Shown here piece after piece: positions 1 to 64,000 of a stretch of DNA of 64,000 nt. The stretch is from the IMG/VR virus record IMGVR_UViG_3300037307_000190. One strand, written 5' to 3'. The notes under the pieces were generated by a model. The model had not been told where the DNA came from. It saw only the letters and a list, made by a program, of their open reading frames with translations, and made no database searches. The translations under genes and the position numbers were made by a program. How positions within the stretch are numbered: the first letter of the stretch is position 1; each line of letters starts with the position of its first letter. The stretch is from a virus.

Positions 1-8
1 GCCTGACG

Positions 9-3000
9 GTGGGCACCGCGCCCGACTTCACCGCCGCGCCTCCCGAACTCGACTTCGACATCGCCGCGCCAGACAGCCTGCAGGTCACCCTGCCAACCGC
101 CCCGGTGGTGCGGGACGTGACCATCCCAGACGCACCCTTGATCGGCGATCTGGCAACCGTCGAACCACTGGATGCGGGGGTGGCCCCGGAGTTCACGGCC
201 ACGCCGCCGGCGCTCGACTTGGACATCGCTCGCCCCGCCGCCTTGTCCGCCACAGTTCCGACCGCACCCGCGTTGGACCCGGTGGTCATCCCGGGCGATC
301 CGACCATCACCCTGCCCGACGTGCCGAACCTGCGCGACTTGGTGATCCCCACAGAGCCGGACCTTGCCCTGCCGGAGTTCACCGCGCAACTGGCCGACGC
401 ACCGGCGGCCCCGGACGTGTCCTTTGCATGGGGAGAAACCCCCTACGCTTCCGACCTGCTTGCTCAGCTCAGGGCCAAGCTGCAGGACTGGGTCGGTGGA
501 GCCTCGACCGGGCTTGAAGCGGTGGTGGAAGAGGCGATCTGGAATCGCATGCGGGACCGCGAGCAGCGCAGTGCCGCCCAGGGTGTCAGCGACGTGGTCC
601 GCCAGTTCGCGGTGCGTGGGTTCTCCCGTCCGCCCGGGGCGGTGGCGGTCGCCCTGCAACGGGCGATGCAGGTGCTCAACGACAACACCGTCACGGCATC
701 ACGAGAAATCGCGGTGCAACAGGCCCAGTTGGAGCAGACGAACCGGCAGTTCGCTTTCAACACCGCGTTGAGCGTTGAGTCGACGCTGATCGGCTACACC
801 AGCCAGATCGCGGGACGGGCATTGGACGCGGCGAAGTTCGCAGCGCAGATCGGGATCGAGATCTTCCAGGCGGAAGTGTCTCGGTATCAGGCGGAGATCC
901 AAGCCTTCGCCGCGCGAGCCGAGGTGTTCCGCGCCGTGCTTCAGGCCGAACTGTCCAAGCTGGACATCTTCAGGGCCCAGATCGAGGCGCAGAAACTGAT
1001 CGGCGACATCAACCAGCAGCAGGTCGCCCTATACACCGCACGGGTGGGGGCGGCAGAGGCGTTGATCGACCTGTTCCGCTCGCGCATCCAGGCCGCACAG
1101 GCCAACGCGGAAGTGCAGCGCACCCGCATACAAGCGTATGCAACCGAAGTGCAGGCATATGGAGAACAGGTCCGGGCCAAGGCTGCCGAGTACGACGCCT
1201 ACGCGACCCAGATCAGAGCCGAGGTGAGCAAGGCGGAGACCTTCAAGGTCGAGGCGGATGCGTTCGCCTCTCGAGTTCAAGGGTTCACCGCAGTACTCAA
1301 CGCCCGCACGGCCGAGAAGCAGTCCGAGACCGACATCAAGCAACGGCTGCCAGTGGAGATCTTCAAGGCCAGGACCGAGGGGTTCCGCAACATGCTTCAG
1401 GGTTTGCAGACCCAGGCGGAAACCGACCGGACTCGCGTGCAGGCGTACTCGGCTGAAGTCTCTGCTCAAGGTGAGCTGACGCGGGCTCGGGCACTGGACG
1501 TGGATGTGTTCCGCGCCAGGATCGATGCGGAGAAATCAAAGGCCGAGACCTTCCGGCTGCAGGCCGAAGCCTACGGTCGTCAGGTCGATGGGTATCGCGC
1601 GCTCACCGACGCGATGGTGGCGCAGAAGAACGTGGAGATCAAGCTGGCCACGGAAGTCCCGATAGAGTTGAACAAGGCGGACATCGCCATCTACGACGCA
1701 TCCCTGCGGGGACTTCAAGCCCAGACTGAAACCGATCGCACGCGAGTCCAGGCGTACAGCGCGCAGGTCAGCGCGATCGGAGAACTCACCCGCGCCCGCG
1801 GCGTGGACACCGACATCTACAGGGCCGCCGTCGATGCCGAGAAGGCGAAGGCGGACATCTATCGCATCCGCGTCGATGCCTACGGCCGAGAGGTCGATGC
1901 CTACAAGGCAGTCGCCGATGCGCTGATCGCGGTCAAGACGCTTGAGATCAAGGTCGCAACCGAGGTTCCGATCGAGATCAGCAAGGCCGACATCGCGGTG
2001 TACGAGGCGACGATCCGCGGTCTTCAGATCAAGACCGAGACGGATCGGACGCTGGTGCAAGCCTACGGCGCCCAGATTCAGGCGCTGGGCGAGTTGACCC
2101 GAGCCCGCGCGGTGGACACGGACATCTACAAGGCGACGGTCGAAGCCGAGAGGGCCAAGGCCGACACGTACCGCATCGAGGTCGACGCCTACGGTAAGCA
2201 GGTTGATGCCTACAAGGCATTGACCGACGCGGCCATTGCCCAGAAGAACATCGAGGTCAAGCTGGCGACCGAGGTTCCCATCGAAGTGTCAAAGGCCAGG
2301 GTGGCGGTGTACGACGCGGTCGTGCGCGCGACCCAGACCCTGTCCGATGTCCAGCGCATGCGCATTCAGGGCTACCAAGCTGAAGTCGATGCGTATGGCA
2401 AGGCGATTCAGGCCAAGGGGCTTGAGAACGACATCTACCGAACCCGCATCGAGGCGGAGAAGTCGAAGACCGACATCTACCGCATCGACACCGAGGCGTA
2501 CAAGGCGCAGGTGGATGCGTTCGATGCGCTGGTCCGCGCTCTTGTGGCAGCCAAGAACAGTGAGATCGACGTGACGCAGAAGGTCCCGCTTGAGCGGCTG
2601 CGGGCCGAGATCGAAGCGTTTCGGGCTTCCCTGCAAGGCGTCGAGACCACGGTACGGGCAGATGGTCTGCAGATCGACCGCTACCGCGCCCAGCTCGACG
2701 GGGTGGGGCGGCAGATCGAAGCTCAACGAAACGAGGTCGAGGTCTACAAGGCGACCTTGGACGGCGAGAAGATCAAGACCGACGTCTACCGGGCGCAGGC
2801 CGATGCGTTCCAGGCCACGGTCGGGGCGTTCCGCGCCAAGGTCGATGCCTTGGTGGCGGTGAGCAACCAGCAGATCGAGGTCGGCGCCAAGCTGCCGGTG
2901 GAGCTTTACCGTGCCCAAGCACTGGGCTACGAGAGCGTGGTCCGCGCCGAATCGGCTCGGCTGAAAGCACTGACGGACACCTACGAAACAGACGGTCGTG

Positions 3001-3353
3001 TGTTCGAGGCCCAGACCCGGGCCGAGTCGGCCAGGGTCGGCGCCGAGGCGGATGTGTTCAAGGCGGACACGGATCGGGTGTCCAAGATCGGTGAACTGAG
3101 ACTGCGAGCCGCAGAGGTCAACCTGCAGCGGGCGCAGCAACAGGTGGCTCTACTGATCGAAGCGGTCAAGGCGGGGGCGCAGATGTCGGCGCAACTGGCC
3201 TCGTCTGCCCTGAGCGTCATCAATCTGAGCGGTGGTCTGTCGGCCAGCGAGTCCTACTCGACCAGCACCAGCACCAGCAACACGACCAGCACCAGCGACA
3301 GCCGTTCGGACAGCTACTCCGAGTCGAAGATTCAGCCTAATTGGGAAGGGTGA
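9..3353 (+). CDS. virion-associated coiled-coil repeat protein, probably 5'-truncated by the window edge
   Basis: 1114-codon ORF with high GC3. The frame stays open back to nt 3. Ala/Gln/Glu/Arg-rich coiled coil with about 7 tandem 103-aa units and a Ser/Thr-rich C-terminal tail. Heads a block of very large virion-type genes. Confidence 0.75.
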   Translation: MGTAPDFTAAPPELDFDIAAPDSLQVTLPTAPVVRDVTIPDAPLIGDLATVEPLDAGVAPEFTATPPALDLDIARPAALSATVPTAPALDPVVIPGDPTITLPDVPNLRDLVIPTEPDLALPEFTAQLADAPAAPDVSFAWGETPYASDLLAQLRAKLQDWVGGASTGLEAVVEEAIWNRMRDREQRSAAQGVSDVVRQFAVRGFSRPPGAVAVALQRAMQVLNDNTVTASREIAVQQAQLEQTNRQFAFNTALSVESTLIGYTSQIAGRALDAAKFAAQIGIEIFQAEVSRYQAEIQAFAARAEVFRAVLQAELSKLDIFRAQIEAQKLIGDINQQQVALYTARVGAAEALIDLFRSRIQAAQANAEVQRTRIQAYATEVQAYGEQVRAKAAEYDAYATQIRAEVSKAETFKVEADAFASRVQGFTAVLNARTAEKQSETDIKQRLPVEIFKARTEGFRNMLQGLQTQAETDRTRVQAYSAEVSAQGELTRARALDVDVFRARIDAEKSKAETFRLQAEAYGRQVDGYRALTDAMVAQKNVEIKLATEVPIELNKADIAIYDASLRGLQAQTETDRTRVQAYSAQVSAIGELTRARGVDTDIYRAAVDAEKAKADIYRIRVDAYGREVDAYKAVADALIAVKTLEIKVATEVPIEISKADIAVYEATIRGLQIKTETDRTLVQAYGAQIQALGELTRARAVDTDIYKATVEAERAKADTYRIEVDAYGKQVDAYKALTDAAIAQKNIEVKLATEVPIEVSKARVAVYDAVVRATQTLSDVQRMRIQGYQAEVDAYGKAIQAKGLENDIYRTRIEAEKSKTDIYRIDTEAYKAQVDAFDALVRALVAAKNSEIDVTQKVPLERLRAEIEAFRASLQGVETTVRADGLQIDRYRAQLDGVGRQIEAQRNEVEVYKATLDGEKIKTDVYRAQADAFQATVGAFRAKVDALVAVSNQQIEVGAKLPVELYRAQALGYESVVRAESARLKALTDTYETDGRVFEAQTRAESARVGAEADVFKADTDRVSKIGELRLRAAEVNLQRAQQQVALLIEAVKAGAQMSAQLASSALSVINLSGGLSASESYSTSTSTSNTTSTSDSRSDSYSESKIQPNWEG
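1419..2345 (+). repeat. three well-conserved tandem 309-nt (103-aa) coding repeats; degenerate copies extend to about nt 800-3100
   Basis: Units start at 1419, 1728 and 2037 (ETDRTRVQAYSA...). Period is exactly 309 nt by hand indexing. Flanking units are recognisable at protein level only. Confidence 0.85.
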
Positions 3354-3355
3354 CA

Positions 3356-3702
3356 TGAGAAGCGCAATCGACGACATCGCATACGGCCTGCGCCGCAACT
3401 TGGGCGGAATGGTCGCCGGGCGCGAGCCCTATTACGGGCAACAGAACCGCTTCACGTTGAACGGCGTGCCGGGGCTGGATGCGGAAGAGGTGTCGCAACG
3501 AACAGGCTCTGCGCCGCTGCCGATCTCGAATGCGCCGGTAGCCCGGGGCTTGGAGAAGATGCGCCGTCGTGTGTCGATCACCGATCCGATGACCGAGCGC
3601 TTCGTCAATCAGTCGTCCGATCAGAATCCATTCTCGATGTCCGAGCGGAATGCGCTCATCGCGCCTTACGGGTATCGCATCGATCAACCTGTCGAGGAAT
3701 GA
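3356..3702 (+). CDS. hypothetical virion-module protein (115 aa)
   Basis: ATG 2 nt after the upstream TGA, preceded by GGGAAGGG. High GC3 and co-oriented with flanking structural genes. Confidence 0.65.
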
Positions 3703-3703
3703 C

Positions 3704-5401
3704 ATGACAGCAGAGGAACTGAAGAAGCTGGCGCAGCAAGCGGCCGTTGACGACGCCACCGCCTACAACGCGCGCGTGCGTCCTCCCCCTGGGAGCATCG
3801 AAGAGGGCCAGCGCATCCGGCAGACACTGGCGCAGCCGAGCGAGCCGCTGAACATCAGCCGCGCAGCGCGCACCGGGGAGCCGTACCGCGACCCGCGCCA
3901 AGCCATTCCAAGGCCGCAGACATCCGTGCCGCGCGGTGTTCCGGGCGTCGATCTGCCGCGTTTTCAACTGCCGCCCGAAGCTCCGAGCGGCCCTGTCAAC
4001 TGGGGCAAAGTCGCGTCCAAGGCCGGCACCGCACTCGGGGTTGCCGGACCTGCGCTGGGCAACATCAAGGATCTGGTCGACCCCAACCTGTCCTACGGCA
4101 CGCGGACGAAGATGCTCGCCAGGGACATCGCTGGCGGAGCGGCAGGAACAGCGATGGCGGCACCCGCGATCGCGGGCCTGTCATCTGCGGGTCCGATCGG
4201 TATTGGAACCGGCCTCCTGCTCGGAGCCGGCCTTTACGAGACAGGACGACGAGGCACCGATGAGATCATCGGCCGCACCAGGGACTTGGCAAATCGCGCC
4301 GTGAGTGCTGCTGGCGGGCCGTTGAACTACTTCACGTCGGTCGAACAGGATGTTCAGCGCGACACCGCAGGCCGGGCGCAGCGTTATCCGCCCGCTCCAT
4401 TCGCTGCAGATGCGTCACGGACAAACGCCGTCCGCGACACGTCGAAGTTCCCTGTCGATCAACCCGCTCAGGGGAAAAGCCGCGCGCCGGCCAAGCCATC
4501 GATCGACGCACCTGTTGCGCGCGTGCCGCGCCCACGCCGCGCCGGGCAGGCTGCCGCGCGGTCGCCCATCGACGAGAACGCGATCGACGCCGCGCCACCG
4601 CAAGTCACGCGCCGCACGCTTGATACCACGCCCTACACCCCCGAGCAACAGCAGGCCATCTGGGCCATGCAGGGTGGCAACGCAACAGCCAAGCCTGCAG
4701 GGATCAACTACATCACCAACGACCAGTTGTTCGCGGCGGGCGAGCAGGGGCCGCGGTTCACTGTTCCGCAGGACAATGCTGTCTATACCAACGCACCGGG
4801 CAACGTCACTGCGGCGCCGGGCAGCAACATCGCAGTGGTCGGCCCCGGCGAGCGCTACTTCTCCGCCGGTAATGTGGCGGTGCCGCAGGCCGTCGACGAT
4901 GCGACCGCCCCAGCGTATCTTTCGGCGCAACGTCAAGCGGCTGTCGACATGGCCAATCCGGTCGAGGCCAAGCTGCGCATCGAGTCGGAGATTCAGAAGC
5001 TGAGGAACCAAGGCGGATTGGCCGAGGCGCAGACCTCGGCGGGGCCGGCATACGCTCGGCTGAAGTTTGAGCGCGATCAGTACCAAGACATGCTCTTGGG
5101 TAAGGGGCCAAAGGCGCCGACGAAGGCGACTATGCCGCAAGTCGTCACCTACGATCAAGACGGCAAGCCGTACACGGCGGGCGGTGGCGATGCGTTCCTC
5201 ATGCCGGATGGAAGCACCCTGCTGCCTGCCCCGGACGGCAGCGGCTACATCAGGACGGTGCCGCGCCAGCAGTCGGTCGTCGACAAGTACATGAACAATC
5301 CGCAGATCGACGCCATCAGGAAGCGCACGGACCTCACCACCGATCAGAAGAAGCAGGAAATGCAGAAGCTGATTCAGCGTCTCGAAGCGGTGCAAAAGTA
5401 A
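3704..5401 (+). CDS. hypothetical virion-module protein (565 aa)
   Basis: ATG 1 nt after the upstream TGA (MTAEELKKLAQQ...), in frame with track ORF 3650..5401. Gly/Ala-rich central region and high GC3. Confidence 0.7.
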   Translation: MTAEELKKLAQQAAVDDATAYNARVRPPPGSIEEGQRIRQTLAQPSEPLNISRAARTGEPYRDPRQAIPRPQTSVPRGVPGVDLPRFQLPPEAPSGPVNWGKVASKAGTALGVAGPALGNIKDLVDPNLSYGTRTKMLARDIAGGAAGTAMAAPAIAGLSSAGPIGIGTGLLLGAGLYETGRRGTDEIIGRTRDLANRAVSAAGGPLNYFTSVEQDVQRDTAGRAQRYPPAPFAADASRTNAVRDTSKFPVDQPAQGKSRAPAKPSIDAPVARVPRPRRAGQAAARSPIDENAIDAAPPQVTRRTLDTTPYTPEQQQAIWAMQGGNATAKPAGINYITNDQLFAAGEQGPRFTVPQDNAVYTNAPGNVTAAPGSNIAVVGPGERYFSAGNVAVPQAVDDATAPAYLSAQRQAAVDMANPVEAKLRIESEIQKLRNQGGLAEAQTSAGPAYARLKFERDQYQDMLLGKGPKAPTKATMPQVVTYDQDGKPYTAGGGDAFLMPDGSTLLPAPDGSGYIRTVPRQQSVVDKYMNNPQIDAIRKRTDLTTDQKKQEMQKLIQRLEAVQK

Positions 5402-5404
5402 GCA

Positions 5405-8400
5405 ATGGACGACCTCGACAGACTGCTCGCCGGCCCTCAGTCGGCCGATCCATACGATCAGTTGCTGGCTGGTCCGCGCGGCCGTGCGCAACCGGCGCCC
5501 AAGGCCGAGCCGCAGCCCGGGTTCATCCCAACCGTCAAGCGCACGGGTGGGCAGATGCTCACCAGCCTTGCGCGCTCGATCGAAGACATCGGTGGTCCAC
5601 AGGCGATCTCGCAGCCCATTCGGCAGACCGGCGAAGCCATCGTCCAGAGCAACCCGGCCGGCATCGGAAGTCTGGAACAAGCCGCAGAAAGCCCGTGGCT
5701 GACCGTCAAGGAAGCCGTTGGACAAATGGTTCCGCAAGTCGGCGCAGCCGGTGTCGGCGCAACGCTGGGTGGGATCGCTGGCCGCGCAATCGGCTCGCGC
5801 TTCGGCGCGGGTCAACTGGGCGAGAAAGCCGGCCGCTATGTCGGCGGCCTGTCGCCGATCTTTGTCCAAGAGTACGGCGGCGTTCGCGACAAGCAGGTGG
5901 CCGGTGGGCAGGAAGACAAGCTGCGCGCGCTCGGTGCCGCCGGTATCTCGACCGGCCTTGAAGTGCTCGGGCCTGAGGCGAAGGTCATCAAGGGTCTGGT
6001 CGGCGCTCCGCTCAAGATGGGCGTCAAGGACGTCGGCATTGGGGCGCTGAAGCAAGCCGGTATCGAAACCTTCACCGAGGGCACCCAAAACGTCGTTGGA
6101 CAAATTGGTGCCTTTGAAGACCCGACGACTCCACAGGCGCTCGATGAAACCGCGCTGTCTGCGTTGATGGGCGGCATCGGTGGTGGTGTGGTCGGTGGCG
6201 CGTTGCGTGGCGCTGAATCACTGATGGCCCCGGGGGAGCAGGAAAAGGCGCCGGCGATCGAAGAGCCACCGCCGCCGCAACTGCCCTATGCGCCAGACCC
6301 GCTGGTGGTGTTCCCCGACGGTTCGGTGGCGTCGAAGTCCGAAGCCGAGAAGATCATTCGGGCGCGCGAAGCCGCGGCACGCCCGTGGATGCAGCCGACC
6401 GCCCCGCTGCCGGAAGAAGGGCCGCTATCCAAGACCGTCAACCGCGCGGTCGAGCAAGGAGTTGTCAGTCCTGATCTCGCGCCAGCCGAGACGATGGGAG
6501 GTGAAGATGTTGCCCGCACTACAGGAGCTGGTCAGCCTCAAGCTGCTATCGGTGGAGGAGGCCCACCAACTGGACGAGGTGGCCAAGCGCAGCCCGGCGG
6601 AGTTCCTGAGCCTGCCGCTGCCGCTGCTCAAGCGCCTGCTCCAAGCGCAGAGGCTGGCGGCGTTCAACGTGGCCGACCAGACAAGGCACTGACGGCGCCG
6701 GCCGATTGGCCGGTTCAGTACGGCAAGGGCGTCATCAAGACCGTCTCCGCGTTGGAGAAGTACCGCAGTGACGTGGTCGCCGACATCACGCGGTTGTCCA
6801 ATGGTCCTCAGAAGGAGGCTCGCAGAGAAACGTTGGCTCGCATCGATGCGTCCATCGCTCAAGCGAACGAGGAATACACCAATGCAAGGACTGACGTGCA
6901 AGGCGTGCGAGCGCCCGAGGGTGGAGGAGTGCCGGCTGAGAGGGTGGCCGAATCTGTGCCGCCTGCGGGAGAAGTTGTTCCCGCACCCGGACAGCCCGTA
7001 CCCGCCACTACCGGACGAGCTGCTAAGCCCGAACAGCAGCCCGCAGCGCAGGTCGTTCCTGCTCAAGTTGTGGAAGGGGCGAATCGACCCGAGCAACCCG
7101 CAGTGGCAACCGACGTTGCCCGAGTGGAAGGTACTCAAGGAGTAGCCAATGAACCCGTTGCACAACAAGCCGCCGTGCGGCAAATGCCAGAAGGCGCGAC
7201 TGTTGATGAGGAAGCTCGGCCTGCCGGTGCCGTTGTTGCACCAACCGCCCCGGCAACCAGCGCTGCTGGCGAAGCCGCCTTCCAACCCGTGGCTGCAGGG
7301 CCAGTCAACCGGCCCGATGGCGGAGTCACCCGAGTCGATGAAGCGGCCAACGTAGCTGCAACGAGTCAGACCGTCGGACCAAGCGCGTCTGCCGAGGCAT
7401 CTCTTCCAGTTCAAGCTCAACCCAATGCAGCGCCCCCGGCATCCGTTTTTGAGAGTGGCGGGGCAACGGTGTCGCAGGCAGGGGTGCCCAGCGAACCCGA
7501 GCCGGCGGGCGCTGCGCCACGCCAGGGCAAGATAGGCGACAAGCTGGCGGCTGGCGAAGTGGTGCTCACCGCCAGCGGCAGGGCCACGACACCGTTTCCC
7601 AAGGTGTCGATGGGGTCCAACCGCGCAACGACCAACACGGTCAGATCCGTGGACCGATGGTTGCTCGAAAACGCGGCGGCCGAGGCGCAAGCGCGCGGCG
7701 ACGACTTCAATGCGCGCACGTTCCAAGCCGATGCGCAGAGCAAGAGCATGCCGCCGGCATCGAAGGACGCGGCCGAGGAGTACCTGTTCGGGCAACAGCC
7801 TAGCGTGGTGCCGAGCATCCTCAAGCCGCTGTCACCATCTGCAACCCCCCAGGCACCAGCCCCCGCACCTGAAACCGCCCAAGGCGCTGCGACGCCTGCG
7901 GGGGTTGCGCCCACTCGCGCCCAGTTCGAGGGCTTCGATCGCGTGGAGGTGAAGACCGACGCCGGCTGGAAGCAGGGCGTGGTGAAGATGGCCGGCTCGC
8001 AAGAGGTGACGGTCAGGCTTGACGACGGCAACGACGTGACTGTTCCCGAATCGAACGTGGTGCCGGTTGCGACCGCCCTAACCCCGGAAGCTGCCCCGGT
8101 CAGCGCAGCGCCACTAGGAGAAAGCAATGCTCAAGAAATCGGCATCCAACAAGGCGTTGGAGACCCTCTCGGCGGAGATGCAGCCCGGCAAGCCGCAGAA
8201 GCAGCCGGCGGCAATCGCCTACTCGCAGCAGCGGGCGGCGCAAAAGTCGCAGGGCAAGTCGGTATCCCCGCCACCGAAGGCGGCGCCGCGCAAGTCGGCG
8301 GGCCGGGGGCGATAGGAGCGGGACAGGCCGCCCCGCCGATCGCGGCCCCAACTGAAGGAGTCCAACGTGGGCAAGTCCAAGAAGGGCGGGGGCAAGACGC

Positions 8401-11400
8401 CACCCAAGCCCTGCTGAGTCAGGAGCCGCCGCCGCAGATCCCTCCTGCGGCGGCGCCTACCAACATCCCCACCGAGAAGCCCAAGATCGTCCCGAGCAAG
8501 AACACCATCTTCACCGACGAGATGAGGGAATCGGCTCGCGCAGTGCTGCGCAGCAAGCTGCGTAACATCAACAGCGGCCTCGACCCGGAAGTTGTTCAGG
8601 CCGGCATCACGATCGCCGGCTATCACATTGAGAAGGGTGCGCGCACGTTCGCGGCCTACGCGAAGGCCATGGTCGCTGACCTTGGGCACGGCATCAAGCC
8701 GTACCTGAAGAGCTGGTACATGGCGGCGAAGTACGACGATCGCCTGTCACCCTTCTCCAAAGAGATGGACGACGAGAACACGATCTTGTCGTGGCGCCCA
8801 TCCGAGTTGAAGAGCCCTGAAGGCCGCAACGAGGTTGCCAAGGAAGTCGCCGCGCACTTCGACGCCGGCAACGCATTCCCGACCATCAACGAAGCGCGCA
8901 CGTTCGTCGCCAGCCTCACCGGCGAGAAGATCGAGCCGGGTACGCAGGAAGCCAAGCTCACCGACGAGGCCGTAGAGAACGGAGTCGTCCTGGCCGCGCG
9001 CAAGATCGTGGCCGCCGGCCGCGAGCAAGGCCAGGACGACGGCGCCATCTTCGGTCGGCTGGTCAAGTTGTATGACAGCCAGCCGAATCTTGGTGTGCGG
9101 TCTAGCACGAGCATCCGAGAGCAGGCGTACTCGACGCCGACGCCGCTGGCGTTCATCACATCGCGTCTGGCCAACGTGAAGCCGACCGATCGCGTCGGCG
9201 AGCCCACCGCCGGCAATGCCGCGCTGCTTGTCGAGGTCGATCCGAAGAATGCCGTCGTCAATGAACTGAACCCGGATCGGGCCGACAATCTCAAGCAGCT
9301 CGGCTTCTCGCCGTCGGCCAACGACGCGGCGACGACCGATCTGGCGACGCCGAAGAGTCTGGACGTGGTTTTGATGAATCCGCCATTCGGCGCCGTCAAG
9401 GACGCAGAGGGCAACACCAAGTCCTATCAGCTCACCGAGAACGTCAGGACCAACGAGGTCGATCAAGCCATCGCGTGGAACTCCCTGAAGGCCATGAAGG
9501 ACGACGGCCGGGCCGTGTTGCTGCTCGGCGGCGTGGATGCGACCGACCCCGAACAGATCCGCGAGGGGTACAGATCGCGGGCCAAGCGCGAGTTCTACTG
9601 GCGCCTTTACAACGACTACAACGTCGTCGACCATTTCACCGTGGACGGCGGTCTTTACTCGCGTCAGGGTGCGGGGTATCCTGTTGACGTCGTTGTCATA
9701 CGTGGTCGCGGGAAGACGCAGGGACGCCAACTGCCGGCGGCGCAACTGCCGGATCGGCTGACGAGCTGGCAACAGATCAAGGAGCGTGCAGATGGCCTCG
9801 CGCAAGAACGTAACGCTGGTGCCCTTCTGCCCGGAGTACGTGGACCCGGAGCTGGGGTCGGTGCTGGTCCCGAAGGGGGAGGTGTCGCAAGCCCAGTGGT
9901 GGGAGGCCCTGGCGTTCCGGGTGGCGGAGCTGGTGAGCAAGGAGCACGACCCGCAGGCGGCAATGTACCAAGCAGCGAGGGCGCTGGGAACCGGCCTACC
10001 GGACGACCCGCAGGAAGCGGGAGCAATGTTCGTCCTGTCCAACCTGCAACTGAAAAACGCCCTGTCGCATCAGGCGAACGACCACAGCCTGCAGTTTCCG
10101 GCGAAGGCGGCGCTCGGAAACCCGTCGGCCAAGCAGGCACTCAAGGAGGTCGACCTTCAGAGGTGGGTGGAACTCGCGTCGTCACAGGTGAGCGAGTCGA
10201 GTCTGGAATAGGTGCCGACCGGCGCGGTCAGGAAACCGAAACCGCAACTCAGGTCGCGTACAAGCCGAAATCCAAGGTTCCATCGGTCGGCACGCTGGTG
10301 CCGGTGAACCTGCGCGATCCGATCCAGGAATCGCTGAGCCGCATGGAGCAGGAGCACGGCAATCTCGACACCTACGTCGCCAGGGAACTCGGCATTCCGC
10401 TTCAGGACGCGCGCGACTACTTCTCGGCTGAACAGGTCGATGCGCTGGCGATGGCGATCCACAACGCCAACAACGGCTCGGGCTTCATCATCGGCGACCA
10501 GACCGGCATCGGCAAGGGTCGGGTGGTGGCCGGCATGATCCGCTACGCGATGAAGCAGGGCAAAGTCCCGTTGTTCGTGACCGAGAAGCCGAATCTGTAT
10601 GGCGACATGATTCGCGATCTCGACGACACCGGCATGACCGATGTCCTGAAGCTGGACACCAGAACCCCGGCGATCTTCATCACCAACGAAGAAACGATTC
10701 CATACTCGCTGATTCGCCAGATCGACGGCGAGAGCGTTGAACGGGCGTTGAAGCTCGCGCCGCCGGCCCGCGGCAAATCTCTCGCCGCAGCAATGGCCGA
10801 GATGCGCGACAAGAACAGTATCTCTCCGTACAAGGTGATCTTCACCACCTACAGCCAGATTCAGACGCAAAGGGGTGGAGCGACCGAGCGGATGCGTTTC
10901 ATCCAGCAGCTTGCGGACGGCGGCTTCGCCATCTTCGACGAAAGCCACAACGCGGGCGGGACGACCGTCACTCAGCCGCGCACCAAGGAGCAACGAGCAG
11001 CCGCCAAGCAAGGTGAAACGACGATGGGCCGCGCGGCATTCGTGCGCAAACTCGTTTCCAAGGCGTGGGGAACGCTGTTCTCGTCAGCCACGTATGCAAA
11101 GCGGCCTGACGTGATGGATCTCTACAGCAGCACGAACATGCGGCTGGCCGTTCCCAAGCTTGCCGATCTGGCCGACGCCATCACGGACGGCGGTGTGCCG
11201 ATGCAGCAGATCGTGGCGACGATGCTTGCCAAGGACGGGCAGTACATCCGTCGCGAGCGCACGTTCGCGGGCGTGGACTACAACACACGCGCGATGACGG
11301 TTGATCGCGAGACGGCCGAGAACATGGCCGAGTCGATGCGCGAGATCCTGAAGTTCTCGCGCCGGATGCAGACGCTGCTCAAGCAAAAGCAGAAATACCT

Positions 11401-14400
11401 CGACACGGAAGGCGTGAAGGTCGGCACGCTGGAAGGCGGCGAGAAGCAGACGATCCAAGCCACCAACTTCGGGTCGGTTATGCACAACCTCATCGACCAG
11501 ATGCTGTTGTCGTTGAAGGCCAAGGATTCGGTGGCGTTCGCCATCGAGCGGCTGAAAGCCGGCGAGAAGGTGGTGCTCACCGTGAGCAACACGATGGGCA
11601 GTTTCATCGAGAACTTCGCCGATGAAAACGGGCTGCGCAATGGCGACGCGATGTCGCTGAACTTCGGCGACCTCTACATACGCTACCTCGACAAGCAGCG
11701 GTACTACAAGGTGAAGACGCCCGGTGGCGCCACCGAGGAACGTTACATCGAAGACGAGGAAATGTCCGAGAAGGACTTGGCGCTGTACAAAGAGACGCGG
11801 GCGTTCATTAAGGGCGCAGGGTTCGGTGACGCACCGGTGTCGCCGATCGATTACATGCACCAGCAGCTTCGTGCCGCCGGCTACAAAACGGACGAGATCA
11901 CCGGACGCAACGTCGGGGTCAACTATGAAACGGAGATCCCGACGCTGCAATCGCGCAACGGCAGCATCAAACAGCGAGTCGATGCCATTCGCGGGTTCAA
12001 CAACGGATCGGTAGACGCCCTGATTCTCAACCAGTCGGGAGCTACGGGGCTGTCGCTGCACGCCTCGTCAAAGGTCCAAGACAAGCGGATGCGGCACATG
12101 ATTATCGTGCAGCCCGAAAAGAACATCGACACGCACGTCCAGATGTTGGGTCGGGTTCACCGCACGGGTCAGGTGAGGGTGCCGGCCTACACGCAGGCGA
12201 TGGCTGACATTCCAGCGGAGATGCGGCCAGCCGCGGTGCTGCTGAAGAAGATGGCGAGCCTGAACGCCAACACAACGGCGTCTCGCAAGAGCGCGGTGAC
12301 GGCAGAAGGCGTCGTTGACTTCATGAACGACTACGGTGGTCAGATCGCCATCGAGTACCTTGCGGACAACCCAGATGTCCACCAGTCTATCGGCGGCAAC
12401 AAGGTCATCGCGATCCCCGAAGATCCGAATGAAGCTAACGAAGACGTGATCCGCAAGCTCACGGGCTACATCCCGATCCTGCCAATTGCGACGCAGGAGA
12501 AGGTGTACGCGGATCTCGCGCAGCGGTACAACGAACTCATCGCCCGCGAAGACGCGATGGGAACCAACAAGCTCGAAGCGCGCACGCTCGATCTCGACGC
12601 AAAGACCCTGGGCCGTGAGTCGATCACCGAGAACAAGAGGGGCGACAGCATCTTCGCGCAACCGGCCTACATGGAGCGCGTCGACGTGAAGCGCACCGTC
12701 AAGCCGATGACCAACGCAGAGGTCGATGCGGCCATCGCCGAGCGATTGGGTGACAAGACGCAGCAGCAGTTCATCAACGATCTGTACGACACCGCACTGA
12801 AGGAAAAGGACGCCTTCATCGAACGTCGGGCCGCCGAACTGACGGAACTCGGTGCGGATGCCACACGCATCCAGCTCGTCAAGGACAACGTGAACCTGCA
12901 ATGGGGCACGGTGGCTGCGGTGCTGAGAACCTATCCTCCGGGCACGCGCGTGACGATGACGACCTCCGACGGCACGATCAACCACGGCACGGTGCTCGAC
13001 ATCCAGAATGCGCGCACGACGGCCAACCCGGTCGCCGGTTCGTCTTGGAAACTGACGCTGGCGCTCGTGAACGCTGATGCGCGTGTGCTGCAGATCAACG
13101 TTGGCCAGATCGGTACGCGCTACAACCTCAACGTCACCAACGTCGAGATCCCGGTCATCATGGGGACGGGAGGCGTCGAGTGGGTGACTGTCAAGGAGCT
13201 GCACGATCGTGGCCCCAACGTGCGGCGCGAGCGTCGCTACATCGTGACAGGCAACATCTTGGCGGGCTATTCCACCTACCAAGGTCAGATCATCACGTAC
13301 ACGAAGGACGACGGCACGACCGGGCAAGGCGTGCTGATGTCCAGGCTGTTCAACTTCGAGAAGGTTAAGGCAAGGAACATCAAGTTCACGTCGGCGGCGC
13401 CGCTGATGCAATTCCTGAAAGAGAGCGCCGATGCCGTCGTCACAACCGACGGCGGCCTTCGCGTCACCAAATGGAACGACCAGTATGTCTCGTTCCAGAC
13501 AGCGCCCTCCAAGCGTGAAGGCGGCCGCTACTTTCTCGACAAGCGCTTGACGGAAATTCTGCGCACTGACTTCTTCACGGTCAGCGGCAAGATGGTTGCT
13601 CGCGTGCGCGGCGGCGATGTCGAACAGATCGTGCGTCAGGCGCTCGAATACCTCATCACGGAACGCGACGAGGCATTCACCCCGCGCAACAACGTCGAGA
13701 AGGCCAAGAGCATCCTCGGCATTGGCAAGGTCGAAACGCCGACCATCAAGGCGCCCGAGCTGGACTTTGCGCCCGAGGGCGAGAAGCCGTCTGACCTCAA
13801 AGCTGGCGCGCGGGCGCCGGATCTCGACATACCGCCAGAAGGTGGCGGAGACGTCCGCTTCTCCCGCCAAGCCACCTCCCCCTGGTACAGCGACCTCGCC
13901 CGCCACGTCGAGAAGGCCGCAGGCGGCCTGCCGATGTTCGCTCGCGGCGAAGCGCAGGCAGCACGAGTCGTCGAAGTCCAGAAGCTCGCCGACTCGATCA
14001 CGTCCGCCTGGAAGGACGCGCCGACGATCAAGGTGGTCGAGAGCCTGCGTGACGAAGGCGTTCCAGAAGCGATCCGCAAGCAGGACCAGAAGCAGACTGC
14101 AAGCGGGGCCGCCAAGGGAGCGTCAGCCGTCTTCTACAAGAACACCGTCTATCTGGTTGCGGGTTCGCTTGGGACGCAACGGCAGGTCGCCGAAGCGGTG
14201 TTTCACGAAGTCCTCGGGCACTACGGGCTGCGCGCCACGTTCGGGGCGCAACTCAACCGCATCCTCGACAACATGGCACGTGTCAACCGTGCGCAGATCG
14301 AAGCCAAGGCCAAGGAGTACGGCCTCGACTTGAGCAAGGAAGGCGACCGCAGGATGGCGGCTGAGGAGGTGCTGGCCGATCTGGCAGAGAAGCGCCCGCA

Positions 14401-17400
14401 ATCGGGCTGGGTAAAGCAGGCGATCGCGGCGATCAGGACATGGCTGCGCGAGAACCTGCCGTCGGTGTTCGGCGACATGAAGATGAGCGATGCGGAACTG
14501 GTCCGCAACTACATCCTCCCGGCCAGACGGACGGTTGAGACAGGCACGCCAGCCAAGGGCGAGGGCCGCGCGGCATTCCAACGCGCGCCGATCGTGACGG
14601 AGACGCCGGAGTTCAAGAAGTGGTTCGGCGACAGCAAGGTGGTGAACGCTGACGGCAAGCCGCTGGTGGTGTATCACGGGACGACGGCTGATTTCGACGT
14701 GTTCGATCTCTCATGGACAGAAGTATCTCCGCGTGGAAACACGGCAGGAGCAGGTTTCTTCTTCGGGGAGTCTGCTCTTGAGGCAGAGGGATACACATGG
14801 GGTGCGCGCGGGCCAGAAGGCTCGATCATGCCGGTGTATCTGTCGATCAAGTCCCCCTACGTCATTGGCGAGAACAAGTACGACGATCCGGTATGGAATC
14901 GGATGGTTCAATCGAAGTCAGAAGCAAAGCGGGTGCGCGAAGAGCTGGTCGCCCAGGGGTACGACGGCATTCGCACCGCCCTTGGGGAGTGGGTTGCCTT
15001 CCGCCCCGAGCAGATCAAGAGCGCCACCGGCAACAGCGGCGCCTTCGACCCGACGAACCCGGACATCCGGTTCAGCAGGCGATCCACCGAGCTGCCCGAG
15101 TGGATCAGCAGCGGGCCTGCGGCTCTGCAGTCGGCGGCCAGAAAGTTCGAGACGTTCGCTCCCGGCAAGACGATCGGCGAGAAGTTCGACCAGTGGAAGA
15201 CCGGCCTGCTGGACCGTCTGATTCAGGGAACGATTGACGCCTACCTGCCGCTGAAGCGGCTGGACATGGACGCTTACATCCAAGCTCGGATGACGAAAGC
15301 GTCGGACGGCGCGCTCGAAGGCACGCTGCTCTACGGAAAGCCGGTACTCGACGACGACGGTGGCGTGCGCGGCATCCTCGATGGCAAAGGCTTCCTAGGT
15401 CTGATGCAAGACCTCAACGGCGAGCACGATCGGTTCCTGCTGTGGGTGGCCGGCAACCGCGCTGCGCGCTTGTATTCGGAAGGCCGCGAGAACCTTCTTG
15501 AGCCCGAAGAAATCAAGGCGCTTCAGAAACTCGACAAGGACGTGATGACGGACGGACGCCAGCGCGCACAGGTCTACGAGAAGACGCAGCGCGAGTTCGC
15601 CCAGTTCAACAAGGCGGTGCTCGACTTCGCCGAGAAGGCCGGGATCGTCAACGGCACAGACCGCGACCAGTGGGAAGCCTACTTCTACGTGCCGTTCTTC
15701 CGCGTCAGCGAAGACAGCACGATCGAGGGCCCGTCGGTGAAGGTGCGCGGGCTGGTCGGGCAGCAGGGCATCAAGCGCCTGCTGGGCGGCAAGGACAACA
15801 TGGGCGACCCGCTGCAGAACACGATGATGAACTGGTCGCACCTGTTGTCGGCATCGCTCGCCAACGTCGCGGCCGGCAAGGCGCTGCGGGCCGCGCAAGC
15901 GCAGGGCGTGGCCGAGCAGACCACCGAAGCGGAGGCGCGGATCGTTGCCAAGGCATCGGGCTTCAGGGATGGCGCCGTTTACTACATGAAGGACGGTCAA
16001 AGGCAGTGGTACATGGTGGCCGACAACGCGGTGCTCTCGGCGATCACGTCGCTCGAACCGGTTGGGCTCAAGGGGCCGGCGTTCAAACTCATGCAGAAGG
16101 CCAAGTACTGGCTGACACTTGGCGCGACCATCTCGCCGGCGTTCAAGATCCGAAACCTCCTGCGCGACACCGTGGCCGCACCGGGCATCAACCAGATGTC
16201 CTACAACGTCCTGTCCAACGTGATTCAGGGCTGGAAGGGGACGAAGAAGACCTCGGAGCACTACCAGCAGATGATGTTCTCGGGTGGCCTGATGCGATTC
16301 GGCACGCTGATCGAAGGCGAGCGCGGCTTGCACGCCAAGCGGCTGATCGAGGCCGGCATCAAGGACCAGACCATTCTCGACACACCCGAAAAAATCAAGG
16401 CCGCGACGACCAAGTTGTGGGATACGTGGCAGGAGTTCGGCGACAGGATGGAGAACGTCAATCGTTCTGCCCTGTACGACCAGCTCAAGAAGCAGGGCAA
16501 GAGCCATCGGGAAGCTGCATTCCTCACGCGCGACCTCATGGACTTCTCGCTGCACGGCTCATGGGCCGGCATGAGAATCCTCACGCAAGTCGTGCCGTTC
16601 CTGAACGCCCGGATTCAGGGCCTCTACAAGCTGGGCCGCGCCTACAAGGACGACCGCAAGCGCTTCGCCACGATGACGGGCGCGGTGGCCCTGACATCGA
16701 TCGCTTTGATGCTGGCCTACAAAGACGACGACGAGTGGAAGCAGCGGGAAGACTGGGACCGTGACTTCTACTGGTGGTTCAAGCTCGACGGCGTGGCCTA
16801 CCGCATCCCGAAGCCGTTCGAGATTGGCGCCCTGGGCACGATCGCCGAGCGCACGGCGGAACTGCTGGTGGACGACGAGATGAACGGCAAGCGCTATGCG
16901 GAACGCCTGAAGCAGATGGCGCTGCATACATTCAGCATGAACCCGGTGCCGCAGTTGTTTAAGCCGATGGTCGACCTGTACGCGAACAACGACTCGTTCA
17001 CCGGCCGCCCGATCGAGACGTTTGCGATGGAGGGCCGATCGAAGTCAGAGCGCACCGGCCCCAGCACGACGGCGCTCGCAAAGTTCCTCGGCTCTGCTGG
17101 TGACGTGACGGGCGTTTCTCCGGCACAGATCGATTTCGTCATCGGCGCCTACTTCGGCTGGCTGGGGATGATGACCGCAGCCGTCGTCGATACCGCGGTC
17201 AGCCCCGTGTCGTCCGTGCCGGCGCCGGCCAAGCGTTGGGACGACTGGGCCATGCGATTTGCCACGGAGCTTCCTGAAGCGCAGTCTCGCTACGTCACGA
17301 ACTTCTACAACTCGGCCAAAGAAGCGCAGGGCATCCTGGCCGATCTGCGCGCGGCGCGCGAAGAGCGCGACATGGAGCGGATCGCCGAGCTGATGGCCGA

Positions 17401-17608
17401 TCCGAAGATGGCGACCGCCAAGATGTTCCAGACGCAACAGCGGCGGTTCACAGAGTTGTCGAAGCGCATTCGCGTGGTGCGCGCCGATCGAGAAATGGAC
17501 GGCGACACGAAGCGCGATCGCCTCGACGAGTTGACCCAGCAGCGCAACATGCTGGCGAAGGTCGTCATGGAGCGAGCTGAGCGAGCCCAAGCACAAGCGC
17601 AGCGATGA
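5405..17608 (+). CDS. giant multidomain 'polyvalent' virion protein (4067 aa): MTase + SNF2-type helicase + HExxH peptidase-like + ART-like + PLxRFG-type C-terminal module
   Basis: Uninterrupted 12.2-kb ORF. Motifs read from the translation:
- EPTAGNAAL and LMNPPFG
- GDQTGIGKGR, FDESHNAGG and QMLGRVHRTGQ
- FHEVLGH
- VYHGT..GAGFFFGE..EWVAF
- GLMRFG
This domain mix matches DarB-like polyvalent proteins of phages and conjugative elements (recollection). Confidence 0.85.
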   Translation: MDDLDRLLAGPQSADPYDQLLAGPRGRAQPAPKAEPQPGFIPTVKRTGGQMLTSLARSIEDIGGPQAISQPIRQTGEAIVQSNPAGIGSLEQAAESPWLTVKEAVGQMVPQVGAAGVGATLGGIAGRAIGSRFGAGQLGEKAGRYVGGLSPIFVQEYGGVRDKQVAGGQEDKLRALGAAGISTGLEVLGPEAKVIKGLVGAPLKMGVKDVGIGALKQAGIETFTEGTQNVVGQIGAFEDPTTPQALDETALSALMGGIGGGVVGGALRGAESLMAPGEQEKAPAIEEPPPPQLPYAPDPLVVFPDGSVASKSEAEKIIRAREAAARPWMQPTAPLPEEGPLSKTVNRAVEQGVVSPDLAPAETMGGEDVARTTGAGQPQAAIGGGGPPTGRGGQAQPGGVPEPAAAAAQAPAPSAEAGGVQRGRPDKALTAPADWPVQYGKGVIKTVSALEKYRSDVVADITRLSNGPQKEARRETLARIDASIAQANEEYTNARTDVQGVRAPEGGGVPAERVAESVPPAGEVVPAPGQPVPATTGRAAKPEQQPAAQVVPAQVVEGANRPEQPAVATDVARVEGTQGVANEPVAQQAAVRQMPEGATVDEEARPAGAVVAPTAPATSAAGEAAFQPVAAGPVNRPDGGVTRVDEAANVAATSQTVGPSASAEASLPVQAQPNAAPPASVFESGGATVSQAGVPSEPEPAGAAPRQGKIGDKLAAGEVVLTASGRATTPFPKVSMGSNRATTNTVRSVDRWLLENAAAEAQARGDDFNARTFQADAQSKSMPPASKDAAEEYLFGQQPSVVPSILKPLSPSATPQAPAPAPETAQGAATPAGVAPTRAQFEGFDRVEVKTDAGWKQGVVKMAGSQEVTVRLDDGNDVTVPESNVVPVATALTPEAAPVSAAPLGESNAQEIGIQQGVGDPLGGDAARQAAEAAGGNRLLAAAGGAKVAGQVGIPATEGGAAQVGGPGAIGAGQAAPPIAAPTEGVQRGQVQEGRGQDATQALLSQEPPPQIPPAAAPTNIPTEKPKIVPSKNTIFTDEMRESARAVLRSKLRNINSGLDPEVVQAGITIAGYHIEKGARTFAAYAKAMVADLGHGIKPYLKSWYMAAKYDDRLSPFSKEMDDENTILSWRPSELKSPEGRNEVAKEVAAHFDAGNAFPTINEARTFVASLTGEKIEPGTQEAKLTDEAVENGVVLAARKIVAAGREQGQDDGAIFGRLVKLYDSQPNLGVRSSTSIREQAYSTPTPLAFITSRLANVKPTDRVGEPTAGNAALLVEVDPKNAVVNELNPDRADNLKQLGFSPSANDAATTDLATPKSLDVVLMNPPFGAVKDAEGNTKSYQLTENVRTNEVDQAIAWNSLKAMKDDGRAVLLLGGVDATDPEQIREGYRSRAKREFYWRLYNDYNVVDHFTVDGGLYSRQGAGYPVDVVVIRGRGKTQGRQLPAAQLPDRLTSWQQIKERADGLAQERNAGALLPGVRGPGAGVGAGPEGGGVASPVVGGPGVPGGGAGEQGARPAGGNVPSSEGAGNRPTGRPAGSGSNVRPVQPATEKRPVASGERPQPAVSGEGGARKPVGQAGTQGGRPSEVGGTRVVTGERVESGIGADRRGQETETATQVAYKPKSKVPSVGTLVPVNLRDPIQESLSRMEQEHGNLDTYVARELGIPLQDARDYFSAEQVDALAMAIHNANNGSGFIIGDQTGIGKGRVVAGMIRYAMKQGKVPLFVTEKPNLYGDMIRDLDDTGMTDVLKLDTRTPAIFITNEETIPYSLIRQIDGESVERALKLAPPARGKSLAAAMAEMRDKNSISPYKVIFTTYSQIQTQRGGATERMRFIQQLADGGFAIFDESHNAGGTTVTQPRTKEQRAAAKQGETTMGRAAFVRKLVSKAWGTLFSSATYAKRPDVMDLYSSTNMRLAVPKLADLADAITDGGVPMQQIVATMLAKDGQYIRRERTFAGVDYNTRAMTVDRETAENMAESMREILKFSRRMQTLLKQKQKYLDTEGVKVGTLEGGEKQTIQATNFGSVMHNLIDQMLLSLKAKDSVAFAIERLKAGEKVVLTVSNTMGSFIENFADENGLRNGDAMSLNFGDLYIRYLDKQRYYKVKTPGGATEERYIEDEEMSEKDLALYKETRAFIKGAGFGDAPVSPIDYMHQQLRAAGYKTDEITGRNVGVNYETEIPTLQSRNGSIKQRVDAIRGFNNGSVDALILNQSGATGLSLHASSKVQDKRMRHMIIVQPEKNIDTHVQMLGRVHRTGQVRVPAYTQAMADIPAEMRPAAVLLKKMASLNANTTASRKSAVTAEGVVDFMNDYGGQIAIEYLADNPDVHQSIGGNKVIAIPEDPNEANEDVIRKLTGYIPILPIATQEKVYADLAQRYNELIAREDAMGTNKLEARTLDLDAKTLGRESITENKRGDSIFAQPAYMERVDVKRTVKPMTNAEVDAAIAERLGDKTQQQFINDLYDTALKEKDAFIERRAAELTELGADATRIQLVKDNVNLQWGTVAAVLRTYPPGTRVTMTTSDGTINHGTVLDIQNARTTANPVAGSSWKLTLALVNADARVLQINVGQIGTRYNLNVTNVEIPVIMGTGGVEWVTVKELHDRGPNVRRERRYIVTGNILAGYSTYQGQIITYTKDDGTTGQGVLMSRLFNFEKVKARNIKFTSAAPLMQFLKESADAVVTTDGGLRVTKWNDQYVSFQTAPSKREGGRYFLDKRLTEILRTDFFTVSGKMVARVRGGDVEQIVRQALEYLITERDEAFTPRNNVEKAKSILGIGKVETPTIKAPELDFAPEGEKPSDLKAGARAPDLDIPPEGGGDVRFSRQATSPWYSDLARHVEKAAGGLPMFARGEAQAARVVEVQKLADSITSAWKDAPTIKVVESLRDEGVPEAIRKQDQKQTASGAAKGASAVFYKNTVYLVAGSLGTQRQVAEAVFHEVLGHYGLRATFGAQLNRILDNMARVNRAQIEAKAKEYGLDLSKEGDRRMAAEEVLADLAEKRPQSGWVKQAIAAIRTWLRENLPSVFGDMKMSDAELVRNYILPARRTVETGTPAKGEGRAAFQRAPIVTETPEFKKWFGDSKVVNADGKPLVVYHGTTADFDVFDLSWTEVSPRGNTAGAGFFFGESALEAEGYTWGARGPEGSIMPVYLSIKSPYVIGENKYDDPVWNRMVQSKSEAKRVREELVAQGYDGIRTALGEWVAFRPEQIKSATGNSGAFDPTNPDIRFSRRSTELPEWISSGPAALQSAARKFETFAPGKTIGEKFDQWKTGLLDRLIQGTIDAYLPLKRLDMDAYIQARMTKASDGALEGTLLYGKPVLDDDGGVRGILDGKGFLGLMQDLNGEHDRFLLWVAGNRAARLYSEGRENLLEPEEIKALQKLDKDVMTDGRQRAQVYEKTQREFAQFNKAVLDFAEKAGIVNGTDRDQWEAYFYVPFFRVSEDSTIEGPSVKVRGLVGQQGIKRLLGGKDNMGDPLQNTMMNWSHLLSASLANVAAGKALRAAQAQGVAEQTTEAEARIVAKASGFRDGAVYYMKDGQRQWYMVADNAVLSAITSLEPVGLKGPAFKLMQKAKYWLTLGATISPAFKIRNLLRDTVAAPGINQMSYNVLSNVIQGWKGTKKTSEHYQQMMFSGGLMRFGTLIEGERGLHAKRLIEAGIKDQTILDTPEKIKAATTKLWDTWQEFGDRMENVNRSALYDQLKKQGKSHREAAFLTRDLMDFSLHGSWAGMRILTQVVPFLNARIQGLYKLGRAYKDDRKRFATMTGAVALTSIALMLAYKDDDEWKQREDWDRDFYWWFKLDGVAYRIPKPFEIGALGTIAERTAELLVDDEMNGKRYAERLKQMALHTFSMNPVPQLFKPMVDLYANNDSFTGRPIETFAMEGRSKSERTGPSTTALAKFLGSAGDVTGVSPAQIDFVIGAYFGWLGMMTAAVVDTAVSPVSSVPAPAKRWDDWAMRFATELPEAQSRYVTNFYNSAKEAQGILADLRAAREERDMERIAELMADPKMATAKMFQTQQRRFTELSKRIRVVRADREMDGDTKRDRLDELTQQRNMLAKVVMERAERAQAQAQR
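6507..6692 (+). CDS. nested +1-frame small ORF (61 aa) inside a giant-ORF linker
   Basis: GGGAGGTG is followed by 4 nt and then the ATG. By hand count, 55/61 third positions are G/C in this frame against 22/62 in the host frame over the same stretch. The peptide MLPALQELVSLKLLSVEEAHQLDEV... has normal composition. Confidence 0.45.
   Translation: MLPALQELVSLKLLSVEEAHQLDEVAKRSPAEFLSLPLPLLKRLLQAQRLAAFNVADQTRH
6882..7145 (+). CDS. nested +1-frame small ORF (87 aa), Cys-rich N-terminus
   Basis: GAGGA lies 8 nt upstream of the ATG. The nested frame has high GC3 while the host frame turns A/T-ending. Peptide begins MQGLTCKACERPRVEECRLRGWPNLC... Confidence 0.4.
   Translation: MQGLTCKACERPRVEECRLRGWPNLCRLREKLFPHPDSPYPPLPDELLSPNSSPQRRSFLLKLWKGRIDPSNPQWQPTLPEWKVLKE
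7149..7355 (+). CDS. nested +1-frame small ORF (68 aa) with a CGKC motif, coupled to the preceding nested ORF
   Basis: AAGGAG precedes the ATG, which lies 3 nt after the TAG of ORF 6882..7145. MNPLHNKPPCGKCQKARLLMRKLGL resembles a redoxin-type N-terminus. High GC3. Confidence 0.4.
   Translation: MNPLHNKPPCGKCQKARLLMRKLGLPVPLLHQPPRQPALLAKPPSNPWLQGQSTGPMAESPESMKRPT
8127..8315 (+). CDS. nested +1-frame small basic ORF (62 aa)
   Basis: TAGGAG lies 6 nt upstream of the ATG. By hand count, 56/63 third positions are G/C against 35/63 in the host frame. MLKKSASNKALETLSAEMQPGKPQKQPAAIAYSQQRAAQ resembles small basic proteins with a KQA(I/V)AI..S.AR motif (recollection). Confidence 0.5.
   Translation: MLKKSASNKALETLSAEMQPGKPQKQPAAIAYSQQRAAQKSQGKSVSPPPKAAPRKSAGRGR
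8367..8417 (+). CDS. nested +1-frame micro-ORF (16 aa, MGKSKKGGGKTPPKPC)
   Basis: GAAGGAG lies 6 nt upstream of the GTG, in the same frame as 8127..8315 and 51 nt after its TAG. It may be the severed tail of that ORF. Confidence 0.25.
   Translation: MGKSKKGGGKTPPKPC
9120..9760 (+). other. N6-adenine DNA methyltransferase-like domain of the giant protein
   Basis: Motif I-like GEPTAGNAAL at about 9200-9226. Motif IV NPPF at 9377-9388, in frame with 5405. Confidence 0.7.
9792..10211 (+). CDS. nested +1-frame ORF (139 aa) inside the Gly/Pro-rich linker between the MTase and helicase domains
   Basis: AAGGAG lies 7 nt upstream of the ATG. Nearly every codon ends in G/C, while the host frame reads gga/ggt/gct/caa codons. 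The peptide MASRKNVTLVPFCPEYVDPELG... is globular-looking. Confidence 0.5.
   Translation: MASRKNVTLVPFCPEYVDPELGSVLVPKGEVSQAQWWEALAFRVAELVSKEHDPQAAMYQAARALGTGLPDDPQEAGAMFVLSNLQLKNALSHQANDHSLQFPAKAALGNPSAKQALKEVDLQRWVELASSQVSESSLE
10490..12175 (+). other. SNF2/DEAD-like helicase domain of the giant protein
   Basis: GDQTGIGKGR at about 10492-10521, DESH at 10937-10948 and QMLGRVHRTGQ at 12140-12172. All are in frame. Confidence 0.75.
14204..14221 (+). other. HExxH zinc-peptidase-like motif (HEVLGH) in the giant protein
   Basis: The triplets cac gaa gtc ctc ggg cac read directly, in frame. Confidence 0.6.
14660..15022 (+). other. ADP-ribosyltransferase-like (ART-PolyVal-type) module of the giant protein
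   Basis: PLVVYHGTTADFDVFDL ... GAGFFFGES ... YDGIRT ... GEWVAFRPEQIKS resembles the H-Y/S-E type ART pattern (recollection). Confidence 0.5.
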
Positions 17609-17705
17609 TGACGATGGCACCAAGCGCCTTGCGCGTGTTCGTCGGGATCGCCTCGACGGCAAGCCCGATGATGATGACGGAAAGCAACACCACGACGTAG
17701 CTCAT
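17565..17705 (-). CDS. small hydrophobic ORF (46 aa, two predicted TM helices), antisense to the giant gene's 3' end
   Basis: Hand translation gives MSYVVVLLSVIIIGLAVEAIPTNTRKALGAIVIIAALVLGLAQLAP. No clear SD. It overlaps the giant ORF by 44 nt. Confidence 0.3.
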   Translation of the reverse strand: MSYVVVLLSVIIIGLAVEAIPTNTRKALGAIVIIAALVLGLAQLAP

Positions 17706-17848
17706 CGCGCCGGATTATCTGGCGTGCCAACTATGTCTCGGGCGTTGCTCACGCGCTGCGGTTTCCGCTTGAAACAGCGTGTTATCCAACAGGCTGGATG
17801 ACTCGTGCGTCGATACCATTGCGCCGTTGTTGCATTGGTGAAGCACAC

Positions 17849-18121
17849 ATGAGGCACGTTGGGAAGGTTCAGGCCGCGCTCGCTGTCGTATTGACTGGCG
17901 GGTTCTTCACCGTCATCTGGTTTGCGCTGACCCACGAACACCAGCCGTCCATGAGGGATGTGGTTCTCATGCTGATCGGTGCCTTGGTGCGCGATCAAGG
18001 AACGGTGGCGAACTTCTACTTCGGCTCCAGCTCCGGCAGCGTAATGAAGACGAATCTGCTGGCCGGCAAGGATGCAGGCGATCCGCCGCCCGGGACCGAC
18101 CCGCGAGAGGCGGCACGATGA
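17849..18121 (+). CDS. small membrane protein (90 aa)
   Basis: Internal ATG of track ORF 17798..18121. Hydrophobic stretches AALAVVLTGGFFTVIWFAL and VVLMLIGALV. First gene of the membrane/lysis block. Confidence 0.55.
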   Translation: MRHVGKVQAALAVVLTGGFFTVIWFALTHEHQPSMRDVVLMLIGALVRDQGTVANFYFGSSSGSVMKTNLLAGKDAGDPPPGTDPREAAR

Positions 18122-18393
18122 AACAACCCAGTTGGTGGCCGCCGTTGGACGAAGGACCAGCCCCAGGAAATGCCGAGCGGCTCAGGGATCTGCATCACAA
18201 GGTTCGCTACTTGTGCCCGGACCTGTCCGAAGCCGATCGCACTGCGCTGATGGAGCTGATCGAGTTCTGGCGGGGGTGGCGCTTCTTCATTCGCGGGGCC
18301 AAGGTGTTCATCGTGTTTCTTGGCGCGCTCGCAGCCGCAGCGACAGCGTGGGACTCAATAGCCGGAGGACTGAAGACGTGGTTGCGAGGATGA
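18118..18393 (+). CDS. small membrane protein (91 aa, C-terminal TM)
   Basis: ATGA start/stop overlap with the upstream gene. C-terminal hydrophobic segment VFIVFLGALAAAATAW. Confidence 0.55.
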   Translation: MKQPSWWPPLDEGPAPGNAERLRDLHHKVRYLCPDLSEADRTALMELIEFWRGWRFFIRGAKVFIVFLGALAAAATAWDSIAGGLKTWLRG

Positions 18394-18833
18394 TTGACAA
18401 GCTGAGCGGACGGTGGGCCTTGTCGGCCATGCTCGTCTGGCTCGCGATCTACGGTTATCTCAATTTCATTCCGGCGTCGTGGTGGATGAATGTCGAGTCC
18501 GTTATGGTCCCGCCGGTGGTGTCGGCGCAGAAGTCCGTTCCGATCGTCGTGCAGCGCACGATCAAGCAGGACTTCACCGGCCAGTGGGTCGTCAACGTGC
18601 GAAAGCTGCAAGGAACCGACTGGATCAACTACTGCGCCGGCGCCGGGGAATCAAACTACAGCAAGGACCTGCCTTCATCGCTCAGCGTCGATCTTGAGTG
18701 GTGGAGCGGCCATGGTTGCAAGACGCTGTCGCCAGGAACGTATCGGATCGTCACGAGCTGGCGCATCAATCCCAAGTACAACGTTGAACGCTGGTTGTCG
18801 ATCGACTCCAACGTGTTCAACGTCGAGCCGTGA
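18378..18833 (+). CDS. membrane-anchored protein (about 147-151 aa)
   Basis: GGAGGA lies 8 nt upstream of the GTG at 18378, with an alternative ATG at 18390. N-terminal TM segment ALSAMLVWLAIYGYLNFI. Confidence 0.55.
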   Translation: MVARMIDKLSGRWALSAMLVWLAIYGYLNFIPASWWMNVESVMVPPVVSAQKSVPIVVQRTIKQDFTGQWVVNVRKLQGTDWINYCAGAGESNYSKDLPSSLSVDLEWWSGHGCKTLSPGTYRIVTSWRINPKYNVERWLSIDSNVFNVEP

Positions 18834-18838
18834 GGTGA

Positions 18839-19144
18839 ATGGACGACTGGATCGCCAAAGAGCGCAGGAAGCTCGACAAACTCAAGGAGCCCAAGCAGCA
18901 AGCCGACGTAGTTGATGCGAAGGAACTGCAGGAAGCGTGTGTTCGCCGACTTGAGCAGGAGGTCGAAAGTGGAAGCAGTCGCGTGGTGTCTGATCGGGGA
19001 AAAAGGGCACATGAGCGTGTATCTCGATCGCAGCAGGGCGCTCCTGCAAGCCCCGGCCGTTCACGGAATCGTGAAAGCGCTGGTCGTCGAAGAGCGGGTA
19101 AGAGAGATGCTGCAGGCCGCCTACGAGCAAGGAAAAATCGATGA
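18839..19144 (+). CDS. hypothetical protein (101 aa); its C-terminal half overlaps a better-coding frame
   Basis: GAGGTGA then ATG. The first ~40 codons have good GC3, then GC3 drops. The stop overlaps the endolysin ATG (ATGA). Confidence 0.4.
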   Translation: MDDWIAKERRKLDKLKEPKQQADVVDAKELQEACVRRLEQEVESGSSRVVSDRGKRAHERVSRSQQGAPASPGRSRNRESAGRRRAGKRDAAGRLRARKNR

Positions 19145-19169
19145 ACGACACTCTACTCACAGACAATGA
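18969..19169 (+). CDS. hypothetical protein (66 aa), overlapping ORF
   Basis: AGGAGG lies 6 nt upstream of the GTG. GC3 is higher than in the overlapping 18839 frame. Peptide VEAVAWCLIGEKGHMSVYLDRSRALLQ... Confidence 0.4.
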   Translation: MEAVAWCLIGEKGHMSVYLDRSRALLQAPAVHGIVKALVVEERVREMLQAAYEQGKIDERHSTHRQ

Positions 19170-19716
19170 CTACGCCCGCGCAGCGGCTCGGATCGGGTGC
19201 GATGTCGCGGCGGTCAAGGCCGTTGCGCAAGTCGAATCCCCGCGGGGTCCGTTCAACCCAGACGGTTCGCCCACCACGCTGTTCGAGGGCCATGTGTTCT
19301 CGCGGCTGACGCAGCACCGTTACGATCTAACCCATCCAGATCTGTCGTATCCCAAGTGGTCGCGCCAGTGGTACGGCAAGACGTGGCGAGCAGAACAGGA
19401 CCGCCTGTTCCGAGCGAGCCGCCTTGCGTACAAGCCCGCGCTGATGAGCGCGTCATGGGGGATGTTCCAGATCATGGGCTTCAACTACGGGGCCGCCGGG
19501 CACGTCAGCGTCTACACCTTCGTCGACGCCATGCGCGAGTCGGCCGCCAAGCAGCTCGACGCCTTCGTTGGCTTCATCGAGACGAGCGGGCTATCCGATG
19601 AGCTTCGTGACCATCGCTGGGCCGACTTCGCGCGGCACTACAACGGGCCGGGCTACGCAGTCAATCGCTATGACCAGCGGATCGCCGAGGCGTATTCACA
19701 GAACGCCAAGGCATGA
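19141..19716 (+). CDS. endolysin, N-acetylmuramidase family
   Basis: SWGMFQIMGFNYGAAG and the overall 191-aa pattern match the phage muramidase family (PF11860-type, recollection). It sits next to holin and spanin genes. Confidence 0.8.
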   Translation: MNDTLLTDNDYARAAARIGCDVAAVKAVAQVESPRGPFNPDGSPTTLFEGHVFSRLTQHRYDLTHPDLSYPKWSRQWYGKTWRAEQDRLFRASRLAYKPALMSASWGMFQIMGFNYGAAGHVSVYTFVDAMRESAAKQLDAFVGFIETSGLSDELRDHRWADFARHYNGPGYAVNRYDQRIAEAYSQNAKA

Positions 19717-19843
19717 AGTGGTTCCGCTGACCTGACAAACTGAGACGTGTGTCACGGTTGACAAATCGGCGCGCGGTGTCAGCGCGCCACGCCCGCAGCG
19801 GTGTCGTTCATATAATCGCGCACCCAAATCTCGGGAGATCGTG

Positions 19844-20038
19844 ATGTTGGAACTTGCCCTGTCTGTCGCTGTCGGTGCCGTGATCGGCATCGTGTTCATG
19901 TGGTTCTGGTATCCCTACAACCTCGCCAAGCACCCCGAGAAGATCGCGGCGCTGCAGGCGCGCGCTGAAAGGTTGACCGCAAGCGCGTCCGACCTTTTCC
20001 AGGAGACGCTCGATTCGATTCGCCAAGCCCAGAAGTGA
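19844..20038 (+). CDS. holin candidate (64 aa, N-terminal TM)
   Basis: GGGAG lies 6 nt upstream of the ATG. TM segment LALSVAVGAVIGIVFMWFW. Lies between the endolysin and the spanins. Confidence 0.55.
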   Translation: MLELALSVAVGAVIGIVFMWFWYPYNLAKHPEKIAALQARAERLTASASDLFQETLDSIRQAQK

Positions 20039-20427
20039 GGTGGGACATTGCCATGCTGTTGGCCGTCGTGGCGGTGTCTACCGTCGCGGGATACCGCTTC
20101 GGCTATCTTGAGGCGGCCGACGAGGCTCAGGCTGCGGTCGATGCGTACAAGCAGCGCGTTGACGACGCCAACTACCGCTCCGCCTCGGCGTCATTCCGAT
20201 ACGAGGAATGGAAGGACCGCCAGCAACTGCGATCGACCGAGATCGTGAAGGAGGTGAAGCGTGCTGCGAACTCTCCCGAGGCTCGCGATTGGTCTGCTGC
20301 TCGGCTCCCTGACGGCGTGCGCAACGCCGCAACCAAAGCTGCCGCCGAGCTTGGTGCCGGCGAGCCTGCTGCAGCCGTGCCCACCGTTCGGACTCCGCGA
20401 TCTGCAGACGAACGAGAACCTTCTTGA
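20035..20427 (+). CDS. i-spanin (Rz-like), pair 1
   Basis: N-terminal TM (IAMLLAVVAVSTVAGY) plus a coiled-coil periplasmic domain. Overlapped by a lipoprotein ORF in the +1 frame. Confidence 0.75.
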   Translation: MRWDIAMLLAVVAVSTVAGYRFGYLEAADEAQAAVDAYKQRVDDANYRSASASFRYEEWKDRQQLRSTEIVKEVKRAANSPEARDWSAARLPDGVRNAATKAAAELGAGEPAAAVPTVRTPRSADEREPS

Positions 20428-20506
20428 AGCCTTTGTCGACGCGCTGCGTTGGGGGGCTGACTGCCGGCAGAGACATCAAGAACTCGGCAACGCCGTGCGT
20501 CCCTAG
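20261..20506 (+). CDS. o-spanin (Rz1-like lipoprotein), pair 1, overlapping arrangement
   Basis: AAGGAGGTGA then GTG. Lipobox LGSLTAC. Pro-rich mature part. Confidence 0.75.
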   Translation: MLRTLPRLAIGLLLGSLTACATPQPKLPPSLVPASLLQPCPPFGLRDLQTNENLLEAFVDALRWGADCRQRHQELGNAVRP

Positions 20507-20568
20507 TTCATGGTCACTCCCCTGCTCAAGCGCGACACCACGCACGAAGAACTGACCGAGGCCACCCA

Positions 20569-21104
20569 ATGAAACCCCTGATCTTTGCCATCCTCATCGC
20601 CACGGCTCCCGCATGGGCCGGTGGCAAGCCTCCGCCGCCGCATCACGACATCAACGTGAGCCACGATGCGATCATCAAGCAGTGGCAGGAACAGTCTGCC
20701 AACAGCAGCGCGACCAGTTCGGCGGAGAGCGGGGCATCGACGAGTGCCGGGGGGGGGCGGTCAACGACTCCTCGCGGATGTACGTGCTCCCGGCTCCGGT
20801 GTGGACAACCGCGCCTGCGGTCGGGACGTGCATCAGGTCCACGTCGTCGGCGTTCAGCATCGGATGGAATTTCTTCTCTGTCTCGAACAGTGAGACGTTC
20901 ACGGAGTACGAGGCGTGCATGCAGCGATACCTGAAGGATCAGGCGGCCATCGTGGCGCAAATGCACACCCCACGACCCGTAGCCGACGTCACGCCGGTGC
21001 CATGCAAGACGCCTGGGTTCAAGCGAAACTCTGCCGGCCGGTGCTATGACCCCGCATGGACTCGCTGCCCGACCGGAACCAAGGCTGTCTGCATGCCAAA
21101 ATGA
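20569..21104 (+). CDS. secreted Cys-rich protein gene interrupted by a G9 tract (two frames: 20569..20757 then 20757..21104)
   Basis: Signal peptide MKPLIFAILIATAPAWA. High-GC3 coding switches from the 20569 frame to the 20613 frame exactly at the G-run. One extra G would fuse them into a protein of about 178 aa. Confidence 0.6.
20749..20757 (+). repeat. homopolymeric G9 tract at a frame junction
   Basis: gcc ggg ggg ggg cgg read directly from the sequence. Confidence 0.95.
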
Positions 21105-21247
21105 ATGGCCTGCGCTACCTACTAGCGGCGGCCATCAGCGTCGCGTCATGGCCCGTTCTAATGGTCCTGGGGGCCATTGCCGCAGTAACAGCGGGGCTGT
21201 CGATGGTGCTAGTGTGGGTGCCGCGCGCTATCAGGCCGAATGAGTGA
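21101..21247 (+). CDS. small membrane protein (48 aa)
   Basis: ATGA overlap with the upstream stop. Peptide MNGLRYLLAAAISVASWPVLMVLGAIAAVTAGLSMVLVWV. Confidence 0.5.
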   Translation: MNGLRYLLAAAISVASWPVLMVLGAIAAVTAGLSMVLVWVPRAIRPNE

Positions 21248-21249
21248 GC

Positions 21250-21456
21250 ATGGCGGGCGTCACAAAGTGCATTGGCACCGACTGTCCGCTGCGCCAGCGG
21301 TGCTACAGGTACACGGCGACGCCGAGTGAACACGGACAGTCGTGGGCTGACTTCACGGGCCTCTGGCACTGCGACAATGAACGCCTTGAGGTCGAGTGCC
21401 CAGAGTGCATTCCGGCTCTCGAGCGACAGCGCAATGCGTTGGACGATGGTCAATGA
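21250..21456 (+). CDS. small Cys-rich protein (68 aa)
   Basis: ATG 3 nt after the upstream stop (alternative GTG at 21244). Motifs CIGTDCPLRQRCYRY...CDNERLEVECPEC. Confidence 0.55.
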   Translation: MAGVTKCIGTDCPLRQRCYRYTATPSEHGQSWADFTGLWHCDNERLEVECPECIPALERQRNALDDGQ

Positions 21457-21923
21457 TCTGGATTGACCCCCGCTTATGGATGTCCTGCCTGCTGGCCGGC
21501 GCGTTGGCGTTCGGTGGCGGCTGGCTCAAGCGTGGATCATACGAGCACACGCAGCAACTCGCAGCCCGCGCCGAGGCCGAGGCCGAGGCGCGCAAGATCG
21601 AGGAACGCAGGAACGCACTAGCCCAACAGGAGGCCGACAATGCCCGCAAACAAGCTCAGGCCCGCGAGGCTGGTCTACGCGCCGATGCTGCTGGCGCTCG
21701 CTCTGAGCTTGACCGGCTGCGCGACACCCTCGCCGGCCTCCCCGTCGGCCCTGCCCCCGATCCCGGCGTGGCTCTTGGAGCCGCTACCGGAACAGCCGAG
21801 CTTTTCGGAGCTTGTGCAAACTCTCTTGTCCAACTGGCGGAAGACGCTGACGCCCAGCTCGCCGAGTGCCATGCCACAGTGCGCGGGCTGCAAGGGTGGG
21901 TGAGGGCGGCTACGGCGGACTAG
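21453..21923 (+). CDS. i-spanin (Rz-like, DUF2514-like), pair 2
   Basis: ATGA overlap with the upstream gene. N-terminal TM (LWMSCLLAGALAFGGGW), Ala/Glu/Arg coiled coil, and a C-terminal ELFGACANSLVQLAEDADAQLAECHATVRGLQGWV. Confidence 0.7.
   Translation: MIWIDPRLWMSCLLAGALAFGGGWLKRGSYEHTQQLAARAEAEAEARKIEERRNALAQQEADNARKQAQAREAGLRADAAGARSELDRLRDTLAGLPVGPAPDPGVALGAATGTAELFGACANSLVQLAEDADAQLAECHATVRGLQGWVRAATAD
21640..21903 (+). CDS. o-spanin (Rz1-like lipoprotein), pair 2, fully embedded
   Basis: AGGAGG then ATG. Lipobox LSLTGC. Pro-rich. Lies wholly inside 21453..21923 in another frame. Confidence 0.7.
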   Translation: MPANKLRPARLVYAPMLLALALSLTGCATPSPASPSALPPIPAWLLEPLPEQPSFSELVQTLLSNWRKTLTPSSPSAMPQCAGCKGG

Positions 21924-22198
21924 CCGCAAGTTCTGGTGCTTGCCATTGGCCGCACGGATGGTCGCACGTACTCCGCCCAGGCTCTATCTGCTCCCATGAT
22001 GCCAACGATGCGGCCGTCTATCTCGACGCCGTAGCTGCGGCAATGATGTCCAGTTGCCAGCAGACGCGCTCGCACGATCTGGCCGTGCAACGCATACTCG
22101 ATGTAGCCAACCTCGGTGCCGTGCGCTGGTAGATCGGCGCCGCCGCGTGGCTCACGCAACTCACGCTCGGCATCACGTCTGGCTCGCTGCGCCAACAT
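21920..22198 (-). CDS. hypothetical protein (92 aa), last gene of the leftward operon
   Basis: Internal ATG (M54) of track ORF 21920..22357. Its stop overlaps the stop of the convergent + gene (CTAG). Confidence 0.45.
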   Translation of the reverse strand: MLAQRARRDAERELREPRGGADLPAHGTEVGYIEYALHGQIVRARLLATGHHCRSYGVEIDGRIVGIMGADRAWAEYVRPSVRPMASTRTCG

Positions 22199-22224
22199 GC
22201 GGCGGGATGGTTTATCTTTGCAAA

Positions 22225-22503
22225 TCACTGGCGATCCGTATAACTCACGTTGGGCGGCTTGCGCACCACCACGGCCGGGCGCGGCGAAGCGCAGTCGCAA
22301 GTGGCAAGGTCCATCGCGCACGCCTCGCAGACGTTCGGTTCCGGCAACGCGCGCCAATCCTCATCGCCCAGGCGCTCCGAGAAGTCGTCGGGGCGGTAGT
22401 CATATCGCGTCCACGTCTTCCACGGGTGCAGCAGCGCGGAGTGGTGGCCCCATACGCCGCCGCGCCAGCGGCGATACCAGCGGAAATGCACAAGCAGGTT
22501 CAT
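22225..22503 (-). CDS. hypothetical protein (92 aa)
   Basis: M15 of the track ORF. ATGA overlap with the upstream gene's stop at 22500. Confidence 0.5.
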   Translation of the reverse strand: MNLLVHFRWYRRWRGGVWGHHSALLHPWKTWTRYDYRPDDFSERLGDEDWRALPEPNVCEACAMDLATCDCASPRPAVVVRKPPNVSYTDRQ

Positions 22504-22754
22504 CGGTTCCAGTCCTCCACGCAGTCGCCGCACAGCAGCTTGCATTCCGCGCTGGTGCGCGGGTCGTCGCGGTGCGGGCCGCAGTTCATCGTGCAGAGCT
22601 TCGTGCTCGGGTCAAAGGCGGCCAGCGCTGCTGGGTCGGCGCGCGGCCATTGAATCGGAGCGCACAGTGCATCGCGCTTCGGAACCAGCCGCCCAACCCC
22701 TCGCTCAACCTGACCCAAAGGGGCAGGCTGCACCTGTGCTTCGTCATGCTTCAT
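22500..22754 (-). CDS. hypothetical Cys-rich protein (84 aa); the N-terminus lies inside attC-like element L
   Basis: High GC3 from about codon 23 onward. C-terminal CTMNCGPH...CKLLCGDC. Confidence 0.5.
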   Translation of the reverse strand: MKHDEAQVQPAPLGQVERGVGRLVPKRDALCAPIQWPRADPAALAAFDPSTKLCTMNCGPHRDDPRTSAECKLLCGDCVEDWNR

Positions 22755-22792
22755 CTGCTGCCCCTTTGGTCAGGTTAGCTCGAACGTTAGGC
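22691..22792 (+). repeat. attC-like imperfect palindrome L (102 nt)
   Basis: GCCCAAC CCCTC GCT[C]AACCTGACC[C]AAAGGGGCAG[G]C ... GCTGCCCCTTTGGTCAGGTTAGC TCGAAC GTTAGGC. Spacers are 5 and 6 nt, with extra bases in the 5' arm. Confidence 0.7.
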
Positions 22793-23169
22793 GCTAGCGC
22801 TTCCATCGCGTCCATTGCTTCGTCTATTTCTTCCCACCAGCCGTGTTGCGCCCACAGCCCGAGTCCGTCGCACTCCCATTCTTCTGCTTCTGCGCGCAGC
22901 GTTTGATAGGCTTGCGCCACCTTGCGCAGCGCTTGCAACTCCGCTTCTTGTGTGTTTACCGTGCGCGCTAGCACGTCGCGTATCTTCTCGACCTCGCCTA
23001 GATCGTCCGCCAGTTTCTTGCGCCAGCGGTGGTGGTCGTCGCGCTCTTTGGCAATGACATCAACTTCGCGCCATGCAAGCGAGGCTTCCTGCAGCAGAGT
23101 CTCGCGCTCGTCCATGAGGCGGTCGTATTCGTCGCCGCTCAGGCGCACTACGTCAGCGGCGCGGCTCAC
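22744..23169 (-). CDS. hypothetical coiled-coil protein (141 aa)
   Basis: GTG start with GGAGGA upstream and a GTGA overlap with the upstream stop. The last 14 codons run into attC-like element L. Confidence 0.6.
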   Translation of the reverse strand: MSRAADVVRLSGDEYDRLMDERETLLQEASLAWREVDVIAKERDDHHRWRKKLADDLGEVEKIRDVLARTVNTQEAELQALRKVAQAYQTLRAEAEEWECDGLGLWAQHGWWEEIDEAMDAMEALAPNVRANLTKGAADEA

Positions 23170-23504
23170 GCTCTGTCCTCCGCGTCAACCTGTGCCAGCG
23201 CGTCCATGACGGCCTGAACTCGGTCATCGCGCGCCGAGATCGTGCCGTGATAGCCAAGCGGCGCCATCATGGCGTCAACGGCCTGCCGCAGTACGCGATA
23301 GGCGCGAAGCGCTTGCTGCACCTCAACTACGCGCTCCTGCCATGCAATCGCGTTTGATGGCACAAGCGCACCAAGTCTGCGCACTTCCACCACCAGATCG
23401 CGGATCACCGCGAGATAGCCGTACTCATCAGTCATGTTGATGCCGCGTTTGTCCGCCTCATCAAGCCACGTCTGCGCGCGGTTAAGTAAGTCATTTACCG
23501 CCAT
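23166..23504 (-). CDS. hypothetical protein (112 aa)
   Basis: The ATG (MAVNDLLNRAQ...) overlaps the TAA of the small TM ORF. Upstream of it, the track frame has low GC3. Confidence 0.55.
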   Translation of the reverse strand: MAVNDLLNRAQTWLDEADKRGINMTDEYGYLAVIRDLVVEVRRLGALVPSNAIAWQERVVEVQQALRAYRVLRQAVDAMMAPLGYHGTISARDDRVQAVMDALAQVDAEDRA

Positions 23505-23629
23505 GTAGTCAACCTCCCCGTCGCCCACTGCCAGAGGAACCATAGGCCGATCGCAAGCGCCGCAATGCCCACAACGATCAGCGGTAACGCCAGCAACCAC
23601 AGAACCCACAACGGTATGCTCAAGGTCAT
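23495..23629 (-). CDS. small membrane protein (44 aa)
   Basis: Hand translation gives MTLSIPLWVLWLLALPLIVVGIAALAIGLWFLWQWATGRLTTWR. GAGGTGA upstream. GC3 is higher than in the overlapping track frame. Confidence 0.5.
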   Translation of the reverse strand: MTLSIPLWVLWLLALPLIVVGIAALAIGLWFLWQWATGRLTTWR

Positions 23630-23714
23630 ACGTCACCTCATCACTTTGCACGCGCGAAGCGCGCGCCCATGTTTCCAGGCGCGCTCTCGCGGTAAATCGC
23701 TTCGCCACCATCGT

Positions 23715-23770
23715 GCCTAACACGTCATTCGATCCGACCGCCTCGCGGCGGCTCAATTCCCACGTTAGGC
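23715..23770 (+). repeat. attC-like imperfect palindrome A (56 nt)
   Basis: GCCTAAC ACGTC ATTCGATCCGACCGCC TCGC GGCGGCTCAAT TCCCAC GTTAGGC. It aligns along its whole length with the aadA1 59-be as I remember it. Confidence 0.75.
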
Positions 23771-24003
23771 ACCGGCAACCGCCTGCCTTCTCTTTGCTCA
23801 ATCTTCCGCACGGCATCAGCCCATGCTTCCGCCTCCGTCCTGCCAAGGCCAAATAGTCCACGCCTAAATGTTTCAGGCCAGTGCTCGTCGTTCAGTCGTT
23901 TTCGTTCGTCGTGGCTTATGTCCCACACGCTCCATTCGCCAGTACTTTCCTGCTCTGCGCTTGCGTGCGGGTAGCGGCTGCGTACCTTGCCTTGGTTCGT
24001 CAT
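23725..24003 (-). CDS. hypothetical protein (92 aa)
   Basis: AGGAGGG upstream of the ATG. The last 13 codons lie in attC-like element A. Confidence 0.6.
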   Translation of the reverse strand: MTNQGKVRSRYPHASAEQESTGEWSVWDISHDERKRLNDEHWPETFRRGLFGLGRTEAEAWADAVRKIEQREGRRLPVPNVGIEPPRGGRIE

Positions 24004-24019
24004 CTTCTCGCCCTCCTGT

Positions 24020-24079
24020 GCCTAACATTTCATTCAACCCGGACGCTCTACGAGCGTCCGGTTAATTCAAGCGTTAGGC
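24020..24079 (+). repeat. attC-like imperfect palindrome B (60 nt)
   Basis: GCCTAAC ATTTC ATT[C]AACC[C]GGACGCTC TAC GAGCGTCCGGTTAAT TCAAGC GTTAGGC. The 6-nt spacer TCAAGC is identical to that of the remembered aadA1 attC. Confidence 0.8.
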
Positions 24080-24304
24080 CCGTTCAAGCTGTGCAATCGC
24101 CGCATTCAGTTCATCGGCCCACGCGGCGTGTTCGCGGCTGGCTGTCGCATCAACCAATTGCCTAGCCTTACGCAGCGCAACCAGTGCAACATCCCGCGCA
24201 TCATCGCGCTCACGTTCTCGCCGCTGCGCCTCCCTGCCGTGCGCTGGGCAATCTGGGTCTTCGGCGATAAATGGCCCGCCAATCTTGTAGCACTCGCACA
24301 TCAT
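24074..24304 (-). CDS. hypothetical protein (76 aa)
   Basis: GGAGAGAG upstream. The TAA stop is the complement of TTA in the GTTAGGC box of element B. Confidence 0.6.
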   Translation of the reverse strand: MMCECYKIGGPFIAEDPDCPAHGREAQRRERERDDARDVALVALRKARQLVDATASREHAAWADELNAAIAQLERA

Positions 24305-24323
24305 CTCTCTCCGGTTACAACGA

Positions 24324-24384
24324 GCCTAACCCGTCATTCTTAGACCTGCGGATCTCCGAAAAATCTTCGCGCTGGGTGTTGACA
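24324..24384 (+). repeat. attC-like element C, left arm canonical and right arm divergent
   Basis: GCCTAAC CCGTC ATTCTTAGACC... ends at GTTGACA, whose TTGACA is the -35 box of the consensus promoter. Confidence 0.4.
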
Positions 24385-24407
24385 GGCTGCGCCTCGTGGC
24401 GTATAAT
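24379..24407 (+). promoter_or_regulatory. perfect consensus sigma70-type promoter (TTGACA-17 nt-TATAAT)
   Basis: TTGACA at 24379-24384 and TATAAT at 24402-24407, with a 17-nt spacer counted by hand. It faces the two + strand genes. Confidence 0.8.
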
Positions 24408-24461
24408 TGCGTCATCGCATCGGCACAGGGCCGAAGCGCAAACGGCAGAAAGGCCACGATC

Positions 24462-24680
24462 ATGAGCAAGTCCCAATCCCTCGAAACCAGCAACATCGCT
24501 GCCAGCGCCATCCGCCAAGCGCTCCGCCGCGAGTTCGGCGCCCGCCAGTACCGCATCACGCGCGACGGCGAAATTTACGTCTACGGCCCGATGACCAACG
24601 CCACGCACATCATCGGCTGGCGCCTGTACGGTCACGTCAGCGACCAGCAAACGCTGTGCAACCTCGGCTTGGACGCATGA
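24462..24680 (+). CDS. hypothetical protein (72 aa), first gene of a rightward 2-gene module
   Basis: M23 of track ORF 24396..24680, 54 nt downstream of the consensus promoter. Confidence 0.6.
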   Translation: MSKSQSLETSNIAASAIRQALRREFGARQYRITRDGEIYVYGPMTNATHIIGWRLYGHVSDQQTLCNLGLDA

Positions 24681-24895
24681 GCCGGCTACTACATGAGTGC
24701 GGCGAGGCTCTGTATGGGCCTCGCTGGCAGTCCGAATTGGCGCGTGACCTTGATGTAAGCATCCGCACCATGCAACGCTGGGCTGCCGGCACCACAGACG
24801 TGCCGGTCGGTCTGTACGTTGACCTACTGCGCCTGACGCAAGAGCGCGCCGCGGTGCTCGACGAACTCGCTCCACGGCTTCGCAAGGCGCCATAA
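24677..24895 (+). CDS. small HTH DNA-binding protein (72 aa, XRE/Cro-like)
   Basis: ATGA overlap with the upstream gene. ELARDLDVSIRTMQRWAAG is a helix-turn-helix pattern. The TAA stop lies in the first box of attC-like element N. Confidence 0.65.
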   Translation: MSRLLHECGEALYGPRWQSELARDLDVSIRTMQRWAAGTTDVPVGLYVDLLRLTQERAAVLDELAPRLRKAP

Positions 24896-24989
24896 CACGC
24901 CCATCGAGCTGACCCACGCCGGCAAGCAGCGTGTCGCGCGTCGGTTGCATCGTATCGGCCGGCATGTTCAGCTCATGGGCACGTTAAAA
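24890..24989 (+). repeat. attC-like imperfect palindrome N (100 nt), degenerate boxes
   Basis: CCATAAC ACGCC CAT[C]GAGCTGA... ...TTCAGCTCATG GGCAC GTTAAAA. The arms pair with an extra C in the 5' arm. Confidence 0.55.
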
Positions 24990-25186
24990 CTCATTGCGGC
25001 ACCGTCACCAACCATCTGCCCGAGCTTCCAATCGCCAATGTTCGCGCCAAAGAAAAAGTGTCTCGGTGGCGGTGGCCAGCAGCCTTTCTGCATCATCAAT
25101 GCAACGCTGTAGCTGCACAGCAGCTTCCCGTCTTGCCAGCATTCGCGGCACATCGTCGCCGGGTTGTCGTAGGTGCAAACGGCCAT
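24968..25186 (-). CDS. hypothetical Cys-containing protein (72 aa)
   Basis: Track ORF. The ATG lies 4 nt from the TTCTAAC box of element D. Confidence 0.5.
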   Translation of the reverse strand: MAVCTYDNPATMCRECWQDGKLLCSYSVALMMQKGCWPPPPRHFFFGANIGDWKLGQMVGDGAAMSFNVPMS

Positions 25187-25189
25187 GAG

Positions 25190-25261
25190 TTCTAACCCTG
25201 CGTTCCATGCGCGACAGTCCGAAGCTGCGCTTCGTCCTGCGGCCTGAACTCCACGTTAGGC
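25190..25261 (+). repeat. attC-like imperfect palindrome D (72 nt)
   Basis: TTCTAAC CCTGC GTTCCATGCGCG ... GCGGCCTGAAC TCCAC GTTAGGC. Confidence 0.55.
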
Positions 25262-25564
25262 GTCGGGGTCATCCGGGCACGCCATCCAGTAGCGCGGCTG
25301 GTGCAGCCAGTAGCCGTCCCACGTAAGGTGCCACCCCTCGGAGCCGCTGCCGCGTTTGTCGTCGGCCGCGAGCCACCGCGCTGCGTGCGGGATGTCGCTG
25401 CCGTCCATCAGCACAAGGATCGCAGTGCCGTCTTTTGGCGCGCTGCGCATGCCTTGCCACGGCCGAGCGGTTGCGCACGCTTGCGCGAACCGCCGCACCG
25501 CAGGAGTCAGCGTGCCGCCGCATCCGGTCTGCGTCATCAGCCTGTGAATCTGCGTGTCGTCCAT
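25256..25564 (-). CDS. hypothetical protein (102 aa), possibly DUF551-like
   Basis: M12 of the track ORF, with GGAGAGGAA upstream. The TAA stop is the complement of TTA in the GTTAGGC box of element D. Confidence 0.55.
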   Translation of the reverse strand: MDDTQIHRLMTQTGCGGTLTPAVRRFAQACATARPWQGMRSAPKDGTAILVLMDGSDIPHAARWLAADDKRGSGSEGWHLTWDGYWLHQPRYWMACPDDPDA

Positions 25565-25588
25565 CGTTTCCTCTCCGTTCACCGCGCC

Positions 25589-25661
25589 GCCTAACACGGC
25601 GCTGCAAGGGACCTCCTACGGCGCTGCGCGCCTTCGTCGGCCCCTGCGCTATGCGTTAGAG
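25589..25661 (+). repeat. attC-like imperfect palindrome E (73 nt)
   Basis: GCCTAAC ACGGC GC[T]GCA[A]GGG[A]CC ... GGCCCCTGCGC TATGC GTTAGAG. Confidence 0.6.
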
Positions 25662-26083
25662 CGCAGCAATTCGTGCCCGCGCCGCCATATCTCAATTTTC
25701 ATGCCGCCGCGCGCATCCAGTTTCTTGGCCTGCGCCTTCGTGACTGTCTGCGCAATTCGCCGGCAGTCCATCTCGTGGCACTGCTGCGGCTTGTCGGCTT
25801 GGCGAGTGCACCCGCCGTCGCCCAGATACACGCAATCGCCGTTCGGTTTGTGGGCCAGCATCAGCGCGCCGGCCATGTATGGGTGCGGCTCGGTATGCCA
25901 GCGGCTCGCGTCCTCGTGCGGCAGTATCCGCACCGCATCATTGTGGCAACAGGCCGTGCAGCCGTTGCATGGCACGGCGTAGAAGCCCATCGCCATTCGC
26001 ACTTGGTGCAGAGTGCGGCTGCGCTCTAACTCTGCGTTCGAGCGGACCTCCAACGGCCCGGCGAGTTCAGTGCCCATCATCAC
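25649..26083 (-). CDS. YkgJ-family CxxCxxCC zinc/iron-chelating domain protein
   Basis: CNGCTACC motif near the N-terminus and further Cys residues downstream. GGGAAGGTG upstream. The first ~29 codons lie in element F (alternative start M30 at 25996). Confidence 0.65.
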   Translation of the reverse strand: MMMGTELAGPLEVRSNAELERSRTLHQVRMAMGFYAVPCNGCTACCHNDAVRILPHEDASRWHTEPHPYMAGALMLAHKPNGDCVYLGDGGCTRQADKPQQCHEMDCRRIAQTVTKAQAKKLDARGGMKIEIWRRGHELLRSNA

Positions 26084-26125
26084 CTTCCCTGCGGGCCGTT
26101 TGGTCCGCTCACCTCTGCGTTAGAC
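26024..26125 (+). repeat. attC-like imperfect palindrome F (102 nt)
   Basis: CTCTAAC TCTGC GTT[C]GAGCGGACC[TCC]AACGGCCCG ... CGGGCCGTTTGGTCCGCTCAC CTCTGC GTTAGAC. Confidence 0.7.
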
Positions 26126-26311
26126 ATCTAGTTCGTCCAGCTTCTTTGCCGTGTCGATTGCAAACCCGGCAGCGATCAAAGCGGCCTTGAAAGCCTCGAT
26201 CATGTGGTCGAGCCCACCGTCGCCTGAAAGCGAAACCATTGCATGCTGCTTACTTCCGTGTGGGTAAGTCCCGCTGATCGTGATTTCAACCATGTGCGTC
26301 AGTTCGTCCAT
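26120..26311 (-). CDS. hypothetical protein (63 aa)
   Basis: GGAG upstream. The TAA stop is the complement of TTA in the GTTAGAC box of element F. Confidence 0.55.
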   Translation of the reverse strand: MDELTHMVEITISGTYPHGSKQHAMVSLSGDGGLDHMIEAFKAALIAAGFAIDTAKKLDELDV

Positions 26312-26324
26312 CTCAATACTCCAT

Positions 26325-26387
26325 GCCTAACATTTGCGTCAACGCGTACGCTTCGCAAGCTCAGCGCCGGTTACGCCAGCGCTAGGC
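26325..26387 (+). repeat. attC-like imperfect palindrome G (63 nt)
   Basis: GCCTAAC ATTTG CGT[C]AACGCGTACGC ... GCGCCGGTTACGC CAGC GCTAGGC. Confidence 0.6.
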
Positions 26388-26591
26388 CTTACGCGGGCGC
26401 CTGAAAACCCACCACTGCTGCGGCGTCTCTTTGCCGTGCCAGTGAGTCGCGCCGTAGCTGACGAACTCCCATCCCTGTGCGTCCATGTCGTTCAGCCACC
26501 ATTCCATTTGCCCGTAGTCCATCATGTGGCTCGTGGCATCTGGCGGCAGCATCGGTCGCGTCACCCGGTATTCGAACTTCGCCATTGTCAT
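26382..26591 (-). CDS. DUF4177-like small protein (67-69 aa)
   Basis: The FEYRV....LNDMDAQGWEFVS....VFRRP pattern matches the family (recollection). The TAG stop occupies positions 2-4 of the GCTAGGC box of element G. Confidence 0.6.
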   Translation of the reverse strand: MTMAKFEYRVTRPMLPPDATSHMMDYGQMEWWLNDMDAQGWEFVSYGATHWHGKETPQQWWVFRRPRKA

Positions 26592-27007
26592 CCTTTCCGG
26601 CCATCAGGCCTAACAGGTCGCTCAGCCAGCAGCCGCTGCTCGTCGCGTGCCGCTGGGCGCAACTCAGCTCGAACGTTGGCGCTTTCACGCTCCGGCCTGC
26701 ACTCGTGCGCGTGACACACGCCGCATAGGAACCAAGGGTCGCCCAGCGGGCCGTTATGCGTGAACTGCCACTTGTGGCCGATCCTGCCGCAAGCATCGCG
26801 CATGTCCTTCAGGTTTGGGCAGTAGTAGCTCTGGTCGAAGTCACGCATCAGCTCGCGCATAACGTCCCGGCGCTCCTTCTCAATGCCGCGCACGGCGTTG
26901 GCAATCTCGCTGTGCGTTGCCAACTCGCGCGCATCCACCACGCGCCTAACACGCCGGTCGAGCCGACATTCGTCGGCGGCCGGCATCGTCCTGCTTTGGT
27001 CACTCAT
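26588..27007 (-). CDS. hypothetical Cys/His-rich protein (139 aa); the start lies in element I and the tail reads through element H
   Basis: AAGGAGG upstream of the ATG. GC3 drops over the last ~30 codons. Confidence 0.55.
   Translation of the reverse strand: MSDQSRTMPAADECRLDRRVRRVVDARELATHSEIANAVRGIEKERRDVMRELMRDFDQSYYCPNLKDMRDACGRIGHKWQFTHNGPLGDPWFLCGVCHAHECRPERESANVRAELRPAARDEQRLLAERPVRPDGRKG
26608..26681 (+). repeat. attC-like imperfect palindrome H (74 nt)
   Basis: GCCTAAC AGGTC GCTCAGCCAGC ... CAACTCAGC TCGAAC GTTGGCG. Its right end matches element L except for one missing A in the last box. Confidence 0.55.
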
Positions 27008-27042
27008 CAGCGCCTCCTTGTCGGCTCACCAGCACGTTAGGC
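26943..27042 (+). repeat. attC-like imperfect palindrome I (100 nt)
   Basis: GCCTAAC ACGCC GGT[C]GAGCCGACA ... TGTCGGCTCACC AGCAC GTTAGGC. Confidence 0.7.
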
Positions 27043-27059
27043 GTCACAAATCCAACCGG

Positions 27060-27167
27060 TCAATTTCGCAACCTTGCCACAGTCAGCACGTCATTCGCGG
27101 GGTTCACTTTGTGGTCGGTCAGTTCACGCATTTGCGCTCCAAGGTTGTGCCGCCGCGTGTCACTCAT
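27060..27167 (-). CDS. micro-ORF (35 aa) overlapping the end of the upstream gene
   Basis: Hand translation gives MSDTRRHNLGAQMRELTDHKVNPANDVLTVARLRN. The ATG lies inside TATGAGTGA at the end of 27160..27531. Confidence 0.3.
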   Translation of the reverse strand: MSDTRRHNLGAQMRELTDHKVNPANDVLTVARLRN

Positions 27168-27531
27168 ACAGACCCCCAATCGTCTTCTCTACCACCTTGG
27201 CGGCCGCCGGGTCATGCTTGGCCTGTGATCGCAGCATCTGGTGCGTCAGCTTCACCCACATTTCCTCGACCTCTCTATAGACCTCGTCGTCGTGCTTCGC
27301 GAACATCCGGCGCTGGTCGTGCTGCGTATGGCACCCAGCCTTGCCGACTCGATCCACGCACAACGGGAACGCTTGACGATCATCGGCCTTCACGCCCTTT
27401 CCTTTACCGGTGTTGGCGTGCGCGTGGTTCGAGTAGCCGTGAACACCGCATGAGACACACGGCAGCGCGGCCACCAGCCGTCGGTAGGGCTCGCTGCGCA
27501 CGGGCTTGATCTTCGGGAAGCTGGGCATCAT
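27160..27531 (-). CDS. Zn-finger/HNH-like prophage protein (DUF968-like)
   Basis: YRRLVAALPCVSCG...HAHANTGKGKGVKADDRQAFPLC...CHTQHD. Family assignment is from memory. Confidence 0.5.
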   Translation of the reverse strand: MMPSFPKIKPVRSEPYRRLVAALPCVSCGVHGYSNHAHANTGKGKGVKADDRQAFPLCVDRVGKAGCHTQHDQRRMFAKHDDEVYREVEEMWVKLTHQMLRSQAKHDPAAAKVVEKTIGGLYE

Positions 27532-27572
27532 CGAGCGGATCTAGGCTGCATTGTTTCTCGCCAAAAGTTGAT

Positions 27573-27669
27573 GCCTAACGTAGCCGTGGCGGTTGGTTCT
27601 CTGTTCTCTTCGCCAAGCCTCAAGCCTTGCCCGAAGCTGGGCTTCCGTTGCGCCTCTCATCCGTTCCAT
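27573..27669 (+). repeat. possible partial attC-like element J
   Basis: GCCTAAC GTAGC... is present, but I could not find a convincing partner box (GTTGCGC or GTTCCAT) or good arm pairing. Confidence 0.3.
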
Positions 27670-28127
27670 CCTTCCAGCAGCGTCTCCACGAAGCCCTGCC
27701 GCGACTGTATCGACGCCATCGGCCACAGGAACTGCTGCGCATGGTCTGTTCGCAGGAACTGCCACACCGCGCGCACCAGCTCGCGAAACTCGTTGTCTTC
27801 CATCTTCTCCCACTTGATCGACTTTGGAAGAGCCATCATTCGTCCCTTGGGACCCGGCATGAAGTCGGCGTAGCCTGCGCCCACCGTCAGCCATGCGCGC
27901 ATCTGATCCTCGTCGATGAACTGCTCCTGCTGCTTAAACAGTTCGTTGAGCATCACGAAGAACATCTTGTGGAAGCCTGGGCTGCGCGGCTCGTTCCAGG
28001 CGAAGGACAGCAGCTCGCCGGGCCACAGGTGCTCAAGGCGCTTCTTGAACCGGGCATACGCCCGCTCGCCCTTCTCGCCAAACCCGACGATGTGCCCGCT
28101 ATCGTCCTTGGTGATGAGCACTTGCAT
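27657..28127 (-). CDS. hypothetical phage protein (156 aa)
   Basis: Track ORF with good GC3 and GTAGGGGAC upstream. Confidence 0.6.
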   Translation of the reverse strand: MQVLITKDDSGHIVGFGEKGERAYARFKKRLEHLWPGELLSFAWNEPRSPGFHKMFFVMLNELFKQQEQFIDEDQMRAWLTVGAGYADFMPGPKGRMMALPKSIKWEKMEDNEFRELVRAVWQFLRTDHAQQFLWPMASIQSRQGFVETLLEGWNG

Positions 28128-28251
28128 CAGCAGTCCCCTACACCGTCGCCGGCTTGTGGCTCATGGTGCTGTTCTCATGCTGTGACTTATGGCAGTGCAG
28201 CCGCATTGCGGCGGGCGCGCAGGGCCTCGACGTCGGGCTCCGCTTCCATGG

Positions 28252-28416
28252 TCAGAACGTGGTGGGTTGCGCGATGCCGCAAATCACGGCCATGAAGCCG
28301 CGCTGCAGGTCGGTGGCGCCGATGCTGATCCACCGCTGATCCAGCGGCATCAGCGCCGCTTCTTCTGGCGTCAGTTGGCGGTAGCCGGTGATCTTGGGTT
28401 GCACGAAAGTTTCCAT
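28252..28416 (-). CDS. small protein (54 aa) resembling a shortened Acb2/Tad1-hairpin type phage protein
   Basis: Hand translation gives METFVQPKITGYRQLTPEEAALMPLDQRWISIGATDLQRGFMAVICGIAQPTTF. AGAGGAA upstream. The termini match a remembered family pattern, GYR.L(S/T).EE.AL ... RW..IG.T.LQ.G.MA..RA.AQP..F. Confidence 0.45.
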   Translation of the reverse strand: METFVQPKITGYRQLTPEEAALMPLDQRWISIGATDLQRGFMAVICGIAQPTTF

Positions 28417-28465
28417 GTCGTTCCTCTACGTTGTGCCGCTTTTCGATGGTGCCGGCTAACTATCA

Positions 28466-28499
28466 TGCGAGGATACGACGAGGTCAACCATTGTGTCAA
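28466..28499 (-). promoter_or_regulatory. candidate leftward promoter (TTGACA-18 nt-TATCCT)
   Basis: The minus strand reads TTGACAcaatggttgacctcgtcgTATCCT about 50 nt upstream of the 28416 start. Coordinates are approximate. Confidence 0.35.
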
Positions 28500-28854
28500 A
28501 TCGTCATTACGCGCGGCGGCGACGAAATTCAGCGGCGCGACGTGCCCGTGCTGGCGCGACGACCACGTCCACACATAGACTGATGAGTCACCCAACCGCG
28601 CAACGCGGGGATCAAATACACCCATCTTAGATACAGGGGTGAAGCTGCCCGCTGGTGGGAAGACCCAGCCCTCCCTGCGGGGGGATGAACCTTCACGAAC
28701 TGCCCGCCGGAGCCGCTCGACCCGGAAGCCTTTCGTCGGTAGGGCGCTTCCTTCGCCACCCCGTTGCCCTGTCTCGCCGACTGTCCCCCAGTAGGGCTAT
28801 CGTGTTGCCGGCGCTGGTGCCAAGAGCGCGTCCACCGGCAGCATCAAAGCCGGG

Positions 28855-29724
28855 TCAACAGCGCACGACGTACTTCGCGTTGGAAAGCAGTTGCTGCTGC
28901 ATCAGGCTGGCGGCGCGGTCGCCGATCTCTTGAATCCAGTCGGCCCAATCGGTTCCATCGATCCCCACGGGGTAGGCGAGGCCGCATCCAATCTCGTCGG
29001 CGATCGCCCTGGCCTTCTCCACGCCGGGGTTGCGCCCCGTCTTCAGCCCTGTTCGCCAGTCGTTGTCAGCGGCGATCACCACCGAGCCCTCGGGTGCCGT
29101 GGCGCGTATAACCGGGGCGATGTTGTCGGCGAAATACGCCACGACAACGCGCACCATCTTGATCGACTGGTAGATCGCCAACCCGGTTGCCAGTCCTTCG
29201 CAGAACACCGTCACCGGCGCCTTGCGTTCAAGCACCACGCTTCCTCCGCGCACAGGGGCATTCGGCCAGAAGCGCTTCTCGCCTTCACCATCAATCGTCT
29301 GGATCGACATCAGGCCGCACTGGCCCATCACGGGGCTGACGAGTTGACCGTCTCTCTCTCGCATGATCGGTAGCGGTGACAGGCCCTTGCCACGCAGGTA
29401 TGGATGAGAGCGCACTGGCCGGCAACCGCGCCACCACGCGCGCGCCGCGCGGATCGCCTCGCGCTTCTCCTGCTGTCGGCGCTCTCGCATCTGTTCAATG
29501 GCTCTTGGGTCGTAGCGACCGCATTCGCCATTCCAGCGTCCGATCGGTTCCGACGAACCTGTTGTCCAGTCTCCGTAGACGCCGCGGCCGTCGGGGTGGA
29601 GCACGTACCACCCGTTCTCACGGTTGGGCTTGGCTTCGGTCCTGCACCTTCGGATCTTGCCGTCCGGCACCACCGCCTTCGGCATGAAGCCGCGACCGAT
29701 CAGCTCTTGCTCAAATGTGTTCAT
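28855..29724 (-). CDS. Toprim-domain DNA primase-like protein
   Basis: VVIAADNDW...GRNPGVEKARAIA (Toprim DxD region). The N-terminal part resembles P4/plasmid-type primase-associated regions. Confidence 0.7.
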   Translation of the reverse strand: MNTFEQELIGRGFMPKAVVPDGKIRRCRTEAKPNRENGWYVLHPDGRGVYGDWTTGSSEPIGRWNGECGRYDPRAIEQMRERRQQEKREAIRAARAWWRGCRPVRSHPYLRGKGLSPLPIMRERDGQLVSPVMGQCGLMSIQTIDGEGEKRFWPNAPVRGGSVVLERKAPVTVFCEGLATGLAIYQSIKMVRVVVAYFADNIAPVIRATAPEGSVVIAADNDWRTGLKTGRNPGVEKARAIADEIGCGLAYPVGIDGTDWADWIQEIGDRAASLMQQQLLSNAKYVVRC

Positions 29725-31193
29725 GCTCGGCTACCCTTTGCCCATCGGATGTTCTGGTATCGGATGAGGTTGGCCACGGCTGTGTCTGCCGGCACCGGGG
29801 TCGTCATCTCGAACTTGCGCGTCGGCCATTGCCCAACCATTTGTCGGTAGATCGCCAACGCCATCTTCTTTGCCGCGACCGGATCGTTCGGGCGGCGCTG
29901 GGTGGCGTACCACACGACCATCGGCCAGACCAAGCGCGTCAGTTCCGCTTCGCGCCCGCCGGCGATCAGTTCCTTCAGAGATCCAGCCACGTGAACCGGA
30001 GCGGCCCTCGGTGGATACTCGTGACCGCACTCAGGGCACGTCGGTCTCGGTGTGTGAAGCGCGCCGCACGACGGGCACTTGATGAACGTCGGCTCCTTCT
30101 CGTGCGCCTTCTGCCTCTCCTTGTGCTTGTGCTCGTCGAGCGCTTCCAGTCCGCGGTCGAAGAACGCCTCCGTGTCGAGGTAGAACCGCGCGGCATTTCC
30201 AGAGTGATCCAGCACGATGCAGTCCGTCTTGCCGTCGCTCGGCCGCAGGCCGCGGCCGAACAACTGGATGTGCTCGGCCATCGACTTCCGTAGCGGGCGG
30301 GCCATGATGATGCAGCTCACGTCTGGCACGTCGAACCCGCGCGACGCAGCGGTGACGGTGATGAGCCCGCGGATCGCCGAGGTGGGCTTGCGGAACTCGC
30401 TGACCACGTCGAAGCGATCGGCGACGTTGTCCTTGTAGGTGTAGGACGCGACGTTGACGCCGGCGGCGATGAACTGCCGGGCCAACTCGTCGACGTGCGC
30501 CGTATCCACCGCGCTGCAGATGAACTTCCGGCCGTTGGCGTGCTTGAGATATTCGTCGACCACGTTGCCGACCACACGCAGCGCGCGCTCGGACGTTTCC
30601 TTCTCGTCCCACTCCCCAGACGACCTGACCGTCACGCCGGTCATGTCAGGCTCCTGGCAACTGAAGATGCGGTAGGGGGCCAGCCAGCCCTCGTTGATGA
30701 GGGCGCGCGTGGTGGTGACGTTGACCACGCCGTCGAACCAAGCCGACAGACCCTTGTTGAAGGGCGTGGCCGTCAAGCCGATGATGATGGATGCCTTCTG
30801 CCGCATCCTCGCCTTGTGCGCTTGATGCAGGATGTGCGCCTCGTCGAACACGTCGAGCACGCTGTCCGGCCACGCGCGTCGCGCCAGCGTCTGCACCGAG
30901 CACACCTGCGTCAGCGCCTGCGGCTCCCACTTCGGGTGATCGCCTTGCACGACACCGTGGCTCAGCTCGTACTTGTCGAACATCGCGCTGGTCTGGTCGA
31001 TGAGACTCAGCCTGTCCACCACGAACGTCGAATTCGAGTTCTTCTGCTGCGCCCTCTCCATCAGGGATGACGCCAGCACCGTCTTGCCGGCCCCTGTGGG
31101 CGCTACGATGAGCAGCGACTTCGCGCCTTGCTTTATCCGGTATCGAGCATCCTCGAGCGCTTTAACTTGATAGTCGCGCAGCTCGATCTTCAT
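29721..31193 (-). CDS. SF2 DEAD/DEAH-box helicase with a C-terminal zinc ribbon
   Basis: M52 of the track ORF, with ATGA overlap to the upstream stop. Motifs APTGAGKT, FDEAHILH and QLFGRGLR, plus CPSCG...CPECG. Confidence 0.8.
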   Translation of the reverse strand: MKIELRDYQVKALEDARYRIKQGAKSLLIVAPTGAGKTVLASSLMERAQQKNSNSTFVVDRLSLIDQTSAMFDKYELSHGVVQGDHPKWEPQALTQVCSVQTLARRAWPDSVLDVFDEAHILHQAHKARMRQKASIIIGLTATPFNKGLSAWFDGVVNVTTTRALINEGWLAPYRIFSCQEPDMTGVTVRSSGEWDEKETSERALRVVGNVVDEYLKHANGRKFICSAVDTAHVDELARQFIAAGVNVASYTYKDNVADRFDVVSEFRKPTSAIRGLITVTAASRGFDVPDVSCIIMARPLRKSMAEHIQLFGRGLRPSDGKTDCIVLDHSGNAARFYLDTEAFFDRGLEALDEHKHKERQKAHEKEPTFIKCPSCGALHTPRPTCPECGHEYPPRAAPVHVAGSLKELIAGGREAELTRLVWPMVVWYATQRRPNDPVAAKKMALAIYRQMVGQWPTRKFEMTTPVPADTAVANLIRYQNIRWAKGSRA

Positions 31194-32047
31194 GCTGCTA
31201 CGCGCTCGGACAGAAGAACTTCGATGGCTGGCGCCACCTTCGTTGGGGCATCGACCCCGAGCAGCTTGGCGCAGCGCCTGAGCTGGTTGCTGTAAACCTG
31301 CAGCCTGCGCGTCATGGCGTTGAGCTGATCGAGCAGTTCGCCGCACTGGCGTTTGAAGTTGTCACGCTGCTTGATGACCTTGACCAGTTCCGCGTTCTTG
31401 TCGGCGGCGCGGTAGGACTGCAACTCCTCTTGCGCCTGCTCGTAGTCTCGCTGCTGCTGCAGCAGATCGTCCGCATTCGGCATCGCGTCGGCCGGCGTCA
31501 CGTCCTTCGCGTCTTCTGGGGGCGCCACTGACGGCGGCGCCTTGATGACGTACCCGCGCGGCTTGGATGTCTGCTTCGCTTCGGCCTGCTTCTTCTGCTC
31601 TCGCTCTCCGGCCAATTTCAGCTTCGCCGTGACCCTGGCCTTTTCCTGGGAGACCCGCGCCTCCCACTCCTTCAGCGCCGACTCGAACTCGACCTCCGGG
31701 ACTGCCGCCAAACGTTGAGCATTGGCTGACAAATCTTTGGTAATACCAACGTCTTTTAGCGTGATTTCAACCTTTTCTACGGGCGGTCGTTGCACACGAC
31801 CGCCCGCAATTGAGCCCCGCCTACCTGTCGCCATGTTGCCGCTCTTCTTCTGCGCGGCCAGCAGTTGACCCAGTCTCCGCTGGGATCGCAGCTTCAGTGC
31901 GCACGCACTTATCTCAAGCGACTTGTCCTTTGCCATGCGAGCGTAGGCGCGGGCCATGTCCGCGTAGTCCTCCCAGCCCTTCACTTCATCGACCTTCACG
32001 CACGCTTGAACAGCGGCGACAGCCTTGTCATAGGCGACCAGTTCCAT
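31190..32047 (-). CDS. hypothetical replication-module protein (285 aa)
   Basis: GGAGGA lies 7 nt upstream of the second ATG, with a TGATG overlap to the upstream stop. Coiled-coil C-terminal half. Confidence 0.6.
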   Translation of the reverse strand: MELVAYDKAVAAVQACVKVDEVKGWEDYADMARAYARMAKDKSLEISACALKLRSQRRLGQLLAAQKKSGNMATGRRGSIAGGRVQRPPVEKVEITLKDVGITKDLSANAQRLAAVPEVEFESALKEWEARVSQEKARVTAKLKLAGEREQKKQAEAKQTSKPRGYVIKAPPSVAPPEDAKDVTPADAMPNADDLLQQQRDYEQAQEELQSYRAADKNAELVKVIKQRDNFKRQCGELLDQLNAMTRRLQVYSNQLRRCAKLLGVDAPTKVAPAIEVLLSERVAA

Positions 32048-32349
32048 CACGGTTTCCTCCATTCAAATCCAGGGCATCGTTGCAACAAGAACGGCATCAC
32101 CCGCATGTCCTTGGGAACACCGGGCTCGAGCTGTCCACGCTTGGCTTTCCAGCACCCATGATCGCGTTGCATGTGGGCGCACTCGACACAGACCCGACGG
32201 TCGTCACCGTCGCGGTCGCGATACACCAGTTTTTCGGCCCATGTCTCCGCCTTCGGTCTGAACCCTGAGCGCGAGAACATCTCCACACGGAGAGTGAAGC
32301 GGCGGATTTCGGCGTCGTTCCACGCCGACCCTATGGGCCAATCGATCAC
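32047..32349 (-). CDS. hypothetical protein (100 aa)
   Basis: GTG start in a GTGA overlap with the upstream stop. Motif CVECAHMQRDHGC. Confidence 0.5.
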   Translation of the reverse strand: MIDWPIGSAWNDAEIRRFTLRVEMFSRSGFRPKAETWAEKLVYRDRDGDDRRVCVECAHMQRDHGCWKAKRGQLEPGVPKDMRVMPFLLQRCPGFEWRKP

Positions 32350-32600
32350 GTATTGCCCTTGCGCGGCAACCGAAGCGGCATGGCGGCCAGACGCAGGTCG
32401 GCCTTCGCCGAGATCCCGACAAGCGCGCCGGAACCCCAACCGATGCCGGCGGCGGCCCGCGCCTCGCGTTGCGTCGAGGCATCTTGCTGGCGCTGTGTGT
32501 CTGTCCTCGCGCCGCCCATCGACCGCGCGAGCTTGGGTTCGTAGCCGCCGAGCCAGCGGCGCATCTCTGCCGTGTAGAACGGCTTGTCCGCCGGCTTCAC
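32346..32600 (-). CDS. hypothetical protein (84 aa)
   Basis: GTG start in a GTGA overlap with the stop of the Cro-like gene. The start is uncertain (alternative TTG at 32645). Confidence 0.45.
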   Translation of the reverse strand: MKPADKPFYTAEMRRWLGGYEPKLARSMGGARTDTQRQQDASTQREARAAAGIGWGSGALVGISAKADLRLAAMPLRLPRKGNT

Positions 32601-32836
32601 CGCGCGCCCTTTCTTGCTCGTTTTCTTTGCTGCGGCAGCGTCCAATGCACCTTCCCCTCGGCCTTCAGCTTGCGCCAGAGTGAGGGCGCTCGCTCGGGAA
32701 GACGGAGCACCCAGAGTTCTGGAACCCAGTCCCCCCACTCGTAGATGGCTTGGCGCGAAGCTCCGATCTTGCGACCGAGTTCCGCTTGCACGCCGCCGGC
32801 TGCGTTGATGAGATCGATCTTTCGGATGTGTGCCAT
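32597..32836 (-). CDS. Cro/YdaS-like HTH regulator (79 aa), first gene of the leftward operon
   Basis: GGVQAELGRKIGASRQAIYEW is a helix-turn-helix pattern. There is no SD. The ATG lies 6 nt downstream of a TATGAT -10 element. Confidence 0.7.
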   Translation of the reverse strand: MAHIRKIDLINAAGGVQAELGRKIGASRQAIYEWGDWVPELWVLRLPERAPSLWRKLKAEGKVHWTLPQQRKRARKGAR

Positions 32837-32932
32837 TGCAGGATCATAGCACAGCAGTCAACAGGTCAAGCTATAATTACTACCGAGACAATGGGGCATT
32901 GACATCCTATCGACCATGCTTCATCATTGACA
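32837..32932. promoter_or_regulatory. divergent early promoter/operator region
   Basis: Leftward: TTGACC (32864-69, complement), 15 nt, then TATGAT (32843-48, complement). Rightward: TTGACA (32899-904), 17 nt, then CATCAT. Four TTGAC motifs lie in a two-plus-two inverted arrangement. A TATAAT sits at 32872-77. Confidence 0.5.
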
Positions 32933-33238
32933 ATGGAACAGGACGAAACGAAGTGTGAGATTTGTCACTGCCGACTTCCCAGCAGCGCAGCAGTCGCCGA
33001 TTATGAGAGGTCTGACCTTTGCGTTGTCTGCGAGACGCGCGACATTCTTGGCGCGTACTGGCAGTTGGTTGGTGATGACCCGGTCCCCTCATCACTGTTT
33101 GACGACGTGGAGCACGAAGAACAGCCTCCACTTCGATGCAGATGGTGCAGGGCGGTCCCTGTGTTGATTCTGCTGGCCTTCTTGATGGGCGTGCTGCTGA
33201 CGTGGTGCGCGCCCGTGTGGATTTCAATGCATTGGTGA
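32933..33238 (+). CDS. zinc-ribbon protein with a C-terminal TM anchor (101 aa)
   Basis: CEICHC...CVVC...CRWC followed by VPVLILLAFLMGVLLTWCAPVWI. The ATG lies directly downstream of the candidate -10 and has no SD. Confidence 0.55.
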   Translation: MEQDETKCEICHCRLPSSAAVADYERSDLCVVCETRDILGAYWQLVGDDPVPSSLFDDVEHEEQPPLRCRWCRAVPVLILLAFLMGVLLTWCAPVWISMHW

Positions 33239-33239
33239 C

Positions 33240-33473
33240 ATGGAACAATCTTCAGGCTTCTACCTTGTGAGCAACGGCAAGCATGCCCGCCTTCCACACC
33301 GCCGCCCCACGCGCCACATGAGTGTCGTGCAGCGAATGCGCGCCGCCTACTGGCGTTGGCGCGCGCGCGGCGCAGAACTCGATGCCCAGTGGGCTGACAG
33401 CGAACTCCAAGCAGAGGTGTACCGACACTACGCGGCCGCATACCGGGTCAAGGCTGCGCTGGCGGATCAATAG
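33240..33473 (+). CDS. hypothetical protein (77 aa)
   Basis: ATG 1 nt after the upstream TGA. Track ORF. Confidence 0.5.
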   Translation: MEQSSGFYLVSNGKHARLPHRRPTRHMSVVQRMRAAYWRWRARGAELDAQWADSELQAEVYRHYAAAYRVKAALADQ

Positions 33474-33495
33474 ACCCGCGGAGAGAGAGGATGAG

Positions 33496-34323
33496 ATGAA
33501 GACGAGACGAGAAGACGTTGGCATCGAACTGATGCAGTTCGAGCCCGAGCCCGTTGCACAGCAGCTCCCGGTCCCCACTGTGGCAACGCCGGCCGTACTG
33601 CTGGCGATGGCGGTGCAACAAGGCGCCGACCTCGACCGGCTTGAACGGTTGATGGCGCTGCAAGAACGCTGGGAGAAGAACGAAGCGAAGAAGGAAGCCG
33701 ACGGCGCCATGTCGGCGTTCCGCGGCGAGCCGATCGACATCACGAAGAAGAAGCACGTCAGCTACAAGCTCGACTCGGGTGGCCGTGTCGACTACCACCA
33801 CGCGGAACTGGCGGACATCACCTCAGCCATCGGGCCGGCGCTTGCGAAGCACGGACTCACCTATCGGTGGGACGTTCAGCAGACGCCGAACAGCATCACC
33901 GTGGAGTGCATCGTCGCGCACCGTGGCGGCCATTCGCACAGTGTCTCGATGCACGCGCCGCCGGACAACAGTGGGAAGAAGAACCCGATCCAGCAGATCG
34001 CCTCGACCGTCACGTACCTTGAGCGGTACACACTGCAAGCGGCGCTTGGGTTGAGTTCGCGCGACGACGACGACGACGGACGTGGCGGTGACGACGTCGA
34101 GGAGGTGAGGCCGCCGGTCAAGCCGGCCGCCAAGACGCCGTGGCCTGACGAGGCGTTTGCCAAGTGGGTTTCCACCAAGGCTCAAGACGCGATCAACAAG
34201 GGCGCGCAGCACGACTCCGTGCTTGGCTTCGCCGCCGCCAAAGGTTCGCTCACCGAAGACCAGAAGGCGGCCATCCTGGCGCTGACGAAGCAAGCCCCCG
34301 CGGCAGAAGGAGCGCACGAATGA
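33496..34323 (+). CDS. ERF-family single-strand annealing protein
   Basis: M59 of the track ORF, with GAGAGAGGA upstream. QQIASTVTYLERYTLQAALGLSSRDDDDDG matches the ERF signature (recollection). Confidence 0.75.
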   Translation: MKTRREDVGIELMQFEPEPVAQQLPVPTVATPAVLLAMAVQQGADLDRLERLMALQERWEKNEAKKEADGAMSAFRGEPIDITKKKHVSYKLDSGGRVDYHHAELADITSAIGPALAKHGLTYRWDVQQTPNSITVECIVAHRGGHSHSVSMHAPPDNSGKKNPIQQIASTVTYLERYTLQAALGLSSRDDDDDGRGGDDVEEVRPPVKPAAKTPWPDEAFAKWVSTKAQDAINKGAQHDSVLGFAAAKGSLTEDQKAAILALTKQAPAAEGAHE

Positions 34324-35984
34324 CCGCGCTCATCGACCTGCGTCAAGGAACCCCGGAATGGCACGCGCACCGGGCCCAGTACCGCAACGCCTCAGACGCG
34401 CCGGCCATGATGGGTTGCTCGCCCTACGAAACCCGCACGCAACTGCTGCACCGGCTCTACACCGGCGTGCAGCCAAAGGTGGATGCGGCCACGCAGCGGC
34501 GCTTCGACGAAGGGCACCGCGCCGAGGCGCTGTGCCGCCCGCTGGCTGAGGCAATCCTCGAAGAGGACTTGGCGCCAGCGGTCGTTGTCGATGGGCACCT
34601 GTCTGCGTCGCTGGACGGCCGGACCCTTATGGGTGACGTGGACTGGGAGCACAAGTTGTTGAACGATGAACTGCGAGCCGTGCTGCCAGAAGCCGGCGTT
34701 GGCGGCCCAGGGGTGGGCGATGCGCTGCCGCTGCTGTATCGGGTGCAGATGGCTCACCAGCAGTATTGCAGCGATGCTGAGAAGACGCTGTTCTCCGCAA
34801 GCAAGTGGGCCGACGACGGCACGCTCATCGAGGCTCGCCACTGTGTTTACGAACGTGACCTGGGACTTATGGAAGCCGTGCTTGCCGGCTGGGTGCAGTT
34901 CGAGCGCGACCTAACCGCCTACGTCCCGCCGCCCGAGAAGGACGCGGTGGTTGCCGAAGCCCAGTCTCATTTGCCAGCCGTCAGTGTGCAGGTCAGCGGC
35001 GAACTGTCAATCATCAGCAACCTTGTCCCCTTCGGCGTGGCGCTGCGTGAGTTCGTCGGCAAGATCCCCCGTCGGCCATCGACGGATCAGGAGTTCGCGG
35101 ACACGGAAGCCGCATGCAAGCGGCTGAGGGAAGTGGAGGACAAGCTGCAGGCGGCCGAGGATTCGGCGCTCGCCAGCATGGCCGACGTGAACGATCTGCG
35201 CCGCGTGGTCGGAGAACTGCGGGAGTTGGCCCGCTCCACCCGCCTGGGCAGCGAGAAGCTGGTGAGGGCGAGGAAGGAGCAAATCCGCGAGGAAGAAGTA
35301 GCCCGCGGCACAAGAGCGCTGGCCGAGCATGTCGAGCAGATCAACGCTCGCCTGGGTGGTCGATGGATGCCACCACAATCTGTTGGCAATTTCGCCGTGG
35401 CCATCAAGGGCCTGAAGACCATCGACAGCCTGCGCAACGCCATCGATACCGAACTGGCCCGAGCGAAGATCGCCGCGAACGAAACGGCGGATCGCATCAG
35501 GGACAACATCCAGACGATCAACGCCGCATGCATGCCCACCCTGTTCGCGGACTCATCGGCTCTCGTGCTCAAAGACCCCGAGGCCGTGACCGCGATCGTC
35601 GCACAGCGTGTCGCGGATCACAGGGCACAGGAGGAGCGGCGCATGGCGGTCGAGCGTGAGCGCATCCGCGCGGAAGAAGCGGCCAAGGCCCAGGCCGAGG
35701 TCGCCAGCGCACAGAAGCCGGCTGCGCTCCCGCTGGTAACGCCGCCGGCGCCGCCCGTGAGTCAAGGTGATTCGTCGGTCATGCCGCGGATCAGCTTGGG
35801 CATGATGCACGAGCGCCTGGGGTTCCAGTTGAGCCAGCAGTTCATCGACACCACGCTGGGCGTCAAGCCGTCAGCGCGCATCAAGGCTTCTGTGCTCTAC
35901 CGGCCGTCGGAGTGGGCGACGATCTGCGACAAGTTGGCCGCGCACGTCATCAAGCTGTCCGGCGAGCCGTGGCCGACTGAGTGA
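34320..35984 (+). CDS. YqaJ-type recombination exonuclease fused to a long coiled-coil C-terminal region (554 aa)
   Basis: ATGA overlap with the ERF stop. The N-terminal GTPEWHAHRAQYRNASDAPAMMG pattern is YqaJ-like. The C-terminal ~350 aa are helical and Ala/Glu/Arg-rich. Confidence 0.7.
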   Translation: MTALIDLRQGTPEWHAHRAQYRNASDAPAMMGCSPYETRTQLLHRLYTGVQPKVDAATQRRFDEGHRAEALCRPLAEAILEEDLAPAVVVDGHLSASLDGRTLMGDVDWEHKLLNDELRAVLPEAGVGGPGVGDALPLLYRVQMAHQQYCSDAEKTLFSASKWADDGTLIEARHCVYERDLGLMEAVLAGWVQFERDLTAYVPPPEKDAVVAEAQSHLPAVSVQVSGELSIISNLVPFGVALREFVGKIPRRPSTDQEFADTEAACKRLREVEDKLQAAEDSALASMADVNDLRRVVGELRELARSTRLGSEKLVRARKEQIREEEVARGTRALAEHVEQINARLGGRWMPPQSVGNFAVAIKGLKTIDSLRNAIDTELARAKIAANETADRIRDNIQTINAACMPTLFADSSALVLKDPEAVTAIVAQRVADHRAQEERRMAVERERIRAEEAAKAQAEVASAQKPAALPLVTPPAPPVSQGDSSVMPRISLGMMHERLGFQLSQQFIDTTLGVKPSARIKASVLYRPSEWATICDKLAAHVIKLSGEPWPTE

Positions 35985-36069
35985 CAATCAACGGGGGCGT
36001 CCGTGCCGGCGAATAGCGTCCATCTCATCCTCCCTTGCCGGCGGTATCTCTGATACCCGCCCCCACCCC

Positions 36070-36450
36070 ATGCCCCTGCAACTGCCCTACCCGGTGTCGA
36101 CCAACCGGATGTACCGGGTCTATCGTGGTCGGCCGCACCTGAGCCCCGAGGCCAAGGCGTACAAGGATCACGTCGCTTGGCTGGCGGCATTCAGCAAGGT
36201 AAAGATGTTGCATGGCCCGATCGGCATGTCGATCCTTGTGCAGCCCAAGCTCACCAAGAAGGGCGTGGTGAGCGAGCAGCAGATCGACCTGTCGAACTGC
36301 GTGAAGGTCGCCGAGGACGCCCTGCAAGGCGTGTGGTTCGTCAATGACAAGCAGGTGCGCAAGCTGACGTTGGACATCGCCGATCACGGCATCGTCGGCG
36401 GCGGGATGATGGTCGATGTGTGGCCGCTCGCCGCAGGAACACCAGCATGA
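36070..36450 (+). CDS. rusA: RusA-family Holliday junction resolvase
   Basis: LPYPVSTNRMY...IDLSNCVKVAEDALQGVWFVNDKQV matches the RusA pattern. 126 aa. Confidence 0.8.
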   Translation: MPLQLPYPVSTNRMYRVYRGRPHLSPEAKAYKDHVAWLAAFSKVKMLHGPIGMSILVQPKLTKKGVVSEQQIDLSNCVKVAEDALQGVWFVNDKQVRKLTLDIADHGIVGGGMMVDVWPLAAGTPA

Positions 36451-37079
36451 AGCAACGTATTGGACAAGCGGGCTACGCCCGCATGGCGAGAGCGCTGACC
36501 GACTCAGCGCTGACCATCCAAGACCTGCCGGCGGCGGCCAAGGTCGGCCGCACGGCCGCGAGGCGGTTTGTGTCGGTTTTGCACGAGCTTGGTCACGTGT
36601 ACATCGAGTCGTGGATCGTCGAGCCCAAGCGTTCCCCGAAGCCGCTTTGGCGCTTGGGGTCGTATTCAGACACACCGCCACCAACCGTGCGTTGTAGCGG
36701 TCGCCCAGTTTCAGGCGTGCGCAACTACTCGACCTCCCAGCGACCCGTCGAGCTGGTGTCTTGGAGCAAGCTGCTTGTCCGTCTGCAAGATGGTGGAACT
36801 GTGGCAGAACTGTCTCTGTGGTCTGGCTTGTATCCGACGACGGTACGCCGCGCCATTGCAGCGTTGCGGCGGGAGGGCGTGGTGCACGTGTGCGGATGGC
36901 GGACGCACGCTGCAGGGCGCCCTGTGGCCGAGTATGGATGGGGCAACGACCCGGATATACCGCGCCCAAAGCGCAGTCAAACAAGCATCAAGCGCGACTA
37001 CGCGGCCCGCAAGCGCATGCGCGCGCTGACTATGGCGCTAACCGGGGGCGTGGTGGTCGAACGCCTTCCGCTCCATTGA
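36447..37079 (+). CDS. tandem winged-helix DNA-binding protein (210 aa), possible regulator
   Basis: ATGA overlap with the rusA stop. Two wHTH-like segments: TIQDLPAAAKVGRTAARRFVSVLHELG and TVAELSLWSGLYPTTVRRAIAALRREG. Confidence 0.55.
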   Translation: MKQRIGQAGYARMARALTDSALTIQDLPAAAKVGRTAARRFVSVLHELGHVYIESWIVEPKRSPKPLWRLGSYSDTPPPTVRCSGRPVSGVRNYSTSQRPVELVSWSKLLVRLQDGGTVAELSLWSGLYPTTVRRAIAALRREGVVHVCGWRTHAAGRPVAEYGWGNDPDIPRPKRSQTSIKRDYAARKRMRALTMALTGGVVVERLPLH

Positions 37080-37220
37080 CGAGAGCACTTCCACGAAGGA
37101 GATTGGGTGGGAGTACCACACCGCCAAGACGCGCACGCTTGAAGAAGCGCGGCAGGCGTACCGCGCTGCCCGTAAATACGCCTAGCGTTGGATTGTGCGC
37201 GGGCACATAGATCGAACCGC

Positions 37221-37249
37221 TGACCATCGCCACGCTCGTGGCACATAAT
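37221..37249 (+). promoter_or_regulatory. candidate promoter (TGACCA-17 nt-CATAAT) ending 5 nt before the tRNA-like element
   Basis: Boxes at 37221-26 and 37244-49, with the spacer counted by hand. Confidence 0.4.
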
Positions 37250-37254
37250 CGCGT

Positions 37255-37327
37255 GGCGGGATAGCTCAGGCAGTAGAGCGCGGGCGTCATGCGCCCGAGG
37301 TCGGCGGTGCAGCTCCGTCTCCCGCAT
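37255..37327 (+). tRNA. tRNA-like element, anticodon CAU, with non-canonical features
   Basis: Folds by hand as GGCGGGA TA GCTC AGGCAGTA GAGC G CGGGC GTCATGC GCCCG AGGTC GGCGG TGCAGCT CCGTC TCCCGCA T. It has a G1-A72 mismatch, G32/G37, T-loop TGCAGCT instead of TTCRANY, and no encoded CCA. Confidence 0.5.
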
Positions 37328-37353
37328 CCGGTCCATCTGCCAAGCCTCGCACC

Positions 37354-37539
37354 ATGAGTCATCGCTACTGGCGCATATACATCACGGCATCCGCCCTAGG
37401 CGGCGTCAGTGGCGACTTGGCAATCGGCGAAATAGAGATGCGCGAATCTATTGGCGGCTCTGACGTGACAGGGTCTGGAGGTGAGGTGGCCAGCATCACC
37501 GATCCCACACAGCTCAGGTATGAGCTGACCGAGGTCTGA
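37354..37539 (+). CDS. small protein (61 aa) with an HRYWRIYIT...EIEMRESIGG motif
   Basis: Track ORF. The N-terminus resembles those of phage fibre-associated galactose-binding-like proteins (recollection). No clear SD. Confidence 0.4.
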   Translation: MSHRYWRIYITASALGGVSGDLAIGEIEMRESIGGSDVTGSGGEVASITDPTQLRYELTEV

Positions 37540-37541
37540 CG

Positions 37542-40500
37542 GTGGCTATCGGTTTTCGCGCAGCAGGAGCGTGGGCCTCGGGCTCTACGTCCGTCACGCC
37601 AGCGCTGCCTTCTGGCAACGCGGCCGGCGATATAAATGTGCTGTTCGTCGGGTGCAAGCCCTATAGCGCAACAATCAACACGCCGAGCGGCTGGACCAAG
37701 CTAGCCGCCGGCAGCGGTGCCAACGGCACCACGGCCAGCGGCGTCGACACTGGATCGGTGCAGTGGGCCACGTTCTACCGAGAGTGGCAGAGCGGCGACG
37801 CAGCGCCGACAGTCAGTGTCACTAGCGGCAACGTCACGCTGGCCAGCATTCGCGGATTCACTAAGGGCGCGGGCGAAAACTGGCTGACCCCCGTTGCCGG
37901 CAAAGGGTCGGATACCAGCAGCGGGACCGGGTTTTCTATTACCAGCGATGTAAATGTCGGCATCGCGTCCGGCGATTACGTCGTCCACGGCGCTGTCATC
38001 GCCGGCAACAACGCGACCTTTGGCAGCCCGACCCTGACCGCGACGGGCTGCACGTTCGGCGCCGTCACTGAAAGTCCGACGACCGAGGGATCAACCGCCA
38101 CCGGGAATGACCTCGAGGCCAGCGCGTTTTACACGACCTGCACCGCAGGCCCGTCAAGCGCGGCCCCCGTGGCTGGCTGGACCCTGAGTGTCGCGCAGAC
38201 GGGCGGCGGCAGCATCACTCGGTTGCGAGTGACGACTACCACTAGTGGGGCTGGATCGTCGGCAGGATCGGCGACCGCAAGCGCCGACGGCCGGCGGATT
38301 GTGTCTAGCGCGGGGTCATCGACCACCGCACTGGCGACAGCGACCGCGGTGGGTCGAGCAAGCGCACGCGCGGCTGGTGCAGCGTCAGGTGGCGCGACCG
38401 TGTCCGGGGTGGGTGGATACGTCATCAGCGCCATCGGCACGGCCGCCGGCACGTCCACGGTCAATGCCTCGGGAGCTACCGTCGCCGCAGCAGCCGGCGC
38501 GTCGTCTGGTACAGCCGGCGTTAACGCAGTCGCCGTTGGCATCGGTGCTGCCGTTGGTGCGTCGGCCGGAGTGTCCACAGTTGCGGGCACGTCCGCAGCC
38601 AGGGCGGCAGGGGGCGGGGCGGCGGCGGGCGCAGGGTCGGTCGTTGGCGTTGGTGCGGCCAGCGGGCCGGCAAGCGGGACATCGTCCGGCACAGGGTCTG
38701 TTTCCGGGGTCGGCGTCGGGATCGGAGCCGGGGCTGGCGCCTCGAGCAGTGCCGCGACAGTCACCGGAGCTGGCTTCGCCAGCGCCTACTCGTCGGGCGC
38801 AGGGTCGGCGACCGGCACCGCAACCGTAGCGGGTGTCGGGCAGGCCACGTCTGAGTCGGCCGGCTCGTCTGCCGGTGTAGCGGCTGTAGCGGGCGTTGGC
38901 CAGGCCACCTCCGAGGCTGACGGGTCCGCCTCCGGGGCCGCCACAGTCTCCGGCAAGGGCCTTCAGCGCGAGCCGACCTACGACCCCTGGTACGGCCACG
39001 TCCAACTGCTGCTGCACGGCGAGGGCACAGAGGGCGGGACCACGTTCACCGATTCTGGTCCGCGCGGTCATGCGCCGGACTCCATTTTCGGCAACGTGCG
39101 CACGCTGGACGACACAGCGAAATTTGGTACGAGATCTATCTATTTCGACGGATCAACCGATCGCATTACCTACAGCAACACCGACAAGTATTTCTACCCG
39201 CAGCAACTGGATTTCACTATCGAGGGGTGGATATATCCGACCTTGATGCCAACGTCGACAACCTGGAAGGGCATCTACGGGCGACGAGTTTTCGGTGGCA
39301 ACTCTGCAACTAGATGGGTTATCCATATCTCCGGGCCCGCCGGCAACAAAGTCACTTTCGAAAGTCCGCTTTGCTACATATCGACAGCCTCGGCTGCCAC
39401 GATAAACGCATGGCAGCACATTGCCGTGGTCCGCAAGGCGGGCGTGTTCCGCATTTTCCTCAACGGTGTAAAGGGCGTCGACGACGACAACAACCTTGCC
39501 GACGAGCTACCGAACGACGCGGCTCAAACCGTGTCGTTCGGTGTGCTGTCGTCTGGATCGACCTCAAACGAATTCCAAGGATTCCTCGACGATTGGCGAG
39601 TCACCGAAGGAGTTGCTCGGTATTGGGAAGACTTTACCCCGCACGTCGATGAGCTACCCAATGCCCATCTACCCGACGAGCCGGTCTACATGGGCCGAGG
39701 CAATGCTGCGGCATCCGCGGGCGCGGGCAGTGTCTCGTATCGAGCAGGCTGGCAGGCCGATGAGTTCATGGTGCTCGCGGTCGAGACGGCCAACGAGCCC
39801 ATCGCCACACCATCTGGGTGGACGGCGCCATCCAACTCGTCACAGCAGGCCGGGAGCGCCGGGACGGGTGTTGGTCTGCAGGTGTTCACGCGACTGGCCC
39901 AGGCCGGCGATTCAGGGTCTGTCTCACTGCCGGATGCGGGCGACCATTGGCACGCCCGCATATGGCACTTTCGCTACGTCGCCGGCATGGATGTCAACCC
40001 GGCTGGTGACACAGACGGCACAGGCAGCACGACGATCTCCTGGCCGCCTATATCCACGTCGTCTTCCAAGACCATCGTCATGGGCCTGTCTGCCCATGCG
40101 ACAGACGGGCTGGTGTGGGAAGGCAACCGCATCAGCGTGTCCGGGCTTGAGCGTGTCGCCGAGCTGCACGGAGGTCAAACCGATGCAGGCAACGGCGGGG
40201 GGTTCTACGCTTGGTATGGGTACGCCACCAGCGCCAAGACGATTTCCGGCGCCGCGGCCATCCTCAAGACATCGAGTATTCAGGCTCGCGTCATCCTGGC
40301 CCTCAAGCCGGCGACGATTGCATCCGGGGCAGGGTCAGCTTCTGGCGCGGGGTCTGCATCCGGTGTAGGTGCCGAAGGGGGCGGCACGGTCGCGTCGGGC
40401 GCAGGCTCGTCGTCTGGTGTCGCCACAGTATCGGCTGTTGGCAGGCGCATCGTCGTTTCCGCGGGTGCATCCGACGGGGCAGCAACCGCATCCGCTGCAG

Positions 40501-42989
40501 GCGCGGCCATTGTCCCGGCCAGTGGATCGTCGACTTCCGCGGCTACCGTATCGGGCGTCGGTGCCTACGTCCTTGCCGGGTCAGGCACAGCGTCTGGTGC
40601 GTCCACGGTCACCGGAGTTGGTGCCGCGGTCGCCCATGCTGCGGGATCATCGGCAGGCGTCGCCTCAGTATCCGCAGTCGGCCAAGGCGTCGGGCCGGCA
40701 TCTGGCGCATCGGCCGGTGCTGCCACCGTGTTGGGTGTTGGGCGGGCCACGTCCGAGTCGGCCGGCTCGTCTGCCGGTGTAGCGGCTGTAGCGGGTGTTG
40801 GGTCGGCTTCGGGTCAGGCAGTCGGCTCGTCGGCTGGTGGTTCTACGGTCTCAGGCACAGGGCTTGCCCTGTCGTCTGGCGTCGGCGCGTCGTCCGGGGC
40901 GTCCACAGTCAACGGTGCTTCCGCATCTAGGGCGGCAGGATCAGGTGCGGCCGCAGGCGCAGCATCGGTAAGCGGTGTCGGCGCGGCCGGTGTCCCGGCA
41001 AGCGGAGCATCGGCGGGCACGGGGTCGGTGTCTGGTGTCGGCGCCGGTGTCGGCGCTGGCGCGGGTTCGTCGAGCGGCGCGGCCAGCGTCAGCGGCGTTG
41101 GTCTGGCCACAGGCTACTCATCGGGCGCAGGATCGTCGGCGGGTGTTGCGGCAGTCTCGGGCGTCGGCCGGGCCACCTCCGAGGCTGACGGGTCCGCCGC
41201 TGGCAGTTCAACGGCGACGGCGACGGCAGCAGCGGTCGGTCAAGCCAGCGGCTCGGCCGCCGGGTCAGCGACAGCATCCGCCACCGCAGCGGCAGTCAGC
41301 GCAGCCGCCGGATCGTCCACAGGATCGGCGAGTGTCGCTGCGGTCGGCCTGGGCGTGTCCCAGGGCTCAGGTGCGGCCGCCGGCAGTTCGACGGTGTCGG
41401 GCGTCACCTCGGCAACCGGGTCTGCGGCCGGGTCGTCGTCCGGCGCAGCGTCGGTGGCAGGGGTCGGGCTTGGCATCGGCGCGGCCAGCGGTGCCTCGGC
41501 GGGTAGCGGGTCTGCCACCGCATCCTCCCAGACGTACAACGTCGGCGCCGGGGCTTCCGCTGGGTCTGCGACGGTCACGGGCACCGGCTTGGCCTTGTCT
41601 GCTGGTGCTGGATCTGCCGCCGGCATGGCCACGGCCGCCGGTCTCTCGGGCGGGACTCAGCCGGCCACGGGATCTGCCACCGGCACATCGACCGTGTCCG
41701 GGGTCGGGCTAGGGATCGGCGAGGCGGCTGGCTCGGCCAGTGGTTCTGCGACCGTCACGGGCGTGTCGTCGGCCTCTTCGGTCGGATCGTCTGCCGGATC
41801 GTCAACCGTCACCGGTGTGGGCGTGGCCATCGGGTCGGCCGGCGGTGCGGCGGATGGCTCGGCGGTCGTTTCTGGTGTTGGACAAGCCCTGTCCGCAGGC
41901 GTTGGAGCAAGCTCAGGCGCCGCAAGCGTGTCTGGCGTCGGGTCCGCATCTGCCCAGGGTGCCGGGGCTGCGGCCGGGACTGCAACAGCGGCCGGACAAA
42001 GCGCTGCCCTGCGGCCGGGGGCTGGATCGTCCAGCGCAAGCGCCACGGTGTCGGGCGTCGGGGTGTCGGTCGGTGCCGGTGCGGGCTCATCCGCCGGATC
42101 CGCAACCACCGACGGCGTTTCTCAGACGCTCGCCGCCGGCGCGGGTTCTTCGACCGGTCTGGCAAGCGTGGCCGGTGTCGGGCAGGCGACCTGCGTCGCT
42201 GCTGGGTCGGCGTCCGGTCTGGGCACCTGCATCGGCACGTCCAGCGACTTGGCGCCGCGCGCCGGGATGTCGTCCGGCTCAAGCACCGCAGTCGCCGTCG
42301 GCGTGGCCATCCAGGTCGCCGCTGGCACATCTTCGGGTGTCGCGGCGGTCAACGGGGCTGCTCAACAGATCAACACCGGTGTCGGATCATCGGCAGGCTC
42401 CAGCACGGCCGCAGCGATTGCCGTGGCCTACCAAGTGGGCGATGGACTGTCCAGCGGCTCGAGTACGGTGTCCGGCTCTGGTGTCGGCGTGCAGGCCGGT
42501 GCAGGCACATCAACCGGCGTGTCCACAGCGCAGGCGATCGCGAACTTCTTCGTGCTCGCCAGTGGGGTGGCGTCTGGGTCATCGGCGGTCAATGGTGCCG
42601 GCCTTTGCATCGGCGAGGGTGTTGGTTCTTCGCATGGGTCTTCAACCGTCGCGGCGGGCGCACAGGCGTTGTCCGAGGCCGCCGGCACATCGTCAGGTAG
42701 TGCGAATGTCACGGGTTACTCGACGCCGATGTCTCCTTCTCAGGGGGCGGCCAGTGGCTCTGTTACAGTCATCGGGATCGGCCGCGCAGTAGGTGCCGCG
42801 GTCGGATTCTCAGCGGGATCGGCGAGCGCTGCGGGCAGTACCGCCCCTGGCGAACTGCAATCACTCAGTCGGTTGTCCGTGCTGAGTGTCCAGTGCTCCC
42901 CGGTCGTGCTCGGGATTCTGCGCACGCAACCCGTCGTCGGTGGCAAGCCAGACGTGCATACTGTCGATGGCGGATTTCTTCACCTCTAG
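37542..42989 (+). CDS. 1815-aa Gly/Ala/Ser-repeat fibre-like protein with duplicated globular domains and a LamG/ConA-like lectin domain
   Basis: I read the whole frame by hand. Three parts are visible:
- Two related globular segments (PSGWTKLA... and PSGWTAPS...).
- A central segment LDFTIEGWIYP...WQHIAVVRKAGVFRIFLNGV...FQGFLDDWRVTEG.
- More than 1000 aa of approximately 14-residue AGSSxGxAxVSGVG-type repeats. Confidence 0.8.
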   Translation: MAIGFRAAGAWASGSTSVTPALPSGNAAGDINVLFVGCKPYSATINTPSGWTKLAAGSGANGTTASGVDTGSVQWATFYREWQSGDAAPTVSVTSGNVTLASIRGFTKGAGENWLTPVAGKGSDTSSGTGFSITSDVNVGIASGDYVVHGAVIAGNNATFGSPTLTATGCTFGAVTESPTTEGSTATGNDLEASAFYTTCTAGPSSAAPVAGWTLSVAQTGGGSITRLRVTTTTSGAGSSAGSATASADGRRIVSSAGSSTTALATATAVGRASARAAGAASGGATVSGVGGYVISAIGTAAGTSTVNASGATVAAAAGASSGTAGVNAVAVGIGAAVGASAGVSTVAGTSAARAAGGGAAAGAGSVVGVGAASGPASGTSSGTGSVSGVGVGIGAGAGASSSAATVTGAGFASAYSSGAGSATGTATVAGVGQATSESAGSSAGVAAVAGVGQATSEADGSASGAATVSGKGLQREPTYDPWYGHVQLLLHGEGTEGGTTFTDSGPRGHAPDSIFGNVRTLDDTAKFGTRSIYFDGSTDRITYSNTDKYFYPQQLDFTIEGWIYPTLMPTSTTWKGIYGRRVFGGNSATRWVIHISGPAGNKVTFESPLCYISTASAATINAWQHIAVVRKAGVFRIFLNGVKGVDDDNNLADELPNDAAQTVSFGVLSSGSTSNEFQGFLDDWRVTEGVARYWEDFTPHVDELPNAHLPDEPVYMGRGNAAASAGAGSVSYRAGWQADEFMVLAVETANEPIATPSGWTAPSNSSQQAGSAGTGVGLQVFTRLAQAGDSGSVSLPDAGDHWHARIWHFRYVAGMDVNPAGDTDGTGSTTISWPPISTSSSKTIVMGLSAHATDGLVWEGNRISVSGLERVAELHGGQTDAGNGGGFYAWYGYATSAKTISGAAAILKTSSIQARVILALKPATIASGAGSASGAGSASGVGAEGGGTVASGAGSSSGVATVSAVGRRIVVSAGASDGAATASAAGAAIVPASGSSTSAATVSGVGAYVLAGSGTASGASTVTGVGAAVAHAAGSSAGVASVSAVGQGVGPASGASAGAATVLGVGRATSESAGSSAGVAAVAGVGSASGQAVGSSAGGSTVSGTGLALSSGVGASSGASTVNGASASRAAGSGAAAGAASVSGVGAAGVPASGASAGTGSVSGVGAGVGAGAGSSSGAASVSGVGLATGYSSGAGSSAGVAAVSGVGRATSEADGSAAGSSTATATAAAVGQASGSAAGSATASATAAAVSAAAGSSTGSASVAAVGLGVSQGSGAAAGSSTVSGVTSATGSAAGSSSGAASVAGVGLGIGAASGASAGSGSATASSQTYNVGAGASAGSATVTGTGLALSAGAGSAAGMATAAGLSGGTQPATGSATGTSTVSGVGLGIGEAAGSASGSATVTGVSSASSVGSSAGSSTVTGVGVAIGSAGGAADGSAVVSGVGQALSAGVGASSGAASVSGVGSASAQGAGAAAGTATAAGQSAALRPGAGSSSASATVSGVGVSVGAGAGSSAGSATTDGVSQTLAAGAGSSTGLASVAGVGQATCVAAGSASGLGTCIGTSSDLAPRAGMSSGSSTAVAVGVAIQVAAGTSSGVAAVNGAAQQINTGVGSSAGSSTAAAIAVAYQVGDGLSSGSSTVSGSGVGVQAGAGTSTGVSTAQAIANFFVLASGVASGSSAVNGAGLCIGEGVGSSHGSSTVAAGAQALSEAAGTSSGSANVTGYSTPMSPSQGAASGSVTVIGIGRAVGAAVGFSAGSASAAGSTAPGELQSLSRLSVLSVQCSPVVLGILRTQPVVGGKPDVHTVDGGFLHL
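38844..38899 (+). repeat. 56-nt internal direct repeat, copy 1 (copy 2 at 40746..40801, 2 mismatches)
   Basis: gccacgtc(t/c)gagtcggccggctcgtctgccggtgtagcggctgtagcggg(c/t)gttgg read at both places. A further 28-nt identity lies at about 38903-38930 and 41163-41190. Confidence 0.85.
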
Positions 42990-42998
42990 GAGCTTCAC

Positions 42999-43427
42999 AT
43001 GAGCAAAGGCAACACCTTCGAGACCGACCTGCTGGCTCTCATCTTCAACGGCACCGCGATCGCCGACTTGGCGGAAAACGATACCACGTCGCCACTGACC
43101 AGCCTGTACTTGGCGCTGCACACGGCAGACCCCGGTGAAGCTGGAACTGCAACCACCAATGAGTGTGCGTACACCAGCTACGCGAGGAAGGCGGTGAACC
43201 GCAACAGCGGGGGGTTCACGGTCAGCGGAAGCTCGGTGACGCTGACTGCCGACCAGGACTTCGTCCAGGCCACCGGCGGGTCGGAAACGGCCACGCACTT
43301 CTCCGTGACCGTGGCCTCGTCCGGTGCGTCCAAGATCCTCTACAAGGGCACTGTGACGCCCAACATCGTCATCGCCAACGGCACCATTCCGCGGCTGACG
43401 ACCGGCACCACGATCATCGAAGACTGA
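42999..43427 (+). CDS. hypothetical virion/fibre-associated protein (142 aa)
   Basis: TAGGAG upstream. Track ORF, followed by a strong hairpin. Confidence 0.6.
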   Translation: MSKGNTFETDLLALIFNGTAIADLAENDTTSPLTSLYLALHTADPGEAGTATTNECAYTSYARKAVNRNSGGFTVSGSSVTLTADQDFVQATGGSETATHFSVTVASSGASKILYKGTVTPNIVIANGTIPRLTTGTTIIED

Positions 43428-43431
43428 CGAC

Positions 43432-43453
43432 CCGGCGCCCCTTGGGGCGCCGG
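43432..43453. terminator. bidirectional hairpin between convergent genes
   Basis: CCGGCGCCCC TT GGGGCGCCGG is a perfect palindrome. It lies 5 nt after the + stop and 3 nt after the minus-strand stop. Confidence 0.7.
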
Positions 43454-43455
43454 CT

Positions 43456-43623
43456 CTACTTCTGTCGGTAAGGGCGCCGCAGCCATCTTTCGAGGGCTGC
43501 GGTGCCTCGCCGTTTCAGCTCGTCCCAATCCTCCTGGCGCAGGCGGATCGAGCGCACGGCCCCGGGTAGGCCCTTCTCGGACCTCATGCCATCCGGCAGG
43601 GGTGGTCTTCCGATCTTCTTCAT
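43456..43623 (-). CDS. small protein (55 aa)
   Basis: Hand translation gives MKKIGRPPLPDGMRSEKGLPGAVRSIRLRQEDWDELKRRGTAALERWLRRPYRQK. ATGA overlap with the upstream stop. Confidence 0.5.
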   Translation of the reverse strand: MKKIGRPPLPDGMRSEKGLPGAVRSIRLRQEDWDELKRRGTAALERWLRRPYRQK

Positions 43624-43820
43624 GCCGTGCTTTCCGTGCGGTGAGGCCGCATGTGGTTGTAGTCATCCGCCCACTGGCGCGCGCCCGCTTCGTCGCTGGC
43701 GTAGAACGATCGACCATCGGAATCGATCGCAACCCACGCACAGCATTCCTCGCTGTAGAACCGATCCGCCGGCTGCGACGGCCTGACCTCGACTACGTGT
43801 GCCCGTCTTCTGCTTTGCAT
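43620..43820 (-). CDS. hypothetical protein (66 aa)
   Basis: AGGAGACGACG upstream. Track ORF. Confidence 0.5.
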   Translation of the reverse strand: MQSRRRAHVVEVRPSQPADRFYSEECCAWVAIDSDGRSFYASDEAGARQWADDYNHMRPHRTESTA

Positions 43821-43833
43821 CGTCGTCTCCTAT

Positions 43834-44013
43834 TCAGATCGTTGAGCCTGCGTCGTGCAGCTTGCGCTGCCGGCCGTTGGGCAGTGAGTGATTCGACACC
43901 AACCGACCCCCGAGGAATCCGACAGGGATCGACGGGTAGTCCTCGTCGCCGTGCCGCATGAACGGCGCCAAGTTGAGCGTTGCGCGCTCGAATGGTTTCA
44001 GGTTCCCGTTCAT
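43834..44013 (-). CDS. hypothetical protein (59 aa)
   Basis: Hand translation gives MNGNLKPFERATLNLAPFMRHGDEDYPSIPVGFLGGRLVSNHSLPNGRQRKLHDAGSTI. GAGGGGCACGT upstream. Confidence 0.5.
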   Translation of the reverse strand: MNGNLKPFERATLNLAPFMRHGDEDYPSIPVGFLGGRLVSNHSLPNGRQRKLHDAGSTI

Positions 44014-44022
44014 ACGTGCCCC

Positions 44023-44463
44023 TCATTTCACATCGATGCCCAGCCGCACCGCGTGCGCGATCCGCACGCATGCGGCCACGTCGCCAGACCCGGCCAGTAA
44101 GTGAGCGGGCATGCCGGCGGCCTTCATCGTTGCCTTGAGTTCATGTGATGGCCGAACCCAGACCGGCGCACCGTCCGCCCCCATGAAACAGGCCGTGTAG
44201 AGCCAGCCTCGCGCCTTGCGATGATGCAGTGCTTCGCCTTCGATCAGAACATCCCCGGGGAACAGTTCCTCGTCTCCGTGGCGCAGGTACGGCCCAGGCA
44301 CATCGTTTGCACCGTTGACTGCAGACGGTGCAGGCAACGGGCAGCCGGCGCGCAGCACCTTGGCCCAGTACCGGCACCGCTTGTCGCTCGGGCCGATTTC
44401 GACAGACGCCGACGCCATTGCTGTGGCGGTGGCGGATTGGATCAGATCAGATACAGTGTTCAT
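44023..44463 (-). CDS. hypothetical protein (146 aa)
   Basis: Track ORF. GGAGAGACCAC upstream. Good GC3. Confidence 0.6.
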   Translation of the reverse strand: MNTVSDLIQSATATAMASASVEIGPSDKRCRYWAKVLRAGCPLPAPSAVNGANDVPGPYLRHGDEELFPGDVLIEGEALHHRKARGWLYTACFMGADGAPVWVRPSHELKATMKAAGMPAHLLAGSGDVAACVRIAHAVRLGIDVK

Positions 44464-44550
44464 GTGGTCTCTCCGGTTGTGTTGGCGGCCCCTTATTGGG
44501 GCCAGTCGGCGTGATAACCGGGGCCTGGCCCCGGCTGCACAAGCTTCGGC

Positions 44551-44865
44551 TTACGGGGTGTTCGCCCGCATGGAGGTCTCGACCTTGCGCAGCATGTCGC
44601 CGATGGTGATGCCGGCGGAAATCACCATCGGGTTTCGTGCCTGCGTTAGCATCGCGGCGGCCATTTCCTTCGCTTGGGCGTGCCATTGCATGTGCTCGGC
44701 CCGGCGCGTCTCCTTGATCTCTTCCGTTTCTTTGCTGATGACGTCCAACAGATCGGCCATCGCCTTTTCGTGCGCGGCCAGTCGTTCGCAGGCCGTAATC
44801 AGGGCGATCAGTCCATCCAAGGTCAAACCAAGCATGCAGCGTGGTCCGTCAGCTTTCTGGTCCAT
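44551..44865 (-). CDS. hypothetical helical protein (104 aa)
   Basis: M7 of the track ORF, with AAGGAG 8 nt upstream. Two GC hairpins lie downstream. Confidence 0.55.
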   Translation of the reverse strand: MDQKADGPRCMLGLTLDGLIALITACERLAAHEKAMADLLDVISKETEEIKETRRAEHMQWHAQAKEMAAAMLTQARNPMVISAGITIGDMLRKVETSMRANTP

Positions 44866-44910
44866 CTCATTTCTCCTTTGCATCGTCGCTTGAATCAGAC
44901 CCCGGACCCG

Positions 44911-44940
44911 ATGCTAACGCCGGGGGCTGCGTGGTGTCAA
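44911..44940 (-). promoter_or_regulatory. candidate internal leftward promoter (TTGACA-18 nt-TAGCAT)
   Basis: Complement of tgtcaa (44935-40) and atgcta (44911-16), with the spacer counted by hand. Confidence 0.35.
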
Positions 44941-44988
44941 GGCATCTTTACACCGTCGGCATGGTGCGACACTTTGCACCGTTGCCGG

Positions 44989-45396
44989 TTATTCATCGTC
45001 CAAATCTTCGAGCGTCGGGATCATCTGCGCCGCGAAAGTCGCGCGCCGGCGGATGTAGTGGCGCGCCACCTCTTCCGGGACGCCGTTAGCGGTCCAGCGC
45101 TCTATCAGTCCCTCATCGCTGGCGCCATCGCCGTTGGCCATGTCGGCGGCCATCATCAGACGGTGCCGCGCCGTGTCGCGGGTTTCGGGGCTCGCGTAAC
45201 GCCCGCGTTCCAGCTTGTCGACGATTGGCGCGAGATCGCCCCAAAGAGCGTCGATGTCGCACCCTGCATGCAGCATCATTATTCGGCTATCGGCGACCGC
45301 GCCGCGTTCGTAGAGGGCGGCTATCAGAGCATGCAGGACGCACGACTCGGGTGCATCGTGATCTAGCACGCCACACTTGCAGTTGGGACACTTCAT
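44989..45396 (-). CDS. hypothetical protein (135 aa) with an N-terminal CPNCKC motif
   Basis: Track ORF with good GC3. Confidence 0.6.
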   Translation of the reverse strand: MKCPNCKCGVLDHDAPESCVLHALIAALYERGAVADSRIMMLHAGCDIDALWGDLAPIVDKLERGRYASPETRDTARHRLMMAADMANGDGASDEGLIERWTANGVPEEVARHYIRRRATFAAQMIPTLEDLDDE

Positions 45397-45460
45397 CTCA
45401 TCATCTCCTTGAGCTGCATCATTGCAGCGTCAAGCGCCCCGGGGGGCGCTGGCCGCTACA

Positions 45461-45784
45461 TCAATGTGTCCCCCAGGTCGCGCCCCCGTCGTGACTGTGC
45501 ACGCCTGCGGCGATGACCCGTTCATCTACTTGGCGACCTGCCATCGTTTCGGCACGCATGAGGGCCCGCCGGCCTTCCGGGGTGTTACGCAACTTTCTGA
45601 ACGCGCAAAGGTCAGTCAGTCCCCCGCGTTGCTCGTCGGTCCACCCGCGCAGGGCAATTGAGCCGCGCGGCCCGACGACCATCGTCACACTGCCGGCGCC
45701 AATAGCCTGTTGCAGGCGCTTGAGCGCATCGGCCATTGCACGGCGTTGCAATTCGCTGAGGTTGGTTCTTGTATCGCATGGCAT
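45461..45784 (-). CDS. hypothetical protein (107 aa)
   Basis: M63 of the track ORF. GAGGAGATCACC upstream. Confidence 0.55.
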   Translation of the reverse strand: MPCDTRTNLSELQRRAMADALKRLQQAIGAGSVTMVVGPRGSIALRGWTDEQRGGLTDLCAFRKLRNTPEGRRALMRAETMAGRQVDERVIAAGVHSHDGGATWGTH

Positions 45785-45794
45785 GGTGATCTCC

Positions 45795-46586
45795 TCAGAA
45801 CTCAAGGGCCGACAGCGGCGCGGCGCCGAGGGTGTCGGTCGGGGTGGAATCGAACTCCACGGCGCGGCCGATAACGGGCACTGCGACGCCTTCGTGCGTT
45901 TCCCCAAGGATGTCGAGGACGGCAAAGCGCGCCGCGTCGAGCTGCGAAGTTTGCAGATCAGCGACGACATCGGCCGCGCGTTCGCCGGCTTTTTCCACCC
46001 GTTTCACGATCTCACGGGCCGCTGCGCGCGCCTGCTCGATAGCGGCGGAGACCTTCTTTTCAGCGTCGTCTGTCAGCATGCCGGCGAGCTGACGGGCATC
46101 GTTCGCGGCCTTGCGGATTGCCTGCGGATCGGCCGCTGCGATGCCGCGCTGCATGGCATCGATCATCGATCGGACCTCGGCGCCGATGGCCCTAGCGGCC
46201 TCCTGGTCGGTCGAGGCGATCCGCCCCGTGATTGCGTACACCTCCACGCGCGTTACCGTCGCGCTGCGGTTATGTGCATCGACGATCGCCCGCGCCTCGG
46301 TAATGGCATCGGCGAGTTTTTGTTCATCGTTGGCGGGACAGAGCAGCCAGGACGACGCCGCGCGGCAGACTCGGGTGATGGCCGACCTTGCGGCGTTGCG
46401 CGCGACGGTGGCGCGTTCGTGCTCTTCCGCGTCAGTGATCTCGCGACGGGTCTTCCATTCGGCAATGCGGGCGTCGCCCTCCTGGTGATCGGGATCGATG
46501 TCTTCGCGTTGATAACGCACGCCCCCGACGATGCGGGTTGAAAGAGCCACCAGCAGGCCCGGCTTTAGAAGTAGGGTCATCATCAT
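45795..46586 (-). CDS. hypothetical protein (263 aa), partner of the AAA+ ATPase
   Basis: Track ORF, immediately downstream of the ATPase gene. Ala/Arg/Glu-rich helical protein. Confidence 0.6.
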   Translation of the reverse strand: MMMTLLLKPGLLVALSTRIVGGVRYQREDIDPDHQEGDARIAEWKTRREITDAEEHERATVARNAARSAITRVCRAASSWLLCPANDEQKLADAITEARAIVDAHNRSATVTRVEVYAITGRIASTDQEAARAIGAEVRSMIDAMQRGIAAADPQAIRKAANDARQLAGMLTDDAEKKVSAAIEQARAAAREIVKRVEKAGERAADVVADLQTSQLDAARFAVLDILGETHEGVAVPVIGRAVEFDSTPTDTLGAAPLSALEF

Positions 46587-46643
46587 CCTTTCATCGGTGC
46601 GGATTGCACCCCCGAGGGCCCAGACGGGCCCAAGGGGCTACGA

Positions 46644-48191
46644 TCACAGGTCCAGGGTTCTGCGCTGTTCTGCCATGCTTTCCGGGGCGCTGGCTGGCCG
46701 TGCACGACCTTGTGCCCAGTCCTGCAGGGCCTTGATCTTCTCGGGCGCGGTGCGCGCCAGTGGCACGGTGGCGCTCGCGGCGTCGATCAGGTCGCCCGTC
46801 GAGATGTCGCGATCCTCCCCGAATGCCCGATACATCGCATCGGGCACCAGTGCCGCCAGCTCGGCCCCGGTGAACTCGGGGGTCTGCCGCGCGAGTGCAG
46901 CGACATCGACGCTCGAGGATGCGCGCCCGTATTGCTTGAGCGCGGCCTTGATGATCTCGCAGCGCTCGACCATCGTAGGCAGGCCGACGTAAAAGATTTC
47001 ATCGAATCGGCCTTTACGGAGTAGTTCGGGGGGTAACTTACTCACATCGTTTGCCGTGGCGACAACGAAGACGGCGCCGGCGCGCTCTTGCATCCACGAC
47101 AGGATGACCCCAAGGGAATCGGCGCTCACGCCACCGTCGGCGGCCCCCTGCGTTGCACCTGCCAAGGCTTTTTCGATCTCGTCGAGCCAGACAATGCAGG
47201 GGCTCACCGTTTCGGCCACCTTGAGGGCCTTGCGGATGTTCTGCTCGGATTCGCCGACGAACTTGGAACGCAGTGCCCCGAGGTCGAGTCTCAGCAGCGG
47301 CATGCCCCAGGCGGCGGCTACACACTTCGCGGTGAGACTCTTACCGCAACCCGGAACGCCCACCAGCAGCATGCCGCGCGGTGCTGGCAGGCCATAGGCC
47401 CGTGCCCGCGGGGTGAACGCGGCGCGACGCTGCGTGAGCCACGCCTTCAGCGGCTCGAGCCCGCCGACGGCGTCGAGCCCGGCAGGGTGCGGGTCAAACC
47501 ATTCAAGCACCCGCTCGCGGGAGATAACCCGCTTCTTCTCATTGGCCACGGTAGCGGGATCGATTTTGCGAAGCTGGATCAGTGAACGCGCGAAAGTAGC
47601 CTGCGCTTCGTCGCTGCTCAAGCCGACGGCCGCATCGATCGCGGCTTCCCTGGTGCCGTTCGGCGCGGCGCCCCCTTTAATTTCGTCGGGCAGGGAATCA
47701 ATCGCGGCGTCGAGCAGCGTGGCGATCTCGTCGCGGTCTGGTAGTGGCGCGTCGACGACGATCGCATGCCCCGAAAGTTCGGGGGGAACATCGGCCGACG
47801 GGGACAGGATCACGACGGCGCGCGCCTGATCCCGTGGGGTCGTCGGCAGGGCCCGCGCCAAGTTGCGCACGGCGCGCGTGATGGTCGGGTCTTTGATCCA
47901 CGCCGGCAGGTCGCGGAAGATCCAGACGGCGCGCGCGGTGTCGTCGCGCACCTTAGCCAGCGCTTGCCCGGGGTCGGTCTGGTATCCGTCGAGCACGCGC
48001 CCGCTGATCGGGTCCGTGATCCCGGCGGCGCAGTCCCAGGCGCGCAGCCCATAGCCCGCGCCCGTCGCGGCCTCGATGATGATGCGCTCGGCGCGCGCCT
48101 CCTCGCGGGAGACAACCCACAAGACGGGGTTGCGCGCGCGAAGGAGCGCGGACAGATCAGCGGCGCATCGGGCGCCTGCGGTGGTGGTCAT
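46644..48191 (-). CDS. AAA+ ATPase (515 aa) with an N-terminal domain of about 250 aa of unknown function
   Basis: M133 of the track ORF, with ATGA overlap to the upstream stop. Walker A GVPGCGKS, Walker B IVWLDEIE, and ATANDVSKLPPELLRKGRFD. Confidence 0.8.
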   Translation of the reverse strand: MTTTAGARCAADLSALLRARNPVLWVVSREEARAERIIIEAATGAGYGLRAWDCAAGITDPISGRVLDGYQTDPGQALAKVRDDTARAVWIFRDLPAWIKDPTITRAVRNLARALPTTPRDQARAVVILSPSADVPPELSGHAIVVDAPLPDRDEIATLLDAAIDSLPDEIKGGAAPNGTREAAIDAAVGLSSDEAQATFARSLIQLRKIDPATVANEKKRVISRERVLEWFDPHPAGLDAVGGLEPLKAWLTQRRAAFTPRARAYGLPAPRGMLLVGVPGCGKSLTAKCVAAAWGMPLLRLDLGALRSKFVGESEQNIRKALKVAETVSPCIVWLDEIEKALAGATQGAADGGVSADSLGVILSWMQERAGAVFVVATANDVSKLPPELLRKGRFDEIFYVGLPTMVERCEIIKAALKQYGRASSSVDVAALARQTPEFTGAELAALVPDAMYRAFGEDRDISTGDLIDAASATVPLARTAPEKIKALQDWAQGRARPASAPESMAEQRRTLDL

Positions 48192-48433
48192 CACTTCCCC
48201 CTTTCGGCCGGGCAGTGGGCGATCTGCTGGTGCTTGTCGCATTCGCCGTGTGCGTGGGTCGTGAGCGCCGCGACGGTCAGACCCATCAGCGCGGCGATGC
48301 GCAGCATGGTGAGCCGGCGCATGGCGTCGATGGCCGTGGCGGCTTGTGCCGTGCGCGGCTGCGCGCGGTTCAGTGCCGCGAGCTGTGTGCGGTGCGCCGC
48401 AATGGCGCTGCGAGTGGTGTAGTGCATTTTCAT
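48191..48433 (-). CDS. hypothetical protein (78-80 aa) with an internal hydrophobic segment
   Basis: Track ORF and first gene of the leftward island. Segment LTMLRIAALMGLTVAALTTHAHG. Confidence 0.45.
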   Translation of the reverse strand: MKMHYTTRSAIAAHRTQLAALNRAQPRTAQAATAIDAMRRLTMLRIAALMGLTVAALTTHAHGECDKHQQIAHCPAERGK

Positions 48434-48579
48434 CCTCGTGTGGGTTACGTCCTAGAATTGGCGTTCCGGTGCGCTGTCGCGCGCTGCGAGCGTATGACGC
48501 AAAAGGGCGCACGTCAAGGCTTCCGCGCGATTTTGCGTAATACCAACATAGGGACTTACCCGTGTGACGTAAAGGCAAC

Positions 48580-48903
48580 ATGGACACATTGACGCTTTAC
48601 CATGGCAGTGACTGCCTGCTGGAGGTGGAACACCTGCAGGACGACGCCACCGGCGAATCCCTCGATGCTGCTACCGTGTCCGTGACCCTGCGGGACTCCG
48701 CCGGCCACCCCGTGGGGGGTGAGACGTGGCCCCTGGCCTTGAGCTACGTCACCGGCACGCGCGGGGTGTATCGCTGCACGCTGGCGGACACCCTTGGGGT
48801 CGTGGCGGGGCAGCGGTACAAGGCAATCATCACCGCAGATGCGGGTCCGGGCCGCAAGGCTGAATGGACCGTTGACGTGATCTGCAAGCCGAGGCGCCGA
48901 TGA
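48580..48903 (+). CDS. hypothetical protein (107 aa)
   Basis: Track ORF and first gene of the rightward late block. Confidence 0.55.
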   Translation: MDTLTLYHGSDCLLEVEHLQDDATGESLDAATVSVTLRDSAGHPVGGETWPLALSYVTGTRGVYRCTLADTLGVVAGQRYKAIITADAGPGRKAEWTVDVICKPRRR

Positions 48904-49070
48904 CGACCCCCAAAGACCTTGCAAAGATGACCCTCAAGCAGCGCGCCGCGATCCTCGAATGGTGGGAAGAGCGCGCCGCGATCCTCGAATACGACGCCGG
49001 CCTACCCCGCGCCAAGGCCGAGCAGCTCGCCCGGCGGATGATCCTCGCAACGCTCAAGGTGGCCCAGTGA
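48900..49070 (+). CDS. small protein (56 aa) with a duplicated RAAILE(W/Y) motif
   Basis: Hand translation gives MTTPKDLAKMTLKQRAAILEWWEERAAILEYDAGLPRAKAEQLARRMILATLKVAQ. ATGA overlap upstream and GTGA overlap downstream. Confidence 0.55.
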   Translation: MTTPKDLAKMTLKQRAAILEWWEERAAILEYDAGLPRAKAEQLARRMILATLKVAQ

Positions 49071-49807
49071 GCGCGCAACCCTCAGACATCTCCCCAGGCC
49101 TGCCCGGTGGACGCGGGAAACCCCGGCGACGCCTCGTAGACTGGGATGCAATCGGCCCGCTGTACCGCGCCGGCCGGCGTACCCTCAAGGATCTAGCCGC
49201 GGAGTTCGGCATCACAGATGCCGCCATCGTTCAGCACGCCCGTAAGGTCGGATGGGTCCGCGACCTACCTGGTAAGGTCAAGGCGGAAACAGATAGGAAG
49301 TTAGCGGCTCAGTTAGTTAGCGCTGACGAACTAAGCGCCGCTAAGGCTGCCGGCCGTGCCGAAGTGCTGGAAAGCAGGACTGTCGAGGTAGAGGCGCAGC
49401 TACAGGCGCAGGCCATCATTGCCCACCGTGGCGACGTGCGGGCGCTGCGGGCGACGGTAGCGCGGCTGGCCGAGGAGCTGGAACAGCAGAGTGGGGCGCC
49501 GGGCCTGTTCTCGCGGCTGGCCGAGCTGGTGAGCGACGACGCCGGCAATGAACCCCCGACACGCAAGGCCGAACGCGCTGCGGCGTTCCAGCGCGCGCTA
49601 GGCCTGGGTGGCCGGGTTGCCATCGCCCGCCAGCTCGCTGACGCTACCCGCCAGCTCGTCCAGCTGGAGCGGCAGGTGCTAAACATCGGCGGTGAGTCGG
49701 AAGGCGGGGCATTCGAGGACTTCATGATGCGCATCCGCCGTCGGCTGGACTCACCGGCCGCGGACATCGTGGACGTGGACCCGGCGCCCCCTCGGGCCGA
49801 TGCATAA
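49067..49807 (+). CDS. terS: terminase small subunit candidate (246 aa)
   Basis: GTG start in a GTGA overlap. HTH-like RTLKDLAAEFGITDAAIVQHARKVGW, then a coiled coil. Lies upstream of terL. Confidence 0.6.
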   Translation: MSAQPSDISPGLPGGRGKPRRRLVDWDAIGPLYRAGRRTLKDLAAEFGITDAAIVQHARKVGWVRDLPGKVKAETDRKLAAQLVSADELSAAKAAGRAEVLESRTVEVEAQLQAQAIIAHRGDVRALRATVARLAEELEQQSGAPGLFSRLAELVSDDAGNEPPTRKAERAAAFQRALGLGGRVAIARQLADATRQLVQLERQVLNIGGESEGGAFEDFMMRIRRRLDSPAADIVDVDPAPPRADA

Positions 49808-49854
49808 GCCGATGCGAATGTCCCCCCATATAAATCAAGGACTTAGCGCAGCGT

Positions 49855-49885
49855 CACGGGCGGTCGATGGCAACGACCGCCCGTG
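49855..49885 (+). terminator. perfect 12-bp hairpin downstream of terS (no U-tract)
   Basis: CACGGGCGGTCG atggcaa CGACCGCCCGTG. Confidence 0.45.
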
Positions 49886-50219
49886 GGCCGATGCGCCATC
49901 CCAGGACGTGGGGCGCGCACGCGCCGCGCGCGCTGCTGGTTCGAGTCGATGCCGGCCGGCGCATCCACCGGCGGGTGGAGTGGGGCGTGCCCCGTGGGGT
50001 GTGGGGGTGGATGGTGGAGTGGGACCCCCGACCCCCACCCATGGTGCGCGGGGTTACCTCCTGCTCCACCGGCCTTGCCATCTGAAATGACCCCACTCCC
50101 GATGGACCGGAAAATCCCTACCACCACGTAGTACGCGATAGTCAATGTTCGATAGAAAATGTCAATGGGACCCCCAAGCGTGATGTAAAAATGCGGCGTG
50201 GAGTCCCAAAGGAGGGAGC

Positions 50220-50507
50220 ATGAACCTGCAGGTGCTGAGAAAGAACGACCTCGATGGTGGCTACACCATCTTCTTCAGTGGTCAGGTGAGTTCGAAGGAG
50301 ATCGAGGAACTGGATCTTCGTGCCCAGGACAAGCGCAGGGTGGCCGGGCTGACCGCGCACAGCGACAATCTGATCGGGTACTCGAAGAGGCTGGCGACGC
50401 TGTCCATGTTGTTCATGCGCTGCCACGAGAACGCGATGGACGCGGATGAAGCCATGCTGCGCGCCGTTGAGCTGATCGAGCGAGTGAGGCAAGATGGAGT
50501 ACGCTGA
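50220..50507 (+). CDS. hypothetical protein (95 aa) between terS and terL
   Basis: AAAGGAGGGAGC upstream. Its 3' end overlaps the terL start. Confidence 0.6.
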   Translation: MNLQVLRKNDLDGGYTIFFSGQVSSKEIEELDLRAQDKRRVAGLTAHSDNLIGYSKRLATLSMLFMRCHENAMDADEAMLRAVELIERVRQDGVR

Positions 50508-52020
50508 TCTGCTGGCCCGCATGGCCATGGACCTGGAGTTTCTGTGCGAGACGTCGTTGCAGATACGCGACAAGTCGGGTCGGGAAGTCCTGTTCAGGTG
50601 GAACGACGCCCAGAGGTACGTCCACGAGCGGCTGGAAACCCAGAAGCGACTCACCGGGAAGGTCAGGGCGATCATCCTGAAGGCCCGCCAGCAGGGGATG
50701 TCGACCTACATCTCCGCCCGGTACTACCAGAAGACCTCGACCGACTTCGGGAAGACCGCCGTCATCCTGACCCACGAGCAGCCGGCCACCGACAACCTGT
50801 TCTCGATGGTCAAGCGCTATTGGGAACTCAGTCCCGATAGGGTAAAGCCACGGGTCAGCACCGAGAACGCCAAGGAGCTTCACTTCGGTGGGATGAGGTC
50901 TGGGTACAAGGTCGCCACCGCAGGTGCCAGGGCTACGGGGCGATCGCAGACGGCCCAGTTCTTCCACGGTTCCGAGGTCGCCTTCTGGCCATCGGCCGGG
51001 GATCACTTGGCTGGTGTGGGTCAGGCCATCCCCGATCTTCCCGGGACCGAGGTGATCCTCGAATCCACCGCCAACGGTGTCGGCAATCCGTTCCATTCGA
51101 TGTGGGTGGCCGCCATCAGGGGAGAGTCCGACTTCATCCCGATCTTCATCCCGTGGTTCTGGGACAGCGGCTACCGCAAGACACCCCCCGAAAACTTCGA
51201 ACTCGACGCCGACGAGATCGAGTACATGAACGCCTACGGACTCTCCATCGAGCAGATGGCGTGGAGACGGGGCAAGATCGCCTCGGACTTCGCCGGGGAC
51301 AACGCCCTGTTCGATCAAGAGTACCCCGCCTCTGCAGACCTCGCCTTCATGCGTTCTGCGAAGAAGGCGCTGATCTCACCGGTGATGGTCGCCAAGGCAA
51401 AACGACCCAAGCCGATGTTCGACCGTGGCGTTCGTGTCATCGGGGTGGATCCCGCCGAGTACGGGGACGACGAATCGGCCGTCGTCTACCGCTGGGGAAG
51501 ACGTGTGGTGTGGGTCAAGCGGTACAAGAACATCGGCACGATGGAACTCGCGGGGCTGGTTGCCAGCTTTCTCGACGACATTCAACCGGACGCCTGCAAC
51601 GTCGACGTGACGGGCGTCGGAACCGGCGTGGCCGATCGACTGCTCGAGCTTCAGTACCAGCGGGTCCACCGGGTCCACTTTGGAGGAAAGCCCCACGACT
51701 CCGAGAAGTACCTCAACCGAAGGGCCGAAAGCTGGGGCCGCATGAAGGACTGGATTGCCGATGATCCTTGTCTACTCCCGGACGACGATGTGCTTGCTGC
51801 AGAACTGTCCTCGGTGCCCTACTCCTACGACTCGTCACGAAGGATGGTGCTGAAGTCCAAGGAGAAGATGAAGGCCGACGGGATCCCAAGCCCGGACTCG
51901 GCCGACGCGCTTGCATTGACGTTCTCCGAGAACGTCGCTCAACGTGAGCCAGACCCACCGACGTGGCGCGAGACGCGCTTCGCAACCCACAAGCGTCGTC
52001 GTTCAGCGATGGCGGCATAG
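50494..52020 (+). CDS. terL: terminase large subunit
   Basis: 508 aa. Walker A-like LKARQQGMST, plus ILESTANG and a C-terminal nuclease-type region with GVDPAEYGDDES. Lies directly upstream of the portal gene. Confidence 0.8.
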   Translation: MEYADLLARMAMDLEFLCETSLQIRDKSGREVLFRWNDAQRYVHERLETQKRLTGKVRAIILKARQQGMSTYISARYYQKTSTDFGKTAVILTHEQPATDNLFSMVKRYWELSPDRVKPRVSTENAKELHFGGMRSGYKVATAGARATGRSQTAQFFHGSEVAFWPSAGDHLAGVGQAIPDLPGTEVILESTANGVGNPFHSMWVAAIRGESDFIPIFIPWFWDSGYRKTPPENFELDADEIEYMNAYGLSIEQMAWRRGKIASDFAGDNALFDQEYPASADLAFMRSAKKALISPVMVAKAKRPKPMFDRGVRVIGVDPAEYGDDESAVVYRWGRRVVWVKRYKNIGTMELAGLVASFLDDIQPDACNVDVTGVGTGVADRLLELQYQRVHRVHFGGKPHDSEKYLNRRAESWGRMKDWIADDPCLLPDDDVLAAELSSVPYSYDSSRRMVLKSKEKMKADGIPSPDSADALALTFSENVAQREPDPPTWRETRFATHKRRRSAMAA

Positions 52021-52028
52021 GAGTTCGC

Positions 52029-54104
52029 ATGGACAGACCCGTCACCGAGAACTGGGACCGCTACTGCTACGCCCTGGATCGCGGACACCGCCAGTTCCAG
52101 AAGGCTGCTCGCGTGTGCGAGCGCATGTACCTCGGTGGCGGAAGACAGTGGTCGGAAGAAGACCTCAAGATCCTTCAGGAAGAGGGCCGGCCGGCCTACG
52201 AGTTCAACTCGATCCTTCCCTCGGTCAACGCGGCCATCGGCTACCAGATCGCCAACCGCATGGACATCTCTTTCCGTCCGAGGGGTGGAGACGCCGACCA
52301 GAAGCAGGCGGACATCCGCTCCAAGATCGTCATGCAGGTCGCCGACCAGAACCGCCTGCACTGGCACGAAACGCAGGTGTTCTCGGACGGCCTGATCCAG
52401 CAGCGCGGCTACTTCGACGTTCGTGTCAAGTTCAACCGCAACTTCATGGGCGACATCACGATCAGCACGCTCGATCCCCTGGACGTGGTCCCGGATCCCG
52501 ACGCGAAGACCTATGAACCCGACGGATGGAGCGACGTGCTCATCACCCGCTGGCTGACCCTCGACGAGATCGAGGAAGCCTACGGCAAGGAAGCACGATC
52601 GACCGTCGAGAACTCCCAGTACTACACCGAGAACGACTTCGGTGACTTCGACGACTCCGGGGAGGCGAGGAACAAGTTCGCCGGCCCGATGCACAGCGGT
52701 GCAGCATGGGACGTGCGCTGGCTGGACGGCAAGCTCGAACGCGTCAGGGTGATCGAACGTCAACGCTGGGTGCAGACCTTGTCGCGCTGCCTTTTCTATC
52801 CTGTCTCGGGTGATCTGAAACTGGCCGAGAACCTGACGCCAGAAGTGCTTCAGCAGCAACTGGCCGCCGGCGCGGTGCTCACCAAGGCCCGGCAGCGCCG
52901 CGTGAAGTGGTCGGTGGCGACCTCTCAGGAGACGCTGCACGACGAATGGAGTCCTTACGACGACTTCACGGTCGTTCCCTATTTCGCCTACTTCCGAAGA
53001 GGCGAGACGCTCGGCATGGTCGATAACGCCATCGGCCCACAACAGGCCAGGAACAAGGGCATCTCGCAGTTCCTTCACGTGTTGAACACCAGCGCGAACT
53101 CGGGATGGGTCGTCGAGCAAAACAGCCTGACCAACATGACCACCAAGGATCTTGAGAACGAGGGCGCCTCCACCGGCCTCGTGCTCGAGATCAAGCAGGG
53201 CTCAAAAGTCCCCGAGAAAATCCAGCCCAACCGTGTTCCCGACGGCGTCGACCGCATAATCACGATCGCCTCCGAAGCTCTCAAAGAGGTGACGATCCCC
53301 GAAGCGATGAGAGGGATCACCGGCCCTGAGAAGAGCGGTGTGGCCATCCAGCACAAGCAGTTCGCGGCCCAGCAACAACTTGCCATGCCGCTGGACAACC
53401 TGCAGAGAACGCGACACATGCTCGGAGAGAAGCTGCTCAACCTGATGAAGCAGTTCTACACCGAGGAGCGGGTCTTCCGCATCGCCGGCATGGACATGAG
53501 AACAGGTCGGGCAACCGAAACAAAGATTGCGGTCAACCAGTACGACCAGGAGACCGGGACGTACATCAACGACCTGACCGAAGGTGACTACGACGTGGTC
53601 ATCACCGAGCAGCCGATGCAGGTCACGTTCGACAACAGCCAGTTCCAGCAGGCCCTGGAACTGAGGCAGGCCGGCGTGGCGATCCCCGACGTGGTGATGG
53701 TGCAGCACTCCACGCTTCAGAGGAAGCAGGAGATCGTCGAGCAGATGTCTGCCATGCGGCAGATCGATCCTGTCGACGAAGCAAAGGCCGAACTCATCAA
53801 GGCGCAGACCATCCGCACACTTCAGGAAGCCGTGTCCACTGCGGTCGAGGCCATGTTCTCCTCGACCCAGGCGGCCAACCAGATCGCCACCATGCCCGCC
53901 GTCGCGCCGCTGGCCGACCAGTTGCTCAAGTCTGCCGGCTTCGAGGACAAGGACGCCCCGCCGATCATCCCGAGTTCTTCTCTTCCAACGGGTTCGCTGC
54001 CACCGTTGCTCGAGAACACGCGCCCCCTCAACCCGGCCAACCCGCAGGTGGGGATGCGCCGAGGCATCGAGAGGGCGGACGCCGCGATAGGGCAGCCGCA
54101 ATGA
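52029..54104 (+). CDS. portal protein
   Basis: M23 of the track ORF, with TAGGAG upstream. 691 aa, between terL and the scaffold gene. Confidence 0.75.
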   Translation: MDRPVTENWDRYCYALDRGHRQFQKAARVCERMYLGGGRQWSEEDLKILQEEGRPAYEFNSILPSVNAAIGYQIANRMDISFRPRGGDADQKQADIRSKIVMQVADQNRLHWHETQVFSDGLIQQRGYFDVRVKFNRNFMGDITISTLDPLDVVPDPDAKTYEPDGWSDVLITRWLTLDEIEEAYGKEARSTVENSQYYTENDFGDFDDSGEARNKFAGPMHSGAAWDVRWLDGKLERVRVIERQRWVQTLSRCLFYPVSGDLKLAENLTPEVLQQQLAAGAVLTKARQRRVKWSVATSQETLHDEWSPYDDFTVVPYFAYFRRGETLGMVDNAIGPQQARNKGISQFLHVLNTSANSGWVVEQNSLTNMTTKDLENEGASTGLVLEIKQGSKVPEKIQPNRVPDGVDRIITIASEALKEVTIPEAMRGITGPEKSGVAIQHKQFAAQQQLAMPLDNLQRTRHMLGEKLLNLMKQFYTEERVFRIAGMDMRTGRATETKIAVNQYDQETGTYINDLTEGDYDVVITEQPMQVTFDNSQFQQALELRQAGVAIPDVVMVQHSTLQRKQEIVEQMSAMRQIDPVDEAKAELIKAQTIRTLQEAVSTAVEAMFSSTQAANQIATMPAVAPLADQLLKSAGFEDKDAPPIIPSSSLPTGSLPPLLENTRPLNPANPQVGMRRGIERADAAIGQPQ

Positions 54105-54129
54105 ACGACACACCATAGGAGAGCAAGCA

Positions 54130-55023
54130 ATGCCGAAGCAAGCAGTCGCCGAGCGCGAAGAAACGAGTCAGATCACCGACGGTCAGGTGGACGGCGACAG
54201 CCCGCCGCAACTCGATCGCGGCGACGTGGTTGACAGCGTGGTTGACAGTGCGGTTGACAGTGCGGTTGACAGTGCGGTGGTTGAGCCGCAGCAGCCAATC
54301 ACGCCACCCGAACCCGATGAGCCCAGAGGCAAGGCAAGCTCGTATGTCCCGGTCAATCGGTTCAACGAGGTCAACGAGGAACGCAAGCGTCTTCTTCAGA
54401 TGAACGAGACGCTGATGTCGCAGATCACGGGCAAGGGTCCGTCGATCCCACAGTCGGCGCCGTTCGATCTCGCGGCCAAGCGCAAGGAGTACAACACCGC
54501 GCTGCTCGACGGCGACACCGACAAGGCCACGCAGATTCAGGTCGAGGTCGACAACTACATCATGGAGGAATCGACCCAGCGCGCTCGCACGCAGGCCAAC
54601 ATCGATCACGAAAACCGCCTGCTTGCCGATACGGCAAAAGCCATCAAGACCGATTACCCGTTCCTCGACGAAAGTGGAGAACAGGCCAATCCAGAAGCGA
54701 TCCAGATGGTAATTGCGTTGAGAAATCAACTGGTTGCCGAAGGCAAACCCATGCACAATGCGCTGCGAGAGGCTTCCGCGCGGGTGGTCAAGTTCTATGC
54801 GCCCAGCACGCCGAGCGTGCCAAGCATCGACGGCCAGCCGAGCGCAAGGACCGTGGCGCAGCGCACGGCCAACGCCAGGGCGGCGGCGAACCAGCCGCCA
54901 GCGATGCCCGGTGTGGGCGCGCGCAGCGAGAAGATGTTGGACGCCTTCGACGTGGAGAAGGCGACCGAGGACCAGTTCCGGGCGTTGCCCGAGGCCGAGA
55001 AGCGCAAGCTCCGAGGCGACTGA
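54130..55023 (+). CDS. scaffolding protein candidate
   Basis: Acidic, helical 297-aa protein between the portal and capsid genes. Contains the VDSA 12-nt tandem repeat. Confidence 0.6.
   Translation: MPKQAVAEREETSQITDGQVDGDSPPQLDRGDVVDSVVDSAVDSAVDSAVVEPQQPITPPEPDEPRGKASSYVPVNRFNEVNEERKRLLQMNETLMSQITGKGPSIPQSAPFDLAAKRKEYNTALLDGDTDKATQIQVEVDNYIMEESTQRARTQANIDHENRLLADTAKAIKTDYPFLDESGEQANPEAIQMVIALRNQLVAEGKPMHNALREASARVVKFYAPSTPSVPSIDGQPSARTVAQRTANARAAANQPPAMPGVGARSEKMLDAFDVEKATEDQFRALPEAEKRKLRGD
54226..54282 (+). repeat. 12-nt tandem repeat (GTTGACAGTGCG-type, about 4.5 copies) encoding (VDSA)n
   Basis: gtggttgacagcgtggttgacagtgcggttgacagtgcggttgacagtgcggtg read directly. Coordinates are approximate. 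Confidence 0.8.
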
Positions 55024-55197
55024 CCACGCGGCCCGCCGGGTGCCTCAACCCGGCCGGTCTTCCCCCGCAGGGATGTCATCGCCAAGCTCAGGCGTTAAAG
55101 GAGCCGGTCTCTTCGATCCGCAATCGATGTCATCGCGGCTTGGGCGGCGCACTGCCCGGAAACAGTGTTCATCCACTTTTTTCGGAAGGAAGCCGTC

Positions 55198-56304
55198 ATG
55201 GCACAAACCAATTTCGCGGCACTCACGCCGCAGCAGAAACTCGTGTGGTCGCGCGACGTGTGGCAAGCCGCACGCGACCAGATGTTCATCAACAAGTTCG
55301 TGGGGACGTCCGAGTCCTCGATGATCCAGCGCGTCACGGAGCTGACGAAGACCGAGAAGGGCGAGCAGTGCATCATGCACCTCGTCGCCGATCTGGTCGA
55401 AGACGGCGTGCAGGGCGACAACGAGCGGGAAGGCAACGAGGAGGCGATGCAGTCCTACTCGCAGGTCATCAACATCGACCTGATCTCGCACGGTGTTCGT
55501 AACACCGGCAAGCTGGCCGAGCAGAAGACCGTGATCCGCTTCCGCGAGCATGCCCGCGACCGGCTGGCCTACTGGCTGGCGAACCGCATGGACCAACTGG
55601 CCTTCCAGACGCTGTCGGGCATCTCCTATTCGTTCAAGCCCGATGGCAGCGCGCGCGACGCCGGCTCGCCGTTCCCCAATCTCGCGTTCGCTGCGGACGT
55701 TTCGGCGCCGACGACGAATCGCTCGTTGATGTGGAACGGCACGGCTCTGGTGCCCAGCGTGACGGGCAGCATCACCAACGCGTATGTCCCAAGCTACAAG
55801 ATGATCGTGGACCTGATCGCCTACGCCAAGGACCACTACATCAAGCCGCTTATGAGCGGCGGCAAGGAGTACTACATGCTCCTCGTCAAGCCCGGCACCC
55901 TGGCCGCGCTGAAGAAGGACGACAACTACCAACGTGCGGTCGTCGGCGTGGCGACCAAGTCTGGCGAAGCCTCGCCGTGGTTCACCGGCGGTCAGGTGAC
56001 GATCGACGGCGCCGTGCTGCACGAGCACCGGCTGGTCTACTCCACCAAGGGCGCGGCCTCGGGCTCGAAGTGGGGCGCAGGCGGCCTCGTCGACGGCACC
56101 CGCACGCTGCTGTGTGGTGCCCAGGCGCTGGGCATGAGCGACCTCGGCCCGCCCGAGTGGAGCGAGAAGATGTTCCAGTACGACAGCCAGCAGGGCATCA
56201 ACGTCGACAAGATGTTCGGTCTGCTGAAGCCCAAGTTCTACTCGATCTACGACAAGTCGGTCGAAGATTTCGGCGTCGTCTCCGTCGACCACTACCTGCA
56301 GTAA
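55198..56304 (+). CDS. major capsid protein candidate (368 aa)
   Basis: M12 of the track ORF, with GGAAGGAAG upstream. Called from its position after the scaffold gene, its size, and the strong terminator downstream of the next gene. Confidence 0.7.
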   Translation: MAQTNFAALTPQQKLVWSRDVWQAARDQMFINKFVGTSESSMIQRVTELTKTEKGEQCIMHLVADLVEDGVQGDNEREGNEEAMQSYSQVINIDLISHGVRNTGKLAEQKTVIRFREHARDRLAYWLANRMDQLAFQTLSGISYSFKPDGSARDAGSPFPNLAFAADVSAPTTNRSLMWNGTALVPSVTGSITNAYVPSYKMIVDLIAYAKDHYIKPLMSGGKEYYMLLVKPGTLAALKKDDNYQRAVVGVATKSGEASPWFTGGQVTIDGAVLHEHRLVYSTKGAASGSKWGAGGLVDGTRTLLCGAQALGMSDLGPPEWSEKMFQYDSQQGINVDKMFGLLKPKFYSIYDKSVEDFGVVSVDHYLQ

Positions 56305-56375
56305 GCAGGCTCGCAGCCGGGGCGGCGCTCACCGCCCCGGCTTTCCTCACTCCATTGATGATGAAGGAGTAACCC

Positions 56376-56774
56376 ATGAGCATCACCAAGAACGCAGGAC
56401 GTCAAGAGGTCATTTCCGCCTATGTCGATGTCGCGCTGGCCGACCTGACCAGCGGCGCAGCAGCCGCAGCCATCGATCTGCCGCCCGGTGCGGTGGTCGT
56501 CGGCGGCGACGTTGTCGTCGATACGGCCTTCGACTCGGGCACCAGCGATGCAATCGTCGTCGGTGACGCCTCGGTGGCCAATCGCTACCTGACCTCGACC
56601 TCGATCGCCGCAACCGGCCGCACGGCACTCGTGCCGACGGGCTTCAAGGTGACGGCCGCGCAGCCTGCCGTGGCCGTCACATGGACCGGGGTTGGCACGG
56701 CTGCAACGGTGGGCGCTCTGCGCCTGCGCGTGGACTACATCGTGCGCGGCCGCAGCTTCTTCACGCAGTCCTGA
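56376..56774 (+). CDS. small virion protein (132 aa), possible capsid decoration
   Basis: GAAGGAG upstream. Ala/Val/Thr/Gly-rich beta-type composition. Followed by an intrinsic terminator. Confidence 0.55.
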   Translation: MSITKNAGRQEVISAYVDVALADLTSGAAAAAIDLPPGAVVVGGDVVVDTAFDSGTSDAIVVGDASVANRYLTSTSIAATGRTALVPTGFKVTAAQPAVAVTWTGVGTAATVGALRLRVDYIVRGRSFFTQS

Positions 56775-56819
56775 GCGGCTCTCTCCGTGATCTTGTTGCT
56801 TAGTCTCAAGGTCTTTCAA

Positions 56820-56851
56820 CCCCGCCACGGGTAACCGCGGCGGGGCTTTTT
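56820..56851 (+). terminator. rho-independent terminator
   Basis: CCCCGCCACGG gtaa CCGCGGCGGGG followed by CTTTTT. Confidence 0.8.
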
Positions 56852-56871
56852 CAACGCACAAGGAAAACATC

Positions 56872-57222
56872 ATGCGGATGAGATCGCCCGACGGCAAACA
56901 GTTCGTGCGCGTCGCCGACACGGCGGGGCACACCTTCATCGTCGGCAAGGAATGGACGGAAGTGCCCGAGCGCTTCCGCAGGGGCCTCGTTGCAGAGGGC
57001 GCCGTGATCGAGGGAATGGAGGGCGAACAGCCCGACCCTGGCAAGAGCCTCGTCAGCCAGGACGAGATCGTGCTTCAGACGATCTCGACGATGGTCGACG
57101 AGGGCAAGGCAGACGAATTCGGCAACGACGGCAAGCCAAAGATCGACGCCATCTCCAAGCGCGCGGGGTTCTCGGTCACGCGCCACATGCGCGACAAGGC
57201 GTGGGAAACCATCAGCTCGTGA
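56872..57222 (+). CDS. hypothetical structural-module protein (116 aa)
   Basis: Track ORF in the head-tail region. Confidence 0.55.
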   Translation: MRMRSPDGKQFVRVADTAGHTFIVGKEWTEVPERFRRGLVAEGAVIEGMEGEQPDPGKSLVSQDEIVLQTISTMVDEGKADEFGNDGKPKIDAISKRAGFSVTRHMRDKAWETISS

Positions 57223-57230
57223 GGTAGCCG

Positions 57231-57923
57231 ATGAAGCGCTCCGAAATCATCGAGGCGTTCCGACAGGAAGTTGATGATGTTGCGCAGCCGTTCCTGTGGA
57301 CGCCTCGCGATGTCGATCGCTACCTGAATGCGGCGGTCAGGGAAGTCGCGTTTCGCGCGCGGCTGATCTACGACACGCTGACGGTCGAAGACGCCAACGC
57401 GGTTGCGGTGTGCTCCATCGCTGTCACTGCCCCAACGGCATCCTATGCCGTGCATCCCTCGATCTTCGAGGTCGAGCGAGCGCGATTGAACTCGCGTCCG
57501 CTCAGGGAGTGGCTGAAGGTCACTTCCCAGTATCAGATGGACCGAGACGAGCCGGGGTGGGAGAGCTACACCGGCACGCCGAGGTTCCTCGTCGTCGAGC
57601 ACGCCGGCAAGGCGTTCCGCGCCACGCTGGTTCCGGCGCCAGTGACGGACGACACGCTTTGGCTGAGCGTGTACCGACTTCCCTTGGAAGATCAGAACAG
57701 CGCCGACGACGAGCCCGAGATCCCTGCGGTCTACCACCTTCACTTGGTGGACTACATGATGCACCTCGCGTATCGAAAGCAAGACGCTGAGACGCGCGAC
57801 GAGCAGAAGTCGCTCGATGCGCTCAAGCGCTTCACCATGTACTTCGGCGAAGCGCGCGACGCCACCGTGCAGCGCCAACAGCAAGACCGCCGGAAGAACG
57901 TCGTGCGCGCGAGAGGCTTTTGA
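57231..57923 (+). CDS. head-tail adaptor/connector candidate (230 aa)
   Basis: GAGG upstream. Called from position and size; no motif evidence. Confidence 0.45.
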   Translation: MKRSEIIEAFRQEVDDVAQPFLWTPRDVDRYLNAAVREVAFRARLIYDTLTVEDANAVAVCSIAVTAPTASYAVHPSIFEVERARLNSRPLREWLKVTSQYQMDRDEPGWESYTGTPRFLVVEHAGKAFRATLVPAPVTDDTLWLSVYRLPLEDQNSADDEPEIPAVYHLHLVDYMMHLAYRKQDAETRDEQKSLDALKRFTMYFGEARDATVQRQQQDRRKNVVRARGF

Positions 57924-59101
57924 TGAAGCCGACGATCGTCCAGATCAAGAAGTTCGCCGGTCTGCGATCGCAGATCAGCCCCGATCGCATGACGGTTGGA
58001 GACCTTATCTCGGCTGTCAATGTGCGCATCGACGAGACGGGGCAGGCCAGCCGCCGGCGAGGGTTCTCCACGGTCATTGCAACCCACTCGCACTCGCTGT
58101 GGTCGCAAGGCCCGATGACTCTCGGTGTCGTGGGCGGGAATCTGGTGCGGATCAACCCAGGGTACTCGACTACCGTTCTAGCCAGCGGGTTGCGAGGCTA
58201 TGCTGTCTACGAGACGGTGGAGGATCGAGTCTACTGGTCCTGCGCGAACGCCTGCGGCATCGTCGAAGGTGGGGCGAACCGATCTTGGGGGCTTGAGGTT
58301 CCCGCCCCCATCATCGGACAGTCCGCCGGCCGCCTTCCCGCCGGGGTCTATCAAGCGGTGGCGACGTTTCGCCGGGGTGACCGTCAAGAGTCCGGGGCGT
58401 CTGCTGCGTTTGTCCTGTCCGTGCCTGCGGATGGCGGGGTGTCGATCGCAGCCCCGATGACCGCGGACCCGGGCGTCGAGGCCTGTGTGCTCTACATCAG
58501 CACCCCAGGCGGATCGACGCTGTATCGAGCTGGTGAGTGTGCCCCAGGTGACTCGTTCATCTACAGCGGTGATTCCACAGACCTGACGATCCCGCTGCAG
58601 ACGCAGTTTCTGGATCGGGCCGTGCCGTGTGGAGCGATGGCGTTCTACGCGGGCCGGATGTGGCTCGCGGTGGGATCTGCCCTGTACCCATCGGAGCCGT
58701 TCTCGCTCGAACTGTTCGACTACCGCAAAGATGTCCCTTTCCCCGCCACGGTGCGGATGATCGCCCCGCAGCGTGGGGATGCGGCGGGGATGTTCGTCGG
58801 CACCGACGCCGGGGTGGTGTACTTGCAGGGCGCAGACCCCGACACGTTGCAAGTGTCAGATCGGTCTGCAGACCCAGTCCTGGCTGGTTCGCTGGTGTAC
58901 GTGCCCGGCGAACTGATGGGCGACGGGGAACTGTCCGGGCAGCAAATCCCGGTGTGGGCCACGTCCAAGTCATTCTGCGCCGGCATGCCAGACGGCAGCA
59001 TGCGCAGCCTCACGATCAATCGTCACCCGCTGTCGCTGAAAGGGCCGGCGGCCATGTACTTCGATGCAGACCTCAAGCAGCTCGTCTTGAGTGCCGCATG
59101 A
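57923..59101 (+). CDS. tail structural protein candidate (392 aa)
   Basis: ATG in a TGATG overlap with the upstream stop. The track ORF starts at a TTG at 57920. Confidence 0.55.
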   Translation: MKPTIVQIKKFAGLRSQISPDRMTVGDLISAVNVRIDETGQASRRRGFSTVIATHSHSLWSQGPMTLGVVGGNLVRINPGYSTTVLASGLRGYAVYETVEDRVYWSCANACGIVEGGANRSWGLEVPAPIIGQSAGRLPAGVYQAVATFRRGDRQESGASAAFVLSVPADGGVSIAAPMTADPGVEACVLYISTPGGSTLYRAGECAPGDSFIYSGDSTDLTIPLQTQFLDRAVPCGAMAFYAGRMWLAVGSALYPSEPFSLELFDYRKDVPFPATVRMIAPQRGDAAGMFVGTDAGVVYLQGADPDTLQVSDRSADPVLAGSLVYVPGELMGDGELSGQQIPVWATSKSFCAGMPDGSMRSLTINRHPLSLKGPAAMYFDADLKQLVLSAA

Positions 59102-59145
59102 CAGGTTTTTCAACCGCGGCACCGCCGCACAACTAGGAGGTCAGC

Positions 59146-59919
59146 ATGACGCTGCGCTACTCAACAGGGCTCCGCAATCACTTGGCGGCGGGTGGTTCTT
59201 TCAAACGGGCTTTCCAGAACGGCCGCATCGAAATCTACACCGGCTCTCAACCGGCCAACGCCGACGCTGCGGTGACTGGCACGCTGCTGGCAACCATCAC
59301 CAACAGCAGCGGCGCCCACACCGCCGAGGTGCGGGCGACGGGCACGATCACCATTGCCGGGTCGGCCGGGTCGGTGGATACGGTGACGATCGACGGCGAC
59401 GCGATCATCGACGCTGCGGTGCCGTGGAACACCTCCACGACCCAGACGGCAACCGATCTGGCTCAGGCCATCAACGATTACGAGTCGCACCTGGGTGTCT
59501 CGGCCACGTCGGCCGGCGCGGTGGTCACGGTCTACGCTCCCCTTGGAGCCGGGGCCGCGTTCAACGCGGCGGTCCTGGCAACGACGGTCACGACCCTGAC
59601 CGCCACGCCGGTAAACTTTTCCGGTGGGGTGACTGCTGTCAACGGGTTGAAGTTCGGCACCGAGTCGGCGGGGGCGGTGGCCAAGCTGGCGTCGCAGACT
59701 TGGGAAGGGACCAACGTGGCCAACGGAACGGCGGGGTGGTATCGCATGTACGGTTCGGTGGCGGATGCCGGCGGACTGGACTCGAACGCCCAGACGATCC
59801 GCGAGGACGGTGCGATCTCCACGTCGGGGCAGCAGTTGAACTTCACCGGTTCGACCATGGTCACGCTTTCGGCCAAGACCACCATCAATACGTGGTCGCG
59901 GACGGTGCCCGCCGTTTGA
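59146..59919 (+). CDS. tail structural protein candidate (257 aa)
   Basis: TAGGAGG upstream. Thr/Ala/Gly-rich beta-type composition. Confidence 0.55.
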   Translation: MTLRYSTGLRNHLAAGGSFKRAFQNGRIEIYTGSQPANADAAVTGTLLATITNSSGAHTAEVRATGTITIAGSAGSVDTVTIDGDAIIDAAVPWNTSTTQTATDLAQAINDYESHLGVSATSAGAVVTVYAPLGAGAAFNAAVLATTVTTLTATPVNFSGGVTAVNGLKFGTESAGAVAKLASQTWEGTNVANGTAGWYRMYGSVADAGGLDSNAQTIREDGAISTSGQQLNFTGSTMVTLSAKTTINTWSRTVPAV

Positions 59920-59925
59920 TGAGTC

Positions 59926-61854
59926 ATGGACTCGACCGCCGACTCCTCCGTCACGCTACTCAGTCTCAGTGAAAGCAGCACTGGGTCCAACGGTAGCGTT
60001 GGCGAGGCCAGTCAGAACCTGTCGGTCCTCAGTGTCAGCAACACGGGGGTCACGGGTGTCGCGGCGGATTCCACCCAGACCTTGCCGACCCTTTGGGCCG
60101 GTGACGGTCTGGTGTGGGAGAAGGTTCCGATCCTCATACCCACCACCGCGGAGTCCGAAGGAGCGACGGGGCGAGGGGGAGGGTCGGACCTCGACGTTCT
60201 TCTGGTCGATGCCCATGGCACCGCCGGCGGCGCAGCCGCGTCCTCGTCGCTGACCATCCCGGCATTGACGGGCAACGGCACCGGGCTGCCGCAGCGCATC
60301 GGCGCGTCCAGCCAGACCCTGCCATCCCTCACCGCTTCCTCGACCGGGACCATCCCGGTCTACTTCATCGCCAGTTCCGCCCGGTCCCTGCCGGCCATCA
60401 CCGGCACGGGGACCGCGCTGGCGCAGCGGTTCGCCGACTCGGCCCAGACCCTTCAGCCAGTCACCGCCAGCTCGACCGCCACATCCCTGCCGGCGCGTGC
60501 GGCGGATTCCGCCCAGACGCTGCCGGCCATCGAGGCAACCAGTGTCGGGCAGACGCAGCGACTTGCGGACTCTGCCGCGGCGCTACCTCTCATCCAGGCA
60601 TCGTCCACGGCTGAGACCGAGGGCGCCCTTGCCGCCGGTGACCGGGTGGCCGCGTCCGATCTCGTGGCCCCGTCCGTGCTCACGGGCGATGCCACCGGAT
60701 TCACGCAGCGCATCGCGGGCTCGATCGTCACCCTGCCAACGGTCAGCGGATCGTCCACCGGCGCGACCGAGGGTGCCGTCGGTGCAGATGACAGCGTCGG
60801 GCAGTCCGACCAGCAGATCCCGTCGCTCACGATCGAGAGCACGGGATACCTGCAGCAGATCGCAGAGTCCGACCAGACCCTGCCACGTCTCGTTGCCGTG
60901 TCGACCGCGGCCCGACAAGCGCTGGGCGTGTCCGAGCAGGCGCTGCCTGCGCTTGTGGCAGTCTCGACCGGCACCTCGGGCGCCGGGTTCTCCAACAGCG
61001 ACGCAACCCTGCCGATCATCGCCGGCCAGTCCGTCGCATCGACATCGCGTGTCGGGGTGTCGGATGTCACCCTGGCCCAGATCGTCGCTCTGTCGCAAGC
61101 CGGGGGCATCGGGGCGGAGTCTGCGCAGGCCCTGCCGATTCTTGAGTCCGTCGGTGATGGTGTTCTGCACCGCGTCGGCGAGGCCGTCATCACCCTGCCC
61201 CTGGTCACGGGGGAGTCCGACGGTGTCACCGGTCGCGCCGGGGCATCCGAGCTGGTCCTGCCGATGCTGTCGGCACAGTCCGCAGCAGCAGCGATCAGTG
61301 CAGGGGCGTCGATTCTTGTCCTGCCGTCGTGGGTCGCTTCCGGGATCGGGCAGTCTCCTGCCGGCACGGTGGCCCCGGGCACGGCAGCGGCGCAGGGCCA
61401 GACGTTCGCCCTCGACACCAAGGGCTATGCACTCACCGAGTTCGTCGGAGCGACCTTCAACTCGTATGCCTACATGGGCGACGTGCTGCTGGCCGCGAAC
61501 GAAGACGGGGTGTTCGTGATCGGCGGGTCAACCGACAACGGGCAGCCCATCGACGCGCGACTCACGTTCCCCCTGCCCGACGAGGAATCGAGGCTCCGCC
61601 GTCTTGCCCGGCTGACCGTGGGGTATCGCAACGACGGTGATCTTCGCCTGTCCGTGCAGGCAGATGGTGGAGAGCAGTACGAATACGTGCTTGAGGAAAC
61701 GGGCCGTGACGCGACTCATCCGAACCGGGTCCGCATCGGCAAGGGGATCAAAGGTCGATACTGGACGCTGTCGGTGGAGAACGTGGACGGTGCAGACTTC
61801 GCCATCGACACCGCAGATGTGGACTGGGAATTCCTTTCGCGGAGAGTGCCGTGA
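59926..61854 (+). CDS. tail protein with about 20 degenerate (A/S)xSxQTLPxL(x)AxSTG repeats and a globular C-terminal domain
   Basis: Repeats read in the translation (SQTLPSLTASSTG, AQTLQPVTASSTA, AQTLPAIEATSVG, DQTLPRLVAVSTA ...). Confidence 0.6.
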   Translation: MDSTADSSVTLLSLSESSTGSNGSVGEASQNLSVLSVSNTGVTGVAADSTQTLPTLWAGDGLVWEKVPILIPTTAESEGATGRGGGSDLDVLLVDAHGTAGGAAASSSLTIPALTGNGTGLPQRIGASSQTLPSLTASSTGTIPVYFIASSARSLPAITGTGTALAQRFADSAQTLQPVTASSTATSLPARAADSAQTLPAIEATSVGQTQRLADSAAALPLIQASSTAETEGALAAGDRVAASDLVAPSVLTGDATGFTQRIAGSIVTLPTVSGSSTGATEGAVGADDSVGQSDQQIPSLTIESTGYLQQIAESDQTLPRLVAVSTAARQALGVSEQALPALVAVSTGTSGAGFSNSDATLPIIAGQSVASTSRVGVSDVTLAQIVALSQAGGIGAESAQALPILESVGDGVLHRVGEAVITLPLVTGESDGVTGRAGASELVLPMLSAQSAAAAISAGASILVLPSWVASGIGQSPAGTVAPGTAAAQGQTFALDTKGYALTEFVGATFNSYAYMGDVLLAANEDGVFVIGGSTDNGQPIDARLTFPLPDEESRLRRLARLTVGYRNDGDLRLSVQADGGEQYEYVLEETGRDATHPNRVRIGKGIKGRYWTLSVENVDGADFAIDTADVDWEFLSRRVP

Positions 61855-63779
61855 CGACCAAGCGGTTCTTCGTCAACGGCAAGCCCAGCGGGATGCTCGA
61901 CCACCATGGGCGGTACATGATCCCCGTTCTAAACCTGCTCGATGAGTGTCGCCGGCTCAAGCTTCCCCAACGAGCACAGGTGGTCGAGGAAGAGCAGGCC
62001 ATCGTCATCACCAGCCGATACGCAGGCACCGACACGGACTACGACGCGGAGCAAAGGCTGCTCTACGGGGCAAGGATCAGGGCCAAGACAACCCCGGACG
62101 AGGTCTGGATCGACCTGGACATCCGCGAGCCGAAAGTCAGCGCTCGAACCGGTGGCGTCGAGCCCGAGAAGGAGCCCTACCTGTGGGTCGGTGTGCGCAA
62201 GGCCGATGCGTGGGTCAAGGACTGGGGATACCAATCCGATCCCATCATCGTCAGCATCCACGAACCGGACAACAACGACGGGACGCTGCGGGCTGAAGTA
62301 GGAACGCACTGCGGACCCAACCGGGCACCATCCACCCCGCGGCAATGGATACCGGACACGACAGGCACGAGTGCGTACAAATACGAGCCGGTGATCCCAG
62401 CGATACCGAAGGTATTGATGACGCCGTCTGGACTGTGCTTCACCAGCACGGCATGGTATGGGCACACCTACACGTACTTGGAGGGCCAAGGCAACAGCGC
62501 GATTCCAGATCCATGGTGGATAGAAACTGACGCCGATTCAAGCCACTGGTGCTATGAAGCGCCATTCGACCCGCTGGTCGAAGATCAAAGCATACCAAAC
62601 ATCGCCTTTCAGCAATACCCGGACAGTGAGCCGCCTTTGCGCAGGAGATGGGACTGCACGGCGTGGCTTGACCCGGGCATGGTGCCGATCGACACATCAG
62701 ACGGACATCTTGCGAACTTCCTGAAGATCAAAGAGGGGATGTCCAATATGGGCGTGGTGCCCACCGCCATCGCAGGCAAGTACGTCGTGATGATCGGCAT
62801 CACGGACGGATGGTGCCAGAGCGAGAGTTGGGCAGCCGGCTACGACAACGCGATCGAAGTGGAGATCCGCGTCAACCGCCCGCCGGGTCAGATCCGCAAG
62901 CGTTTTCTCGTCAATCCGCTCAACTTCACCTCATACGCTGCTTGCGCATGGACCTACGGCTTTGAGAAGCCGGATTGGGTCTCGTCGTGGTGCGAGTACG
63001 AGTACGGCCCCAATCCACGGTGGAAGAACTGGTGGCAGGGCGCGTTTCTGGTGGACGTGATTCTCGGAACGATCGAAGCCGTGCCCTACTACATGCCGAC
63101 GAACGGGACGTTTCAGAAGCGATTGATGTCGAACTGGGAATGCACGCCGTCAAGGCGCTATCAGATCTCCTTCATCGGCACCAGCGCGCCGTTCTCAAAC
63201 GCTTTTCTCAGCTACCCAGCATTGCCGCAAGTCTTTGCTCCAAGAGCGCTGGAGTTGTCGAACCTGGGATATAGCTGGGGGCCCGGCCCCCTTACGTATC
63301 CAGTCAGTTGCCCCAACTGGTGCAACGGCGGTTCGTTGATGAACGCGGACCTAGTGCAACACCTTGCCTACGTCGAGTCCAACTCGTTCACGTTCGGCGA
63401 GATTTACCTGTACTGGTTCGACTCCAACTACCTGTTGAGCGATCCACCGCAAGACCACTTCGGCTACACACACCAGCCGGCGATCAACGTCGTGGACTGC
63501 ATGCGCGAGTACGACGCGGGAGCAAGACCCTACGCGCCCTACTACGAGAGCCAACTGAACGGCCCGGAAAGCGCGAAGCTGATTGCGGCGGCCGAGGCAC
63601 GGTTCACGGCGATGGGTGTTTCGCCGTACAACCAGTCGTTCTACTTCGACGTGCCGGGCTGGGGAACCGCGACCATGTTCACGACGCGCGTGGACGACGA
63701 CGATGGTTGCGGGGACAACACCGACATCTTCTCCACGCCGCAGGCGGCAATAGAACTTGAGATCCCACCAGGGGAGTGA
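61851..63779 (+). CDS. Trp/Tyr/Cys-rich virion protein (642 aa)
   Basis: GTGA start/stop overlap. Noticeably lower GC3 than its neighbours. Confidence 0.6.
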   Translation: MTTKRFFVNGKPSGMLDHHGRYMIPVLNLLDECRRLKLPQRAQVVEEEQAIVITSRYAGTDTDYDAEQRLLYGARIRAKTTPDEVWIDLDIREPKVSARTGGVEPEKEPYLWVGVRKADAWVKDWGYQSDPIIVSIHEPDNNDGTLRAEVGTHCGPNRAPSTPRQWIPDTTGTSAYKYEPVIPAIPKVLMTPSGLCFTSTAWYGHTYTYLEGQGNSAIPDPWWIETDADSSHWCYEAPFDPLVEDQSIPNIAFQQYPDSEPPLRRRWDCTAWLDPGMVPIDTSDGHLANFLKIKEGMSNMGVVPTAIAGKYVVMIGITDGWCQSESWAAGYDNAIEVEIRVNRPPGQIRKRFLVNPLNFTSYAACAWTYGFEKPDWVSSWCEYEYGPNPRWKNWWQGAFLVDVILGTIEAVPYYMPTNGTFQKRLMSNWECTPSRRYQISFIGTSAPFSNAFLSYPALPQVFAPRALELSNLGYSWGPGPLTYPVSCPNWCNGGSLMNADLVQHLAYVESNSFTFGEIYLYWFDSNYLLSDPPQDHFGYTHQPAINVVDCMREYDAGARPYAPYYESQLNGPESAKLIAAAEARFTAMGVSPYNQSFYFDVPGWGTATMFTTRVDDDDGCGDNTDIFSTPQAAIELEIPPGE

Positions 63780-63782
63780 CGC

Positions 63783-64000
63783 ATGGGTCGCAACACCATC
63801 ACCCTCAACACCTATCCCCTGCCCATCCTGCAGGCACCGGACCCGTGGGGCGGCAATCGCCCTTCGGAGATCGTCGGCACCGGATGGACGCAGGCGCAGG
63901 CCTATGCCAACGTGGCGTTCAACACCGCGCAGGCGTACATCTCGAACCTGTCGGACATCGCCGCTGCGGCTGCGGACTTGCCCACGATCTCGGCAGAAAT
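63783..64000 (+). CDS. 5' part of a virion protein gene truncated by the window end
   Basis: ATG at 63783, and the frame is open to the window edge. Peptide MGRNTITLNTYPLPILQAPDPWGG...DLPTISAEI. Confidence 0.6.
   Translation, partial: MGRNTITLNTYPLPILQAPDPWGGNRPSEIVGTGWTQAQAYANVAFNTAQAYISNLSDIAAAAADLPTISAE

Follow-up and report, generated by a model that had tools for sequence, protein, structure and literature searches.

The window, a 64,000-nt stretch of a tailed-phage genome in which terminase, portal and major head genes were found, contains ten attC-type recombination sites at 22691-27042, all within 4.4 kb. The array forms the distal end of a long leftward replication/early operon on the - strand, and the phage also encodes ERF and YqaJ-like recombination proteins. 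R'' and R' boxes (RYYYAAC and GTTRRRY, imperfect inverted repeats) were found at all ten sites with 0-2 deviations each, the exceptions being a 1-nt deletion in the R' box of s8 and the weak boxes of s3R. The window has 13 copies of the sequence GCCTAAC where 2.85 would be expected, and 0 of 100 shuffles reached this count. A preliminary description had placed the array at 24020-26387; a cassette array is indeed present there, but it is larger and spans 22691-27042, with a lone box at 27573. The features are listed from left to right, with scores from a covariance model (CM), a PWM and hairpin folding (z).

22500-22754, - strand: ORF with an SD-preceded ATG (22754) inside the s0 loop
22691-22792, + strand: attC s0, leftmost, 102 nt; CM 52.7 bits, hairpin z = -4.96
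22744-23169, - strand: ORF that passes through the R' box of s0 and stops 43 nt inside the site
23166-23507 and 23495-23629, - strand: two ORFs, lying like the preceding one between s0 and s1
23715-23770, + strand: attC s1, 56 nt; CM 48.4 on + and 9.8 on -, hairpin z = -3.46
23725-24003, - strand: cassette ORF, 92 aa, with the tail VPNVGIEPPRGGRIE translated through s1
24020-24079, + strand: attC s2, 60 nt; CM 55 on + and 10.9 on -, PWM 48.6 versus 25.2, hairpin z = -6.79
24074-24304, - strand: cassette ORF, 76 aa; its TAA stop is complementary to the TTA of the s2 R' box (GTTAGGC, 24073-79)
24324-24384, + strand: degenerate attC s3L; R'' and L'' intact, 3' half decayed, PWM negative, CM 9-bit partial match
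24379-24407, + strand: sigma-70 promoter TTGACA-17-TATAAT, 12/12 consensus matches
24462-24895, + strand: sole + strand module; two 72-aa ORFs, of which the second is HTH-like
24890-24989, + strand: attC s3R, 100 nt; weak boxes CCATAAC and GTTAAAA, CM 14.7 bits, hairpin z = -4.2
24968-25186, - strand: cassette ORF, 72 aa; crosses the R' box of s3R and stops 16 nt on, start 4 nt from R'' of s4
25190-25261, + strand: attC s4, 72 nt; CM 32.1 bits
25256-25564 (open frame to 25597), - strand: cassette ORF, 102 aa, with homologues elsewhere; SD and ATG at 25564, TAA in the s4 R' box GTTAGGC (25255-61)
25589-25661, + strand: attC s5, 73 nt; CM 22.6 bits, weak predicted hairpin, z = -0.88
25649-26083, - strand: YkgJ-like (CxxCxxCC) cassette ORF, candidate start in the s6 loop
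26024-26125, + strand: attC s6, 102 nt; CM 34.5 bits, R' GTTAGAC at 26119-25
26120-26311, - strand: cassette ORF, 63 aa; TAA in the R' box of s6
26325-26387, + strand: attC s7, 63 nt; R' GCTAGGC (26381-87), CM 27.4 bits
26382-26591, - strand: cassette ORF, 69 aa; TAG in the s7 R' box, start overlapping the stop of the upstream ORF (ATGA)
26608-26681, + strand: degenerate attC s8; CM 17 bits, hairpin z = +0.86, R' now GTTGGCG
26588-27007, - strand: cassette ORF, 139 aa; AAGGAGG-N6-ATG in the s9 loop, R'' box read in frame as VRR
26944-27042, + strand: attC s9, rightmost intact site, 99 nt; CM 32.9 bits, hairpin z = -4.14
27160-27531, - strand: DUF968-like ORF between s9 and the lone box
27573-27579, + strand: lone GCCTAAC box without matching R' or hairpin, no CM match

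The most canonical site is s2, which reads GCCTAAC ATTTC ATT-C-AAC ... GTTAAT TCAAGC GTTAGGC. The module at 24462-24895 is co-oriented with the attC top strand, has its TAA stop in the R'' box of s3R and carries its own promoter, the -35 hexamer of which comes from the R'-like GTTGACA of s3L; it would thus represent a cassette of textbook layout with its own consensus promoter. To the right of s9, the DUF968-like ORF may be a former cassette, and the lone box probably represents the remnant of an attC at the array's right edge. The label DUF4177-like, given to one of the genes in the preliminary description, could not be reproduced, as Pfam returned just a weak DUF2812 match.

A tblastn search with IntI1 detected no gene of this type in either the window or related phage loci, while the plasmid controls were matched at 99-100%; the intI, attI and Pc that adjoin the array of a complete integron were likewise not found. 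Because no integron integrase is present, the array is a CALIN and not an integron, the term CALIN denoting a co-oriented attC array without a nearby integrase (2016, PMC4889954). At least two predicted attC sites in 3-4 kb of a phage genome without IntI define a phage CALIN, and the window holds ten such sites together with phage structural genes.

The attC top strand is the window + strand at every site, as established by three independent tests, namely the position of the extra bases, a PWM and a CM. Nine of the ten sites carry an extra, bulged C in the 5' arm of the + strand, which appears as a G on -, in the style NTT-C-RA, and s8 has a C·C mismatch where the other sites carry the extra C; the unpaired central spacers measure 4-6 nt in the window. 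In known attC sites, the extrahelical bases lie near L'', and the AAC cleavage site lies in R' of the bottom strand (Nivina 2016, PMC5027507). The PWM and the CM, both trained on the same 14 class 1 plasmid attC top strands, gave concordant results. Specifically, for each of the ten well-formed sites the PWM score of the + reading was 10-28 bits higher, and a PWM scan of the whole window returned 8 true sites, all on +. The CM scored 14.7-55 bits on + at the ten sites (eight at 22.6-55, E <= 0.002, and two at 14.7-17), the best match having an E of about 1e-11, and just two of the ten sites scored on - (10.9 and 9.8 bits). As a control, the aadA1 attC of plasmid R100 was found on the sense strand of aadA1 with its extra base in the same arm as in the window sites, and 14 class 1 cassettes as well as three cassettes of Tetrasphaera phage TJE1 were co-oriented with their attC.

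In the window, 10 of 11 inter-site units hold - strand ORFs only, which is not the layout of a conventional cassette, whose ORF points the same way as the attC top strand and precedes its attC. The earlier claim that attC polarity is antisense to the array ORFs is therefore upheld by the bulged bases, the PWM and the CM alike, and formal strand assignment, named beforehand as the check that might overturn it, left the top strand on + with both profile and CM. That all recognisable array ORFs except the 24462-24895 module are on - is in agreement with the JGI gene calls for the same phage.

The same orientation was observed in other phage contigs. Among 12 non-redundant sources, 45 CM matches (E <= 0.01) lay opposite to the strand of the query gene, save one (L064 394-451, beside an oppositely oriented ORF), with the neighbouring ORFs confirmed by gene calls or a start scan for most of the 45 sites. 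Since related arrays share a cassette pool, these 45 sites do not represent 45 independent events. The arrays are located downstream of different operons, in contigs of 51-69% G+C. For the published phage CALIN of TJE1 the same CM gave 3 matches, all in the conventional sense orientation, and the method is therefore not biased. With its recurrence in several unrelated phage contigs, the inverted design looks like a distinct phage version of bacterial gene capture.

Each site has the anatomy of a genuine attC hairpin, with R'', L'', L' and R' boxes, an unpaired spacer and extrahelical bases. Single-hairpin folding of the - strand gave a z of -3.5 or lower at 6 of 10 sites; folding was weak at s5 and s7, and s8 gave no hairpin signal. 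Across the 45 sites 88.5% of cells paired (24-41% in slid controls), and we counted 148 compensatory changes against 51.8 in shuffles, none of 500 shuffles reaching the observed values; these figures are biased in favour of structure by the fitting of the alignment to the CM. L-stem pairs changed on both sides numbered 10 out of 12. With s3L and s8 degenerate and s5 and s7 folding weakly, some of the array may have lost its mobility.

The coordinates of four stop-in-box cases in the preliminary description proved correct, TAA, TAA, TAA and TAG being the complement of box positions 2-4. The adjoining ORF has its stop inside the box at just 4 of 10 sites, a frequency that is not above chance since it fits one in-frame chance in three. 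Five other ORFs cross the box in another frame and end 7, 16, about 40, 43 and 88 nt further. What is not trivial is that as many as 9 of 10 ORFs extend to the box. Hence the first bases of a cassette (TTA of TTAGGC) provide a TAA if the frame permits, and otherwise the ORF ends a few codons into the attC of its neighbour. In the YkgJ-like protein the C-terminal ...LLRSN comes from in-frame translation of the box CTCTAAC, with the stop 7 nt beyond. Because the 1-nt deletion in R' removed the TAA, ORF 26588-27007 is translated through the whole of s8; most of its homologues finish with ...ESA and a stop in an intact box. In about half of the ORFs the 3' end lies beyond the cassette limit, an awkward trait for a fully autonomous unit.

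Starts had been described as lying 4-42 nt from the next box, but this does not always hold: s0 and s9 contain an SD-preceded ATG within the attC loop, and s6 is a candidate for the same arrangement. In the bottom sense, 35 of 42 sites had a start codon that is preceded by an SD and opens an ORF of 150 nt or more, versus 1 of 42 in the top sense. With short attCs (52-74 nt), the SD and start codon lie 13-47 nt past the site, and long attCs (83-132 nt) often carry both in the apical loop; a start within the site was found at 11 of 17 long and 0 of 25 short sites.

We compared shared cassettes between the window and metagenome contigs. Contigs L101-L103 share window positions 26678-27042/27047 at 92% identity, while their flanks are unrelated. 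Identity begins at ...GCCTAA/C versus GCCCAA/C and ends at GAAAGCGCC/ (slashes mark the limit), and the common unit extends from R' of s8 to R' of s9, comprising ORF 26588-27007 and s9. It is bounded by G/TTRRRY at both ends and has one attC, at the 3' end in the top-strand sense. Because the sharing runs from R' to R' between unrelated flanks, the mobile unit is TTRRRY-(antisense ORF)-attC-G; in full, the order on the + strand is TTRRRY, ORF 3' end ... ORF 5' end, attC, G. With the ORF opposite to the attC top strand, every gene has its own attC upstream, not downstream. The YkgJ-like cassette and s6 are common to L022 from 26121, with a different upstream neighbour, and s6 travels with this gene, a homologous site preceding it in L022 as well. 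Homology of L019 to the YkgJ-like cassette stops at 25655, and in L017 the attC downstream of the YkgJ-like gene is unrelated to s5. In family alignments the box-encoded residues were conserved, the tails after them variable and the N-termini attC-encoded. Judged by these comparisons, the cassette limits are the canonical G/TTRRRY crossover points on the + strand, with exact two-sided limits for one cassette family, one-sided limits for a second and approximate limits for a third; one exchange (L064-L069) did not obey the attC limits.

The array could also be conventional, with the window - strand as the true top strand, each ORF being followed by its own attC and the stop in RYYYAAC being an ordinary stop-in-R''. 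The R boxes are palindromic, so that the - strand layout (stop, RYYYAAC ... GTTRRRY, next ORF) does look textbook, and several ORFs end inside the following attC, as is common for conventional cassettes. We nevertheless consider this reading very improbable, given the extra bases in the 5' arm of the + strand, the 10-28 bits by which the PWM favours +, and CM scores of 14.7-55 on + against at most 10.9 on -. The exchanged units also speak against it: that of L101-L103 takes in the attC upstream of the ORF but not the downstream one, and for the YkgJ-like gene the upstream attC is kept in L022 while the downstream one differs in L017.

A different explanation is that the repeats are phage intergenic hairpins for RNA processing, translational coupling or attenuation that merely resemble attC, the genes being shuffled without an integron integrase by ERF/YqaJ homologous or microhomology recombination via conserved ends. 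The missing IntI, the phage-encoded ERF and YqaJ-like proteins and the L064-L069 exchange are all compatible with it, and the presumed transcription of the hairpins, many with SD and start codon, suggests a function at the RNA level. It appears unlikely, however, since a CM built solely from plasmid class 1 attCs finds the sites at up to 55 bits, since spacer and L-box sequences are close to those of the aadA and aacA4 attCs (e.g. TCAAGCGTTAG and TAACCCTTCCATCGA), and since the breakpoints map inside the 7-nt R' box and are bordered on the outer side by unrelated sequence, so that a strand-annealing protein would find no homology to use; previously described phage attC sites are, moreover, IntI1 substrates and recombined by this integrase (Qi et al. 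2023, PMC9892861). A third possibility is a fossil origin, in which conventional CALINs or cassettes were captured once and are now immobile, the antisense layout being a historical accident inherited by related phages. The decayed sites s3L and s8, the poorly folding s5 and s7 and the lone box at 27573 are in line with such a history, as are the non-independence of related arrays and the homologous genes in L019 and L098 that keep the box alone, without attC. Still, one cassette with exact R' limits occurs in different neighbourhoods, the arrays follow different operons in contigs of diverse G+C content, compensatory changes maintain stem pairing across the 45 sites, and inverting a whole conventional array cannot render ORFs antisense to their own attC; a purely fossil array therefore seems quite unlikely.

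The notion of tightly packed integron-type cassettes with ORFs antisense to attC, put forward in the preliminary description, is thus supported by the strand models, the cassette limits, the recurrence and the TJE1 control. We regard it as likely that 22691-27042 is an integrase-less CALIN of inverted cassettes at the end of a phage operon, with proposed mobilisation in trans and read-through expression. Site anatomy and breakpoints point indirectly to recombination by an IntI: a host integron integrase would excise and insert the cassettes in trans, its substrate being the folded - strand, which is the bottom and also the coding strand. The genes would be expressed by read-through transcription of the phage operon, in which case no Pc promoter is needed. 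The phage early promoter is a plausible source of this expression, since the array ends a long - strand operon and no terminator-like site was found on that strand across the array. The inverted design would let each cassette bring its own translation-initiation signals and would make the recombinogenic bottom strand coincide with the non-template strand; if the genes are co-oriented with replication, the bottom strand would also be the lagging-strand template. Phage cassettes would be silent once captured by a bacterial integron. More tentatively, and as a possibility that we find rather doubtful, there might be a separate phage-adapted pool of 'reverse' cassettes in which attC has a second job, the DNA hairpin of the - strand serving as IntI substrate and the mRNA hairpin presenting RBS and start in or just after the loop. 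If so, each gene would be a self-contained translational unit within a polycistronic phage transcript, and a bottom strand on the coding, non-template and probably lagging-strand template would allow maximal exchange in a short replication burst. Phages would then exploit the host integron machinery via a mirror-image cassette design.

Class 1 cassettes (aadA1, aacA4, blaOXA-2) share with the present array the RYYYAAC and GTTRRRY boxes, 5-6 nt unpaired spacers, an L''/L' stem with extrahelical base, a variable loop (52-132 nt), the G/TT crossover and tightly packed units with one ORF each. Unlike in these cassettes, the ORF here is opposite to the attC top strand with its own attC at the 5' end of the gene, starts often lie within the attC loop, and the array is inside a phage operon without intI, attI and Pc. 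Promoter-bearing cassettes of chromosomal integrons, for instance those for toxin-antitoxin systems, are Pc-independent isolated exceptions in bacterial arrays. The + strand module at 24379-24989, with consensus promoter and own attC, resembles them, whereas in this phage the Pc-independent antisense state would be the rule, with expression from the surrounding operon. In PeSL shuffling of T4-type phages, intergenic stem-loop repeats flank small accessory early-region genes and mark exchange points, as here; unlike here, PeSL elements are promoter-plus-stem-loop repeats that lack attC anatomy and are exchanged by homologous recombination. As an integrase-less co-oriented attC array with about 10 sites, the locus falls within the range reported for CALINs (PMC4889954), except that the replicon is a phage, and a systematic antisense orientation of cargo in CALINs was not described in the literature searched. 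For published phage-borne CALINs such as that of TJE1, 2-4 sites and a conventional orientation are described (Qi et al. 2023, PMC9892861). The present array is similar to them in being an attC array in a phage genome, with DNA methyltransferase cargo in the related arrays L019 and L096, but it has about 10 sites, all in antisense, and this design recurs in several metagenomic phage lineages.

The window (~63% G+C) is the almost complete genome of a tailed phage. It encodes the terminase large subunit, portal protein and major head protein together with ERF-type and YqaJ-type recombination proteins. It also carries a single + strand ORF of 4067 aa (5405-17608), whose product is presumably a giant virion-associated protein. 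Proteins identical to those of the window were found on a 64,906-nt contig, and the JGI metagenomes 3300037308 and 3300043175 were the source of further fragments of this phage. Its leftward operon comprises genes for a helicase (29721-31346), a Toprim protein (28855-29724), DUF1367 and DUF968. Downstream of DUF968, at 22691-27042, small - strand ORFs alternate with ten imperfect palindromes that separate them, each of which, on the + strand, starts with RYYYAAC and ends with GTTRRRY, the outer boxes R'' and R' of an attC site.

Features of the array; the last two sites are additional to the ten
22691-22792, attC site s0
23715-23770, attC site s1
24020-24079, attC site s2
24890-24989, attC site s3R
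25190-25261, attC site s4
25589-25661, attC site s5
26024-26125, attC site s6
26325-26387, attC site s7
26608-26681, attC site s8, degenerate
26944-27042, attC site s9
24379-24407, + strand, promoter TTGACA-17-TATAAT, perfect consensus
24324-24384, s3L, half-decayed site
27573, lone GCCTAAC box

Several of the window sites look decayed. About 75 nt past the lone GCCTAAC lies a GTTGCGC (window 27573-27653), and a convincing hairpin is absent there. From its sequence this is probably a decayed attC, and DUF968 (27160-27531) may therefore once have been a cassette.

Chance matches to RYYYAAC and GTTRRRY do not explain the boxes, since GCCTAAC occurs 13 times in the window versus 2.85 expected, a count reached in 0 of 100 shuffles. 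Moreover, shuffled windows gave 0-4 matches to a profile model (PWM) of attC, versus eight true sites that are co-oriented and clustered. Because the R boxes are palindromic, the polarity of a site matters only if it predicts which gene is paired with which attC. The 60-nt attC of aadA1 matched plasmid R100 at 100%, directly 3' of aadA1 and on the sense strand of that gene. We assembled 14 different attC sites from ten plasmid class 1 integrons, all 14 of which lie on the sense strand of their own genes. In leave-one-out tests, a PWM built on the outermost 22 nt at either end of these sites separated the top (canonical) from the bottom reading by about 20-40 bits in 14 of 14 cases. At the ten well-formed window sites the + reading was ahead by 10-28 bits, or by 13-25 bits when the R boxes were omitted, and a scan of the full window returned eight true sites on the + strand and zero on the - strand. 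A covariance model (CM) was trained on this set of 14, the pairing of the R and L stems being prescribed; it is not the model of IntegronFinder. On the + strand it scored the ten sites at 55, 52.7, 48.4, 34.5, 32.9, 32.1, 27.4, 22.6, 17 and 14.7 bits. On the - strand just two of them were matched, with scores of 10.9 and 9.8 bits. The L (inner) stem has its extra base, a C, in the 5' arm when read on the + strand, which makes it a G on the - strand; Nivina et al. (2016) locate the extrahelical bases at this place in the bottom strand, which is the recombinogenic one.

Folding of the - strand gave a single hairpin with z <= -3.5 at six of the ten sites, s5, s7 and s8 being weak. In a set of 45 related sites, compensatory changes have maintained the stems, with 88.5% of cells pairing (24-41% in slid controls) and 148 cells changed on both sides, versus 51.8 in shuffles. 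The array sites display every attC feature that we examined. The attC top strand is the window + strand, and the genes are on the - strand. Formal strand assignment, which the preliminary description had named as the check that could overturn this polarity, agrees with it by PWM, CM and bulge, and the box coordinates proposed there were exact. The conventional orientation, in which the top strand would be the window - strand, is incompatible with the PWM and CM scores, with the position of the bulge and with the cassette boundaries obtained by comparison; it is rejected.

These boundaries were most precise for the 139-aa ORF at 26588-27007, the one cassette family in which both sides could be placed exactly. 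It has homologues on three metagenome contigs (L101-L103). The segment common to the window and L101 is exactly 26678-27042, that common to the window and L102 or L103 is 26678-27047, and identity is 92%. Read in the sense of the gene, identity starts at ...TTTGTGAC GCCTAA/C GTGCTGG... in the window and at ...TTGCTGGT GCCCAA/C GTGCCGG... in L101 (the slash marking the break), and it ends at ...GAAAGCGCC/, which is the box position at the end of the gene. As identity stops at the boxes and the flanks are unrelated on both sides, the shared unit is the gene plus the attC upstream of it, from R' of s8 to R' of s9. On the + strand, this unit has the format TTRRRY-(antisense ORF)-attC-G.

The YkgJ-like ORF (25649-26083) behaves in a similar manner. 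On contig L022 homology begins at 26121, the s6 crossover lying at 26119/26120, and s6 is retained despite a different gene as upstream neighbour. On L019 homology ends at 25655, the s5 crossover, and on L017 the attC downstream of the YkgJ-like gene is unrelated to s5. In alignments of the YkgJ-like and 139-aa families the box-encoded residues beside the stop are conserved (...LLRSN and ...ESA*), and the tails past them are variable in both. In a third family (ORF 25256-25564) the limits are approximate only. Homology between contigs L064 (6841-6850) and L069 (6864-6873) ends exactly at GGCTAA/C, beside a stop codon, and is thus a second example of a breakpoint at a predicted crossover; the bounds of the adjacent replacement at 6527-6705 are not attC sites.

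The starts of the genes are closely tied to the sites. In the bottom sense, 35 of 42 sites have an SD-preceded start codon that opens an ORF of 150 nt or more and lies either within the site or no further than 47 nt beyond it, compared with 1 of 42 in the top-sense control. The start lies inside the loop in 11 of 17 long sites (83-132 nt), s0, s6 and s9 among them, and in 0 of 25 short sites (52-74 nt). Nearly all members of the 139-aa family contain VRR (GTT AGG CGC in frame) preceded by ~20 variable residues, and the start codon is therefore inside the upstream attC throughout this family.

At the other end of the genes, the complement of G/TTAGGC is GCC TAA/C, so that an in-frame antisense ORF reaching the edge ends on the last three bases of the cassette. 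The preliminary description had reported four such stops. All four are exact, but 4 of 10 window sites is about the one-in-three expectation for a random frame, and the stop in the box is therefore not significant in itself as a special signal. Five further ORFs pass through the box in a different frame and terminate 7-88 nt inside the adjacent attC, and the DUF968 stop lies 118 nt before s9. An automated survey of the longest open frame at 41 sites found 9 stops in the box; it picked wrong frames in GC-rich DNA and is given no weight here. The tight packing that had been proposed holds, as nearly all ORFs extend as far as the edge of their cassette. The box stop is conserved in the 139-aa family. 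In the window, a 1-nt deletion in R' of s8 (26675-26681) has changed GTTAGGCG to GTTGGCG, and the usual ...ESA-TAA stop is lost. Because of this deletion the window ORF runs through all of s8 and overlaps the next start (ATGA, 26588-26591).

The only + strand genes of the array are two ORFs, the second HTH-like, behind the promoter at 24379-24407. This promoter takes its -35 hexamer from GTTGACA, the decayed R' box of s3L, and the TAA stop of the module is in the R'' box of s3R. The module thus has the layout of a textbook bacterial cassette plus its own promoter, which is what a conventionally built cassette would need for expression within an array of such polarity.

At E <= 0.01 the CM gave 45 matches in 12 non-redundant sources. 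These are the window plus eleven phage contigs from metagenomes (51-69% G+C), in which the arrays follow different operons; related arrays are not independent of each other. All but one of the 45 lie on the strand opposite to the gene that brought the contig in. The exceptional + site, on L064, adjoins a - strand ORF and thus obeys the antisense rule as well. Neighbouring ORFs were confirmed by gene calls or the start scan at most sites. As a check for method bias we used Tetrasphaera phage TJE1, whose CALIN (attC cluster without integrase) was published as conventional (PMC9892861); here the CM places three sites on the strand of the TJE1 genes.

L022 carries three paralogous ~102-nt attC sites of the s6 type (GAGCGGACC...AACGGCCCG) at 8522-8624, 9539-9640 and 9951-10054, each with an SD-preceded start in its loop (two ATG, one GTG) and each upstream of a different gene. 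Such homogeneity within an array is reminiscent of chromosomal integrons. Elsewhere on L022 (~10300-10712) the YkgJ-like gene breaks off and is followed by sequence resembling, by eye, the C-terminus of threonyl-tRNA synthetase. This is either a prophage-host junction, which if real would name the host, or an assembly chimera. On L064 (6396-6530) an attC is directly followed by TTGACA-N17-TATAAT with a palindrome (TGTGACATGTCACG) between the hexamers, and next by AGGAGG-ATG. Such a layout resembles a cassette that has a promoter of its own, possibly under the control of a repressor. In the plasmid controls L027 and L030 (8680-10029) a group II intron (ltrA) is inserted in the aadA2 attC, opposite to the cassettes. 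This intron is a known attC-targeting element.

Pfam and PHROGs returned almost nothing on cargo function. Related arrays carry N6_N4_Mtase DNA methyltransferase genes as attC-flanked antisense cassettes (L019 14208-15871, L096 10754-11473 and L064 9177-9839), and L022 9589-10011 has a weak Lar-like match (E = 0.008). By these matches the cargo looks like anti-restriction functions, and anti-restriction-like cargo has been noted for other phage CALINs (Qi et al., PMC9892861). Searches of cultured phages gave no relatives of the array by megablast or blastn, no tblastn match to the YkgJ-like protein, and only helicase relatives below 40% identity. The closest IMG/VR Toprim relatives (52% identity) lack attC sites, and IMG/VR scans with two other cassette proteins found nothing. 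In bacterial genomes, 27 loci with YkgJ-like genes had zero attC arrays, and the presence of such cassettes in bacterial integrons is therefore unsupported here; one match was on a 6.9-kb unclassified MAG contig.

A tblastn search with IntI1 found nothing in the window or any phage locus. We propose that mobilisation of the cassettes would depend on a host IntI, working in trans on the folded - strand; IntI1 has been shown to accept phage attC sites as substrates (Qi et al. 2023, PMC9892861). Arrays outside integrons could be seeded via attC x attG insertion and imprecise excision (bioRxiv 10.1101/2022.09.11.507474), a route that can take up neighbouring genes in either orientation. Expression would come through read-through of the leftward operon, and no terminator-like sites were seen on the - (operon) strand across the array. 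The antisense design may have several reasons. It would let each gene bring along the signals for its translation, placed within its hairpin or next to it. The bottom strand, the recombinogenic one, would become the non-template strand and, if the genes are co-oriented with replication, also the lagging-strand template; in Vibrio cholerae this orientation increases the excision of cassettes (PMC13108822). If a bacterial integron took up phage cassettes, these would be turned towards Pc and hence remain silent. Concrete hypotheses on how the direction of replication and transcription controls attC folding follow from this scheme.

The arrays also bear on cassette origin, as adding an attC at the 3' end of a gene hardly yields an attC that contains a start codon. 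Antisense cargo would be overlooked or wrongly annotated in surveys that search the strand of the attC for ORFs, and the cassette pool may thus be misread. Bacterial integrons store anti-phage defence systems, and the DNA methyltransferases of related arrays link these cassettes to the phage-host arms race.

Among 10,705 genomes 17 phage CALINs are known; their layout has been called typical, and the illustrated examples have 2-4 sites (PMC9892861). Full-text literature searches found no description of arrays with cargo systematically antisense to attC, or of start codons embedded in attC loops. The array shares the attC features of complete integrons and conventional cassettes, but intI, attI and Pc are absent from it and its ORFs are not co-oriented with attC. 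Integron biology assumes that the integrase selects a strand in order to bring genes that lack a promoter into the sense orientation downstream of Pc. The arrays described here, from several phage lineages, retain canonical polarity and crossover of their sites throughout, with the genes reversed, a systematic exception to the textbook; the sense-orientation rule is therefore not intrinsic to cassettes.

Follow-up and report, generated by a model that had tools for sequence, protein, structure and literature searches.

The window, as the whole 64-kb stretch of viral DNA analysed here is called, contains a short two-gene unit that lies on the + strand between neighbouring genes on the - strand (24074..24304 and 24968..25186). 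The preliminary description had placed such a self-promoted, translationally coupled pair of 72-aa genes amid genes of the opposite strand, and the layout agrees with that account: ORF1 and ORF2 encode 72 aa each, overlap by ATGA and follow their own consensus promoter. The unit comprises the following features.

24324..24356, + strand: left half of attC-like element C (R'' GCCTAAC at 24324-24330, spacer CCGTC, L''-like ATTCTTAG)
24359..24378, + strand: A-tract AAAAATCTTCGCGCTGGGTG 5' of the -35 box, at the start of sister-cassette homology (the string also lies inside the related loci L042, L024 and L043)
24379..24407, + strand: sigma-70-type promoter, TTGACA (24379-24384), 17-nt spacer, TATAAT (24402-24407)
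24397..24414, + strand: predicted operator, inverted repeat TGGCGTA-TAAT-TGCGTCA over the -10 box (conserved 7-4-7 repeat, covariation)
24416..24438, + strand: 5' UTR hairpin 1, CGC-A-TCGGC, loop ACAGG, GCCGA-A-GCG (MFE fold, covariation)
24444..24455, + strand: 5' UTR hairpin 2, GGC, loop AGAAAG, GCC (MFE fold, covariation)
24462..24680, + strand: ORF1, 72 aa, candidate anti-defence protein of an uncharacterised family, most likely an anti-CRISPR (operon context)
24677..24895, + strand: ORF2, 72 aa, Aca-like HTH protein, putative autorepressor and distant single-domain relative of Aca2 (PDB profile search, AF2/Foldseek)
24890..24989, + strand: attC-like site N of the ORF1-ORF2 cassette, R'' CCATAAC, L'' CATCGAGC, L' GCTCATG, R' G|TTAAAA

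The DNA of 23800-25600 has no similarity match among 50,697 phage records, and Rfam gives matches at chance level alone on 24200-25000. Searches with both flanking proteins for a cassette-free site returned distant relatives in other contexts and no empty site.

Promoter, leader and HTH protein

The promoter claimed for this unit is a perfect consensus sequence. No other promoter-like site between 18 and 34 kb scores 12/12, and in a search of both strands of the whole window allowing at most one mismatch the promoter is unique (0.02 expected by chance). Counterparts of both its boxes, -35 and -10, occur in 19 aligned related loci. An inverted repeat of the same 7-4-7 form occurs at the same position in ~100 related loci (family pattern TGKCSTA-N4-TASGMCA), the copy in the window being two mismatches from perfect symmetry; a conserved inverted repeat inside the core promoter is one of the features by which acr-aca operons are recognised, as the predicted Aca site. 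The fifth base of the operator changes in step with ORF2 residues 29 and 33, in the recognition helix: helices of the type xDRTxRRW pair with TGTCCTA in 60 of 64 cases, and those of the type xI/V/LRTxQRW with TGKCGTA in eight of nine. A loose version of the operator pattern has five further matches across the window, all poor palindromes, of which that at 48734 is coding sequence on inspection and that at 29124 falls, judged by coordinates, within the primase ORF. These matches, two of the five placed in coding sequence, were treated as chance, and an operator copy within a promoter was seen for the ORF1-ORF2 unit alone.

Between the operator and ORF1, the predicted leader folds into two hairpins, and a Shine-Dalgarno sequence lies in and beside the loop of the second, 7-15 nt 5' of the ATG. 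The leaders of related loci were compared in an N-padded alignment made from per-sequence MFE folds, which replaced a plain MAFFT alignment in which hairpin 1 was out of register between subgroups; because the alignment came from these folds, pairing is 100% by construction and only the covariation counts are informative. Compensatory changes occur in seven of the 10 base pairs of hairpin 1 (48 loci) and in four of the six of hairpin 2 (11 of 16 for both). Cells with compensatory changes number 120 versus 31 in shuffles, none of 500 shuffles reaching the observed value, and sliding the partners lowers the leader covariation score from 0.425 to 0.019 or less. Aca2 has been reported to use a promoter inverted repeat together with two 5' UTR hairpins (PMC13551039), and by analogy the two-hairpin leader may echo the DNA-plus-RNA control of Aca2, with ORF2 as the putative RNA-binding protein.

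That the second gene encodes an HTH protein, as had been claimed, is borne out by profile and structure searches, which identify a single-domain HTH with Aca2 as its nearest solved relatives. A profile search of the PDB with ORF2 places four Aca2 entries at the top (E 2.2e-4 to 3.3e-4, query residues 20-70), followed by HigA-2 (E 1.1e-3). Structure prediction of both proteins, which had been proposed as a check, was carried out with AF2 on alignments of database homologues. The ORF2 model (pLDDT 95) is an HTH for which Foldseek ranks Aca2 first and places Aca2 chains at 1, 2, 4, 5 and 8 (TM 0.72-0.74, rmsd 2.4-2.6), with Aca7 and Aca10 at ranks 15-16. With its C-terminus at residue 72, past the third helix, the protein belongs to a family of more than 500 proteins with 45-93% identity; amongst the family members looked up at NCBI, one is called 'hypothetical protein' and two are nameless, and the motif ALYGPRWQS was not found in the literature searched. 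ORF2 has no match to PF08965 (DUF1870 / Aca2_YdiL) at E <= 1. The C-terminal domain and the TTCG-N6-CGAA operator that mark the Aca2 family are likewise absent. The comparison with other named Aca families covered Aca1, Aca3-7, Aca9 and Aca10, and ORF2 was placed in none of them on the combined evidence of Pfam, PDB and Foldseek: the models HTH_3, HTH_XRE, HTH_23, HTH_28, HTH_31 and HTH_24 of named Aca families gave no match, and Aca1 and Aca10 are not among its PDB sequence matches. The Pfam search also returned PF15943 (YdaS_toxin; YdaS/Cro-like) at E 0.0068, under the family cut-off, and PHROGs gave weak matches to repressor families.

Exchangeable upstream genes and the ORF1 family

Known acr genes adjoin ~15% of Aca-like and ~3% of Aca2-like homologues (Shehreen et al., PMC9410906), and an Aca-like HTH protein alone is therefore weak evidence for an anti-CRISPR locus. 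The operons to which ORF2 homologues belong add further evidence. In these loci the ORF2 homologue is the closing gene of a short operon with one to four upstream genes, the first of which usually begins ~45-50 nt past the inverted repeat. In most loci the last of these genes shares 4 or 1 nt with the start of the aca gene. A short operon with a strong promoter that ends in a small HTH gene is a further mark of acr-aca loci. The 110 cargo proteins encoded upstream of ORF2 homologues fall into 68 clusters and range from 32 to 294 aa, and the small, diverse upstream genes are exchangeable between Aca families, as is typical of acr-aca operons. The ORF2 family also lies directly 3' of a validated Acr: AcrIC5 (PF22147, E 1.6e-17), which has been validated experimentally as an anti-CRISPR (PMC7913775), adjoins an ORF2 homologue in three loci (L012/L013, L079). 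Other cargo includes the anti-restriction protein ArdC (L016), a DnaJ-domain protein and a hexapeptide-repeat protein. Three of the 68 clusters carry a recognised anti-defence or anti-CRISPR annotation, and AcrIC5 is the one experimentally validated anti-CRISPR among them. Units of this type occur in unrelated contexts, including Mu-like prophages, P22-like and lambda-like contigs, and a Bradyrhizobium chromosome.

Direct searches with ORF1 identify a large family of its own. Pfam, PHROGs and NCBIfam returned nothing usable, the PDB sequences no significant match, and tblastn against phage records no match. The ORF1 model (pLDDT 82.6) has no match among PDB folds (best E 0.67), its matches in BFVD are uncharacterised phage proteins alone, and similarity to known Acr proteins was not found in PDB sequence and fold searches or in BFVD. 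The family has 141 members in one search and 402 cluster representatives in another. Its members occur in operons of the ORF2 type and in one operon of the Aca10 type; in the latter, a four-gene operon, the last gene is an Aca10 homologue (7xi5, E 1.1e-18) and the operator is Aca10-like. A gene of the L020_1 family is also found in the operon closed by the Aca10 homologue, beside the ORF1-family member. This context suggests that ORF1 is a small inhibitor of host defence, with CRISPR-Cas most probably as its target.

attC-like sites and cassette boundaries

The unit had been described as a cassette with its own promoter in an attC-like array, and the array is real. The heptamer GCCTAAC/GTTAGGC has 13 copies, all within 22786-27579, compared with 2.85 expected in 64 kb, and four sites satisfy a strict R''-L''(extra C)-L'-R' definition versus 0.4 in shuffles. 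None of the 51 window ORFs or segments with 200 aa or more matches the Phage_integrase family, and with no match to an integron integrase the array is only CALIN-like.

Site N forms the right end of the cassette. The stop codon of ORF2 (TAA, 24893-24895) lies within its R'' box, CCATAAC (24890-24896), and a scan pairs the 7-mer CCATCGA with the 6-mer TCATGG around one extra C, in agreement with the claim that this stop codon sits in the first box of an element whose arms pair with an extra C. The L boxes, assigned by eye, are CATCGAGC (24902-24909), with one extra C, and GCTCATG (24971-24977), and the R' box is GTTAAAA (24983-24989); CCATAAC and GTTAAAA are each one base off the strict consensus. 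The site thus has the R''/L''/L'/R' boxes, the imperfect palindrome and the extra base in L'' that characterise attC. Homology extends to the attC sites of L043 and L042 and stops exactly after the G|TT of R', where the sequences diverge.

The related loci define the left boundary. In L043 the cassette begins at G|TTATGG, 47 nt 5' of the -35 box. Where the stop codon lies in an NNN-TAA-C box, an exact reverse-complement 7-mer is present 5' of the operator in 10 of 17 sister loci (nine at 58-73 nt upstream and one at 163 nt), and an eleventh has the 7-mer with one mismatch. Exact G|TT boundaries together with the left 7-mer are found in L042, L043, L019, L050, L014, L054, L058, L062 and L068, and the flanks of the sister cassettes diverge exactly at GTT. 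Sister operons bounded exactly at G|TT would therefore be movable as cassettes, putatively by an integron integrase, and the exact G|TTATGG boundaries make the operon a probable integron-type cassette.

In the window the right end fits G|TT; the left end lacks GTTATGG and has the left half of element C in its place. Homologous left halves occur in elements A (23715) and B (24020), as repeat family D1, and a search for a matching L'/R' half of element C found the left half alone. This half-site is outside the operon and marks an abnormal, truncated left junction. Because the left cassette end is truncated, the earlier proposal that the -35 sequence GTTGACA is the R' core of element C is unsupported; GTTGACA does not fit GTTRRRY, no L' pairs with ATTCTTAG, and the string GGGTGTTGACAG also occurs inside the sister cassette of L043, past the true boundary.

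Interpretation and comparison with known systems

Taken as a whole, 24359-24989 is probably an acr-aca-type operon for counter-defence, complete in itself and packaged as an integron-style cassette. Upon DNA entry, the consensus promoter would be fired by the host sigma-70 RNA polymerase, giving a transcript with a ~48-nt leader followed by ORF1 and then ORF2, whose translation would be coupled through the ATGA overlap. ORF1 would be the payload, a small inhibitor of a defence system and most probably of CRISPR-Cas. As ORF2 accumulates, it would bind as a dimer to TGGCGTA-N4-TGCGTCA over the -10 box and switch the promoter off and, if it acts as Aca2 does, it may bind both leader hairpins as well and block the ribosome-binding site. 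The operon is followed by its own attC-like site, and the left end of the cassette is truncated in this phage.

The same acr-aca architecture could carry a payload directed against a non-CRISPR defence (e.g., restriction-modification or abortive infection) or towards early host takeover, a possibility that is real if the less likely one, and that is a variant of the counter-defence cassette reading which does not contradict it. ArdC, DnaJ-domain and hexapeptide-repeat proteins in sister operons are consistent with such a payload, as are reports of broader anti-defence genes in Aca-regulated operons (PMC13551039) and the lack of a known Acr that matches ORF1. The evidence that points back to CRISPR-Cas is that AcrIC5, at three loci, is the sole validated anti-CRISPR among the cargo, and that an ORF1-family member shares an operon with an Aca10 homologue, Aca10 itself having been described alongside AcrIC6/IC7.

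The preliminary description had offered a toxin-antitoxin-like pair, an immunity repressor unit or a moron, suggestions that proved unsupported or too broad given a hypervariable cargo that includes AcrIC5 and ArdC. The first of these would make the locus a type II HigBA-like addiction cassette, in which ORF1 as toxin and ORF2 as antitoxin and autorepressor stabilise the attC array. The resemblance of ORF2 to the HigA-2 antitoxin, the translational coupling and the toxin-first, HTH-second order, which fit HigBA and MqsRA, are what such a cassette would display, and toxin-antitoxin modules are frequent among self-promoted integron cassettes (PMC9892861). However, ORF1 has no toxin similarity in sequence (Pfam, PDB) or in fold, the ORF1-family member beside the Aca10 homologue is paired with an unrelated regulator, and ORF2, at only 72 aa, has no extra toxin-binding domain. 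Additionally, the conserved HTH protein is accompanied by one to four genes from 68 clusters (32-294 aa), whereas the partners in toxin-antitoxin pairs are co-conserved, and an addiction cassette is accordingly improbable. Very improbable is a Cro/CII or immunity-type developmental pair in which ORF2 controls early or late phage transcription and ORF1 is an accessory regulator, since the sub-threshold YdaS/Cro-like match, the weak PHROG repressor matches and the position in an early-type gene region are set against a mobile cassette found in Mu-like, P22-like, lambda-like and Bradyrhizobium contexts, an operator whose five other loose matches are poor palindromes, two of them placed in coding sequence, leaving its own as the one copy in a promoter context, and a window in which no integrase or lysogeny module was found in a screen of ORFs and segments with 200 aa or more.

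If the counter-defence cassette reading is correct, the packaging of the operon as a mobile cassette suggests that phages can swap such genes through integron machinery. Integron recombination and phage counter-defence, hitherto separate fields of study, meet in the cassette boundaries, which suggest a concrete route by which phages gain and exchange anti-CRISPR genes. Should ORF2 be a working Aca, it would represent a large unnamed family of more than 500 proteins with an easily recognised operator and leader motif, and the Aca2-type DNA-plus-RNA control would extend to a minimal 72-aa HTH protein. Used as bait, the operator and leader motif already yields 68 candidate anti-defence clusters, almost all of them uncharacterised, with ~400 cluster representatives in the ORF1 family by itself; the match between recognition-helix residues and operator bases offers a ready specificity code for testing. 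A broader proposal, put forward tentatively, is that host integron integrases shuffle autoregulated anti-CRISPR or anti-defence cassettes (consensus promoter, operator, two-hairpin leader, exchangeable payload, and a new single-domain Aca controlling DNA and RNA) into attC arrays of virulent phages of Burkholderiales-type hosts, and that ORF1 founds a new and widespread Acr family of at least 400 sequence clusters.

Amongst known systems, HigB2-HigA2 (PDB 5JAA, 5J9I) shares the order of a small protein followed by an HTH protein, and the ORF2 HTH aligns to the C-terminal domain of HigA2 (E 1e-3). Unlike in that system, the upstream partner does not have a RelE/HigB fold and is not co-conserved with the HTH protein, and ORF2 is structurally farther from HigA2 (Foldseek TM 0.57, rmsd 5.3) than from Aca2. 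The cassette resembles own-promoter cassettes in CALINs, including phage ones (PMC9892861), in its R''/L''/L'/R' boxes with the extra L'' base, in the sister-locus ends at G|TT with a left 7-mer that is the exact complement of R'', and in having no tyrosine recombinase near the attC-like array (as screened in ORFs or segments with 200 aa or more). It differs from these cassettes in its acr-aca-type content, in the left end truncated in the window and in the other small genes of the array, which are antisense to the attC orientation. In the literature searched, no paper naming both anti-CRISPR and attC reports an acr-aca-type cassette in its title or abstract.

The acrIC7-acrIC6-aca10 operon (Aca10, PDB 7XI5) follows the same operon logic, and the operator ATACACGCAATGCGTATAT of the operon that combines an ORF1-family member with an Aca10 homologue resembles the Aca10 site ATACGCTCATTGAGCGTAT; ORF2 differs from Aca10, which is missing from its sequence search at E <= 1 and ranks 16th in Foldseek. 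With acrIF8-aca2 of Pectobacterium phage ZF40 the locus shares a strong sigma-70 promoter, an inverted-repeat operator on the core promoter, and the order of a small payload gene before the gene for an HTH repressor. Unlike Aca2 (~116-125 aa, DUF1870/PF08965), ORF2 has 72 aa and no C-terminal dimerisation domain, and the operators of its family (TGTCCTA-N4-TAGGACA or TGGCGTA-N4-TACGCCA) differ from that of Aca2 (TTCG-N6-CGAA; PMC6765145). Two covarying 5' UTR hairpins are present here, and two are reported for Aca2. Alignment with the ORF2 family profile covers Aca2 residues 17-68, and superposition of the ORF2 model covers residues ~1-70 (TM 0.73, rmsd 2.5).

Promoter, regulator and leader of the module

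Most probably, the two-gene module is an acr-aca-type counter-defence operon that controls its own expression and sits on an integron-style cassette. The preliminary description proposed two overlapping genes on the + strand amid - strand genes, preceded by a perfect promoter, and both proposals stand. ORF1 (the candidate payload) and ORF2 (the regulator) encode 72 aa each and share ATGA at their junction, and TTGACA-17-TATAAT is the sole 12/12 site in a promoter scan of 18-34 kb and the one match with at most one mismatch on both strands of the whole 64 kb (0.02 expected from shuffles). Because the G+C content of the window is 63%, this consensus promoter lies far beyond chance.

Features of the module (window coordinates)
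24074..24304, - strand: flanking gene
24379-24407: promoter (TTGACA 24379-24384, 17-nt spacer, TATAAT 24402-24407)
24397-24414: inverted repeat TGGCGTA-TAAT-TGCGTCA, overlapping the -10 box
24416-24438: predicted leader hairpin 1
24444-24455: predicted leader hairpin 2
24462..24680, + strand: ORF1
24677..24895, + strand: ORF2
24968..25186, - strand: flanking gene

The helix-turn-helix identity suggested earlier for ORF2 is supported by structure prediction and by PDB searches topped by Aca2. Searched alone, ORF2 gives only matches below threshold (the Cro-like YdaS family and two PHROGs of unknown function); its homologues number more than 500, nearly all of 71-75 aa, with 76-93% identity among the matches listed, and both NCBI-sourced names on record for them are "hypothetical protein". 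When a profile of ORF2 (alignment A2, 27 diverse members) is run against PDB sequences, the top four matches are Aca2 repressors (E 2.2e-4 to 3.3e-4, query residues 20-70), and the HigA-2 antitoxin comes next. With the AF2 model of ORF2 (pLDDT 95, three helices), Foldseek places Aca2 chains at ranks 1, 2, 4, 5 and 8 (TM 0.72-0.74, rmsd 2.4-2.6, 71 columns), and HigA2, Aca7 and Aca10 rank lower. Since Aca2 leads in both searches, ORF2 is remotely related to the DNA-binding domain of Aca2 and has no other domain. In Acidovorax phage Aval, a homologue of 87 aa (76% identical; OP131589.1 38256-38519, L001 4001-4264) is missing from the GenBank annotation; its start overlaps the gp45 stop (GTGA), and a perfect operator, TGTCCTAAAATTAGGACA, lies upstream. 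In Mannheimia (L002 2698-3216) and Xanthomonas OP2-like (L003 2668-3228) phages, an ORF2-like domain forms the C-terminal third of phrog_12690-like proteins of 172-186 aa. These proteins could unite payload and regulator in one chain, as AcrIIA1 and AcrIF24 do.

When the window is analysed jointly with 121 related loci, drawn from collections of viruses, genomes and metagenomes, a 7-4-7 inverted repeat (consensus TGTCCTA-N4-TAGGACA) is seen in about 100 loci, upstream of the ORF2 homologue and in the same orientation. Among 75 distinct protein-operator pairs, the recognition helix xDRTxRRW accompanies TGTCCTA half-sites in 60 of 64, and I/V/L plus Q at two variable positions of the helix accompany TGKCGTA in 8 of 9, the latter pairing being seen with homologues whose identity to the ORF2 of the window is 52%, 63% and 71-100%. 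No other indirect evidence for recognition of this operator by ORF2 is as strong as this co-variation. The position of the -10 box predicts a transcription start near 24414 and hence a leader of about 48 nt, in which the second of two predicted hairpins displays AGAAAGG 8-9 nt ahead of the ATG. The two-hairpin shape is the MFE fold for most of 76 distinct leaders and matches no Rfam family. Because the leader alignment was made from each sequence's own fold, its 100% pairing arises by construction, and covariation alone counts as evidence for the hairpins: compensatory changes occur at 11 of 16 base pairs (48-sequence alignment), cells with such changes number 120 versus 31 in shuffles (the observed value was reached by 0 of 500), and the covariation score is 0.425 versus at most 0.019 with partners slid by 1-3 columns.

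Variable cargo and the candidate payload

In the related loci, one to four small genes lie between the repeat and the ORF2 homologue, the first usually beginning about 45-50 nt past the repeat and the last overlapping the start of the homologue by 4 nt or 1 nt in most cases. Clustering of the 110 cargo proteins yields 68 clusters, and very few of the proteins are known to Pfam: AcrIC5 (E 1.6e-17; 3 loci), ArdC with its metallopeptidase domain, a DnaJ-domain protein and a hexapeptide-repeat protein. AcrIC5 is a type I-C anti-CRISPR validated by experiment and originally found beside aca1 (PMC7913775). Aca proteins are defined by just such a signature, a conserved HTH protein behind a payload that is exchangeable and mostly orphan (PMC9410906). 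On the chromosome of Bradyrhizobium sp. STM 3557 (L016 1973-3210), the same operator (TGTCCTAAATTTAGGACA) and leader serve a gene for a 294-aa ArdC-type anti-restriction protein, after which comes an ORF2 homologue (46% identical); the ORF2 family is thus not limited to phages or to anti-CRISPR payloads.

ORF1 has no match in Pfam, PHROGs, NCBIfam or PDB sequences. A profile extends its family to 141 proteins by one search and to 402 cluster representatives by a second; the members listed are nearly all unnamed and 55-90 aa long. The family forms the largest cargo cluster among ORF2-type operons. The AF2 model (pLDDT 82.6; a helix, a three-stranded sheet and a short helix) finds nothing significant among PDB folds (best E 0.67) and only uncharacterised phage proteins in BFVD. 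A family member in L122/L123, P0173, is 59% identical to ORF1 across 75% of its length and belongs to a four-gene operon (L122 3813-4574): first a gene homologous to L020_1, itself cargo of an ORF2-type cassette, then the ORF1-like gene, a 74-aa gene and, in last place, a close homologue of Aca10 (PDB 7XI5; E 1.1e-18). The promoter of this operon has ATACACGCAATGCGTATAT, near the published Aca10 site ATACGCTCATTGAGCGTAT. Guilt by association therefore runs both ways: a validated Acr accompanies the ORF2 family, and a homologue of a validated Aca accompanies the ORF1 family. About 1 kb upstream of the operon, L122 2483-2953 encodes a 156-aa protein with Aca2_YdiL/HTH_31 matches, and the region looks like a counter-defence island holding two Aca types.

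The TA-like pair and the immunity-type regulator entertained in the preliminary description are hard to reconcile with a hypervariable cargo that includes AcrIC5. A type II toxin-antitoxin module is very improbable, as nothing ties ORF1 to RelE/HigB-type or other toxins, and a phage developmental regulator is less credible still. Within the acr-aca reading, an anti-CRISPR target is the leading guess for ORF1.

Cassette boundaries, attC-like array and phage genome

GCCTAAC/GTTAGGC occurs in 13 copies, all within 22786-27579 (2.85 expected per 64 kb). A strict scan for attC sites (complementary R''/R' boxes 40-150 nt apart, L''/L' pairing around one extra base) finds four complete sites in the window versus 0.4 in shuffles, and 14 attC-like sites in 8 of the 121 loci versus 1 in shuffles.

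Features of the array and of the phage genome (window coordinates)
5405-17608: polyvalent protein, 4067 aa, with LPD38, ART-PolyVal (ADP-ribosyltransferase) and Strawberry-notch-type helicase domains
22691-22792, + (top) strand: attC-like site, strict scan
23715-23770, + (top) strand: attC-like site, strict scan
24020-24079, + (top) strand: attC-like site, strict scan
24890-24896: site N, R'' box CCATAAC with the ORF2 stop codon; then spacer ACGCC, L'' CATCGAGC and a variable centre
24983-24989: site N, R' GTTAAAA, preceded by L' GCTCATG and spacer GGCAC
26944-27042, + (top) strand: attC-like site, strict scan
37255-37329: tRNA-Met
48299-48390: tRNA-Ser

In this array (22691-27579, within the early-type region) the small genes between the four sites are encoded by the - strand, opposite to the direction that cassette genes usually have, and the extra base of the four sites is C. 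Site 24020-24079, whose R' box holds the stop codon of 24074..24304, closely resembles the aadA-type 59-base element, a 3' 20-mer of which is present in one published paper.

As described earlier, the TAA of ORF2 lies in the first box of site N, within CCATAAC. The corresponding stop codon lies inside an NNN-TAA-C box in 17 of 78 distinct loci, 10 of which have the exact reverse-complement 7-mer (GTTATGG, GTTAAAC, GTTAGAG or GTTACGC) upstream of the operator, at 58-73 nt in nine and 163 nt in one; an eleventh has one mismatch. Left of the boundary GTT the loci are mutually unrelated, and right of it CGCCCGGCACCATCGCCGCACGCC...AAAAAT...TTGACA is common to them. The attC at the right end is alike in the window, L043 and L042 through GGGCAC-G, with divergence from TT on. 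Integron cassettes are delimited in precisely this way, and the cassette property is true of a subset of ORF2-family loci.

The left end of the window's module is abnormal, with GCCTAAC where GTTATGG is expected. The following 28 nt are homologous to the left halves of neighbouring attC-like sites, and homology with the sister cassettes starts at AAAAATCTTCGC (24359). The distance from GCCTAAC to the operator is exactly 73 nt, which is the position of G|TTATGG in L042/L043; the 27-28 nt in between show no relationship, and a deletion or an unusual exchange may lie behind this. The -35 box had been read as the R' core of the neighbouring attC-like element C; since the left homology starts at 24359 and GGGTGTTGACAG is found within the cassette of L043, GTTGACA is promoter sequence rather than a hybrid R' box, and that assignment is rejected. 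On the other side, the last five codons and the stop of 24968..25186 come from L', spacer and R' of site N (24968-24989), so the C-terminus of this protein is made by the junction.

Its gene content shows the window to be, in essence, the genome of a single phage, with a P22-like portal, a capsid protein, an SU10-type adaptor, ERF/YqaJ recombination genes and, on the - strand, a Toprim primase and a helicase; none of 10 large ORFs tried matched an NCBIfam family. Polyvalent proteins are thought to be delivered together with incoming DNA. No tyrosine recombinase or integrase was found among the 51 ORFs or segments scanned, each 200 aa or longer, and the two tRNA genes therefore look phage-encoded rather than attachment sites. 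Two further sequencing runs contain the same phage, including the same ORF1-ORF2 module.

Relation to known systems

CALINs have been described in phages before (PMC9892861). No acr-aca cassette is reported in the titles and abstracts of the searched literature naming anti-CRISPR, attC, integron and cassette, or in PMC9892861; within these sources, the link between acr-aca operons and attC-bounded cassettes is new. New, too, are the candidate payload family of ORF1 and the Aca2-like family, unnamed and of one domain, which has an operator and a leader motif of its own. Aca2 is reported to act through an inverted repeat at the promoter as well as two 5' UTR hairpins (PMC13551039). In contrast to Aca2, ORF2 has neither the dimerisation domain nor a match to Pfam DUF1870, and its operator differs from that of Aca2 (TTCG-N6-CGAA); the present system looks like a minimal form of the Aca2 control logic.
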